Assembly: GCA_965153355.1 (NCBI GenBank)
Contig: OZ231126.1
Coordinates: 47,554,001 to 47,618,000, forward strand
Origin: Flaccisagitta enflata
Lineage: Eukaryota
Direction of reading: 5' to 3'
Length of the DNA stretch: 64,000 bases
The position numbers and the translations under genes were made by a program. This document shows, piece after piece, positions 1-64,000 of the stretch. The notes beneath the pieces were generated by a model. The model was not told the DNA's origin and ran no database searches. It was given only the letters and a program-made list of their open reading frames with translations. Each line of letters opens with the position of its first letter. Positions within the stretch are counted from its first letter, which is position 1.

Positions 1-594
1 TAGTTTTGTGCCAGAACTAAAGACTATGATGGATTTTTCTTTATTTGATACCAATCCCATGATCCTTGCTCAATTTATCAAAAAATAGCAAAAATATGAA
101 GATAGCTTTTTCAGAGATGATAAATAAAAAATTGATTTTGCCCAGAATACACATATTGTTCAATATTATGCCAACCTCTAAGGCCTTACGTATGGCGTTT
201 TTTTCCGCGGTTTCGGTTCGGGTTCGGAATACCTCAAAACCTTTCCTCGGGTTTATGACGGGTTTATATCGGTTTTTAAGTAAATATTGTAATAAAAAGA
301 AGTCAGGTTATTTGCCAGAGAAAAAAATGAGAGAAAAAAAAACGAGAGAAAAAATGAGAGAAAGAAAGAAAAAAAAAGAAGAAGAAAGAAAATTGAGAAA
401 CACAGGAAAAAAACAGACCTACACACACAAACAGGGACACAGACACAGACAAACTGAGACAGCAGAAAATCTGAGAAAAAGATGATCAAAAAAGGGGCAA
501 AATCAAGTTTGAACAGCACAATGAGAAAATAAACATAGAAATAAATGCAACTAGGTAGAAAGAGAAAGAGAGAGAAAAAGAAAGAAAGAGGAAG

Positions 595-778
<184 letters not shown>

Positions 779-1879
779 CTAAAATTATCATTAAAAAAAA
801 ATTTTACAAAATAATTGGATGAATGAATGATTGAAAGAACAATATAGTAGCAAAAATATTATAGAAAAAATAGTCGGGTTTGAGGGCAAAACCGAATTTC
901 GGGTTTGGCCTCAAAACCGAGTCTCGGTCTTCTCACGGCCAAACCCGCATGGCCTTACCTCTAACTAATCAATATGGAAAACTGAGGTTTAGCATTACAA
1001 AACTGCAGCATATTACCAACATACACTGACAATTTTGAGACATTTGGTTAAGTAGTTTAGCAGCTATAAAGGTTTATAATAACTCACTCCGATATAAAAA
1101 CGGTGTATGTCTATAACCAGTCTCTTGGCCCTGCAGTTGGTAGGATTTTGCTTTGCTTACTCCGTTTCGTTCATTTCCGCGAAGTTTTCGAGAAACTGGA
1201 TTTTACGTCTATTTGGGTTTCCTGTTCAGACGCCGGAGTTCCTGTTTTTAGGTGCGACAAAGCACCTCTATAACTGGCTGTGTCCGTTGGTTGGTCTGTT
1301 GGTCTGTCGGTCGGGTAGCGCATTCGTTCGACGATCCACACGTCGCACCTTATTGGCCTACTTGGCTTTGTTGATCTTATCTCTATTTAGCATCGATTTC
1401 TATATCCCATGATAAAAGCTGCTACAGCGCACATCTACAAGAATGAGGATGTTAGTTCTGGCCGCAAGTTAAAGAAACAAACAAAACAAAATTTTAAATC
1501 TTTTCTCAATGTCCATATTTGCCCTTCGATTCCAATAAAACCTGACCGGCGTTTTAATAATCTTATTTTTGAAAAACAAAATGAATGTATTTCTGAGAAA
1601 ATATGACATTGACCAATTCGTTCAAATCTTTTGTGTCCAGTTTATCACTTCACGTCAAAAATGTCATTCAATGTACAAAAACATTTTTAAAAATGATTGG
1701 TCAACTTTGATCAATCATTGATACCCCGAGGCCGGGTCAGGGTCCTCTTCTTTGCTTATCAATCAAGGCAAATTCCCTGGAAAAAAAAAACAACTTCTTC
1801 TTCTTTATCTTAACCTAACGAATAAAAGCGATGATGTAACGACGACGAGGGCCGGCTTCTCGTCTCTTTATCTGTGATC

Positions 1880-2069
1880 ATGTTCGCCTCGATTGTCCAC
1901 GCTCCTCCGTCGTCGACCTCTTCATCCACCTCCTCCTCCTCCTCCTCATCCCAACATCATCGAAGTCGATTCACGTCTTTGAGCTCTGACATCGTCGTCA
2001 TCGAGGATGCTTCCAAAATCGACGTCGACGTCGGCGTCGACCCTCTCATCGACGACGACGACGATCGAC

Positions 2070-2109
<40 letters not shown>

Positions 2110-2522
2110 ACGTCATGACTTTCCCGCCAATTTCACCTTCACGGAATCGGATGCCGCCGCAGCGACGCTTCGTCAACCAAGGAATGAAATCCCTTTGCTG
2201 CAGCCGCAGCAACATCCGGCGGCTCATCACGCGTTGCTGCTGGCATATTCCGAGCTGAAGAGACGTTACGTCGGAATGGAAGAGGAAAATTCCAAATTGA
2301 GGAAACTTTTGACGAGGAAATCCGAAAGATTGATTGTGGGGGAAAGTATTAAAGAAGAGGAAGGAGGGGGCGTTGGTGAAGAGTCTGACTCGATCGAAAG
2401 CGGGGGTGGGTCGCGAAGTAGTGGCGCTGACGAACTTGTTGACTCTCCTTCCGCTGATGCTGCTTCTGCCAACGGCGACCACAGCGGCCCCAAAGAAGAT
2501 GACGCAATGGAACCAGATGAAG
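1880..2522 (+). CDS. Exon 1 of an AZI2(NAP1)/TBKBP1/spindle-F-like TBK1-family kinase adaptor
   Basis: ATG at 1880; donor GAAG|gtaact after 2522 (phase 1) joins 11106 in frame. Encodes AAHHALLLAYSELKRRYVGMEEENSKLRK, similar to the AZI2/TBKBP1 N-terminal coiled coil as I recall it (SHFALVTAYEDIKKRL..SEKENS). Contains a poly-His tract. Confidence 0.75.
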
Positions 2523-3880
2523 GTAACTATAACAAGTTTGAACAAGTGAACAACTAAACAGCATTACTCACTGTTTCCTCAGTTTGACTTTGGAACTAAT
2601 GCTGTCCTCGAGCATCAATTATGACGCAGGGAACACTGAGTTCTCTTGATCGTAGTGTTCACTTGGCGTAGCATAACAATCTTAAATATTTCATTGAAAA
2701 ACAAAAACATGAAGATTGCTTTGTTATAAAAAATATTACCTATCCAAAAAGGAAACAGAAGAAACACATTAAGTTTATAGTATTTACACGAAATTCGTTG
2801 GCCTTGACGGGTGCAGGAGAAGGACGTCAGGGACGTCGGTCGACGTCCCATCTGTCAGACTTATAACCTTGTCAAACTAAACTCCATGAAGGAATAGAAA
2901 GGAAAAAATGAAGAAGAAGAAGAAGAAGAAGAAGAAGAAGAAGAAGAAGAAGAAGAAGAAGAAGAAGAAGAAAAAGAAGAAAAAGAAGAAAAAGAAGAAA
3001 AAGAAGAAGAAAAAGAAGAGAAACAAGGCCACCAGTTGCGGACGGGTGGGCAGGGGCGGATATGCGAGTTTTCCCACTTTTCGACTTGTGCTGACAGACG
3101 GACCAACGGACGGACGGACGGACAAAGCCTCTTATAGAGTTGCGTGTCCGCAACTAAAAAGAAAAAGAACAAAAAGCACAAAAAGAACAAAAAGAACAAA
3201 AAGAAGAAAAGAAAAAGAGAAAGAAACAGAGAAAAAAGAGATAAAAAGAAAAAAAAAGAGAAAAAAAGAGAAAAAAAAGAGAAAAAAAAAAGAAAAAAAA
3301 AAAAAAAAAAGAAAAAGAGAAAGAAAAAGAAAAAAGAAAACGGGAATAAAAGAAAAGTAGGATTATGGGAAAAATGAGAGACAACATAGTTAAGATCAAA
3401 ACAGAATAATATCTTTTGCATTTGAAAAAGTGATGAGAGGACACTGTTGTGCTTGAAGTTCTGTTGGACTTGAAACTGGTTGCCGACGGCCTTTTAAGTG
3501 CAATATTTTGCACCCCTTAAGTCAATTACTGACTCTTATGTAAACCCCCCCCCCCGGAACAGAAAAGATAAAACCGGATTGTGGACTTAAACCTTTTCCG
3601 GCCTTGGCCTTGGCCATAATCCTTATTTTCTTTTCTCTTTTTCATTTCTTTAATTTAGTCATGCGATTGCTTTTCGGCTACTGTCTGTTGCCCTTTGGGT
3701 GCCAAGTGCAGTGTCAACGAACTTTGAAACCAACTTTCCATTTAGTCAATTATTTTTGGACAGATTCACACATCTCTATGAGCATACATAGACAATTTTA
3801 TGATAGAATTATTTTCTTTTTGTTTCGTAGGCTTAAATTTTTCTTAATTAGTGGCCTTCATCATCCTGGCCCTCTCGCTC

Positions 3881-3911
<31 letters not shown>

Positions 3912-3914
3912 TTC

Positions 3915-3966
<52 letters not shown>

Positions 3967-3994
3967 AAACGCACACTTTTGCTCTGTGTCTTGT

Positions 3995-4095
<101 letters not shown>

Positions 4096-4633
4096 ACACA
4101 CCCTAACACACACGGCACGCCTTCTTAATAAAAGGCTAGAAACAAACAAAATCAAAATGTCATTTCTCAAGTGTCTCTTTCTGTGATTTCCCTCGTGATA
4201 TAGTTTATTAGTCAGCTAGTGCTGGTTATAAAAGGGCAAATTTGCAATAATTAGAAATATGCTAAAAGTAGCAACTTGCGACGATAAATCAACTGCCTGA
4301 TTTGCCATAAAGCACAACCACCTAATATTTCCCCTTTTTGAGATCTCGGCCAATACTTGAGTTTCTTCAGTTCGCGACTCGCGACTCTATAAGAGACTTT
4401 GTCTGTCCGTCTGTCAGTCCGTCAATCCATTTGTCCATTATGCTCATTAGCCATTGCTCAAAGGTGTGTCTGTGTAAGTGTCCGGGGAGGGGTGGTTTTA
4501 CCCTCCTGCTCACTCATCCACGTCGATGTCGCAACCCCGAGTTACTTGGTTATTTTCATATCTTGAACTTCCTAAACTTCTTTCGCAGGACTAAAGCTTT
4601 GGGAAGTTCAATTAATTGTCCTGTTAGTCCATC

Positions 4634-4736
<103 letters not shown>

Positions 4737-4811
4737 CGGTCTCTCTGTGTGTCTGTCTGTCTCTGTCGGATGTCGCTATGTCTGTCTGTCAGTCTTCTGT
4801 CACTGTGATGA

Positions 4812-4842
<31 letters not shown>

Positions 4843-4903
4843 GGTTTGTTGTTAAGCTGGGGCAACATATCTTTATTAGTCTCCGTGTTTTTTTCGGTAT
4901 TTA

Positions 4904-5133
4904 CTATCTTGCTAATAAATATATCAACATCTCAAAAAAAAACATCAACTTTGGAAGAGTGTAACTCCTAAACCATTAAAGCTATAATTACCAGATTGGT
5001 CTCATTTTGAATGTTTATTTTAACTCATTAAATTGTAACCAATCTGGTAATTGTAACTTTATTTGTTTAGGAGTACCACTATTCCAAAGTTAAGGTTTTT
5101 TTTCAGATGTTGATATACTTATTAGCAAGATAG
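4904..5133. mobile_element. Palindromic MITE, TA target duplication
   Basis: TA|CTATCTTGCTAATAA...TTATTAGCAAGATAG|TA; inverted symmetry through almost the whole element. Confidence 0.8.
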
Positions 5134-5436
5134 TATGTTATTCTGTCTGTTTATCCGGATAGATGACAGTGACAAATCTCATCGTGGAAATTTTTTCTAG
5201 TCATGATCCATGTCCCAACTTGTATTGTTGACTCTCATTTGTGTGAACCACATCCTGATTTTTTGACACCATCAATATGCGACGATGACAAAGCAAACAC
5301 GTTCTCACACCCTCGCAAAAGTCACTCACTCTTTAAACCAACTTGCGGTTTTCTTTCCTCTATCACCGATAGCACATTCTGGTTATCTCTCCTGCGAATA
5401 AAAACTACACTCGCGGTAAATGAGATTACTGAGATA

Positions 5437-6899
5437 CAGTAGATCTCGTCTAAACTTGAGATAACGGGGGTAAGCATTGTAGAAAAACAAATGAAGCCAT
5501 GGGAGTGATATTTGAAACATAGAATAATGAAGGGATGCTTTATCGCCCATGATAGCTGGTTGCCATGGAAACGCATTTCTATGTATTCTCGCTAAAATAT
5601 ATTAATATTTTGACAATTTTTTTTTAGCATACCATTGGTTTTGATCCGATATACTGATAGTAAACAAAATATTGTATGCAACAACCAGTGGTTTAAATAA
5701 CACCCGGCTGTAACATTACAAAATTGAAGCATTACAGCCGGCTGTAATTCTAACAACCCGTTGTTGAATACAACATTTTGTTAGTTACAGCCGGCTGTAA
5801 CTTTAGCAACTGATTGTCTTATACAATATTTTGTTTTTGAGCAGTATATTGAATTGAAGCCAGTGGCATGATATATGCATCTCACAAAAGTGTCTTGCCT
5901 TTTTAAGTTGGTGACCAAGCGGAAAAAAATTGTCGTAAACGATTTTTTGCTCATACCCTGTTCTGATTTTTCTTTAAGAATGTGAAAAAACAGATTTTCT
6001 AAAGAAACACATTCAGATATCACTCCTACTGATAGAATTTGATTAAAACACGTCTTTCCTGGCCCGCTAACGACCTTTTTTACAGACTGCCATTTTCATT
6101 TTTCTGCACCAACTCTTTAATTCAATGTTCGACGTACGTTCCAGGCCATGAATCTGGAATGTGAGTTACAGTGAAGTCATTCTAGAGGTTTTCATAGTGC
6201 TCAGCGGGTCAGGGGTGTCATAATTCCGCATAAATAAAACGATCATATCAAACCACCTGCGAATGATGATCAGAAGATGAAGCAGATTCGCACATTTTCC
6301 GTAACATGTGGATTTGTAGCTTCCATAAAGCAAATCATTCAGTGAAGTCATTAGTAAAACTTTTTGCCTTGATTAAGATACTTAAAAAAATCAGAAAAGA
6401 AAAAAAACCTTGGGAAGACCGACGTAAAGACAACTAATGTGGAAATCTAGGCTCTCTCTCTGGACGTCGTTTGTCTGAGATGTATACCTAATAGGTATAA
6501 TATACCTATAGTGTTTTGTCCACTGACTGTAAGGGAACATTTTTTTTAGAATAGAATTTGCTACAACTTTCCCATAGTATGTTCTGTAAGAATGTCGCTC
6601 CTTTAGCGGTTGCTAGGGGTTGTCACACTCCTTAGCAACGGCCAAATGAGTGACATTCTTACAGAATGTACTGGGGAAAGTTGTAGCAAATTTTATTTTA
6701 AGCAATGTTCCTTGAAAAAATCTCTCAAAATATTGATATTTCAGGGAGAATACATGGAAATTTGTTTCCATGGCAACCAGCTATCGTGAGGAATTAAGCA
6801 TCATTTGATTAGTCAATGATCCTAATATCGTTCCCCTGCCTTCATTTGTCTTTCCACAATGCTTGCCCCCATTGTCTCAAGTCTAGACGGGATCTACTG
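5437..6899. mobile_element. Non-autonomous Tc1/mariner-pogo-type DNA transposon with long imperfect TIRs
   Basis: TA|CAGTAGATCTCGTCTAAACTTGAGA...TCTCAAGTCTAGACGGGATCTACTG|TA; inverted match extends well over 100 bp. Confidence 0.8.
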
Positions 6900-7588
6900 T
6901 ACGTACATAAATCGATTTAACTAAGCCGAGAGTAAATCACAAAATAAAAAGATTTTGCTGGAAAAAATCCAGCCTGCTCGATCTAGATTTCGATAGATAG
7001 AACGTGATACTTCGATCCTTCTATCTTGTACACGGATGAACTATAAAATGCGCGCAGTTGTTATCACGGCAAGCAGAAGCGTAGAAAATGAAAAAAGAAA
7101 AAAGAATACTTGAAGTTACTGCAATTTAGTGAAGTCACAACTGTTTAAAACATTTTTTTGAACGCTTGATTATGTCTCTTGGAATCTGCTCCTTTGGCGA
7201 GACATTTCACAGGTCACTTTTTGGAAAAGACGAAGGTACATGATAGTTTCTTTTTTATTTCTAGTGTACACATTGCCCATCAAAGTTTCAAACAGCGATC
7301 TTTTTACAGTTCCAAAAGCCAAAATAATGAGACAGATGACCATGCCAAGGGACTAGACAAACTTATGCCTTACATAGCATAGTGAAACTGTCTTAAATCC
7401 AATTTATTAATAACGATGATTACTTCAAAAATTAAAGGGGAAAATTGTTTTTGTTTCAGTTAACCACAACATGAGGTTTTATGCTTTAAGGGCGGGCATG
7501 CCTTCACTGATAAAAAAATGAAAATTATATTTGTTGATATTAGAATTTTTGGTTCCAAAGTTATATTTTTATTGTTATATTTCGGTTA

Positions 7589-7933
7589 CCGTATTTCCCC
7601 TAATTAGCGCCCGGGGCGCTTACAAAATTGCAAAATGACATTGCCTTTTTCACCTTCTAATTAGCGCCCCCCTTTTAGCATGCAAGACTAAAAAAATTTA
7701 CTGAAAATTAAAGTAAAACAAATGATTTAGGGTGGGGAAAGATAGAAATATGTGATTTCAACAGAAAAATCCACACATGAAGTTAATAAGAAACAAAAAA
7801 TAAAGATAATTTTTGTATTGATTATGTATATCTATAATTTTCACTAGAATGAAAAGCTTAGTTGTGAGAGGATTTTTTTTCTAAAGAGGGGGGGCGCTAA
7901 TTAGAGGGGGGGCGTTAATTAGAGGAAATACGG
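7589..7933. mobile_element. pogo/Tigger-type MITE nested in the CACTG element
   Basis: TA|CCGTATTTCCCCTAATTAGCGCCC...GGGCGTTAATTAGAGGAAATACGG|TA. Confidence 0.8.
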
Positions 7934-8821
7934 TATATAAATGTTATATATGGTTATACCGATGTTATACAAGTTATACAGGCGAAAACGGCGAAAAAAA
8001 TCCCAAATTATACCAATTAGTTTGATTATACCTAAATTATAACAAAAAGTTATACTTTTGGTCTAACTTTTTGATATAATCGATATAACTATGGCCAGAA
8101 AGATCCACGCGGTTATACTACAATTATAATTTAAAAAAAGTTATATTACAATTATAATTTTTTAGAAATTATATTTATACTATAATTTCTTTCTCATTTG
8201 CATAATGTCATTTTGCCTGATATCTTGCTTTCGTGATTTTCTATAAAGTTCTCATCAAAAGTGAGAACTTTTATAGATTCAGACTAAGCATCTATAGCTT
8301 AAGTCTTTTCCTATAAGGTTCGCATTAAAAATGCAAACATTTATTGGGAAAAAAATCGAAAAACGTTTTTCGATTTTTTGAGTTTCGCTTAGGAATTAAT
8401 TTTTTCCATTTTCGCTTGAGGTGTTTTGAGGAAGTTGAGTCACGACTAGGCTCGCCCGAGGCTGGGGTTGAAATTGGTACGGGGTGAAAAAGGGCACTTT
8501 TTTACACCTTCTGGAAAAAAGCAGGGCACTGTCGGACCAAAACTTTAAGCGCTCTGAATTTTTTAATCTTTTTTTATTTTTTCACATTTTCCGCATTTTC
8601 CTCAAATATCAATATTTTTCATCGATCTCTATTTTGGGCCTTTATGTAACAATAAAAATGAGTTCAGCAGAGGGCAGAGGGAGGGAGATGGAGGGAGGGA
8701 TAGAGAGGGAGGGAAGGAGAGGGAGAGAAGAAGAGGGAGGGAGAGGGAGAGAGGGAGAAAGAAGGAGGGAGAAGGAAGGAGGGAGAAGGAGGTAGAGGGA
8801 AGAAGGGAGTAGGAGAGAGGG

Positions 8822-9380
8822 AACAAGTCATCCAAGGATCGCACATGGTCAGCGGTACCCGATGCCCTGCTTGGAGTGATTAGCTGAAGAAGTGGAGTGT
8901 GAGCAGGGCAGCGGCCCCAAAGAGCCAATGACCTGTAGGACACAGGGGTGAAGTTCCATACATCCTGAGATGGCATATTTGGGGTAATTTTCTTTGAAAT
9001 TCATTGGGAATTTTTTTTTTCAATTTTCTATCAATTTGCCATGTTATTCAATGAGAATTTGAGGTCTGAGAGGCTGGATTTTGGGCCCAGGAGGCTGGAT
9101 TTGAGGCCCAAGAGGCTGGATTTGAGGCCCAAGAGGCTGGATTTGAGGCCTGAGAGGCTGGATTTGAGGCCTGAGAGGCTGGATTTGAGGCCTGAGAGGC
9201 TTGATTTGAGGCCTGAGAGGCCAGATTTTAGGCCTGAGAGGCCAGATTTGAGGCCTGAGAGGCTGGATTTGAGGCCTGAGAGGCTTGAGAAGCTTTGGAG
9301 GGGGGACGATGACGAATGTCAAACGGAGAATCTTTCACCCTCGTCCTACAGAGACATCGGCCCGGCCGCTGCCCAAAAAG
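8822..9380 (-). mobile_element. Interspersed element carrying a 21-bp tandem array (family B)
   Basis: GGGCAGCGGCC subterminal inverted repeats and a (GAGGCCTGAGAGGCTGGATTT)n array at ~9055-9290. Relatives at ~22455-22710 and 56157-59270. Confidence 0.7.
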
Positions 9381-9699
9381 GGGGAGGAAGGTGGGACAGG
9401 GAGGGAGGGAAAGTGGGAGGGAGGGAAAGGGAGAGGGTGAAGGAGAAGGGGAGGGAGGGGGGATAGAAGGAGGGAGTCAGAGAGGGAGAGGGGGAGGGAG
9501 AGAGGGAGAGAGAAGGAGGGAGGGAGAAGGAGGGATGGAGAGAGAGAGAGAGAGGGAAGAAGGGAGAGAATGGGAAGAGGAGAAAGAGAGGAAGAGAGGG
9601 GGAGAGAGAGGGACAGAGAGAGGGAGGGAAAAGAGAGGGAAAGAGGAGGGAGGGGGAAGGAGAGGGGAAGAGAGAGAGAGAGAGAGGGAGAAAGGGAAG

Positions 9700-9823
<124 letters not shown>

Positions 9824-11105
9824 CAGATATAAACAGACACAAAAACAGACACACACACAGAAAAGCGCGTGAATGTGATGAAGAGAGAGAAAAAACTGAA
9901 AAAACAAAAACAATTTTATGATTTTTTTCCGGTCGGCGAGAGCCGCCTTTACTGGTAAAATAAGACTAAGCATACAGAGCAAGTCTGTCTAAAGCTATCG
10001 GCAGATCATCATGGATCATACTGGGCCAGATAGCGTACTTGTAGATTTTTTCTATTTTTTATATTCAACATTTTGAACTGGAATGGTCTACAGGTAGTAA
10101 TACAGTAACTATCACATAACAACTACATATGTTGGATAAATCATAAGATAACATCATTGAGCTAATTCCCTATGTCAACTTAACATGTGTATAAAGTTTC
10201 ATTATAAACTTTAAAGAAAAGGGCAAGATATTAGGCAAAATGTTCTGAGCTACTTTATGCAAATGATATATATATGATATATAATTTATATAATATTTGG
10301 ATCCCAGTATTTTGACAAAGTCGGATTATATAAGTTGTACAACTCTGAGACTGAAATTTCACAGAGTCCAATTAGATCAGTTATACAGTTTCTCGACTTT
10401 CTTGGCCCAGGAATTACAATCAATATAACTTTAAGCCTTTTTCTTTGCAGCCATTTTTTTTAACTGCAGCACTCTATATGTAAATGTATGGATTTTTCCT
10501 GATAGTCGAGACCATGATCAATCCTCAAATAAGTGTTTCAGTAAAATTTTTTGGAGCGTCATTGTATAATTGGTATAATAACAGTAAATCGTTCCTAGCT
10601 AGCACACCGCTGAAGCACTAATGCTCATCTTTTGAACAATGATAGCGACCTCCCCAAGGACCATTTTGATAAAAAAAAAAAGAGTCGACCCAACTATATA
10701 ATCTATATAATAAGACCAATAGTTGAAAAATATAACTTTGGAACCAAAAATTCTTATTTCAACAAATATAATTTTCATTTTTTTATCAGTGTTTATAGCG
10801 GGTGCGCTATGTTGGTGCTCCACTGTACATTTACGTCTTAGGCGAAGAAATAAATGACATAAATAACACAGTGGGACTTTAAACATCCTATGAACGCAGA
10901 TGTCATGATGGATGACGCGTTTGCCCGTCAAAATTTCTTCGATTTTGGATTTTGGATGTTGCCCAATACGTAGTTAAAAAAAAAATACTGGAGCATTCTA
11001 CAAAAGGAATTATAGATTACGAAAAAAAAAGATTTGGATGTTTTCAAATATCCTCTTCCTCAAAAATTTGTGATTCATAAACTTTCATTTCATTTCCCAT
11101 TTCAG

Positions 11106-11417
11106 GACGATCGCGGGCCATGGAAACAGATCCGTCCTTCGCTCTAATTTCATGCGGCATGGACACCATCCAAACCGGACAAACCGATTCACCGACGGAC
11201 CGACTGTCCATCCCGAATACGAACTCGGACCGGCTGTCCATCCCGAATACGAACTTGGAACATCAGACTCACGATGTTCGACAAGAGAAAGATATGGTGG
11301 TGGCTTTTGAATCTGCGCTCGAACAAAACGAGAAGCTTTTCAATTTGGTTCAAAAGCAGAAAGAAATCATCCGAGAATTGGGCCACAGACTCAAAACGCT
11401 CAAACGTAAATTGTCAG
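11106..11417 (+). CDS. Exon 2 of the same gene (coiled coil)
   Basis: Acceptor ttttcag|GA and donor TCAG|gtaaat, phases 1/1, matching both neighbours. Heptad-like AFESALEQNEKLFNLVQKQKEIIRELGHRLKTLKRKL. Confidence 0.8.
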
Positions 11418-11585
11418 GTAAATTTTTTAAAGAGAACAAAGAAGGCTGGATTTTTTTTCTCAAAAAAGTGCATCTTTAACGTATATACAGTTACATTCTG
11501 CACAAGCGGATCTCTTGGGACTGAAAATTACATCTCTTGTGACTTGTGAGTTGTGACAATCTTTGTCAATCTTCCTAAACCTCAG

Positions 11586-11725
11586 ATCCGACTCCGATGA
11601 ACACGATGAAGGTCGAAACTTCAGGTCCCCGAAGAAAGTCAGCAGTTGCTGACATGGGAAATAGATGGACCTTAGTGCCCAACGGTAATGCCATTGCGAG
11701 TCAAGAATCGATCATCGGATTTGCA

Positions 11726-11823
<98 letters not shown>

Positions 11824-11890
11824 GAGACTTGGACTGCGGCCGCAACAACCGAAACAGCCCATGTTTGTAGCAAAAGGCATGTGCAGCCCA

Positions 11891-11937
<47 letters not shown>

Positions 11938-11945
11938 GCAACAGC

Positions 11946-11986
<41 letters not shown>

Positions 11987-13357
11987 CCGATGTTCGTATC
12001 AAAAGGTATCAGTGCCGTGCGACCAACTCAATCGACGAACCGTGGTTTGTTCTGCAATAACCTGTCCATCGTTACGAACAACAATGAAGGTGTCAACAAC
12101 AAGGTCGAGTTTATCCACGATCGAGTTGGATTCAACGTTTCGACAAAAGAAAGAACCAAGCCCGCTTCCAAGTGGAAAGTGACTGTTCAAAATAGTCAAT
12201 CTTCACGCGTTAACGCGACTGTTGGAAGCGGCGGTATTAATGGTGGAATCGATATTAACATGGACATTTCTCCCGCGGCGCAAGCGCACGTGACTGCATC
12301 CCCAAAAAGATCGAAAATGCTGCAACAGCAACCCAGCACGCAGCATTTGAGCGCTCGAAACACGCAGATTATTAAAACACCTTCGGAAGATGCCGACTAT
12401 TACAGTCAACAGAATTATCACGCTCGACATTTTTATCAACAAGAACAGCTTCATCATCAGCATCATCAAAGCAATCAAGTCGGCTCTCATCAAAGTCGTG
12501 ACCATTATCAAGAACAGCAGCGTACAAATTTTCAGAATCCGTCCAATCAAACAGTTTTCACGCGGACAGGACAACAACCACAACTACAGCGGGGATTTCA
12601 GCAACAACAGCAGCTGCAGCACCCTGCGTCGGTATCGCCGGAGCATAAAACTCTAGACGATTGCGACAGCGACGGTGAAGCTGCGTTGAATAACTTTTTC
12701 AAAGTCGCCGCTACGACCAACGTGGAGATGCTGTCGCCGCCGCTGACACCGGACGCTGACGGATTTCTCGAAGACGAATGCGGTGTCAGCAACATTAACA
12801 ACAATGATGATGGATTTTCAGACTCACTCAGAGAGAGATTCTCTCAGCAATGCTTGCAGCAACTTTCCAATTCAAAAGAGGATGACGATGAGGAGGATGA
12901 AGCGCAACGGACGCTACAAGGAAATTCAATGGTGTTGAAGCTACATAATCCGGCACAGCGATCGAAAAGCGATCATTCAAGATTAAAACAATCGGACGAT
13001 GAAAACAAAACCATTGGACGGTCGGAAGAAATAAACACAAATTTACTCACTCCCAAAACAAATGACTGTCCACCACCACAGCATCATCACGCCGACCTAA
13101 CGGAACTGATGCAGCATCCCGTGAATGATGATGATGATGTTGATGATGCTGTCGTCGACGACGATGATGACGAGCTGCTTCGTCGTGAAGTCGTCAACGC
13201 GCCGTTGCTGCAGCATCCCTACGGTTTGCCGCCGACAAACGATCGTGAATGTCCGATGTGCTCGGCTGTGTTCCCCGACGGAAGCATCTCTCAGGACGAG
13301 TTTGAATCACACGTTCAATCCCATTTCGAAGCTCAAGATAATTTCGAAATCGTTTGA
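11586..13357 (+). CDS. Exon 3 (last) of the same gene: Q-rich disordered region plus C-terminal UBZ1-type C2H2 zinc finger
   Basis: Acceptor ctcag|AT in phase. Long ORF ending ECPMCSAVFPDGSISQDEFESHVQSHFEAQDNFEIV*. The three exons total 2727 nt = 908 aa + stop. Confidence 0.85.
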
Positions 13358-13567
13358 TTTTTTTCCTTTTTTTCCCTTTTCTTTTTCTTTTTCTTTTTCT
13401 TTTTCTTTTTCTTTTTCTTTTTCTTTTTCTTTTTCTTTTTCATTTTCTTTTTCTTTTTCTTTTTCTTTTTCTTTTTCTTTTTCTTTTTTTTTTTTTTCTT
13501 TTTCTTTTTTCTTTTTCTTTTTCTTTTCTTTCTGTCTCTTTCTTTCTCTGAAAGACGGGGGTGTACT

Positions 13568-13768
13568 GTTTTAGTCGCGTTCAAAGCAACTATACACCCC
13601 GCTTTGTCCGTCCGTCGATCGGTTGGTCGGTCGGTCGGTCGGTCATACATTACTCTTTATGTATTTTTTTGCGGTTTTTGGCCTTATGCTCCTGCCATAA
13701 TGCACTAGTGCTCTACAGCCCCTGCCCTCCCTTACGCGACTGGGGTAGCCGTGCATCCGGCCTTCTTT
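13568..13768 (+). mobile_element. Helentron/HINE(DINE-1)-like element, family A
   Basis: TTTTAGTCGCGT start, GTCC/GGTC microsatellite, ACGCGACT subterminal inverted repeat, terminal GCCGTGCATCCGGC hairpin. Confidence 0.65.
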
Positions 13769-15301
13769 TTATCTTTTTGCTGATTTGCCTTTTTTGTTCT
13801 ATATTCGCTCTTTTTTTCAACCTTTCTTTCTGTTTTGTACTCGTTTTTCTCTGTATTTCATGCTGATTATGAACTTTTTGTGATTCTCTGTCAAACATAT
13901 ATTTGGTAATAAATCGTCCCAAAATGTCAAATCTGTCGGCTGGCACGTAGACAACATCAATTCGCTTTTCATTGAACCACTTCTCATCTACGATATAAAT
14001 GTCTGATTTGGGTCAGGAATGTGCTGGTTTAATTTCGTCTGATAAAAACACATATGCTTGAGTGAATGGTTTGGGAATTTTGATGAAAACTGGTTTGGGT
14101 GAACATGATGTTTTGTTTTTTTTTTCATTGTATTGTCAATGTTGTGTTCTCAACTCTTTTGAGACAAAAACAAATTGAAGAACAATATGCGTGAGGAAAG
14201 TTTTAGATGACTGTAAAAAATAACGAGAGGACTTAAAAACAGACAAACGGCAGAAAAACTATCAAAAATTAAGCTCAATTGAATTAATACTGGCTATTTG
14301 ATAAGTCGCAAGAATAGGTTGCTGATTCTTTGCTTGCTCGTCACATGTAACAACTATTGCAACCGATTGGCGGAAAAGTTTAATCATCGAATGGATTGCA
14401 ACGGCCAATGCTAAGAAAAATATTTCCTAGTACCATCCGGGCCACGATTTGCTCTTCAAAGTTGCTCAGATTAGATAAACCTTCCAGATGGGCAATTTGT
14501 TTGAGTACAAGGAAGTCATTTCTCTCTCAGAATTCATGCTACGGATATATCTTGAGATTGGAAACAGATTCCAACAGTTGAGGAGTACCGCAATGACCGC
14601 ACCGTACAGTAATTTCCATGATCTTGTGCTTCCTTGTCCTTTTTCTGCACCGATCACCCGTTGTTTTAACGTTACTAATTACAACCTTTCTCGTACTTCT
14701 GGAACTTACAATTTGATTGCGTCCTTTTATTCAGTCAGTGAATCGAAATTTGATTATTAATCAATTAATCATGAACGATCAGATTGTAGTTAATCCATAG
14801 ACTTAATTATGTTTGGATGCAACATGATAAATAGCAACTTGTCCACATTCCACTAACAATGTATCTAAGGTATCTGAGGCAACCGAAAAAGGAGTCACAA
14901 TCGCTTTCGTTCTATCAATTGCAACGAGAATCATGGCCACTCAACACCCATGTTATGAAATTTTTCCCTTCGCTTTAGTGAATTCAGTAAAGTCTACTCT
15001 TTTTCATCCGTTAGTGACAATTTTTTTTTCTGTTTCTTGTTCTGCCCCGGAGGGGCAGTTAGCCTATGATTCAATTCAGGACAATTTTCTGAGTATTCTG
15101 CCCTGTTCCAGATTGCTTTTAGCCCTTTCAAGCCCTCTAAATTGTTTTCTTGCCTAATTTCAATTGCAATAGAGCACCGCTAAAGCGCACCCGCTATTTA
15201 GGCATGCCTGCCTACCAAAAAAGGCGGCTAATCGCCGTGGGAAAAAAGTCGGCTGGGAGGAGGAAGAGAGGAAGAGAAGAGAGAGAGAGAGAGAGAAGAG
15301 A

Positions 15302-15335
<34 letters not shown>

Positions 15336-15340
15336 GAGAC

Positions 15341-15383
<43 letters not shown>

Positions 15384-16396
15384 CAGGAGAGAATGAAAGA
15401 GACAGGATCCCAAAGAGAAAGAAGATTGAGGTAGGTAAGAAAAGAGGAGGAAGAGAAGATCATCAAAATTCATAGCGCCAAAAATACTCGATTCAGCTTG
15501 GCGTCATCTGAAAGAGGAGAATTAGCTCTTTCTTAGCTATTAATTTCATGCGTAGCCTCGTTTGGCCCCCAAAAGCATCAACAATTTTTCTTCGCGGAAC
15601 TCAAAAAGTCTTCGAATCTTCGAATCTCGACTTTTTTCCAAATAAGCCTTATTATTGTAAGGCATAGAACAATATTGTGGTCATTTCTTTGTTGGCAATA
15701 CGGCAGCTTCACGATAAGGCATAATTTTGGCCAATCCCATGGCGTGCGCTACAGTGAAGCTCAACTGCAATTTTGAACCCCAAATGACCTACTTCCAGCT
15801 CCGAACCATTGAGAACCAGTGCTTGATGTGCTATTCCAGTTCTCATACCAGTGGTTTTTTTAGAAATAAGTTATATCAGCCATGAAACAGCCCTCCTCGC
15901 CATTTTCTAACCCTCTAACTTTTTCCGTCCTGCCCTAATTTTAACCTGTGAACCCCATATCAGCTCATTTCTGGCACATTGAAAACAACACTATGCAAGC
16001 CACTTGTACCGCTCTCTAATCAGTGTTTTGCTCAAAAAAATCAGCTGAATAAGCCCTCCCAACGCTCAAATCAGCCCTTTTAGACCTCTGATTTTCTTTC
16101 TTGTCCTATTTCCATCCTTTGAACCTCAAGATCAGCACCTCACCATCTCACCTTTTCTTAACAAAAATTATCGCTTAACATCAAAAGTTCTTGCGGCTAT
16201 TCTTTTATATCCTCTACTTATCTTAATCCCTGACTTCTTGGAAAAATCGATCCTTGTACTATTGGTACCAAAACCGCCCACGCATCTTTAATCTTTACCA
16301 CGTGTTGTTGTCGTGACAAAGACAAGAAATTGAAGTCTAAGTTTGATAATAAACTTTTCAAGTGGAGGCTTAAGACTGGAAAAGGATGACTGGATG

Positions 16397-16496
<100 letters not shown>

Positions 16497-16540
16497 GCAA
16501 CAACAACAGCGAGAACGAAAACGACACGAGTCATGGGATG

Positions 16541-16691
<151 letters not shown>

Positions 16692-17149
16692 CACACACAC
16701 ACACACACTCTTACACACACACACGCACGCACGCACATAACCACACGCGCGCGCGCGCTCAAATAAATACATTCAAAAGCACTTCAAGGTACACTCAAGC
16801 GCACGCAGGTAATCAACTGATTGCTGTTAGCCTGGGAAATTTTGAGTCTCGACGCGGCTGCGTCTAAAACGCTTGATTCCGTCATCAAATGACAGATCTG
16901 GAACTATCGAAATCAAATCCGATTTCACGCGTTGTGATTCAACGAAAGAGAGGGGAAAAACCACAAACAAATCAGCAACAAATCGATTTACATTTCATTA
17001 AGCAACATATTCATAAATAACGATTGACAACAGTGACAACAATTGTCACTAATTAATCGATCGACTGGAAGGATGTTGCTTAAATCGACGCTTTTGTTTT
17101 GTCTCTTGATGGGCTTGTCAGCCGGGAACGAGGTGATTTACAGATTTTG

Positions 17150-17280
<131 letters not shown>

Positions 17281-18172
17281 GCCAACTCATTGGTCCGGGC
17301 GGGTCCGCGATAGCCTGTCATGAAACCCGAGTTGTGTAAAGATTTTTTTTATTTTTAGTTCGTCTTATAAAACTGGTTGAGTAAGAATTGCAAATGTAGA
17401 AAAGATATATCATTTTCATGTGGGATACAATTATATTTGTAGATGAGTCTGTTATCGCGACTCGCTGTGTACATGTGTCATCCGCGCGATTTTCGAGGAG
17501 GGAAAACGGACCGACCGATAGATTGACGAACGGAAACAATTGAACTTGACCACTTTTACCTCTTTTGGTATGCAGGGATTTATGTAGTTGAGTACCCTGG
17601 AAATCAAAGGGTTTGGAAATGGGGAAGGCAACTAAAGGGGGAAAATAATTTGAAGAAATTTAATTTTTTGTAGTAACCATGGCCAAAAAAAAAAAAGATG
17701 CTCAATTTTTATCACTTACTTAAAAAATAGTCATATTTTTTTCTTATAATTTATGAGCATTTTGAAAAGCTTCAAAAACTCTACAAATCTAGACCAAGCA
17801 GAAATGTATAACTTAAGTCATTTAGAAATGACCTAAGATTGAAGTCCAACACTCATTTTTAATTCCAAAAAGAGCAGATTTCATCGCCTGTTAACAAGGC
17901 ACTTTTTAACTTAGTTTAACCCCACTCTAATGGATTTCAAGGGACCATTAAGTTTTTTTCTGTTATAGGTGGAATTCTATTATTGCCACTATAAGAAATA
18001 AAGAAAACTAGTTGAGGGGACCATCAATTTGCATCTGTTATGGGTGGAATTCCGTTGATGGCGGGTCCGTTAAAGCGGGATCTTCTGTACCCTCGGTCCA
18101 TCGGTCCGTCCGTTAGTCCGTTCTGATAGAGTTGGAATATGTGAAAACGCGTATTTATGGTGTTGCAGCTGT

Positions 18173-18387
<215 letters not shown>

Positions 18388-18921
18388 TCTGTGTGGGGAG
18401 GGTGGGGGTGTGGATGAGAGTTTTACGCCCCCACCCTGCCGTCCGCAACGATATTGTAACCCCGCGTCACACACTTATTTACAGAGTGAGCATAATTCGC
18501 TGCATTTATTCATAACAATAAAAGATACTTTTTGTTGCGTTATGAGTCGTTTCCGTTTTGCAGTACAAGAGTTTTACAATTCTATAAAATTTTGTAACGA
18601 TCCACATTTTATTCTAAAAAGACTAACCGGTTTTGTTTATACATTTGTATTTTGTTTGACTGTTTCGACTAAAACCGGTTTTAGATTTTCTTCCGAATTA
18701 TCGACGATAAACTGCAAAAAAGTCTTAAGATTTGTAAAGATCCTTATGGAAATAATAAAGCGCACAGCCGTTTTTAAATTTTCGCTTTATCTATAGACTT
18801 TTTTTGTGTTTTTTTTTCTACATTTTGATTTGTTTACTCAGACTGGATGAACTGTGTTGAGTGCGTCGGCACCGCACAAATCCAGGGACCACTCTTTTTC
18901 CTGGGGCTGGACCACTAGAAT

Positions 18922-19245
18922 AACAAGGCCAACTTATGCCCAATATGTGCGCCTTGCTGATTAATAATGTATGAATGAACGCTTTCAACAAAAACGTTTT
19001 AAATGAATGAATGAATGAATGAATGAATGAATGAATGAATGAATGAATGAATGAATGAATGAATGAATGAATGAGTGAATGAATGAATGTGGGCAGTCAT
19101 GCGAGGTTACAGGAATGACGCCAAAATTGGCAGTTTTGCGCGGTTTTACGTTTTAACGTTTGCATGACGGACCAACAGACCGACCGACCGACGGACAGAC
19201 ATGACCTCTTACGCTGTTACAGATGTGCGAGGACGCACATAAAAA
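18922..19245 (-). mobile_element. HINE-like element, family C, with (GAAT)n
   Basis: Shares the AACAAGGCCAA...GAAT array...GACATGACCTCTTA...GTGCGAGGACGCA layout with copies at ~25484-26660 and ~50056-50331, and more distantly ~62380-62708. Confidence 0.6.
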
Positions 19246-19516
19246 GGGATCTGGAAAATGCTTTCAAAGTTAAAACAAAATATCGACATGAATTCAATCA
19301 TCGAGGTTCGTATATAAAAATAAAAAAAGACACTCGACCCGGGGAAATGAGCGGTAGTTTGAAGAGGGAGGTGAAAATCGTTAAGGTGCTGTGGCAGTGG
19401 CATGATTTTAGTTAGAGTAGTTGATGTCGTTGTCGTTATTGTTGTTATTGTTATTGTTATTGTTATTGTTGTTATTGTTATTGTTATTATTGTTATTATT
19501 GTTATTATTGTTATTC

Positions 19517-19602
<86 letters not shown>

Positions 19603-20013
19603 GGTGTTGTTGTTGGTGTTGTCGTCGTCGTTGTCGTTGTTGTCTTCGTCGTTGTCTTCGTCGTTGTACACGTAGTCTTTGTCGTTAAAGACTTCGTCGT
19701 TGTAGTCTTCGTCGATGTAGGCTACAATGCTGTTGCCTTCGTCATTGTTGTCTTTGTCGTTGTTGCTGTTGTCGTTGATGCTTTCGAGGTTGCTATCGTT
19801 GATGCTCCCGAGGTTATGGTTGTTGTTATGGTAGTTGCTTTCAAGTGGTTGTGATGGCATTAGGCTAAACGAAGCTGATACAGGCTGTTTTCGGACTGAA
19901 TGACCAACAAACCAACCAACGGCCGATATAAACCTCTTTAAGAGGTGCCATAAAGCATTTAAAGACAACTTCAAACGAGGACAAGAGATGTCCAAGAGAT
20001 GAAGAAATAAAGA

Positions 20014-20220
20014 GAACAAGGCCGGATACACGGCTACCCCAGTCGCGTGCGGGTGGGCAGGGGCCATATTTGATCACTCGGGCAGGCGCAGTGAGGCCAA
20101 AGACCGCAAAAACCCAAAAAAAGGTAAATTGTGACGGACGGACGGACGGACGGACGGACGGACCGCAAACCAACAGACCGACAAAGCGGGGTGTAGAGTC
20201 GCGTAGCACGCGACTAAAAA
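20014..20220 (-). mobile_element. HINE-like element, family A
   Basis: Near-identical reverse complement of the copy at 20621-20848. Confidence 0.7.
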
Positions 20221-20620
20221 CCTAAAAATCGCATTGAGGGATTTTCGTGTAACGGTTCTTCCTTTCTTCCTTCCTTCCTTCCTTCCTTCCTTCCTTCCTT
20301 CCTTCCTTCCTTCCTTCCTTCCTAGAGATACACCCTTTTAAAGAGAGGACGCATCTTAAAAGCTGTTCACTGTGTGACTATGACTCAACTTATTGAAAGG
20401 TTTATGCCAAAACGAGTTTGCCTTTAGAAATTTTAATATCGACCACATTGCCTTAATAAGGCATGAAGTACTTCATGCCTTCTGTACAGGTAAAAAGATT
20501 GAACCAGATCCTTCCTAACGACACTTCTCTTTTTCTTTTTTGTCTCTTACTCAGGGCCACATGATCTTGTCTCGGAGCGAACAGAACTCGGTAGACCAAA
20601 CCGGTAATTGACGGTTGGAG

Positions 20621-20848
20621 TTTTTTTAGTCGCGTGCTACGCGACTCTACACCCCGCTTTGTCGGTCCGTCGGTCCGTCCGTCGGTCCGTCAGTCCGTCC
20701 GTCGGTCCGTCGGTCCGTCACACTTTACTTTTTTTGGGTTTTTGCGGTTTTTGGCCTTACCGCTCCTGCCCAAACAATCTGGTGACCTCAATTATGGCCC
20801 CTGCCCACCCGCACGCGACTGGGGTAGCCGTGTATCCGGCCTTGTTTT
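20621..20848 (+). mobile_element. HINE-like element, family A
   Basis: TTTTTAGTCGCGTGCTACGCGACT...(GTCC)n...CACGCGACTGGGGTAGCCGTGTATCCGGCCTTGTTT, in a T-rich site. Further copies at ~3020-3157(-), ~4370-4550, ~24964-25230. Confidence 0.7.
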
Positions 20849-23800
20849 TATCATAGCTTGAGCTCAATTGAGGGCGCGTCAAAGGCACAAGCTGATCATT
20901 AAAGGTGGATAAAACAAACAACTGTCATTGACTCACGCCCCATGTAGTTTCTCAATCGATAATTTTTCCAATGCGAAAACCCCTCATATCAACAATTACG
21001 GCATTCGACAATTAGGACAATTAAAATATTTAATCAAAGTGATCGAGGGAAAATTACGGCTTTTTTGAGCAACGTTGAAGGTAAAATTCACGTTCATACT
21101 ATAAAGACATGCGCAATTTGAAAAAAAGGGGCTGGACGTCAATCAGATAATCATCAGAGGTTTACAATGACTATTTCTAACAGTAACACGAAAAGGCCAA
21201 ATTACCCAATTTCCGAGAGAATTGAGAGACGTGTTTACAACCCAAAGAGATGAATGAATCATTCTATCTGAAATATCATCTCCATTCTTCGCATGCAATA
21301 AGCAAGAGGCTTGGCACGGCAGTTTGTAGGCAAACGATTTAGATCCTTTTTTTTGTTGTTCCTGGTCGATTTATTCAAAGGCTATTTTTAAATCATTGAT
21401 ATATGTAAATGATAAGTTGTCCCCCCCCCCCAATGCGTACATCTGCACGGAGTACCTTGAACCAAAATTTGAGTTGCTAGGATGTAGATTTTGTAAGGAT
21501 CGGTTGAATCCGGAAGACCAACAAAACATGACATCATAAAAACATGACAACATGACGGACCAACCCAACATGACAATCAAAAAATCTTACGTTTCTGGAA
21601 GATTGGAAGTTGTCTTTCTTTCTTTGATCCTTATCAACGAGAGAGAGATTGGGAGGGTTTCATAACTTGGACTCTCGCGGCAATGAAGAGAAAGACAATC
21701 ATTTTCACCGTCAGAAAAAAAAAGAGCAACGTCGATGGTTTGTTGGTCCGTTCGTCGCATGCGTGGGTAAGACAGTCAGTGTCGGTTGGTCTGTAGGTTG
21801 GGTCATGCCATCGTTAAATCATTATTGAATCGTCAATTATGTTTTCATCAATCTGTATCCATCCCAATATTAGCTTTCTTCACTCGATAGTCATTCATTC
21901 ATTCATTCATTCATTCATTCATTCATTCATTCATTCATTCATTCATTCATTCATTCATTCATTCATTCATTTATTCATTAATTCATTCAATATTTCATCA
22001 TTTCATTCATTCATTCATTCATTCATTCATTCATTCATTCATTCATTCATTCATTCATTCATTCATTCATTTGTTCATTCAATCAATCAATCAATCATTA
22101 AATCAATGGATCAATGGATTAATTGATCAATCAACTAGTCAATGAAAGTTGAAACAACATTGCCCTTATAAAAGGAGGCCAGAATTCTCCAATTAACAAA
22201 GGATGAAAGCCTTGCAAGCTTTCAATGGTGTTTACTCCGGATTGCTCACAAGTATCCTTTACTACTGACAAAAAAAAAGCCTACCTGACAAAACAATAGG
22301 ATTGACTGCATACCTCACCCGGTTGGACAGGCCTATACCATTTAGTATACACAAAATCATTCATTTGGTATTCTCTGCTCTCGATGTCACTTTCTGGATC
22401 TGTCTCCGTTTTTTTATGTCCTGCTGTCTCTCTGTCTGTCCGTCCGTCCGTATTTGGGCAGCGGTTCCGAGGGGATCGATGAGCTACGCCTTCACATTTG
22501 AAAATTTTTTTCACCTGTACGTCCGTTCATCTCCCCCCTCCCCCAAGCCCTGAGGGGCAATGCCAGCCTCGTGGCAATGATTCTGGCCTGTAGGCCTAAG
22601 TTTTAGCCTCAAGGCCTAAACCCAAGCCTCAAGGCACAAATTTCGGCTTTGCTGCTTGAATTTTAGGCTTTACTAGCAGCCTTGATACCCATACCCATTC
22701 GGTGACTTAATGTTTACTTCTTTTTATTAGGACGTAATTTCTGTCCCAAGTTTTCGAAAGAGATAGACTTCTGATAAATCTACTAAATATTCTTGATCTT
22801 AGAGCCATAGCTCTATGTTCTTTAATGATCTAATGAAGTTACCTCATGAACCATGACCCAACAGCCCTTCCCCACAATGAAATATATGAAAAACAGTCAA
22901 GCTTTGGAGGTCAAAATCCTTCCTGTTCATTTTCTATGGGATATGAGGGGGTGACGGTCGTAAGTAAACTCCATTGGATTACCATCAGCTTTGAGAGCTC
23001 TCATCTGTGATGGAAATGGTCATAATTTTCCCGCGAGAAACACAAGATTCGAATGTAATCATACTTGAAGTTTAACACACTCTTATGTCAATTTCAAAAC
23101 CATAAGGCCCAAATCTCAGACTTGCCTGAATATTGGCCTTTCAGGCTACAGCCAAGCTTTGTGTTCCAATCCGTAGGACGGCTTGCATCTGAAGGTGGAA
23201 TTTGAAGGGTCACTGAAGATAGAAAATAAAAAACTTATTTCATCAAAACTGACAAAACTACTTTGTAGTAGCACTTTAACTATGTCATCTGTGAAAATTT
23301 GAATGCAAAATTATAATTTTTTAATGAATTATAGCAAAAATTAATGTAAAAAATTAATTATTTTCCTTTTTCAACTTTGAACTCCTCTTTAGGCATCGTA
23401 ACCTTATCCGATTTGAATGAAATTTTACATGGAGGCAGTCCATAATATGAAGTATCTCCAGTAAAAATTTTGTCCAAATCGGTCAACAATAAGGGGGGTA
23501 ACGACATTCTTTTTTCTTTTTAAAATTGCGAAAAAACCGTTTTTTTCGCTTTTAGGTATGTAAAAATTTCCAGATGTTCAAAATTTTTTACATACAACTT
23601 AATTAGGGTCTAATACATATGCATGCAAAATTTCATGGCTCTACTCCTAGTTTCAGATAGGTTTTAGGGCTAAAAACGGCCCAAAATAACTAATTTGGGC
23701 TATTTTGGGCACATTTTTTTTAGACATTCGAACACGCACCTGAAAATTGATATGTGGACCCTGGATTAGTGTTCTCCAAGGTAAAGCGCACATTTTGAGA

Positions 23801-25797
23801 CCCAACTTGATAGACTTCAGGGAACTCGCTCTTTTGACCCCCAATTCTTTGAGCTAGAAATCCAAAATCCTCTGACAGTTATCCGATTGCAACAAAATTT
23901 CAGTTGGTGGTAGTACATATTAGTGAAACGCAACAGTTCAAATTTTATCAAAATCGGAATAGGTTAAGAGGGCTAAACTCTATTTTTTTCATATCCGGTA
24001 CCATTTAAAAAATGATTTTTTGTGGTTTTTAGTACTTAAAATTTTGAGAATTGTCACAATTTCCTCCAGGAAGGTAAATAGGATGAAATAACATGCGCTT
24101 GCCAAATTTTGGCTTGATAAACTCATATTCAGTATAGATTTAGAACCAAAAACAGCTAAAACGGTCATTTTTAGTGAAATTTTTTTTTTTTTTTGCGTAT
24201 CCACAAAAATTAGGCCAAATGAAGTAAAGATTGGGTGTTACAAAGGTCTTTCCTACATTTTAAAAGAGATCTTGGTAGGTGCTTTAAAAATTTTCACCTT
24301 TATAAAAGCAGTAGCGATAGATATTCTAGAGACAATCATCAATTTTTTTTTCCTTTTTTCAAAGCTTATTAAGTATATAGATTTTTAGGATTGAAAATAA
24401 ATATTTTTATAATTTTTAAATAATATTAATAGAAAATTCATAAGTAATTTTACTAAAAATTTTAATCTTGACACTTACATCAAAATATTTTTTGTAAGAT
24501 CCAATATTTTCTAACTTTCAATTGATGTTTTGTAAATTTTTTGTTTTGAATATCTTTTATAAAATTCATATATTGTAATAAAAACAAGATGTTTATGAAT
24601 TTTAGTTTATTCTTTTTATGAAATAGATCATTAAATTGTATTATTTGTTAATTTATTGATTTTGAATATTTACTGACACCCAAAATCCAACATTTGTGGA
24701 CACACCGTCTTAATACCATTGTCATTCATCCTTACCTTTTTAGTCGCTGATTATGCAATTCTATAAGGTAGTCAAAGCGAAATTTTGGATGATGTGTAAT
24801 TGGCTGATTTACTGATTTCTGTTTTTCAAAGCCCCTGCCGACCCACATAGAACCCCTGCCCACTCGCCAGCGACTGTTTCTTGTTCTTTTTAGTCAAACA
24901 AGCAGCTCCACTGTCATCTTTTCTATATTTAGACATCTAGCCAGGCTAACTTAAACAAAATACTTTTTAGTTGCGTGCACGCAAATCTACAACCCGCTCT
25001 GTCCGTCTGTCTGTCGGTCGGTTGTTCCATCGGTCACACTTTGCTTTTTTAAGCGCTTTAAGGCGGTTTTGGAGTAACTGTTCCAGCCCAACAGCTTGGT
25101 TAGCCTATTTCTTCACTGCCCCTGCCCACCCGCACGCGACTTGTATTACGGTATGGCGTTGTTTCTTACGCTGTTATTATAATACTGTCACTGCCCAATT
25201 ATCTGCACTCAGGGCTGTGTATCCGGCAAAAAGCAAATCAAATCCTTCATTACATGAGCATGATGCTATCTGAGTAATGTGAGCACGTTCCTGCCGATTA
25301 CGATGATCTAAATACATTACATTGAATCTGTTTAGCCGCTCTTTGATAAGGGTTGAGATGGATTTTTAATAATTCTAAGGAAAGCTGTGAGGGGTGCGCA
25401 TTAAACACCAGTAAGAGCTCCCAAGGCTCTTGTCCTTATTCTAATTTTTTGATTGGTGTGTAATATTGTCCAGGTCATATAAAAAGGCCAAGTTATGGCC
25501 AATGTGTGCGCCTCGCTAAGTGATAACGAATGAAAGAACTTTTTTGATGAATGGACGGTTTCAATGAATGAATAAATGCATGAATTAATAAATGACTTAA
25601 ATGAATGCGAGAGCATGATGGCATGAGAGGTATCAGGAATGAAGAAAGACATCAGAATCTCTCTTTCCCTCTGTCTCTTCTCCTTCTCTCATTCTCAGTC
25701 TTTCTTAGCCTGAAGAAGGTCGATGTTTCGATCGAAAATTCGCGTTTTTGTACTTCAATCTCGCTTTTCCAAGTTGTAAGACAATTTGCACTCAATA

Positions 25798-26530
25798 CAC
25801 TTTTATTTTTTTATAAGCACCTCTTTTATAAGCACGCCCAGCCTCAGATATTGGGAAAATTTAAGCACATTGCTAAGCATGCTCCAGGCTGAGATTTCCG
25901 ATTTGAAAAAAAAATTTGGGCAATTTTTTAAAAATATGCTAATTTTTAGACATTTTTTGTTGGAATTTGACAAAAACCAACGGAAACTTTGATAAAAACT
26001 AAAATTATTTATAATATCAATTTGTAAATACACTCAGGACTTTGATTTGATACTGATAGAAATGACTGAATTTATCATGATCTTTAAAAATATTATAGCT
26101 TAGATACTATCATTAATAAGAATTAATTGTCGTAATAAGGACCACCAAAAAATAACAATATATCAGGATACTAAATAGCACTGAAAATCTAAAAAAAGTA
26201 TATATTGAATCAAAATACTAATCACATCCCATGGTTTATATAAAAGTAAGACAATGTCAGTGAAAGACTATATATTTTACAAAATACATTCATTACTGTG
26301 TTTTATACTATACTTTATTTTATATTATACAATACTCTTTGTTATACTATTTTCTCTACCTTACTGTGTACTGCGTACTGTGTAGTCTTTCTCATATGTA
26401 CTGAATAGAACAATTACTTACTGATAAACGATAAGCACGCATTTAAGCACATTTCAGCCTCAAAAATAAGATTTTGCTAAGCACGCTCAGCCTCAGCCGA
26501 AAAAAGAGCGTGCTTATAAAAAAAAAAGTG
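25798..26530. mobile_element. MITE, TA target duplication, nested in a family C element
   Basis: TA|CACTTTTATTTTTTTATAAGCAC...GTGCTTATAAAAAAAAAAGTG|TA; repeated TAAGCAC and CAGCCTCA motifs. Confidence 0.75.
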
Positions 26531-26940
26531 TACATCGTCACATCAGAATCGTCTGTTTTGCGCGATTTAAAGTTTGCGTGGCGGAAAGACCAACCAACCG
26601 ATCAACCGACCATTGGACAGACATGACCTCTTATAGATGTGCGAGGACGCACATAAAAAGAAGAACAAACGAAGACGTGTATTCATAAACACTACATACT
26701 TCAATCTACATACTAAATACTACAAACTACAAACTACAAACTACATACTACTTCAAAAACAACTTTTAATAAGAATTTGATTGGGGACACCGCACACAAA
26801 AAATAATACAGTAATAAATAGCAATGTTACATTGTAAATAAAATCACCTAATCACTTCGGCAATAGCCAATACGTGGCGCATGAAAAATCATCGCTATGC
26901 CGACAAAAAACAAAATGGCAATCAATAACAATCGATAGAA

Positions 26941-35130
<8,190 letters not shown>

Positions 35131-35246
35131 CTATCATCCGTCGAGAATGAAAAGAGTACCGGTGAAAGATGTAGCGCCGTTATCAGGTAATCTCAGCCAA
35201 CACACGCCCAGTAAGAATCCGCTTGTCAGCGTTCTCAGGGATCATG

Positions 35247-35285
<39 letters not shown>

Positions 35286-36457
35286 CCAAAGATTCAAGAT
35301 TCAAAAACATATATTGCAGATCACAGCCAATTTAAGGCGCGCGAGGATCATAGGCAACACTTGGGTGTACAACATAGTTCACTATTCTAGTCTATATGTT
35401 CGCGGTTTGTTTTCATTTATCTTTTCATCGTAGTTTTTCAATTTATTAATCAGTTAATTTTTATCAGTTAACTAGTCAACCCCTAATCATAGCTGTTTTG
35501 AATGATCACATAGCGCCAAACATTGTATCTTAACCCTCCCTTCGTTTTTCTTTCCTGTTCTGTTCTTCGTTTCTTCTCTTTCTTCCCCCCCAGACTCCGT
35601 TCCCTTCTTCCCCCTTCTTTTGGCCATGGTTTTTCAATACAACCAGGGGCTGTTGCTAGTGCTATTCTATTCTAGAGCCCCCTATCGTTTAGTTTAGTTT
35701 AGTGGTCAATAAAAGTAGCACAAGTGAACAAACAACATTCTATTTTCTACTGAGGTAACAGGTTGTTCCTATAGTATCACATTTGCGAGGTAGGCTAGTT
35801 TTGAGCAAGTCATGGACGGTTCACATTTAGTTGTCAAGTTTAGGACCATTTACTACGAATCATTTTAGTTATAACCGACTGGAGCTAGTTAATCGCGTAA
35901 GTAAGTAAGTAATAAGCTGGATATTTTTCAAGCAGATTACTAGAGAGGAAGCTGGAAGGAGAGAAGAGAGAGGTGGGGGAGGGGGAAAAAGAGGGGGGGA
36001 GGGAGGAGAAAGGAGAAAGAGGGGAATGGGGTTAGCGGTGGAAGTGGGATGAGCAGTAGAGTAATAAACATAAATTAATTTGCGTTTCCTTCAGTTAATT
36101 GCTATGTACAGTAATCAAAGTAATCTAGGTGCCAAGAGTAGCATAAAAATTAGTATCACAGCCACTTAGACCGGTTTTTAGTGCAAGGTTCTAGTGTTCT
36201 AGTGTATTACTGTTGCGATGTATTATTGATTTGTTTCTTGATTGTCTTTCGTAGAACTCGACGTTTCCTTTTTTGCTTGAATTATCATTACTATTCATTA
36301 TCTCTTAATCTATGGCCTAACCCCGCCAGGGGAGAAGGGGGGAGGCGGGGGGGGATGGGGGGAAGGGGGGGGTGGGGGGTGCGACGGTTCGGCGGCTCGA
36401 GCTTTAGCCGCCTGTCGAAGTCCGAGTGCACTGTCGCCATTTTGACTGTGTCTCCGG

Positions 36458-37510
36458 TCACTCCTCCTTTCCCTCCCTTTCCTCCTCCCCCTTCCTCCTC
36501 TCCTCCCTCCGCGCGCGGTCCTGTTTCACTAGCATCATTGCTGGTACCATAGTGTTGAGCTCAGAGGCGTTTAGCAGGTCTTGACCTACTCTGTTAGTGA
36601 CGCAGTTCATTGCTGCTAGGATCGGGCCACTGTTGATCGCTGTTAGATTCGCCACTGGTGTGTTGTTGAGTGCATAAGCGTCGTGGCCGTATCTTTTTAC
36701 CGCCTCCGCATACGCGCTTAGGAATCCGAGGACGGAGTAGTTGTGGGCGTCGATGACGTTTCGACTTGTGCGCTGGACGTGGTCGAGATGCATCATAGCA
36801 GAGGCCGCTTGACTGAAGGCCCCCGAGGTGATGTCCGCCACTGACATCTGCGTGTGCTGGGTCGAGTACCCCATTACTGAGTAAGTTATTGATTTGTTTT
36901 GTTCAGTCACCCTTAGGTCTGAAGTTAGTTTGTCTGTTAATTGGGGTCCGTCGGCTATACAGCCCGAGTCAGAGCCCTCATTCATTTTTAGTTTTTCTAG
37001 TTTGTTAATTTCTATTGTTAGTAGATTCATTAATCTCAAGTCAGTGTCATTAGGTTCCTCTCTAAAACCGTCTGATGTCTCCTTATAGTATTGGTTGAGT
37101 TGGTCTAGTTTAGATTGCAGTTTCCCCTTAGAGACTTCTGGGAACAGTCTGAAGGGATTGTCAAAGTACGGCAGAGAGGAGGGGTCCGAAGAGGCTCCTC
37201 CCTGTTCTCGTTTGGCGCCGGCGTCGGCGCCGTCGGTTTTAGTGGGCGTTTGCTGTTGTCCGGGTGGCGCCGGCTTTGATGGCGGCGCTGATGCTGGTGT
37301 TGGTGTTGCTGCGGTTTTGTCGAGAGCCGCTGCAGACGCCTTTTCTGTCGCCGACGTTGCTGCTGCGATTGGTGAGACGTCGACGGTCGGGATTTTAGTG
37401 GGCGTTGGAGCGGCTGCAGACGGGGTGGAGTGGAACACCTCGTCAGCTGATGCATCTCCATCGTCAGCCTGTTTTGGGTTGCGATTTTTGACAAGGAGTT
37501 ATACATTCAT
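36458..37510 (-). CDS. Putative extra ORF (ORF3) of the LINE, unknown function
   Basis: 326-codon ORF from GTG 37438; the frame is open back to 37498, and an in-frame ATG at 37510 is cut off by one TAA at codon 4. Same strand and ORF1-like Ala/Thr/Pro-rich composition; non-repetitive C-terminal half. Confidence 0.55.
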
Positions 37511-37920
37511 TCCGAGTTTGTTAAATTAATCAATCAACTGTTAGTGGCAATACATTTCATTTATGCAGGAGCGGTGCACCAGTCATTCAGTCATTCAATC
37601 ATCAATGTTATTAGCCATCATTATTATTGCTATAATTGAAGTATTAAGACCATGATTATAAGAACAGATAGGAGATGAAGAAGAACAACAGCAACAACAT
37701 TGGGCTTTGTGTCTATATAGTACCGTGAGGCAGCACAGAAGTGCCCGACATCTGCTACTCTTTACTGTTTTGTGCAGTCTGGTACTCTTTATCTTTTCAA
37801 GAGCTACTCTCTCGCTGTCTCTTTTCTCTGTTTTACTGGTCACATTGAAGGATCCAGAGATCCAGTCAGTCATCTGGGATAGAACGATATCTGTTATTGT
37901 TACTGTCATTTGTTAAATTG

Positions 37921-40866
37921 TTAGTTGTGATTGTGTGGAACCATGAAGACACATTCTGGGCATGAGCTTGGTATGGTAAGTGTTTTGAGATGGTCCAGGT
38001 GGATGTCTAGTGGGGACTTATTAGTCTTACAGGCCCGCTTAGTTATTGCTCTTTTTCTGTACTTATGCATTAGAGATTGAGGACATGTCTTGTGTATCCT
38101 TGTTAGGGTGTTGTGTGCTCTTTTGATAATGGTTTCTTGTATGCAGGTTGCTCCAGTGCTGCTCATTGTGGACTCGTTTGATGCCTTTCTTGGTATTCCT
38201 GCAAAAGCCTTTAAGGCTCTAAATTGGATGTCTCTTATGTGTTTCCAGTGATGATCTGCCATTGGGAGGTAGGCACTTGATCCATAATCAAAGAGTGAAG
38301 TAACAAGAGCATTAAAGAGCTCATGTATGAGTTTTGGCTTGACTTGATTGCCAGATTCAGCTAACCTTTTAATTTGCCATATTCTTGGCCAGGCTTTCCC
38401 ACAGAGGGACTTTATGTATTCACCCCATCTTAGCTGCTGATCTAATCGGATACCCAGAAATGTAGCACTTTTTGTGACTGGTATTTTTTCTCCAAGGAGT
38501 TTCACCTCTGGGTGTGCATCAAATTTTCCTGGTGATCTAGTGAATGCAACTATTTGAGATTTAGAGGGTGCAGGAAGTAGTCTCCACTTCCTGCACCAAC
38601 CTTCTATGGCATCAAGAATTTCTTGCAGTCTGGTTGAGGATTCTACTAAAGTGGGTCTGGAGACCCATTCGCCTGTATCATCTGCGTAGCTAGACGACGA
38701 ATCTTCAGTGTGTTTGGTGTAGATAAGTGGTTCCTCTTGGTCTACTGGCTCTGTCTTGTATGATGCTACTGTTTCATTTTTTTGTTGATCCAGTTGCTTC
38801 TGGTTGAGATCTCCACCTGGGAGATCATAAGTAAAAAAAGTGTATATGCCAGGAGAATTCACGCCCCCTTGTGGGGCTCCGGCATCTATGTGTCTCATTT
38901 CTGTGTTTAGTTTTCCATTGCTTATGAATATCTGTCTTTCTTCAAGGAAGCTGCCCAATATTCTTATAAGCCATTGTGGGAGTTTGCTTCTTAGCATCTT
39001 AAATTTGGCCCCATTGGTCCAAAGTGCGTCGAACGCTTTACTAATATCTAGGAAGCAACCTATGGTGATCTTTCTCGATTTCAGGCCGTGGTGAATATCT
39101 TCCACCAGCCTATGAATTGCCTCTTGGCAGGATCTTCCAGCAAGGAATCCTGCTTGCTTTGTTCTGTGGAGGCCTAGCTTTTGTCTCCAGTTTTGGAACC
39201 TTCCATTGATATATCTCTCAAAGATCTTTCCAATTACATTTGTTAGTGAAATTGGCCTGTAACTGCCTGATTGAGTTTTATCCTTATTGGGTTTGATAAT
39301 CATTATGATTTTGGCTATTTTCCATGATGCTGGAAAGTAGCCTTTCTTGACACAGGCACGGAAGATTATGTTCATCCATTTGATCATATTCTCTCTAAAG
39401 TGTTTGACATCTTGATGGTTTATACCGTCCGGCCCAGCTGAGCCATTGTTTTTAATTTTCTTAATCAATTCTACCGTATTTTCCTGATTGATATTCACTT
39501 CCATTTCTATTTCTTTTTCTTCTTCTTCAGTTAGTGACTCGTATAGCTTTGGCCATTCCTGGCTTACAGCCTTTTCAACTTCATCCTTCCATTCTTCATC
39601 CATGTAGTCGGCCGTTGCTGTACTGCAGGTCTTGACCATCCTGTCAAGGTGAACTTCAAGGTTTTCCTGCTCGCTGGCTGCCCAGCTTCCATCTTCTTTT
39701 TTCAAGGCTGTGGTTGCCTCGTTATAGATTCTTTCTCTATTCATTATTACATTCATTTTGCGCCATCTCTTTGCTGGGTCTTTTTCTTTAAGCATCTTGT
39801 TTATTTGTTGGAGTTTCTTGTTCCCGTCTAGTTTGGCCAGGCGTCTTTTTATTTCTCTGTTTAGGAAATTTATTCTGGCCTTAGTTTCATTCTGTGTTTC
39901 TATGTCTTTTTTCCTCTTTCTCACCAATTTTCTTCTTTCTGTTATGAGTGAGTTTGTCTCTTTGTCTATTGGTATATCTTTAGAGGTTCTTACTTTTAAT
40001 TGTATTGTATGCATTGCTTTGGCATCTTGGACAGTTCTCGTCATTTCTTCTATGGAGCTATCTATCTCTTCTCTGGTTTTTGGCTCTGTCAGCTTGGTTG
40101 GGTCAATTAGTTGCTCTAGTGTTTCACCAAAGCCTTCATAGTCAATTGTGGTGATTGTTGTCTTTGTGTTTTCTTTTCTTTCTTTCTGAATGCTGATTTC
40201 CAATTGGAGTGGTAGATGGTCGCTGCCAAAGTGGTCAGCTACAATGAGTTCTTCTGCCATTTCTAGTCCTTTTCTGTTTGTTAGACAGAGGTCAAGAATA
40301 TTATCTCTTCCTTCCCCTGCACAGAGGTATGTTTTTTCTTCATTGTGAATGGGAATGAGGTTGTATTTCGAGATCAAGTCAACTAGTTCCTTGCCAGCCG
40401 GTGAGTCTAAGTTGCCCCCTAGGGCAGTGTGTTGACTATTGAAATCCCCCATAAGGAATAGTGGGAGATTTTCTTCTTGTGCTATGTGGGTGATTTGTGC
40501 AATCTGACTTTCTGAAATTACGTTACCAGGTCTGTTGTAAATGGTTGAAACAAGCAGAGGAATGATTCCTGTCTGAACTTTTGCGATTAGGCACTCAGGT
40601 GTGATGGCTTTGTATTCTTGTGCAAAAGTGTCTTTGTCCATTACTAATGCCGAGTCTTTTACCAGTATTGTGGACATGTCTTTGAATTTCATATCCCTCA
40701 TGTCTGTTGTTCTTATGTCGTTAAAGAGATATAGCGACTTTTTCCCTTCCTTTTTATTTCTGTCAATGAGACTATTGAGTAGATGTAACCGTGTAGGTTT
40801 CCCATTTGTATTACCTTGAAAGAGGTAGAGACGGTCACCTCCTTGTTTTTGCTCCGCCCTTGCCAT
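37921..40866 (-). CDS. LINE ORF2, AP-endonuclease plus reverse transcriptase (981 aa)
   Basis: APE motifs FQGNTNG, IYNRPG, GDFNSQH, LDLCLT, GSDHLP. RT motifs YRPISLT, QAGF, FLDISKAFD, GAPQGG, YADD, FLGI. Overlaps the ORF1 end by 32 nt. Confidence 0.95.
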   Translation of the reverse strand: MARAEQKQGGDRLYLFQGNTNGKPTRLHLLNSLIDRNKKEGKKSLYLFNDIRTTDMRDMKFKDMSTILVKDSALVMDKDTFAQEYKAITPECLIAKVQTGIIPLLVSTIYNRPGNVISESQIAQITHIAQEENLPLFLMGDFNSQHTALGGNLDSPAGKELVDLISKYNLIPIHNEEKTYLCAGEGRDNILDLCLTNRKGLEMAEELIVADHFGSDHLPLQLEISIQKERKENTKTTITTIDYEGFGETLEQLIDPTKLTEPKTREEIDSSIEEMTRTVQDAKAMHTIQLKVRTSKDIPIDKETNSLITERRKLVRKRKKDIETQNETKARINFLNREIKRRLAKLDGNKKLQQINKMLKEKDPAKRWRKMNVIMNRERIYNEATTALKKEDGSWAASEQENLEVHLDRMVKTCSTATADYMDEEWKDEVEKAVSQEWPKLYESLTEEEEKEIEMEVNINQENTVELIKKIKNNGSAGPDGINHQDVKHFRENMIKWMNIIFRACVKKGYFPASWKIAKIIMIIKPNKDKTQSGSYRPISLTNVIGKIFERYINGRFQNWRQKLGLHRTKQAGFLAGRSCQEAIHRLVEDIHHGLKSRKITIGCFLDISKAFDALWTNGAKFKMLRSKLPQWLIRILGSFLEERQIFISNGKLNTEMRHIDAGAPQGGVNSPGIYTFFTYDLPGGDLNQKQLDQQKNETVASYKTEPVDQEEPLIYTKHTEDSSSSYADDTGEWVSRPTLVESSTRLQEILDAIEGWCRKWRLLPAPSKSQIVAFTRSPGKFDAHPEVKLLGEKIPVTKSATFLGIRLDQQLRWGEYIKSLCGKAWPRIWQIKRLAESGNQVKPKLIHELFNALVTSLFDYGSSAYLPMADHHWKHIRDIQFRALKAFAGIPRKASNESTMSSTGATCIQETIIKRAHNTLTRIHKTCPQSLMHKYRKRAITKRACKTNKSPLDIHLDHLKTLTIPSSCPECVFMVPHNHN

Positions 40867-43800
40867 TGCTGGTGGAGGTCGTCAGGGCTTTTGCTTCCAG
40901 GTTGCCCTTGTTCATGGAGACGCTCGGGATGCCCGTCGTCGTCTGTCTTCTTGGGATGCTGCTTGGTTTTGTCGCTGAGGAGGGAGGAAGAGGAGGCGGC
41001 AGCTCCCTCGACAGTACTGCTGTTGCTGGTTGCCAGATTATCGTTTGGCTTAGTGGCGGTGTTGGTTGCGTTGTTGACGTTGCAGTTGCTGTTGCTGTTG
41101 TTGACGCTGCTGCTGATGTCATTGACGCTGTTGTTAGTGGCGTTAGTGTTGTTAGTGTTGAGCTCGCTGTTAGTGGCGTAGTTGTTGGGGCGCTGGCGAT
41201 TGCCCCTCCTCCTCCTAGTGTTGTTTGGTGCTGTTTTGGGTTCACTAGTGTTGACGCCGTTAGAGCTGCAGCCGGCGTCGTCGTTGACCATGGCATCGGC
41301 CCAGAGAGTTGGCTGTGGTGGTTGATCTGGGAGGACGAGGCGTAGTGTGGGAAGATCGTTGGTTGACTGAGGCAGGTCCGGTGGAGGAATTGCCCGCCGT
41401 GAGTCTGCTGTTGTTGTGTTGGCGCCGTTTCCATTTGCAGGCTTCCCGTCTGGGTTTGAAGACTTGCTGGATGGAGTTGGCCTGTTTGAATGTGATCAAT
41501 GAGCCTTTTAAGACCATTTTCATTGAAAGTCACTAGACCATTAAACTTTAACTGGGCATGAATGTCAGCTATTAGTGGGGAGTTATTCATGGCTGTGTGT
41601 AATATGCCATTATTACTGTTGTTGTTATAACCTGTGTTTGCCATTTCTCCTAGTCTTGTCTTTGTTGTCTTTTCTGTCACTAGTGGAGGAGGAGGATGAG
41701 GATGAGCGTCTGGTTCCTTTCGTTGGCCTGAATGGTTATTCGTCATTTGTTTATTTTCAGTGCCATTAGAAGAACTGTTAGGAGTTACCGGTCTCTTGTC
41801 TTGAAGCATTGGGTCAAGAGACAGTTTTATGGCCTTCAGTCTACTTTCATACCTTTGAAGAGCATCCTTGTTTTTCACTGATGTTGGAACACTAGTTGAA
41901 GCTGATGTGGGCGCCGGTGGTTGGTGGTCGTCGCCCACCTCCATGGTTTCGGCCGCCTTTGCCCCATCAGGTTCTGCGGCGTCTTGCTGGTCTTCTTCAT
42001 GGCTAGTGAGGCCTGCAATGTGTGAGCAAAGTTGTTCTACAACTCCAGTTAAGTCATAGATTATCTTTGTCAGTTCTCTGTGGTTTAGTTCATCATTTTT
42101 GGGTTTGGTGATTACATCTGATTCATTGGTTAGGTCAATGACATTTGCCACTGCACCCTCTACGGCTCTGGTGTCTGTTGTTTGTTGGCGTGATGTTGGG
42201 TCTACAGGTGTGGGCAAGTATTGTGATTTTGCCCCTCTTACTGGTGGGAATTCTTCCTGACTGGGTACAAATGGCATTGGCCACATGTCTGTTGGTACTG
42301 TACCGTTCATCATTGGTGGATATGGTACTGAAGTATTTGTCATTGATGGGAATGGTACATACTGAGGTGGCTGGCCAAATGGCGGTGGGCCTACTGGTGC
42401 CAATACTTTCCCCCAGATGCTAGGTGGGGGGTTGCTAAATTGGTAGTCTGTCTCTCTAGTGTGATGTTGGTCATCATCAATATAGTCAGAATAGTTGCCA
42501 TTGGGTGCTTTTTTCATACCTTGTTTGTATTCTCGCTGGACCGGACAGTCCTTGTGAGTGGAGAGGGCCCCTTTTTTTCCACAGTTGACGCATTGCCAAT
42601 CTTTCTCTGGACATTTTGTCGGTTTGCCGTCTGGGCCATAGTGAAGTGGTTTGCCGCAGCGGAAGCAGATTTGCTTTTTGGGAGTGGGGCAGTCTCTTCT
42701 TTCGTGGCCCCAGTTCTGGCATCCGAAGCACTGACCCGTGCTTTGTCGATAGGCCTCAACTTGAAACCTTCCGACACCGCCCGGGCCAGTGATGAATTCT
42801 GCCTGCAGGACTTCGTCGGCTTGCTGCTTTGACTTGAAGGTGAGTTTGGCAGATTTCTTTGGGGCGTTTTCGTCCTTGGTCATTATGACCACTTCGGTCA
42901 CATCATATCCATAGTTGAGGAGCTCTGCCTTGAGTTCTTCTACTTTGACGGACCGGGGTATCTTGTGCATGACGATGGCTTTAGTAGCATTCATCCTGTG
43001 TGACATAGAAGGAATAATTAGTGGAGTAAGATGAGACCATGTTTCTTTTTTTAGGGCTCTACTGTAACTTTCCATATCATCTGCAAACAGGATTACTTCA
43101 CCTTTGAAGTTTATAATTATACTATGGACCTTTATGTTAATCTTATTTTTGTCAATCAAGTCCATGATCTTTTTTGAGACTGTCCAGTCACTGTCCTTCC
43201 AGCCTGATGGCCAGTTAGTATTGAGCATTACTGCAAACTGTTTTTTATCAGCTGGCATGTTTCTGCTATTTGCTTTGTTTTTATTTCTTTGACTTGTTGG
43301 TGTTAACATTCTTGCACTGCTCCGGTCAGAATCTGACTCGCTGGCTGCATTACTGCTAGACCCATGGTTAGACCAAGAGTTTTGTCCATAGGATGGACTG
43401 AGGTGATGCGGGTGGGTCTGTTGTAATACTCGTTGTTGGTCCTGGTTTCTTTTCTGGGTATTATGATCGTTGTCTTTAGGCCCGTGGACTTTGACCGTAG
43501 GTATAGTGCCAGTTGAGGAAGTTACTGTTGTAGTTGCCGTGTTTATTCCAGTTGTATTGGTGGTGGTAGAGGAGCCAGTTCTAGATATAGCCATAGAGAC
43601 ATTGGTGGAAGCGAGGCTATTCCCCGCTATCTGTGACACTGGTGCACCGCTTACCTGCTGTATTGCCAGGGCAGCCGGAGGTGACGTAGTCGTGGGTACC
43701 GTAGCCGAAGTTGGCGTAGCTTGCGTCTTTTCTGATGTTGGGGTAGTCTGCGACTCGGCTACTGTAGTTGTTGGCGGAGTTTGGCTGCCGTCTGACTTCG

Positions 43801-44302
43801 AAGTTGGTGGCTGCGTTGTCACGGACTTTAGTGGTTGTTGGTGTGCCGCCGCCCCTTTTGGCGGCGGCGTGGGCGACGATGACGCTGCCTTCGCTACCTC
43901 GCTGGTAGTTCTAGTGGAGCTAGTGTCACTTAGTGTGGCGGACGTGACCGAGTCTTCGTCCCTTCGTGGGCTTTTATTTCTTTGCGCTTTGTCCGGCGAA
44001 GAATCTTCTAGTTCTTTACGCTTTCTGAGAAAGTTACTGATACTTTGCTGGGAATGATCCACAGCTTTATGCTTCCTCTTAACTTTCTTTTTATAAGCTA
44101 TTTCAGCGTCGGATTTTTCAGTGTCTGCGTCAATATCTGAAAGAATGGGGTTAGAATCATTAGATGACATGTTAGAGACATTCGAGTGATTAGACTCTGT
44201 AGCGTTGTCTAGTATATCGCGAGATTCTTTTGCTTGGGCAGGGTCCTCCGGGTCGGCTCCTGCCCTTTCATTCTTTCCTTTTTTATCCTGTCGCGAGGAC
44301 AT
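40835..44302 (-). CDS. LINE ORF1, gag-like nucleic-acid-binding protein (1155 aa)
   Basis: PRE_C2HC-like segment KAIVMHKIPRSVKVEELKAELLNYGYDV followed by knuckles CFGCQNWGHERRDC, CFRCGKPLH..C, CVNCGKKGALSTHKDCP. Confidence 0.9.
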   Translation of the reverse strand: MSSRQDKKGKNERAGADPEDPAQAKESRDILDNATESNHSNVSNMSSNDSNPILSDIDADTEKSDAEIAYKKKVKRKHKAVDHSQQSISNFLRKRKELEDSSPDKAQRNKSPRRDEDSVTSATLSDTSSTRTTSEVAKAASSSPTPPPKGAAAHQQPLKSVTTQPPTSKSDGSQTPPTTTVAESQTTPTSEKTQATPTSATVPTTTSPPAALAIQQVSGAPVSQIAGNSLASTNVSMAISRTGSSTTTNTTGINTATTTVTSSTGTIPTVKVHGPKDNDHNTQKRNQDQQRVLQQTHPHHLSPSYGQNSWSNHGSSSNAASESDSDRSSARMLTPTSQRNKNKANSRNMPADKKQFAVMLNTNWPSGWKDSDWTVSKKIMDLIDKNKINIKVHSIIINFKGEVILFADDMESYSRALKKETWSHLTPLIIPSMSHRMNATKAIVMHKIPRSVKVEELKAELLNYGYDVTEVVIMTKDENAPKKSAKLTFKSKQQADEVLQAEFITGPGGVGRFQVEAYRQSTGQCFGCQNWGHERRDCPTPKKQICFRCGKPLHYGPDGKPTKCPEKDWQCVNCGKKGALSTHKDCPVQREYKQGMKKAPNGNYSDYIDDDQHHTRETDYQFSNPPPSIWGKVLAPVGPPPFGQPPQYVPFPSMTNTSVPYPPMMNGTVPTDMWPMPFVPSQEEFPPVRGAKSQYLPTPVDPTSRQQTTDTRAVEGAVANVIDLTNESDVITKPKNDELNHRELTKIIYDLTGVVEQLCSHIAGLTSHEEDQQDAAEPDGAKAAETMEVGDDHQPPAPTSASTSVPTSVKNKDALQRYESRLKAIKLSLDPMLQDKRPVTPNSSSNGTENKQMTNNHSGQRKEPDAHPHPPPPLVTEKTTKTRLGEMANTGYNNNSNNGILHTAMNNSPLIADIHAQLKFNGLVTFNENGLKRLIDHIQTGQLHPASLQTQTGSLQMETAPTQQQQTHGGQFLHRTCLSQPTIFPHYASSSQINHHSQLSGPMPWSTTTPAAALTASTLVNPKQHQTTLGGGGAIASAPTTTPLTASSTLTTLTPLTTASMTSAAASTTATATATSTTQPTPPLSQTIIWQPATAVLSRELPPPLPPSSATKPSSIPRRQTTTGIPSVSMNKGNLEAKALTTSTSNGKGGAKTRR

Positions 44303-44704
44303 TATTGTTATGGGTGCTTAACAGCTGGGAGTGTTGATTTGCTTCTATACTTAGCCAGGACCTGATTGAGCATAGTGCATTTTTGCATGTGGCTTTTGGA
44401 AGCGGTTTTATTTAACCGGCTGGACTAATGTCCGTTCCAGTGTGGTGTATATAGTGAGTGGTGTAATACCACACTACACACACACTGGCGCTCTCTCTCT
44501 ATATAGTATATTGCAGTATATACTAGGTATTGACTCGGTATAGCAAGCGTAGTAGTATAGGACTTAAGCGTTAAAACGCCTAAGTGTGAGATTTGGCCGG
44601 ACTTAAGCGTTTTTAGTCGGATCGAGAGAACTCGTTCAGAAACAGAGTCTCGATTTTTTTCCAAAAAATAATTCGGAGGAGCTTGCGACTGCTCGCGACC
44701 GAGT

Positions 44705-44743
<39 letters not shown>

Positions 44744-47110
44744 AAAAGGCGAGGAAGATTGTTTTTGAATTTGAGTTGGCGCCGTCGAGGAAAGAAGCAG
44801 AAGATGAAGACGGAAGAAGCGCGAAGAGAGAAGCTGAAGAGATGTGGAGCAAAAGCGTATGGATGATGGGAGTTTCGTTGGTCGCCATCGTCGATTTCTT
44901 CGAGATGTTTTTTTTAAGCATGAAAAGAGAAAGAAAAAGTCGTCGAATTTTCCCCCTCCGTCCGCCGGCTACGTCTTGGTGCGGAGTCCCGGATGTTTTT
45001 TTCCCATCTTTAGTCCTAGCGGGTTGTTTCGCCTATGCATCATAGTCTTGGAGCGGGTTTTGGGGTTGCTTCCCGGACATAATCCCGACGGTAGCTCCTT
45101 TGCTCAGCCGAAGCTGGCCCCACGACTATGTCTGGTCTCGACGCCCAGAAGAAGAAAAAAAGCGACGCTATGTTTTAAATTGAAGAGGAGTCGAAGACGG
45201 CGATGGAGAGAAGACGACGTTGATGGGTTCGAACACGTCGTATAGATGGAGATGACGAACGCGAGCCATCCCGTTGGATGACTTCCCGGCCGATGCACCA
45301 GGTGAAGAAACAGGAAAAGAGAGGAGCATCGGAGAAAGAGTCAGTAGTAGAGAGCGTAGGCGGCCCGTCGTCAACAAACCACAAAAACCACACGAAACGT
45401 GGTATGGAGCGAGATATATATAGGAGGAAGGGTCTGTCTGTCTGACTATCACGCCGAGCCAAACAGGAGAAGAAGAAGTCCGCAAAAAGATGAGACAAGA
45501 GCATGATAGAGAGAGAGAAAAAGGGCACAACTCCAACTGCATAACAAGACTAGGGCTACGGTATATAAAGGCAATAATGATGACGAAGAATAACAACAAC
45601 TGACCACACGCTACAACAACAACCATGACGACAACGACGACAACTAATCCCCCGGTCAGTCACTGAGTGAGGAGAGAAGAGAGAGAGCCGAGAGAAGAGA
45701 GAGAGCCGAGAGAAGAGAGAGAGAGCCGAGAGAAGAGAGAGAGCGCCGGTCAATCCTCAGTCGCGACTAGATGACCACTGTCCTACGCGCGCCTGTCAGT
45801 CCGGTCTCAACACATCACTATCAAACGAACCGCAAAGCACTCTCTGAATCCGAATCTGCAGTCAAAAATACCAGAAAACATCACCACAAAGAATTATGAT
45901 GAAAAATGTACTAAATTTACACCATTTTTGCATATATTTCAAAAATCGCTCCAAAAGTGATTTAGTTTCCTTTAGATCTATATTGTACACACTACACTGA
46001 CCCAAAAACTATCAAAGTGAGAGACGATCATTCTACCTCAACTCATTCCGTGTTTTGGCTGGTAGTGGGAGTGGCATGAATGAGGAACAGCGCAATGTGT
46101 GGACACTTTCCATGCCCCTATGTGCCTCTGCTCATCAAGCTATACAGGAACTGACAAACACCACCAGAAAGAGTGGAGAGCAGCATACAGAGATGGGGCT
46201 ATCCAGGATAAGTCGTGATTGGAAGGATACACGCCTTGTGGCCGAATTCTTACAAGAAAGAAACCCATTTTAGTATGGAGATGTGTTCTGCAATATTGCC
46301 AATGGTGTTCAAGCACACTCATCAGTCAATGTCGATAATGCTGCAGCAATTGGTGACCACATACTAGAAAAGATGGTTGGAGAAAAAGTGAGTGATTTTT
46401 CTTTTAAGAAGAAAGATCAGGCTGTAACCATGGGTTCCAAAAATGATGTCAAAGTAGATGGAGATATTGTGCAATTTGAGCCACATATCTTGTTTCAAAA
46501 GCTTGCTGTGGCAGCTGAAAGGAGTGACAGTATCAATCCTGAAACTATTTTCAAGCATGAATTAATCACCATTCCAAAGGCTCTTGCAAAAACACCTGAA
46601 TTGCTGCATGAAGCCCAAAAATCCACTCTTGCTGATGCAATATGGTCAACTGTTAATCAAAATGCAGCCTCTGTCCCAGATGGTGTCAGGTATGTACTAG
46701 ATGGAGGTGCTCTCCTACACAGGATTCCTTGGTCACGTGGCTCTACTTATGAAGGCATTTTAGAAACCTACAGCAATTATGTAGGCACCAACTATGGAGA
46801 AGCTGTGGTGGTTTTTGATGGTTACAAAGAATTTACAACCAAAGATATGACTCACAAGCGCAGTCTGAAGGGGAAAAAGGGAGTGAGTGTTACATTCAGT
46901 CTGGACATGAGTCTTAGTGTCACAAAAGAGGCATTCCTTAGTGACCCAAAAAACAAACAGCAATTCATCGATTTTCTTGGCACAAAGCTCACAAATCAAG
47001 GTAGCCATGTTTTCCATGACCAAGCAGATGCGGACCTGTTCATTGTTCAAAAGGCAATTGAGTCTGCAGAATCCATGGATACAGTATTTATTGGAGATGA
47101 TACAGACTTA

Positions 47111-47267
47111 AGGTGTGTCTGCATTAATCAGCTTATTTGGATAATTTATTTGGATAATAATATCCAGATATTTTAAGTAGTAAATCTTATAAATTCACTA
47201 TGTAGAATATCCGGATATTGATATCCAGATAAAATATCCAAATAAGATGGTGAATGCAGACGCACCC
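47111..47267. mobile_element. PIF/Harbinger-type MITE, TTA target duplication
   Basis: TTA|AGGTGTGTCTGCATT...AATGCAGACGCACCC|TTA; removal restores DTDLLVVLL. Second copy, inverted, at 54780-54936. Confidence 0.85.
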
Positions 47268-47888
47268 TTACTCGTCGTCTTGTTACACCACATGCCTCCA
47301 CACAGCAAGAATATCTTTTTTGCCTCAGATTGCAAAAAAAATACAAAAGGACGAGTGTGGAACATTAAAGAGGTCCAAGCAAAACTGGGCACTTTTGTAT
47401 GCAAACACATACCATTTCTGCACGCATTTCTAGGTTGTGACACAACAACACGTTTGTTTGGGATAGAAAAAGGGTCCATTCTCAAAAAATTCAAGGAAAA
47501 TAAATCCCTTCAGCAAGCAGCAACAGTTTTTGACATTTCAATGCCACTAAGGCCCAAATTGACAAAGCTGGCGAAGCTGCATTTATGGTGATGTACAATG
47601 GAAAGAAATCAGATACCTTGGATAGCCTTCGATACAAAAAGTATTGTGACAAGGTGGCTACAAGCTTGACACAAGTGGACCCAAAATCATTGCCTCCAAC
47701 CTCTGCTGCTGCTAAATTTCATAGCAGGCGAGTGTTTTTGCAAGTAAATCAATGGAAAGATCCCCAATGTGATTTGCTACCTGAGGAGTGGGGATGGGTC
47801 CTCAAAGACACAGGGTTGCATCCGGTACTGACAGATATGCCGCCAGCTCCTGCTGAGCTTTAAAAGATCATAAAGTGCAACTGTACTA

Positions 47889-49052
47889 CAGACAGGACCC
47901 TAATAAGAGCGGAGGAGGGACCCAAAGTTTTAGCATCACCCCCTACAGCCTATATAGCTCAAGCAATTTACAGGGTGTTTCAAGTGAGTTGCAACATAAA
48001 GAATCGACATATCTCTGCTTCTAAGAACTCTTAATGATTTCTAAAAAAAGATCTACAAAGATCTTGGTCTTCAGTTTCTTCATACCAAACCTCAACTTTA
48101 AGTAATTGATAGATTTGTGTCAGAAAAAAATCAAAAGAACAGTCAATTCCTGTGGAAAATTATCTTTTTTATAGATATACCTACCAGTAGCTTACTTTAA
48201 GTGCTTGCCATTTTCAAACGAATTGAGCTAGAACCCTGGGATTGGTCTCAAATGAAAGATAATTTAACATAGATCGCTTATCTGCTTTGAAATTAGGGAA
48301 ACTTTGAACGCTTAATAACTTTATTAATGATTTCAGTCAAACCTCATCAAAACATTGATTGTCATTTTTGCAAAGGTCAATCAAATTTTTTCTTAAATAA
48401 TCAAAACCTGCCAAATTTTTTAGGGGATCTGAAATTGTTGACAAATTATCTGTCATTTGAGACCAATCCCAGGGTTCTAGCTCAATTCGTAAAAAAATGG
48501 CACGCAATTAAAGAGAGCTACTTCCAAGTACAGTAAGAAGTAAAAAAATAAAAATTGATAAGGATAGAAATTGCATATGTTCTTCTCAGATATGTGGTGT
48601 CTTGATGAGCTGTCTGATTATCATGACATTTTGCATGCAAAAACTGAAGACCAAGATCTTTATAGAACTTTTTTCAGAAATTGATTTAGGCTCCTAGAAG
48701 CAAAGATATGTTGATTCTTTTCGTTGCAACTCACTTGAAACACCCTGTACTTAGTTGCTATGGCGAATTACACCTTGGGTGGATACAATTGGCGCCACCG
48801 TGGCGATTTATGAATTTCCACCTAGAACACCCCCAAATTTTCAAAATTGAAGAAAAAAATGGGTTTAATTTTTTGAGGGTGATTTTGCAACATTTAAGGG
48901 TGTTCTAGGTGGAAATTCAAAAATCGCCACATAAATTGTATTCATCTCCATGTGTAATTGACAGCAAGTGAGAAATGCTTGAGCCATTTGAGCTGTAGGG
49001 GGTGATGCTAAAACTTTGGGTCCCTCCTCCGCTCTTATTAGGGTCCCGTCTG
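47889..49052. mobile_element. MITE, TA target duplication
   Basis: TA|CAGACAGGACCCTAATAAGAGCGGAGGAGGGACCCAAAG...CTTTGGGTCCCTCCTCCGCTCTTATTAGGGTCCCGTCTG|TA; removal restores the Cys-rich frame. Confidence 0.9.
47971..48747. mobile_element. Tc1/mariner-type MITE nested in the previous MITE
   Basis: TA|CAGGGTGTTTCAAGTGAGTTGCAAC...GTTGCAACTCACTTGAAACACCCTG|TA. Confidence 0.9.
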
Positions 49053-49785
49053 TACTGATTGTGGAACTGCTCGATGCACCTGCAAAAAACATGGAATGAA
49101 ATGCTCAATGGCTTGCGGGCATTGTCGTGGCTCCTCATGTTCAAATACAATTGCTTTTGTAGAAGATCAAGATAACAGCGACTCTGGAGAAGACTAGAAT
49201 CAAATAAATTGATGTATTAACAAGTTTTTACAGCTTTTTGTCATTGTTCCAATAGATTATTTTTTTACCATCTTAACATTGTTTTTTTTTCTGAGATATG
49301 AAAAATGTAAAAGATAAGAGAGATGAGTCAACATTTATAGTGTATAGGAAGCAGTTGACGAGCTACTCCAGGACACCTCTACATCTTGAGATGACATTTT
49401 AATATAAAAAGATATCTTAGCTAAGTATTGATATGAAATTTATACTTTACATGTTTAGTTTTTCCTGTTATTTCATTTATTTCTTGTTTTTTTGAAGATC
49501 GATTTTGGCGAATTTTCGCCTTTTTCACATGTACTTACAATCATCCCAACCAACCGCTTTGCATTAATATTTTTTCAGTCAACTTCTTTTCTTAGCTCAG
49601 TAGACACTTTGTACAGTGCAAAACCACCAAAAAACCAGGGATACAATTTTTCTAAGGTGGTTTTTGTTAAATCCCTCCTCTACTAGTAGTGCTTTCACGC
49701 TTAAGGAAAAAACATGATAATCATGTTTTTCCAATGAATAAAACCTTATTATCAGGATTTCTTCCTTGAGCGTGAAAGCACTGTA

Positions 49786-50841
49786 AAATTGGTAAAAAAT
49801 CTTTTTTGCTTTGTTTGCTTATAGATACTCACTTGAGGCTTGTCCTTGCCAAGTTTGAAGTCATTGCCACGATTTTTGAGCGAAAAATAAGAAAAAAAGG
49901 CCAAAAAAGCTCATTTTAACAGTATTTTACTGTACAAACCCATACTAAAATTGGTGACAAATCTTTATTTGCTTTGTTTGCATATAGATGCTCACTTGGG
50001 GCTTGTCCTTGCCAAGTTTCAAGTCATAGCCACAATTTTTGAGCGAGAAATAAGAAACGAGGCCAAGTGAAGGCCAATAAGTGCGCCTCGCTTGATTAAG
50101 ATTTTGTGAATGAACGTTTTTGATGAATGAATGAATGTATGAATGAATGAATGAATGAATGAATGATTGAATGAATGAATATGACTGTGATGAGGCATGA
50201 AAGGTGATAGGAATGAAGAAATACGTCAGAATCAGCCGTTTTGCGCATTTCAAACGTTTGCGTGACCGACCATCCAACCAACCGACCGACGGACATGACC
50301 TCTTATAGAAGTGCGAGGACGCTCTTAAAAAAGGCTAAAAAGGCTCATTTTTGCAGTATTTTACTGTATGAACCCATACTAAAATTGGTGAAAAATCTTT
50401 TTTTGCTTTATTTGCTTGTAGATGCTCACTTGGGGCGTGTCCTTGCCAAGTTTCAAGTCATTGCCGCGATTTTTGAGCGAGAAATCAAAAAAACAGGTCA
50501 AAAAAGCTCTTTTTTACAGTATTCTTCTGTTTAAACCCATACCAAAATTGGTGAAAAATCTATTTTTGCTTTGTTTGCTTATAGATGCTCACTTGGGGCT
50601 TGTCCTTGCCAAGTTTCAAGTCATAGCCGCGATTTTTGTGCCAGAAATTTAAAAAAAGGCCACAAAAGCTCATTTTTACAGTATTTTACTGTATAAAACC
50701 ATACCAAAATTGGGGAAAAATCTTTTTTTACTTTGTTTGCTTGTAGATGCTCACTTGGGGCTTGTCCTTGTCCAGTTTCAAGTCATTGCCGCGATTTTTG
50801 AGCAAGAAATAAAAAAAAAAGGTCAAAAAAGCTCATTTTTA
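49786..50841. repeat. Tandem satellite, ~162-bp unit, ~5 copies, interrupted by a family C element
   Basis: AAAATTGG..AAAAATCT...GATGCTCACTTGGGGCTTGTCCTTGCCAAGTTTCAAGTCA recurs at ~49786, 49948, 50382, 50545, 50707. Confidence 0.9.
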
Positions 50842-51109
50842 CCCTAGATACGTACCCTGAAGATGGTTACCGATTGAATTCAAACTTGCTCATGGGCTAA
50901 TTTGGCTTGTTTAGGGTTACTTCACAATATGCAATACCCATATTGGATAAAAACGGCAATTCCAGGGCCTCTCACCGACGTACCGTGCATGTGAAACACG
51001 ATAAGTCACCCATGGTTTAACATTTGAGATTCAAAATGTTATTTGTGTTGTTGTTGTTGTTGTTGTTGTGTCGCTGTGTCGTTGTCGTTGTCGTTGTCGT
51101 CGTCTGTCG

Positions 51110-51141
<32 letters not shown>

Positions 51142-51165
51142 GCTGCTGTTTTTTCTCTTGAATTA

Positions 51166-51781
51166 CCACGCGTATCAAAAAAAAAGACGCACCTGGTCAT
51201 TCATTGATAAAACAGACAAAAAAAATTGTTAAAATTTTTTTTCATTGAAGGTATTTTGAAGATTTTCAAATTTTCTCTCAATCTAGACCAGTCCTAGGTC
51301 TGTATCTCAAATCGTTTAAAAGTTACAGCCAGTCAAAGACAACTACTATATTGAGCACATGACAAAATACAAAATTATTAAAAAAATCGTTTATTATTTC
51401 TTTATCGTATGAAATCGCTAAAGAAAAACTTTTAACCATTTTTCAGTCAGAGTAATTTTGAAGATTTTTGAATTTTCTTTCATTCTAGACCAATCCCAAG
51501 TCTGTATCTCAAACGGTTTAAAAGTTATAGCTCATCAAAGTGAAACACTGATTATCTTGAATTTTTTTTCTCTTATAGAATTGTGAAAACGATTCTTAAC
51601 TATTTTTACTCTTTTTTTTACTACGCCCAAACGCCTCAAGATTAAGACTTTTTTCTTTTTGATTCTCAAAGCTTAAAAACTGGGCTTTTCAATAGTGCAA
51701 AACATTTAATTTGAAATCAAAGAACAAATGACTAAAATGGTCATTTAAAAGTGCGTCTTTTTTTTTTTTTGATTCGCGTGG
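51166..51781. mobile_element. MITE, TA target duplication
   Basis: TA|CCACGCGTATCAAAAAAAAAAGACGCAC...GTGCGTCTTTT(T)nGATTCGCGTGG|TA; internal ~190-bp direct repeat. Confidence 0.8.
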
Positions 51782-51991
51782 TACAATAAATAAAAAAACG
51801 TACGAACAAATAGTCAATCAGCTTCATAATCATTCATTTAAAAAAAACTAGTATACATACGCGTGCAACTACTCATGCAATCATCGTCGTCGTCGCCGCC
51901 CTCGTCATCTTCATCGTCATCGTCATCAACATCATCATGGCGATGGATTTTTATCAATATTATTTTTTCCAAGCATTACGAATTTGCTTAC

Positions 51992-52274
51992 CTCGCTCCC
52001 ACATTTCATGGTCCAGTCTGAGTTTGTCTCCGGAGGGCCACTTCCACTTGTCCTCATTAGGATCATTGCAACCGATGCACTGAGCTCCTACCCATGCCGA
52101 AACCAAACTATATACATTCCGAAAGCGTCCAAGTATTTACTTTGCCAGCTCGATTTTAGCCAATGTGTTGAGCGAGGCCAAATTCCCGCCCCATCTCGCG
52201 CATTTGGCCCGCGCTCTACGTGCAGTCTCATTGATGAAGAATTTCAGACGCGCACCGGGCAGTCTTTCCTCCAT
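51992..52274 (-). pseudogene. C-type lectin domain exon with an in-frame stop
   Basis: Manual translation: MEERLPGARLKFFINETARRARAKCARWGGNLASLNTLAKIELAK*ILGRFRNVYSLVSAWVGAQCIGCNDPNEDKWKWPSGDKLRLDHEMWER, then donor G|gtaagc. Matches the CTLD pattern C-x3-GG-x-LAS...WVG...WxW..G. Confidence 0.6.
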
Positions 52275-53144
52275 GGATGGTTTCAATGATACTTTTTATT
52301 CACGGTCGTCGCAAGTGAAATACCAGTAATGGCGGCTGTCGCCGTGAGGAAAAAGTCGTTAGCATTGGTAATTTTTCATCAAGCTTTTGTCTTCAATCAT
52401 TGCAAATCTTTTTATTTGTTAGATCAAATCACGAGCAAAGTTTCACCTAGTCCCTTCTCCATATCCTGCATGCCACTTTGAATCCCAGATTATGGCATTT
52501 TGCTTGGCGCAAAAAAAAGAGAATTATAAAATTTACTTTCCTTATTAATTTCGTCCGAGGGTGCAATCGGTCAATGGAGATTTTCAACATCCCTATAAGA
52601 AAATGAAAACTATGTTTTTCTTGAATATGTCAAAAAGTCGAAGACTGATTTCGACTTTTTTCCCGATAAATATTGACCACTTGAAAATCATTTTTTTCTC
52701 ACTCGATTGCATTCTCATCTTTACCTTCATTGCTTGCATTCGTTTTGGCAACAACTGACTTGCGCCATGACGCAGCAACGATCAGAATAGCAACGAGTGA
52801 AAATTTTATCATTTTCAATGTAACCATTGATTCATTTCTTCTTATTTAGTGAGAGAGGCAGCTTAAAGATAGTCCAAATCCTTTAAACTGCTCGTGACTC
52901 ACTCACATAAAATTTCATTCAAAATTCTTACTCTGCCTCTCTTTCCACTTCGCAGTACCGTTCCTATTAAACAGCGGCCCCAAGGCTCAAAATATACTGC
53001 ATTGACACAAAGCAGTAGCAGACATTCCCCACATTCGTAAGAGGCAATGTTTCTCCTAGTTCCTTCTCCATATCCCGCGATGGCACTTTGAATCTCAGAT
53101 TATGGCATTTTAGACCCAGATCTTACTTCGGAAGACTAGACTTA

Positions 53145-53898
53145 CCCTGTCTTCAGAAGCAACTGCAACCAGCAAAAGATGTATCGTGTGAAAACTATCC
53201 ACACCAAACAATTCGGTTTTACTCTATCTAATAGCATATTAGTGACGGTTTTCTCATGCAAAATTTCAGCACTCCAAGTCAAGTAGTTCAGCTTCTACAT
53301 TATTTTGATGATCACCAAAAGTTACACATAAAATTACGATTTTTATGAAAAATAAAATAGTTTAGCCTTTTAAATCTTATCAAAACTGAGTAAATATTGA
53401 TTTGAAGTAATCAAGTTGTTCCCATTATATGTTCTTATCATAGATAAATCTTTTCCCTGTCCATTTGTGCATGATTATGAGATCTCAAAGTGGTAAAAGA
53501 GGAATGTTCAGCAAGAAAAGTTGTTTGAACAAGAAAAATCATGGAAAAAACATGAAAAATCGTTATAAATGCAGCTTGAAATGTTTTTTTCTTGAACCTA
53601 ATATAATCTCCTTCAAAAATTCTTCAATTTGAGACCAATCCCAGAGTTCTAGCTAAAAGCGCTTAGAAGTTATATAGGTTTAAAGTGACAGTGTCTGAAA
53701 TGAAAAACTATTAACCAAAAAATGGTTCTTTACTTCAAAATAATGTAGAAGCTAAACGACTTGACCTAAAGTGCTGAAATTTTGCATGAAAAAACCGTCA
53801 GTAATATGCTATCAGACAGAGCAAATTCAAAATGTGTGGTGTGGATAGTTTTCACACAATACATCTTTTGCTGGTTGCAGTTGCTTCTGAAGACAGGG
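53145..53898. mobile_element. MITE with ~160-bp TIRs, TA target duplication
   Basis: TA|CCCTGTCTTCAGAAGCAACTGCAACCAGCAAAAGATGTA...TACATCTTTTGCTGGTTGCAGTTGCTTCTGAAGACAGGG|TA. Confidence 0.9.
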
Positions 53899-54469
53899 TA
53901 ACAGATGGAGGAGCTGGCTAGCTGACTGGCTGTTGCGTCTTGTTTTCCATCCATTCTCCTTTCCGGCTTCCCGTCATCGCTCACTGCCTCAGGGCTGGCT
54001 ATTCCCACATCTACGACCGACGATATATCCGTCCGCCCATGTTTTCGGAAATGGGCTCGGAGATTAAACAAGAGGCTTTTGAAGCTTCATGCCGATGTTT
54101 TGCGTTAAAAAATTGAAGAGGAATTGTTTTATGATTCAAAATCCAGTTATATTTCAGTTTTCAATTCGGAGCTTCATGCCGATGCATATGCGTGAAGTAT
54201 AGATATGAACCATTTGAAGGGATTGATTATTATGATTGGTTTTGTTTCCATTATATATAAGTGATATAACTAATGTAAGTTTGACCTCCCCCCCAATGAA
54301 AAGAGAAATATCTTTTCGGAAACAAATTCATTAAAAAAATGCACTCAAAGAAAGAATAAATGGATGAGAGAAAGATAAAGAAAGGAAGACAGAAAAAAAG
54401 AATGAAAGAAAGAAACAATCCCATGTTACAGTATCATTGTTGGTGTTCCTAATGTTTTGTTTTGTTTGG

Positions 54470-54532
<63 letters not shown>

Positions 54533-54779
54533 TCCGAAAATTCAATCACGGGAGTCGTGCAGAGGATCCGGAGAGGGAAACGGGAAGGAAGGATCCGGCG
54601 GCAGCTCGAAAACTTTTGAAAGCGAATGGAGTAACCCAAGGAAGCGACTTCATACTTGCAACGGACGTTTCCATATGTCTCTCACAAATACCTCGGTGGT
54701 TCGGCGACGCAATCGAAGAGGTGTGAATGAGACATTCAGGGCGGATGACCGTGTCGCTACGGCCACATTTCATTACGTA

Positions 54780-54936
54780 AGGTGCGTCTGCATTCACCAT
54801 ATGTTTTGGATATTTTATCTGGATATCAATATCCGGATATTCTACATAGTGAATTTACAAAATTTACTAAATGAAATATCCGGATATCAATATTCAAATA
54901 GAACATCCGAATAAGCTGATTAATGCAGACACACCT
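54780..54936. mobile_element. Second copy of the Harbinger-type MITE
   Basis: Reverse-complement match to 47111-47267. Confidence 0.8.
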
Positions 54937-56156
54937 TCAGTGTAGAATTTAACAATATCCTAGCGGACGGGGGGTAGGGGAAGTAGGGTAGGTGTGGAAA
55001 TGCGCGTTTTGTCCCTTTTCGAGTCAAGCAATCCGGAGTAAACACCATTGAAAGCATGCAAGACTCTCATCCTTCGTAAATTGGAGAATTCTGGCCTCAA
55101 TTTTTTAAGGGCAATGTTGTTTCAACTTTCATTATGGACCAACTGACATGACCGAGCTAGAAAGTGACGAAAGAAAGCATGAAAAAGAGCGAACGAGTTA
55201 GAAAAGTGAGTGAAAGATAGAAAAAAAGCCTTGGAAGTTGTACGGCTTCTGTATGCACCGATGAGAAATACATGAATGAACAAATACATGAATTAATGAA
55301 GTTCTTAATGAGTTGAATGAGGCGAGAACCAGGGTACCCAGCTACTCATATGCACTGCATAGACAACTTTGAGTTCAACTTTTGTCTTTGAATATAATAC
55401 CAATTGTCTTCGGTTTGACTGCGTTGCCGCTTTTTTTTCTGGGTTAAAAAGAGAATAACTATCTAGACAAATGAACATATGTAACGAATTCTCCGAAGGT
55501 TCAATACCATCGCGTGTAGTTGGCAGGGGCTGATTTTTAACGTCAGCAACCAACTGACTTACCAACAGACCTATGGATCGTTTCTTTTTTTCCATCTTTC
55601 TCTTTCTCGCCCTGTATGTTTGTTCATCTGTTTGTTTGTCCTTGTGTTTGTTTGTTTGTTTGTTTGTTTGTTTGTTTGTCTGTTTGTTTGTCTGTATGTT
55701 TGTTGGTTTGTTTGTTTGTTTGTTTGTTTTTGTTTGTTTTCTTGTTCGTTTGTTTTTTCGTTTCTTCCGTTCTGTCTTTCTTTTCTTCTTCTTCTTCTTC
55801 TTCTTCTTCTTCTTCTTTTCTTTCCTTTCTTTCTTCTTTCTTTCTTTTCTTTTCTTCTTCTTTCTTTCTTTCTTCTTTCTTTCTTTCTTCTTTCTTTCTT
55901 TCTTCTTTTCTTTCTTCTTTCTTTCTTTTCTCTTCTTTCTTTTCTTTCTTTTTTTCTTCTTCTTCTTTCTTTCTTTCTTCTTTCTTTCTTTCTTCTTCCT
56001 CCCCTTTCTTTCTTCTTTCTTCCTTTCTTTCTTTCTTTCTTTCTTTCTTTCTCTTTCTTCCTTTCTTTCTTTTCTCCCTTCTTTCTTTCTTTCTTTCTTC
56101 CTTTCTTTCTGCTTTCTCTTTCTTTTCCTCTTTCTTTCTTACTTTCTTTTCCATCT

Positions 56157-59100
56157 CAGGGCAGCGGTCCTTAAAGGGGATTTATTTTGTAGAACACAGA
56201 CTTTCTTCGTCTGCCTGTCCGTCGTCCACAGTCATCCCTTCTGTTAGTCCCTCACCCTCATCAGACCCTCAGACTCAATCCCTGCCTCTCAGGCCTCAAA
56301 TCCAGCCTCTCAGGCCTCAAATCCAGCCTCTCAAGCCTCAAATTTGGCCTCTCAGGCCTCAAATCTGGCCTCTCAGACCTTAAATCTGGCCTCTCAGGCC
56401 TTAAATCTGGCCTCTCAGGTCTCAAATATGGCCTCTCAGGCCTCAAATATGGCCTCTAAGGCCTAAAATCCAAATTTTCAGGCCTCAAACCTGGTCCTGT
56501 AGAACACAGGGGACTCAAATTATACTTCTCAGGCCTCAAATCAGCCATCTTAACCAATTTATTGCTCACAGGCTGCAAATCAGTCCCCTGGCCTTTCAAG
56601 CCTTAATCAGCCCCCTCAAGCTTCAAGTCAGCTCTTTCAAGCTTCCAATCGGCATTCTCAAGCCTTGAATCAGCCTTCTTAAACCTCAGTTTAGGCTCTT
56701 GAATACCTTCAGTCAGCCCTCTATAGCATCTCATCAACTTCTTCAGGTAGATGAACGGTCCCTGTGTTCTACAGGACTTGTCCTTTGTGCCGCTGCCCTT
56801 GCTTCCTTCACCCATTTCACAGTCACCCCAAAGCAGGGCAACGGGTATCATTGGACTACATATTGCCCTTGGCTACCTGTTGGGCTATCTCCCTTTCTGA
56901 GCCATTCCAGGACTCCAAATTCAGCCCTCAAATTAGCTTCTCTAGACTCTCTTGCTTGAAATCAGCTCCCAGGCCTCAACCAACCTTTTCCTTCCAGACC
57001 TCAAATCAGCCCTCAGGCCTGAATTAAGACCCCTCTGGCCTCAAATCAGCCCTTCCAGACCTCAAATCAGCTATCTCAGGCCTCAAATTGGCCTATATCT
57101 AGGCCCTCAAATTAGCCCTCCCTTAATGCAAAACCAGCCTTGCAGACCTTGACTGCTTCCCCTAGGCTAAAATCAGCCTTTTAGACCTTCCTGCACCCGT
57201 GACGACCAGAATAAACTTTTTAAAGAAGGGCCCTGGAGGGGTCAAGGATCTATGCTTTCACACATATGGGGAATTTTCCTTTCTTTCTTCTTCTTCAGTA
57301 CCCCACACCCAAACCCTCCAGGCCCATATCCCAGCCCCCAGGCCCATATCCCAGCCCCTCAGGCCCAAATCCCAGTCTTGAGGCTCAAATCCTGACTTCT
57401 GCCCAAATCCCAACCCCAAGGCCCAAACTCCCTGCCTCAAAGGATTTGGGTCTCAAGATTGATTGGGGTCTCGAGGCTAGGATATGGGCCCCAGGCTGAG
57501 ATATGGGCCTGGAGGTTGGGGAAGGGGGTACGAAGGATGTGAGAAGGAGGAGAAAATTCATATGAAAAGAAACATCAACTCCTTCGGCCGCTTGCCCTGC
57601 TCCCTCTCTCAACTACCACCGTAAATTACTTAAGCAGGGCACGGGTACCACTGACCATCTAACGCTTTTGCGACTATTCCATGTCTCAGCATAAAATGTC
57701 CCTGATATCCAATGTCCCCGACCAAAATGTCCCTTTTACAAATGTCCCTTTTACATATGTCCCTTTTAATGTCCCTTTTTTTTCAAATTGAGCCAATTTT
57801 GCCATTATCGGTTGACACTCGTCACTCGTCACCCAGCTTATGGTATATTATTGAAGAGAAGTCTGTAACTCGTCACTCGTCACTCGTCACTCGTCACTCA
57901 ATTTTTCCTTTTCAGGTTTCTTTAACCCATTCGTCACTCGTCACTTGTCACTCACTTTTTCCATATTTTTCTTCTTTTTTTGGGCAGCGGCCCCGTAGGG
58001 GACGAAGTCCTGTAGAACACAGGGGGACTTTCGTTCGTCCGTCCGTCCATTCGTTTGTCCGTCCGTGCGTCCCCCCCAGGCCCTCTCAGGTCTGAAATCT
58101 GCCTTCTTAGGCCTAAAATCTGCCCTCTCAGGCCTGAAATCTGCCCTCTCAGGCCTTGAATCTGCCCTCTCAGACATGAAATTTGCTCTTTCAGACCTGA
58201 AATTTGCCCTTTCAGACCTGTTACCTGTCCTCTCAGGCCTAAAATCTGCCCTCCCAGGCCTGAAATCTGCCCTCTCAGATTCAAGGCCTTTGAGGGCAGA
58301 TTTCAGGCCTGAGAGGGCAGATTTTAGGCCTGAGAGGGCAGATTTCAGGCCTGAGAGGGCCTGGGGGGGGGGTGGACCAATGGACGGACGGATGGACGAA
58401 CGAAAGTCCCCCTGTGTTCTACGGGACTTCGTCCCCTTTGGGGCCGCTGCCCTGCCTCTCATTCCAATTTACAACCATGCAAAGCAGGGCAACGGGTATC
58501 GCTGACCACATATTGCCCTTGGGCGACCTGTCTTTCTTTGTCACTCATCCCTCGTCACTCATCCCTCGTCACTCATTTCCCCCCCACCCCTTTTTGGGCA
58601 GTGGCCCCGAAGGGGCCGATGACCTATGCTTTCACACAGGAGAAATTTCTCCTCCTTCTTCTCCTCCTTCTTCTCCATCCACCCCCTTTGAAGCCTTGAG
58701 GCTCAAATCCCAACCTTTAGGCCTAAATCTAAGTCTCAAGGCCCAAATCCTAGCCTCGAGGCTCAAATCCCAACCTCAAGGCTCAAATCCCAACCTCAAG
58801 GCTCAAATCCCAACCTTGAGGCTCAAATCCCAGCCTAGAAGCTCAAATCCCAGCCTAGAGGCTCAAATCCCAACCTTGAGGCTCAGATCCCAAGCTCGAG
58901 GCTCAATTCCCAGCCTTGAGGCTCATATCCCAGCTTTGAGGCTCAAATCCCAGCCTCGAGGCTCAAATCCCGGCCTCAAGGCTCAGATCCCAGCCTCAAG
59001 GCTCAAATCCCAGCCTCAAGGCTCAAATCCCAGCCTTGAGGCTCAAATCCCAGCCACAAGGCTCACATCCCAACCTTGAGGCTCAAATCCTTACCTTGAT

Positions 59101-59270
59101 CAAGGCTCAAATCCCATTGTTGATGCTCACTTTCAAGCCTAGATCCTCAAAAATTACTGAGCATAGGTCATCGGCCCCTTCGGGGCCGCTGCCCCTCTCA
59201 CCATCACACATCAACATATACTCACTCAGGGGCAACGACCATCTGACCATCTGACGCTTTTGCGACTATT
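56157..59270 (+). mobile_element. Cluster of four family B elements with 20-21-bp tandem arrays
   Basis: Copies at ~56157-56885, ~57225-57680, ~57975-58531, ~58590-59270. They share GGGCAGCGGCC-type ends, GGCCTCAAATC/GGCTCAAATCC arrays and a 3' GGCAACGGGTA..CTGACCA tail. Confidence 0.7.
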
Positions 59271-60331
59271 CTGTCTGTCCGTCAGTCCGTCCGTTGGTCC
59301 ATTTTCAGCTTAAGATCAGTGGTGAGTGACTATGAGAAGATAAGAAGATAAAAAGAACAAAGAAAAGTTAGCTACAGCTCGATCCCTCACTCAATTAAAA
59401 TCTTAGTAAAAAGTTTCATCATCTCACAAAAGAAAATATTTAGCCAAACTGAAACTGAAACTGCATAGCTCGCGCTCGCGCTCGGTTCATCGATCGATAA
59501 TCGAGGCTGATGGTGAGGCAAAAGGATGACTGACGAGGCCGGTCGATGTGAGTCCAACAACGCTCAAAAGTTTTTAAAGCACGTGCTTTTCAAAATCTGG
59601 CTCTTTCTTTTATTCATTTCGATTTTCGACGTTGATGATGAAATTAAAGTTGAGGATGAGGTTGAAGATGAGGATGAGATCATGAGGACGAGCATTTCTC
59701 ACAGCCAGAGAACGACAAAGCGTGTTCAAAACTAAGTATCGAATTCGTAATATAGCAGTATACAGTTGAGCGTCATTAAAGCGCATGTCGAAGAACCTAA
59801 TATAGCTGTTCTGTTACCAATGTGATAATCGAAACATGAATGGCATACCAAAACATATGTCTTAAGATATTGCATTAGTGGCGATTGCGCCACGACGAGG
59901 CTCCACCGTACATATTATCGCAATACACTTATTTTTTTTTTTAAGAATCAAGTTTATAAGAACGTTTGGCTTCAAATTGTATCTAAAAACATTTTTTTTC
60001 TGGGCTTTTCTTAATCAATTGTTTTTTGTAAATATATATTTTCTGTTTAGCAAATCATGTCTCACTTTATATAGCGTATATTTTCCTACTTTCATTGATC
60101 TTAATTCACTTAAAAAGTTTAAATCTGCTACTTTGATGTTTCATTGAAATTTTCCTTCATTTTCTCCTTAATGACTAACTTAATATCAAGAATGTTCTTA
60201 ATTGAGGGTTAAAAAGTGTGTTTAAATTGAGAACAATTTAGGAATGTTTAAGCATTGAAACAGTCCAGAATTTAAGAACATTGAAGGCTTGCTCAAAAAC
60301 TGATGTTTTTATGTCGCATGTGATGGGACAG

Positions 60332-61458
60332 TTAGGTGCTTCACATAGCAAAAGTTTGGAGTATCCCTTCACCCTACGTGGGTAATGTGGAGGAGCAAAA
60401 ACCATGAAGATGACCATTTTCTTTTTTTCAAAATTCTTTTATCTTCCGTCTTGGTTTAGGCCCTAAAGTTCCCACAGATTTCCCAGAATTAGGCAAAATC
60501 CTTTATTTTGTTACAAAAAGGACAATTATTTGTTTTAGAAAATTATGATGTTTGTAAAAATGAAATAAAATATTAGAACATACGCTATGGAAGATCTTTT
60601 GAAAAGGCAGATTAACAATTCTGTAGAGAGTAGAAACATATGACACGGTATTTTTGAATATGAGATTTTCACTGCCACAGCCAGTTTTTCACTCAGTAGA
60701 TAAATCGATCAGACGCCTTCATTGAGCTACCCAGAACATGTGGATGTGTAGTTTGGTTGAGGATTTGCATGGAAATATCAAGGGGATGACGTTTATAGTG
60801 TAAACAGTATCGATTTGTTGGTGAAAATACCACTTTTTCTAAAGAAAATTCCCTTTTATCACAAGACAAGCCTCACAAAAAATTTTTAATTTGCATAGAA
60901 AATGACTTTTTCAAAAAACTAAAAACATGGCTCTTGCCCAAAGACACATAAGAAAAGAGCCATGTTTTTGGAAATGCAAAAAATTCCATCTGGAAGCAGA
61001 TTAAGAATTTTTCGCAGAACCTCTTGACAATTTTTATCACTCATTTTTCAGTAAATCGATTTCCTATTCCCTTTCTTTTTCCCAGTATGTTGTTCATAAA
61101 ACGTATCCCTGCCACAAATCTGGACTGAAAGAGTGCATTGATGTGATCACTGCATTTAATCAGCAGAGCAAGGCAATACTGTAAAGGAAAATCCCATAAA
61201 TAATGCTAAAATGTAACTGGCGAAAACATCCCACGATTGCGCCAAGCGTGTCATATAAAAGTTGATTCAAAAAATATCAGCATATTGTTTTATGCCACTG
61301 TATTATGCAAATTAGGTCCTCAAAAATAATTTGTTAAAAAACGGATGATGAACGATCTTTGATAAAAGAAAAATGATAAGGGTCCTAAAATTAGCCACTC
61401 CATATTAGGTAAAGAGGGTGAAAAGAAATAACCAATTTTTGCTATGTGAAACACCCGA
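60332..61458. mobile_element. Non-autonomous DNA transposon with 9-bp target duplication (Mutator- or AcademH-like)
   Basis: ATGGGACAG|TTAGGTGCTTCACATAGCAAAA...TTTTGCTATGTGAAACACCCGA|ATGGGACAG. Confidence 0.75.
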
Positions 61459-61971
61459 ATGGGACAGGGGGAGCAATTCCTAGCAGAAAGGTTTCCATTC
61501 CGACTATGTATATATCAAAAAAATAACCGACGGACCAAAGAATCGGTCACTGCTTCGTATGAAGTCGCTTACTATCTATAGAAAGCAGAAATAAAATAAA
61601 CTAATCATGTTTTAACAAACGATCACATCTCATCGTTTCAACTATCTCACGCGCTTCCAACATCTCGGAGAAACTCGATCCGCCTGTCTGTCAATCGATC
61701 TGTCGGTCGCGCGATTTCGCCAAAATGACCTTGTTTTTGTAGTAATAGTCGGATTAGTTCTCGATGGCGGACTTTCATGTCCGCATGGTGATAATGTCTT
61801 TGGCGGAATTGGATTGCGGATGATGCTGTTGAATTCGTTCGACCGTCTATATCAACTAGGAATATTCGAATCGTCGCTGTAAGTGTAAAGGTTGATTTCA
61901 CCTTGACGTTTGTCCTCCGTCTAACTCAGAATAGATAAATTAAAGCGATCAATAAAGACATATTAAAAGTG

Positions 61972-62163
61972 ATGGATTCTCCGTCTGGTGACGGGGGTTG
62001 GTCTCCGTCTGGTGACGGAGGTGGAAGGGATTCTCCAGCCTTTCCGAAGATCGAAGCTCCTCCGCTTAATCCTAACGCAAAACCTCAAAGATCTCGTCAA
62101 ACGTCGACTTCGTCTGACCCGAGACGTCGGACAGGCAGCTTCATCGTCGGAAGCGGGGATCAG
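61972..62163 (+). CDS. Probable first coding exon of an unidentified host gene
   Basis: ATG to CAG|gtatgt, 64 codons, phase 0: MDSPSGDGGWSPSGDGGGRDSP...RRRTGSFIVGSGDQ. Local GC rise. Confidence 0.5.
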
Positions 62164-63415
62164 GTATGTGTCCATTGAGTACTGCTCTAACGGTTCCTCC
62201 GATGGTAGAAAACCGCATGTAATGAAAATATTTTTTTTCAATCTATATGACTATATCTCTAATGCTTCTCCTCTCTTTCTCCGTAGTACATCGGCTAATA
62301 AGACAAATAATAGTTCCTTGGGATCAAATCAGTGAGACTTAACTGTATCGATAATTTTTGTTAAAAATATACGTCGTCTTTTTTTAGATGCGTCCGTCAG
62401 GAACGCATCTCTATTAGAAGGGGTAATTTTGGGTAATTTTGTAGATGAAGTCGCGCTTGAATTTCCCGAAAATTCCGTCTGTCCGTCCGTCCGTCCGTCC
62501 GTCCGTCCGTTACGCCTATGCAAAAACCGCGTTTCTCGGCTGTTTTTGGCCACGGTAAAATCCTACACTGAAACAAATGATCAACCAACATGTTTTTGAG
62601 AGTCTTTTCACCCGTCTGATCGTCCATCTGTCTGTCCATACATAAGTCGCATGATCGATACACGCTGAGACACAGCCCGGACGCATCGTTGCCCGGTCGG
62701 GCTTGTTTATTTGGTCATAGACTCAAAGTCATCATTTGGTATTACGCATTTGTGGATAAAAAAAACTACTGGGCCAATTGAGCCAGACTATCATAATTTT
62801 GTTCGTTCGTTTTGTCAGAATTGGTCGTTTTTTTCCTCATTGACGCATAAATATTTTCAGTAAGCCATTAACTTAAAACAATCGCCTGGAGTCATACTAG
62901 CAACAAAAACAGCATCGCAGAAAGATAAGACTTGCAAGAAATACAATCCCATTTTTTCCGTGTTTCATCAACTTGACTGTCATGTCATGCATACGTATCA
63001 ATTCATCCCCGACGAAGAACTCAGTGTAAGTACAAGCAAAAGTGATTTGATCAAATGACAAATTTTTATCGGTGGGCGTATGCCAAGTGACATACATCTC
63101 TTTCACTAACGTGATTACCAATCATAAGCGCAGTTGCCAAGTACCCCTGATTTTACCCGAGATTTTGCAGGAGAATTTATGACGCTCTCCGAGGACAATG
63201 CGATATTTCGCTTCTTCCCCTGAACTGAACAGGCTCAAGGATTCAGGAGATATCGATGAATATACAATCACATATCGTTAAAAAAAGGATCGAGCGGAAT
63301 TTCAAGAGTTTCTATTCAATCTCAGACCAGAGTGAAGCAGAACGAATCTCAAGTGATGATTTTTAAGAAAATGAAAAACCTTTACTCAATTTTTACATTG
63401 TCTGATATATCGCAG

Positions 63416-63502
63416 TTTGTGGAGATCGATGGTGACGATGACGCAGAAGTGATGCCTCTGGGATCGGCCGTGCCGACCGTCGGAAGAAGACCAAATCCGC
63501 AG
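63416..63502 (+). CDS. Probable second exon of the same gene; continues beyond the window
   Basis: cgcag|TTT...CAG|gtgatg, 29 codons, phase 0/0: FVEIDGDDDAEVMPLGSAVPTVGRRPNPQ. Confidence 0.45.
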
Positions 63503-64000
63503 GTGATGACCCGAATCAACTTGCAGGATTCTGTCTGTCTGTATCTGTCTTTTTGTTTCTATCTTTCCGTTTCTGTTTGACTGTCTGTGTCCTTCTCTTT
63601 ACCAATAAAGGCGCTCTCGCCGACTGGAAAAAAGTCGTAAATGAGTCTCTTTTTTTTTTAGTGCATGTGTTTCTGTGAGTGCACTACGTACCTAGGAAAG
63701 AATTATAGCACTGAAATAAGTTTCAGCCCGTTACTGGACTGTATAAGTACAAGAAAAGGTTTCCAGGCGTCTTGATATTTTTGTGTGTCATCTCTCCTGT
63801 CCAGTACCTACTTGCACTCATAGCGGCAGCAATCGTTTTTAGACTTTCACTGTCAAATGGCCTGACATGTTCCAGTGCATTCAGCGTGGTTCTCTGAATA
63901 AGTCAATCTGAGGAGCGCATTACAGTCCATGTTTATGAGGTCTTTATGAGCTCATTTTGAGCTAGAAAAAGTCCCTTTGAAGTAAGTGAATGTAGTTTTG

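Follow-up and report, generated by a model that had tools for sequence, protein, structure and literature searches.

The locus examined here raises the question of whether a LINE may encode a third protein downstream of its reverse transcriptase gene. Within the window (the whole 64-kb stretch of Flaccisagitta enflata DNA that was analysed) a LINE insertion occupies positions 35284-44706 of the minus strand, a length of 9.4 kb, and carries ORF1, ORF2 and a further frame, ORF3, all on the same strand (Table 1). The first-pass annotation had placed ORF3, a frame of ~340 codons on the ORF2 strand, between the ORF2 stop codon (37921-37923) and the TTGAATC tail, and this placement holds. We consider it probable, with moderate confidence, that the locus is one APE-type LINE insertion with three sense genes, in which ORF3 would code for an accessory protein belonging to the element itself, the lineage being an undescribed one with three ORFs.

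Table 1. Features of the LINE insertion and its flanks, in window coordinates (X2 is a DNA run from the same organism)
Feature	Position	Strand	Evidence or remark
(TC)16 array	44707-44739	-	directly upstream of the element 5' end; candidate target-site duplication or microsatellite target
5' untranslated region	44303-44706	-	X2 contig of 349 nt, depth 827, covers 44250-44597
ORF1, 1155 aa	40835-44302	-	ORF list and profile searches
ORF2, 981 aa	37921-40866	-	ORF list and Pfam; 32-nt overlap with the end of ORF1
ORF2-ORF3 spacer	37499-37920	-	short upstream ORFs, variable segment, TATA-like motif
ORF3 start region	37485-37510	-	ATGs at 37510 and 37506; A5 run at 37485-37489
ORF3, 346 codons stop-to-stop	36458-37498	-	stop codon TGA at 36458-36460
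ORF3 conserved core, residues 107-335	36494-37180	-	homologue alignments
3' untranslated region, 1.15 kb	35307-36457	-	purine- and C-rich low-complexity tracts
3' tail, short tandem repeats (TTGAATC TTGAATC TTTGGAATC)	about 35284-35306	-	without poly(A)
(TC)17 array	35250-35283	-	adjoins the 3' tail; counterpart of the upstream array (44707-44739)

ORF1 encodes a protein rich in S, T, P, N and Q with CCHC zinc knuckles at residues ~519-558, which match retroviral nucleocapsid knuckles (E 8e-4); a weak match to RRM_1 (E 0.078) fell below the cut-off. Pfam searches of ORF2 identified Exo_endo_phos_2 (E 5e-16) over residues 105-219 and RVT_1 (E 1.5e-24) over residues 529-807, and the protein resembles human L1 ORF2p (E 3e-14) and R2 (E 3e-10). 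Its best full-length relative in a collection of 5.8 billion proteins reaches just 36% identity, and the only named relative that we met, 'transposon BS' of Tribolium, is 32% identical over 58%. With an endonuclease and a reverse transcriptase, no LTRs, a repeat tail and multiple copies, the element is an APE-type non-LTR retrotransposon. RNase H is a trait of the I clade, and no RNase_H family was detected in ORF2 at E<=0.1; PF00075 is also absent from the six closest ORF2 relatives (P0027-P0032) and is carried by many of the more distant matches. A zinc-knuckle ORF1 combined with an ORF2 that has endonuclease and reverse transcriptase domains and lacks RNase H is what we take to be the arrangement of the Jockey/CR1/R1 group; the Jockey/I assignment of the first-pass annotation is not established by these sequence comparisons.

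The two (TC)n arrays that flank the element lie in the same orientation and enclose ORF1, ORF2 and ORF3, and (GA)n arrays of at least 12 units are rare, only 5 of them being present on the plus strand of the window. The flanking arrays could also be a microsatellite target and not a true target-site duplication. Tandem Repeats Finder reported a 7-base unit at the tail, repeated 2.3 times (35289-35304). Self-BLAST of 35201-44500 against the window returned the self match only and no terminal repeats, and neither blastn nor tblastn found a second copy of the element in the window. The only AATAAA lies in the 3' UTR, at 35447, and a search of Rfam over 33000-46000 gave no matches at gathering scores. 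ORF3 is located within the insertion unit, between ORF2 and the tail.

The start of ORF3 is unusual. A listing of ATG-started frames splits the region into two ORFs (37105-37506 and 36458-37030). The ATG at 37510 is in frame with ORF3, but only two codons follow before a TAA (37499-37501). The ATG at 37506, which begins MYNSL, fits the start region of the homologues, yet its reading frame is shifted by one base relative to that of ORF3, and the phase changes near the A5 run. A contig from a marine metagenome run (X3) that covers 37393-37645 with no gaps has the same phase as the window copy, in which ORF1 and ORF2 are intact. We considered an altered genetic code that would read through the TAA, and this was ruled out because ORF2 itself ends in TAA and the homologues have a different start. 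A candidate frameshift stimulator 3' of the A5 run was not convincing (fold z -2.24, with 8 of 200 shuffles equally good). The spacer contains many short upstream ORFs and an ATG-started frame of 104 codons (37595-37909), and 37719 is the position of the one TATA-like motif that this region has on the minus strand. A scan for bacterial-type promoters and terminators, a type of scan inapplicable to a eukaryote, gave no enrichment.

In order to identify relatives of ORF3 we searched large protein collections, and obtained 24 other proteins in 9 clusters, with lengths of 99-351 aa and none of them fused to a reverse transcriptase. The close homologues form 4 clusters with 20 member proteins (56-88% identity, E 1.7e-193 to 6e-73). 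A deeper scan of 1.84 billion representatives returned 6 matches at E<=1e-3, the weakest at 1.7e-08, which are 99-291 aa long and likewise without a reverse transcriptase. Homologues of as little as 27-56% identity still have open frames. In the nearest cluster, 9 of the 13 members are 350-351 aa long and share one common start; its members are 94-96% identical over the core (~224-225 residues) versus 76-82% in the N-terminal region. A scan for related loci in metagenome, viral and genome contigs produced 58, 58 and 45 pattern matches and no relatives.

The composition of ORF3 agrees with what had been described from the letters alone: an A/T/P-rich N-terminus, a helical middle, a globular-looking C-half and a charged tail. 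Residues 1-106 contain 22% A, 14% P and 11% T, and in the final 16 residues E accounts for 50% and R for 25%. Several motifs are found within the core (PYFDNPFRL, DSGCIADG, GYSTQH, VIDAHNY and INSGPILAAMN). Two AlphaFold models were both poor (pLDDT 49.8 and 50.7), and the predicted fold of the core, a helical hairpin followed by a mixed alpha/beta part of three strands and then helices, is of low confidence. We picture the protein as ~350 aa in length, with an N-terminal third that is variable and rich in A, P and T and is probably disordered, then a conserved core, and lastly a charged tail of E, R and K; the core, in which D, H, S, T, R and N residues are conserved, would comprise an antiparallel helical hairpin, a small sheet and helices.

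The first-pass annotation recognised no homologue of ORF3, and our searches of folds and sequences likewise led to no known family. Ten ORF3 members were searched against Pfam at E<=10, and no family was found, apart from matches of single members (E 0.013-8) that were spread over 10 unrelated families; profiles of Lipase_GDSL/SGNH matched none of the ten even at this threshold. The best match in a profile search of PDB sequences had an E of 0.35, and Foldseek of the model against BFVD gave none at E<=0.001. When the model was compared with 48,161 chains by VIA-align, only the hairpin at 118-181 was matched (Z<=7.8), and such hairpins are common. A TraG_N/TraW-like lead (PF07916, PF28212) came from bacterial clusters in a protein atlas, with a feature score of 0.94 and 14-24% of members carrying these domains; it was dropped, as it was not reproduced with the divergent member P0021 and has no Pfam match. 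We also rejected an origin of ORF3 by duplication from ORF1 or ORF2 (best blastp E 0.42).

Additionally, we examined the best-supported 40 of 467 differences between copies of the element. Within these 40, 7 of the 8 differences that fall in ORF3 are synonymous, as are 9 of the 12 in ORF2 and all 4 in ORF1; the eighth in ORF3 changes L to S, and S is the residue found in the homologues. Among the 12 of 21 indels seen, the one in ORF3 corresponds to a two-residue gap in the homologues, and the frame is kept because this indel is 6 bases long. Of the five 3' UTR indels among those listed (35584, two at 35609, 35618 and 35980), four have a length of 1-2 nt and the fifth measures 3 nt, and a contig joint connects 35331 with 35548. 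A conservation check had been proposed for ORF3, and it did yield the mark of purifying selection in the synonymous differences, the 6-nt indel and a core more conserved than the N-terminal region; in this small sample of 40 of the 467 differences, ORF3 evolves under purifying selection among copies. The variation between LINE copies reflects the history of their master copies, and the synonymous bias would therefore indicate that masters with a working ORF3 propagated. Judged by its sequence, the ORF3 frame is real coding sequence. The earlier description of ORF3 as a long ORF stands in so far as it is coding, has homologues and differs between copies mostly at synonymous positions; it is not an ordinary ORF, having no in-frame ATG before codon 157.

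LINEs can carry downstream sequence along with them. Such 3' transduction is mentioned in the available part of PMC4700185, and ORF3 could be a passenger gene that was gained in this way or by template switching from the host or from another element, that takes no part in retrotransposition, and that is conserved through a function of its own or through recent capture. In favor of this explanation, the protein collection contains 20 close ORF3 proteins, which come from contigs of 0.65-2.97 kb, and only one C-terminal fragment of ORF2 (P0026, 80% identical, on a contig of 799 nt), an imbalance that would fit ORF3 also existing apart from ORF2. The dissimilarity of ORF3 to both ORF1 and ORF2 points in the same direction, as does the window copy, where the start of ORF3 is out of phase while the other two frames are intact. 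The synonymous bias among the 40 differences and the in-frame indel, however, would not be expected of a gene without a role in propagation, and the family is old, because its frames remain open in homologues at 27-56% identity. Furthermore, the homologues all come from metagenome-type records and none from an annotated genome, and the 13 slightly differing members of the nearest cluster look like a multi-copy sequence and not like one host gene. We consider a passenger origin unlikely, although it is the strongest of the alternatives.

The element is multi-copy: contig pieces of 90-100% likeness were found in two DNA runs from the same organism, 1143 of them in X1 and 969 in X2. ORF3 is repeated with a contig depth close to that of ORF1 and ORF2, and depth is even over the three ORFs in X1, X2 and X3. 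We expressed depth as the summed word depth of X1 or X2 contigs that are at least 90% alike, which is not a copy number. By this measure the element lies several-fold above the flanking bins (X1/X2, 168/144 and 244/81), with values of 665-994/137-1615 in the 3' UTR bins, 1404-2365/1110-3788 in the ORF3 bins, 1593/2964 in the spacer bin, 739-3912/1057-6865 in the ORF2 bins and 524-1678/407-1359 in the ORF1 bins. The elevated depth extends from 35324 to about 44600, taking in the region after ORF2, and drops in the bin 44676-45000. In X3 the pieces have similar depths (ORF3, 4.76 and 4.25; ORF2, 3.05, 4.23 and 3.9; ORF1, 4.86, 3.54 and 3.82). Contigs over the element are mostly ~200 nt long and in X1, X2 and X3 no piece reaches from ORF2 into ORF3, and the linkage of ORF3 to ORF2 in other copies is only indirect.

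These data bear on a second alternative, in which the LINE has two ORFs and stops shortly after ORF2, and an unrelated repeat that bears ORF3 happens to lie beside it or nested in it. In favor of this, the spacer segment 37605-37718 varies among copies, the likeness of X2 contigs is lost in loose ends at 37719, and the match of the X3 contig stops at 37645; the excess of ORF3 proteins over ORF2 fragments would also suit two separate repeats. Against this, no tail or target duplication is located between ORF2 and ORF3, the sole tail-like repeat being that at 35284-35306, and the (TC)n flanks lie outside all three ORFs. Depth is elevated in every bin from 35324 to 44341, and the ORF1, ORF2 and ORF3 pieces are equally deep in X3. 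One X1 contig (depth 281) bridges the spacer with a joint of 37604 to 37719 that skips 114 nt, and the loose letters at 37719, when a 30-letter consensus is compared with the window, look like this same spacer in diverged form. Two adjacent repeats are for these reasons quite improbable. Finally, the idea that ORF3 is open by chance, within a long 3' UTR that codes for nothing, can be dismissed with near certainty: the missing in-frame ATG and the overlapping open frame at 37105-37506, which suggests that a stop-poor composition can open frames here, would suit it, but it is contradicted by homologues at E 1.7e-193 to 1.7e-08, by a conserved core next to a variable N-terminal region, and by the 7 of 8 synonymous differences among the 40 of 467.

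We return to the favored reading of a single three-gene LINE. The accessory protein of an undescribed multi-ORF lineage, as first proposed, is upheld in that ORF3 represents a conserved, unannotated family, is placed inside the (TC)n flanks and is repeated together with the rest of the element; linkage in every copy, expression and a role in retrotransposition are presumed parts of the proposal. A search of sequencing runs for the sequence listed none of RNA. In the ~6% that was read of the study's poly(A) RNA run, 72 reads matched the element stretch and none lay fully on it; they sat on low-complexity tracts, namely the G-run at 36347-36379 and GTT repeats at 41070-41103. ORF1 would act as a zinc-knuckle RNA-binding protein, ORF2 as endonuclease and reverse transcriptase, and ORF3 would be the third gene on one transcript, coding for an accessory protein that would be required by the lineage, or be of benefit to it, as it copies itself. 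Our best guess for its role is that of a partner in the element ribonucleoprotein, with the hairpin serving for oligomerisation or docking. ORF3 could be translated from a shorter RNA with its 5' end in the spacer, near the TATA-like motif, or by ribosomes that re-initiate on the full-length transcript. The phase shift of the window copy may mean either that the N-terminus of its ORF3 is defective or that it belongs to a sub-lineage in which ORF3 relies on ribosomes slipping naturally by -1 at the A5 run. A stronger version of the proposal can be offered only tentatively: ORF3p may be the obligatory third protein of an undescribed LINE lineage of marine animals and the first sense gene downstream of ORF2 in a non-LTR element, made from a sub-genomic transcript started in the spacer or, in the sub-lineage of the window copy, by a natural -1 slip at A5 that carries translation from the MYNSL start into the conserved frame.

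LINEs are generally taken to require ORF1p and ORF2p alone. If a third protein is kept under selection here, non-LTR elements would be able to gain accessory genes downstream of pol, as LTR and Penelope-like elements do, and ORF3 would represent a new protein family, with ribonucleoprotein assembly, nuclear entry, target choice and defence evasion as candidate jobs. In relation to target choice, the window copy sits in a (TC)n microsatellite. How ribosomes would translate a third cistron on a LINE RNA is a further question posed by this arrangement.

Our survey of the literature on LINEs found no sense-strand gene downstream of ORF2. The element resembles LINEs of the Jockey/CR1/R1 group in its CCHC-bearing ORF1, its ORF2 with APE and RT domains, the slight overlap between the two and a tail of short repeats in place of poly(A). 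It differs from them by the addition of a sense gene of ~1 kb and a 1.15-kb UTR after ORF2, and its ORF1 is unusually long (1155 aa) in comparison with theirs. According to the available part of PMC5408684, LTR and Penelope-like Athena elements of bdelloid rotifers have captured ORF3s downstream of pol that are not necessarily env, and that belong to known families (env-like, GDSL esterase and DEDDy exonuclease); here, in contrast, the carrier is a LINE and ORF3 fits no known family. The same part of that source describes an SGNH esterase module in CR1, L2 and RTEX LINEs, which occupies the ORF1 position upstream of pol, whereas our ORF3 lies downstream of ORF2 and has no match to Lipase_GDSL or any other Pfam family; the two cases are alike in that a non-canonical accessory module has been taken up by LINE clades. 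The primate LINE-1 ORF0 (Denli et al. 2015) is also an extra coding frame beyond ORF1 and ORF2. As far as the available parts of PMC5203782 and PMC4700185 describe it, ORF0 is antisense, located in the 5' UTR, 71 aa long and specific to primates, whereas the ORF3 described here is in sense orientation downstream of ORF2, ~350 aa long, and possesses a conserved core that is probably globular.

A full-length non-LTR retrotransposon lies on the minus strand of the window; its ORF2 and the end of its ORF1 overlap by 32 nt. Residues 519-558 of ORF1 resemble retroviral nucleocapsid knuckles (E 8e-4), and a Pfam RRM match in this protein falls below threshold. ORF2 is matched by the solved L1 ORF2p and R2 proteins and has no Pfam match to RNase H; as far as domain content can tell, the combination of APE and RT without RNase H argues against membership of the I clade. 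The first-pass annotation had placed a third long ORF on the same strand between the ORF2 stop and a TTGAATC tail, and it was right in both the coordinates and the description of this frame.

Components of the element, its flanks and contig depth in two of the organism's DNA runs (X1, X2). Depths are sums over contigs at least 90% alike; they are not copy numbers and only compare bins.
Feature	Coordinates	Strand	Depth X1	Depth X2	Description
(TC)16 array	44707-44739	-			directly before 5' end, orientation as (TC)17
ORF1	40835-44302	-	524-1678	407-1359	1155 aa, long, low-complexity, CCHC knuckles
ORF2	37921-40866	-	739-3912	1057-6865	981 aa, Exo_endo_phos_2 E 5e-16, RVT_1 E 1.5e-24
ORF3	36458-37498	-	1404-2365	1110-3788	stop-to-stop frame, 346 codons, downstream of ORF2 stop, same strand
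3' UTR		-			1.15 kb, after ORF3
3' end/tail	~35284-35306	-			TTGAATC TTGAATC TTTGGAATC
(TC)17 array	35250-35283	-			directly after tail
Flank bins			168 and 244	144 and 81	

The two TC arrays have the same orientation, and (GA)n arrays of at least 12 units occur only five times on the plus strand of the whole 64-kb window; together these facts indicate that ORF1, ORF2, ORF3 and the 3' UTR form one insertion unit. These flanks may be a long target-site duplication within a microsatellite; alternatively, they are the sign of a LINE that targets (TC)n repeats. Microsatellite-specific LINEs are described in the R1 clade.

Long dinucleotide microsatellites are abundant in the window (5 GA, 6 TC, 5 CA and 2 TG arrays of at least 12 units per 64 kb), and several dinucleotide arrays exceed 100 bp. 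Directly downstream of the element, a 454-codon stop-to-stop frame (33766-35130, minus strand), rich in P, S, G and E/R repeats, crosses an assembly gap of 10 N (34975-34984); its one match, to PRP38_assoc, is below threshold (E 0.004), and either a host exon or an artefact of low complexity could account for the frame. At the end of a 592-codon frame (11579-13357, plus strand) lies a Zn-C2H2_12 autophagy-receptor zinc finger (E 6.4e-10); animal autophagy receptors carry this domain, and its presence fits a metazoan host.

To judge from sequence conservation, ORF3 is a gene rather than a chance frame. A word-indexed search found four homologue clusters (88, 79, 84 and 56% identical, E 1.7e-193 to 6e-73) with 20 member proteins, and a profile search across all 1.84 billion representatives returned six proteins at E<=1e-3 (P0004 and P0021-P0025), which span 99-291 aa and include no reverse transcriptase fusion (0/6). 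The motifs DSGCIADG, GYSTQH, VIDAHNY and INSGPILAAMN persist in members as distant as 27-33% identity. Identity to the nearest cluster is 94-96% in the core (residues 107-330) and 76-82% in the A/P/T-rich N-region (residues 10-106). Conservation also holds across copies in the 40 best-supported of the 467 differences that separate the window from other copies in the organism, in keeping with the initial proposal that ORF3 encodes a protein. Among those 40, seven of the eight ORF3 differences are synonymous and the eighth is L -> S, S being the homologues' residue; the synonymous share is 9/12 in ORF2 and 4/4 in ORF1. The ORF3 indel among those listed measures 6 nt and equals a two-residue gap in homologues; listed 3' UTR indels are of 1-2 nt (4/5) or 3 nt (1/5).

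ORF3 is probably a genuine component of the element lineage. In both X1 and X2, all bins between 35324 and 44341 show raised depth, and in a marine metagenome run (X3) the three ORFs are covered by pieces of similar depth (3.05-4.86). No second copy of the element lies within the 64-kb window, scans of metagenome, viral and genome contigs yielded no relative of the locus, and no piece from another copy spans ORF2 to ORF3 among the X1, X2 and X3 contigs; one X1 contig connects 37604 with 37719, bridging a variable segment of 114 nt, and in X2 contigs the loose letters at 37719 read as a diverged form of the window's spacer. In a low-depth X2 contig (11.9), 37931 is joined to 35594 across a single letter, read as a joint that goes back; a rearranged or tandem copy of the post-ORF2 module could explain this contig, as could an assembly chimera. 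Twenty close ORF3 proteins are present in the protein collection, encoded on contigs of 0.65-2.97 kb; ORF2 appears there as a single C-terminal fragment (P0026, contig of 799 nt), with no full-length relative above 36% identity. Separate transcription of ORF3, assembly breaks at the variable spacer or ORF3 copies without ORF2 would each be compatible with this imbalance. Of the main rival readings, a captured passenger gene is unlikely, and two juxtaposed repeats, the LINE and an ORF3-bearing one, are less likely still.

No in-frame ATG occurs in ORF3 before codon 157; the nearest one upstream (37510) reads two codons and then TAA, with no other such ATG close by. ORF calling from ATG yields two ORFs, 37105-37506 and 36458-37030, which differ in frame. 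MESLYN[SF]L[LF]KNQNPKQADD starts 9 of the 13 nearest-cluster members; in the window the YNSL codons follow ATG 37506 in one frame and KNRNPKQADD runs on in the ORF3 frame, with a one-base phase change near an A5 run (37485-37489). Since a marine-metagenome contig (X3 record 18; 37393-37645, 9 mismatches, 0 gaps) has the window's phase, the out-of-phase start is not obviously a private mutation or assembly slip. A later start is also found in 4/13 nearest-cluster members and in P0003 (238 or 325 aa), and evidently this N-terminal third is in many cases interrupted or not needed. The window's sub-lineage has either a defective ORF3 N-terminus or a natural -1 slip; the RNA fold immediately 3' of the A run does not stand out (z -2.24). 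The 37105-37506 frame (133 codons, minus strand) overlaps the N-terminal third of ORF3, and its ATG is the one matching the homologues' start; its predicted product is R/Q/H/P-rich, and it is probably held open by stop-poor composition.

A third cistron would have to be translated by re-initiation or from a shorter transcript. Between 35200 and 38000 the minus strand has a single TATA-like motif (37719), located ~210 nt upstream of where ORF3 starts, and one motif is not promoter evidence. None of the sequencing runs indexed as containing this DNA is recorded as RNA. In ~6% of a poly(A) RNA run from the same study, all 72 of 72 placed reads were partial matches to low-complexity tracts, which weighs little for or against expression. 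A 104-codon ATG frame (37595-37912, minus strand) begins 9 nt past the ORF2 stop in the phase of ORF3 and encloses the segment absent from one X1 contig (37605-37718), whose length is a multiple of three; being Cys-rich and of low complexity, it is probably not a gene.

ORF3 has no match in Pfam, a best E of 0.35 in a PDB sequence search and no hit in a BFVD fold search. Both structure models are poor (pLDDT ~50) and agree on a predicted disordered N-terminus, a two-helix hairpin, three strands and then helices; structural neighbours were found for the hairpin only, at a commonly reached level (Z<=7.8). A TraG_N/TraW-like lead from a protein atlas was not reproduced by Pfam or by a second family member (P0021), and protein comparison ruled out ORF3 as a copy of ORF1 or ORF2. 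The early statement that no homologue was recognised stands for known families and folds, but relatives do exist in the protein collection, and these searches place ORF3 in an orphan protein family. The preferred reading is that its product is an accessory protein encoded by the element, which would join or assist the RNP and be retained because master copies need it.

The third protein gene of this LINE, conserved and orphan, is real, and such a feature is unusual. In open-access main texts, which do not include Repbase-type element reports, we came across no LINE described as having a conserved sense gene after ORF2. According to passages of PMC5408684, ORF3s are present in LTR and Penelope-like elements, and CR1, L2 and RTEX LINEs carry an esterase at the ORF1 position; ORF3s are also present in DIRS elements. 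ORF0 of primate L1, as portrayed in parts of PMC5203782 and PMC4700185, is an antisense frame of the 5' UTR with 71 aa, whereas the ORF3 described here is sense and lies downstream of ORF2.
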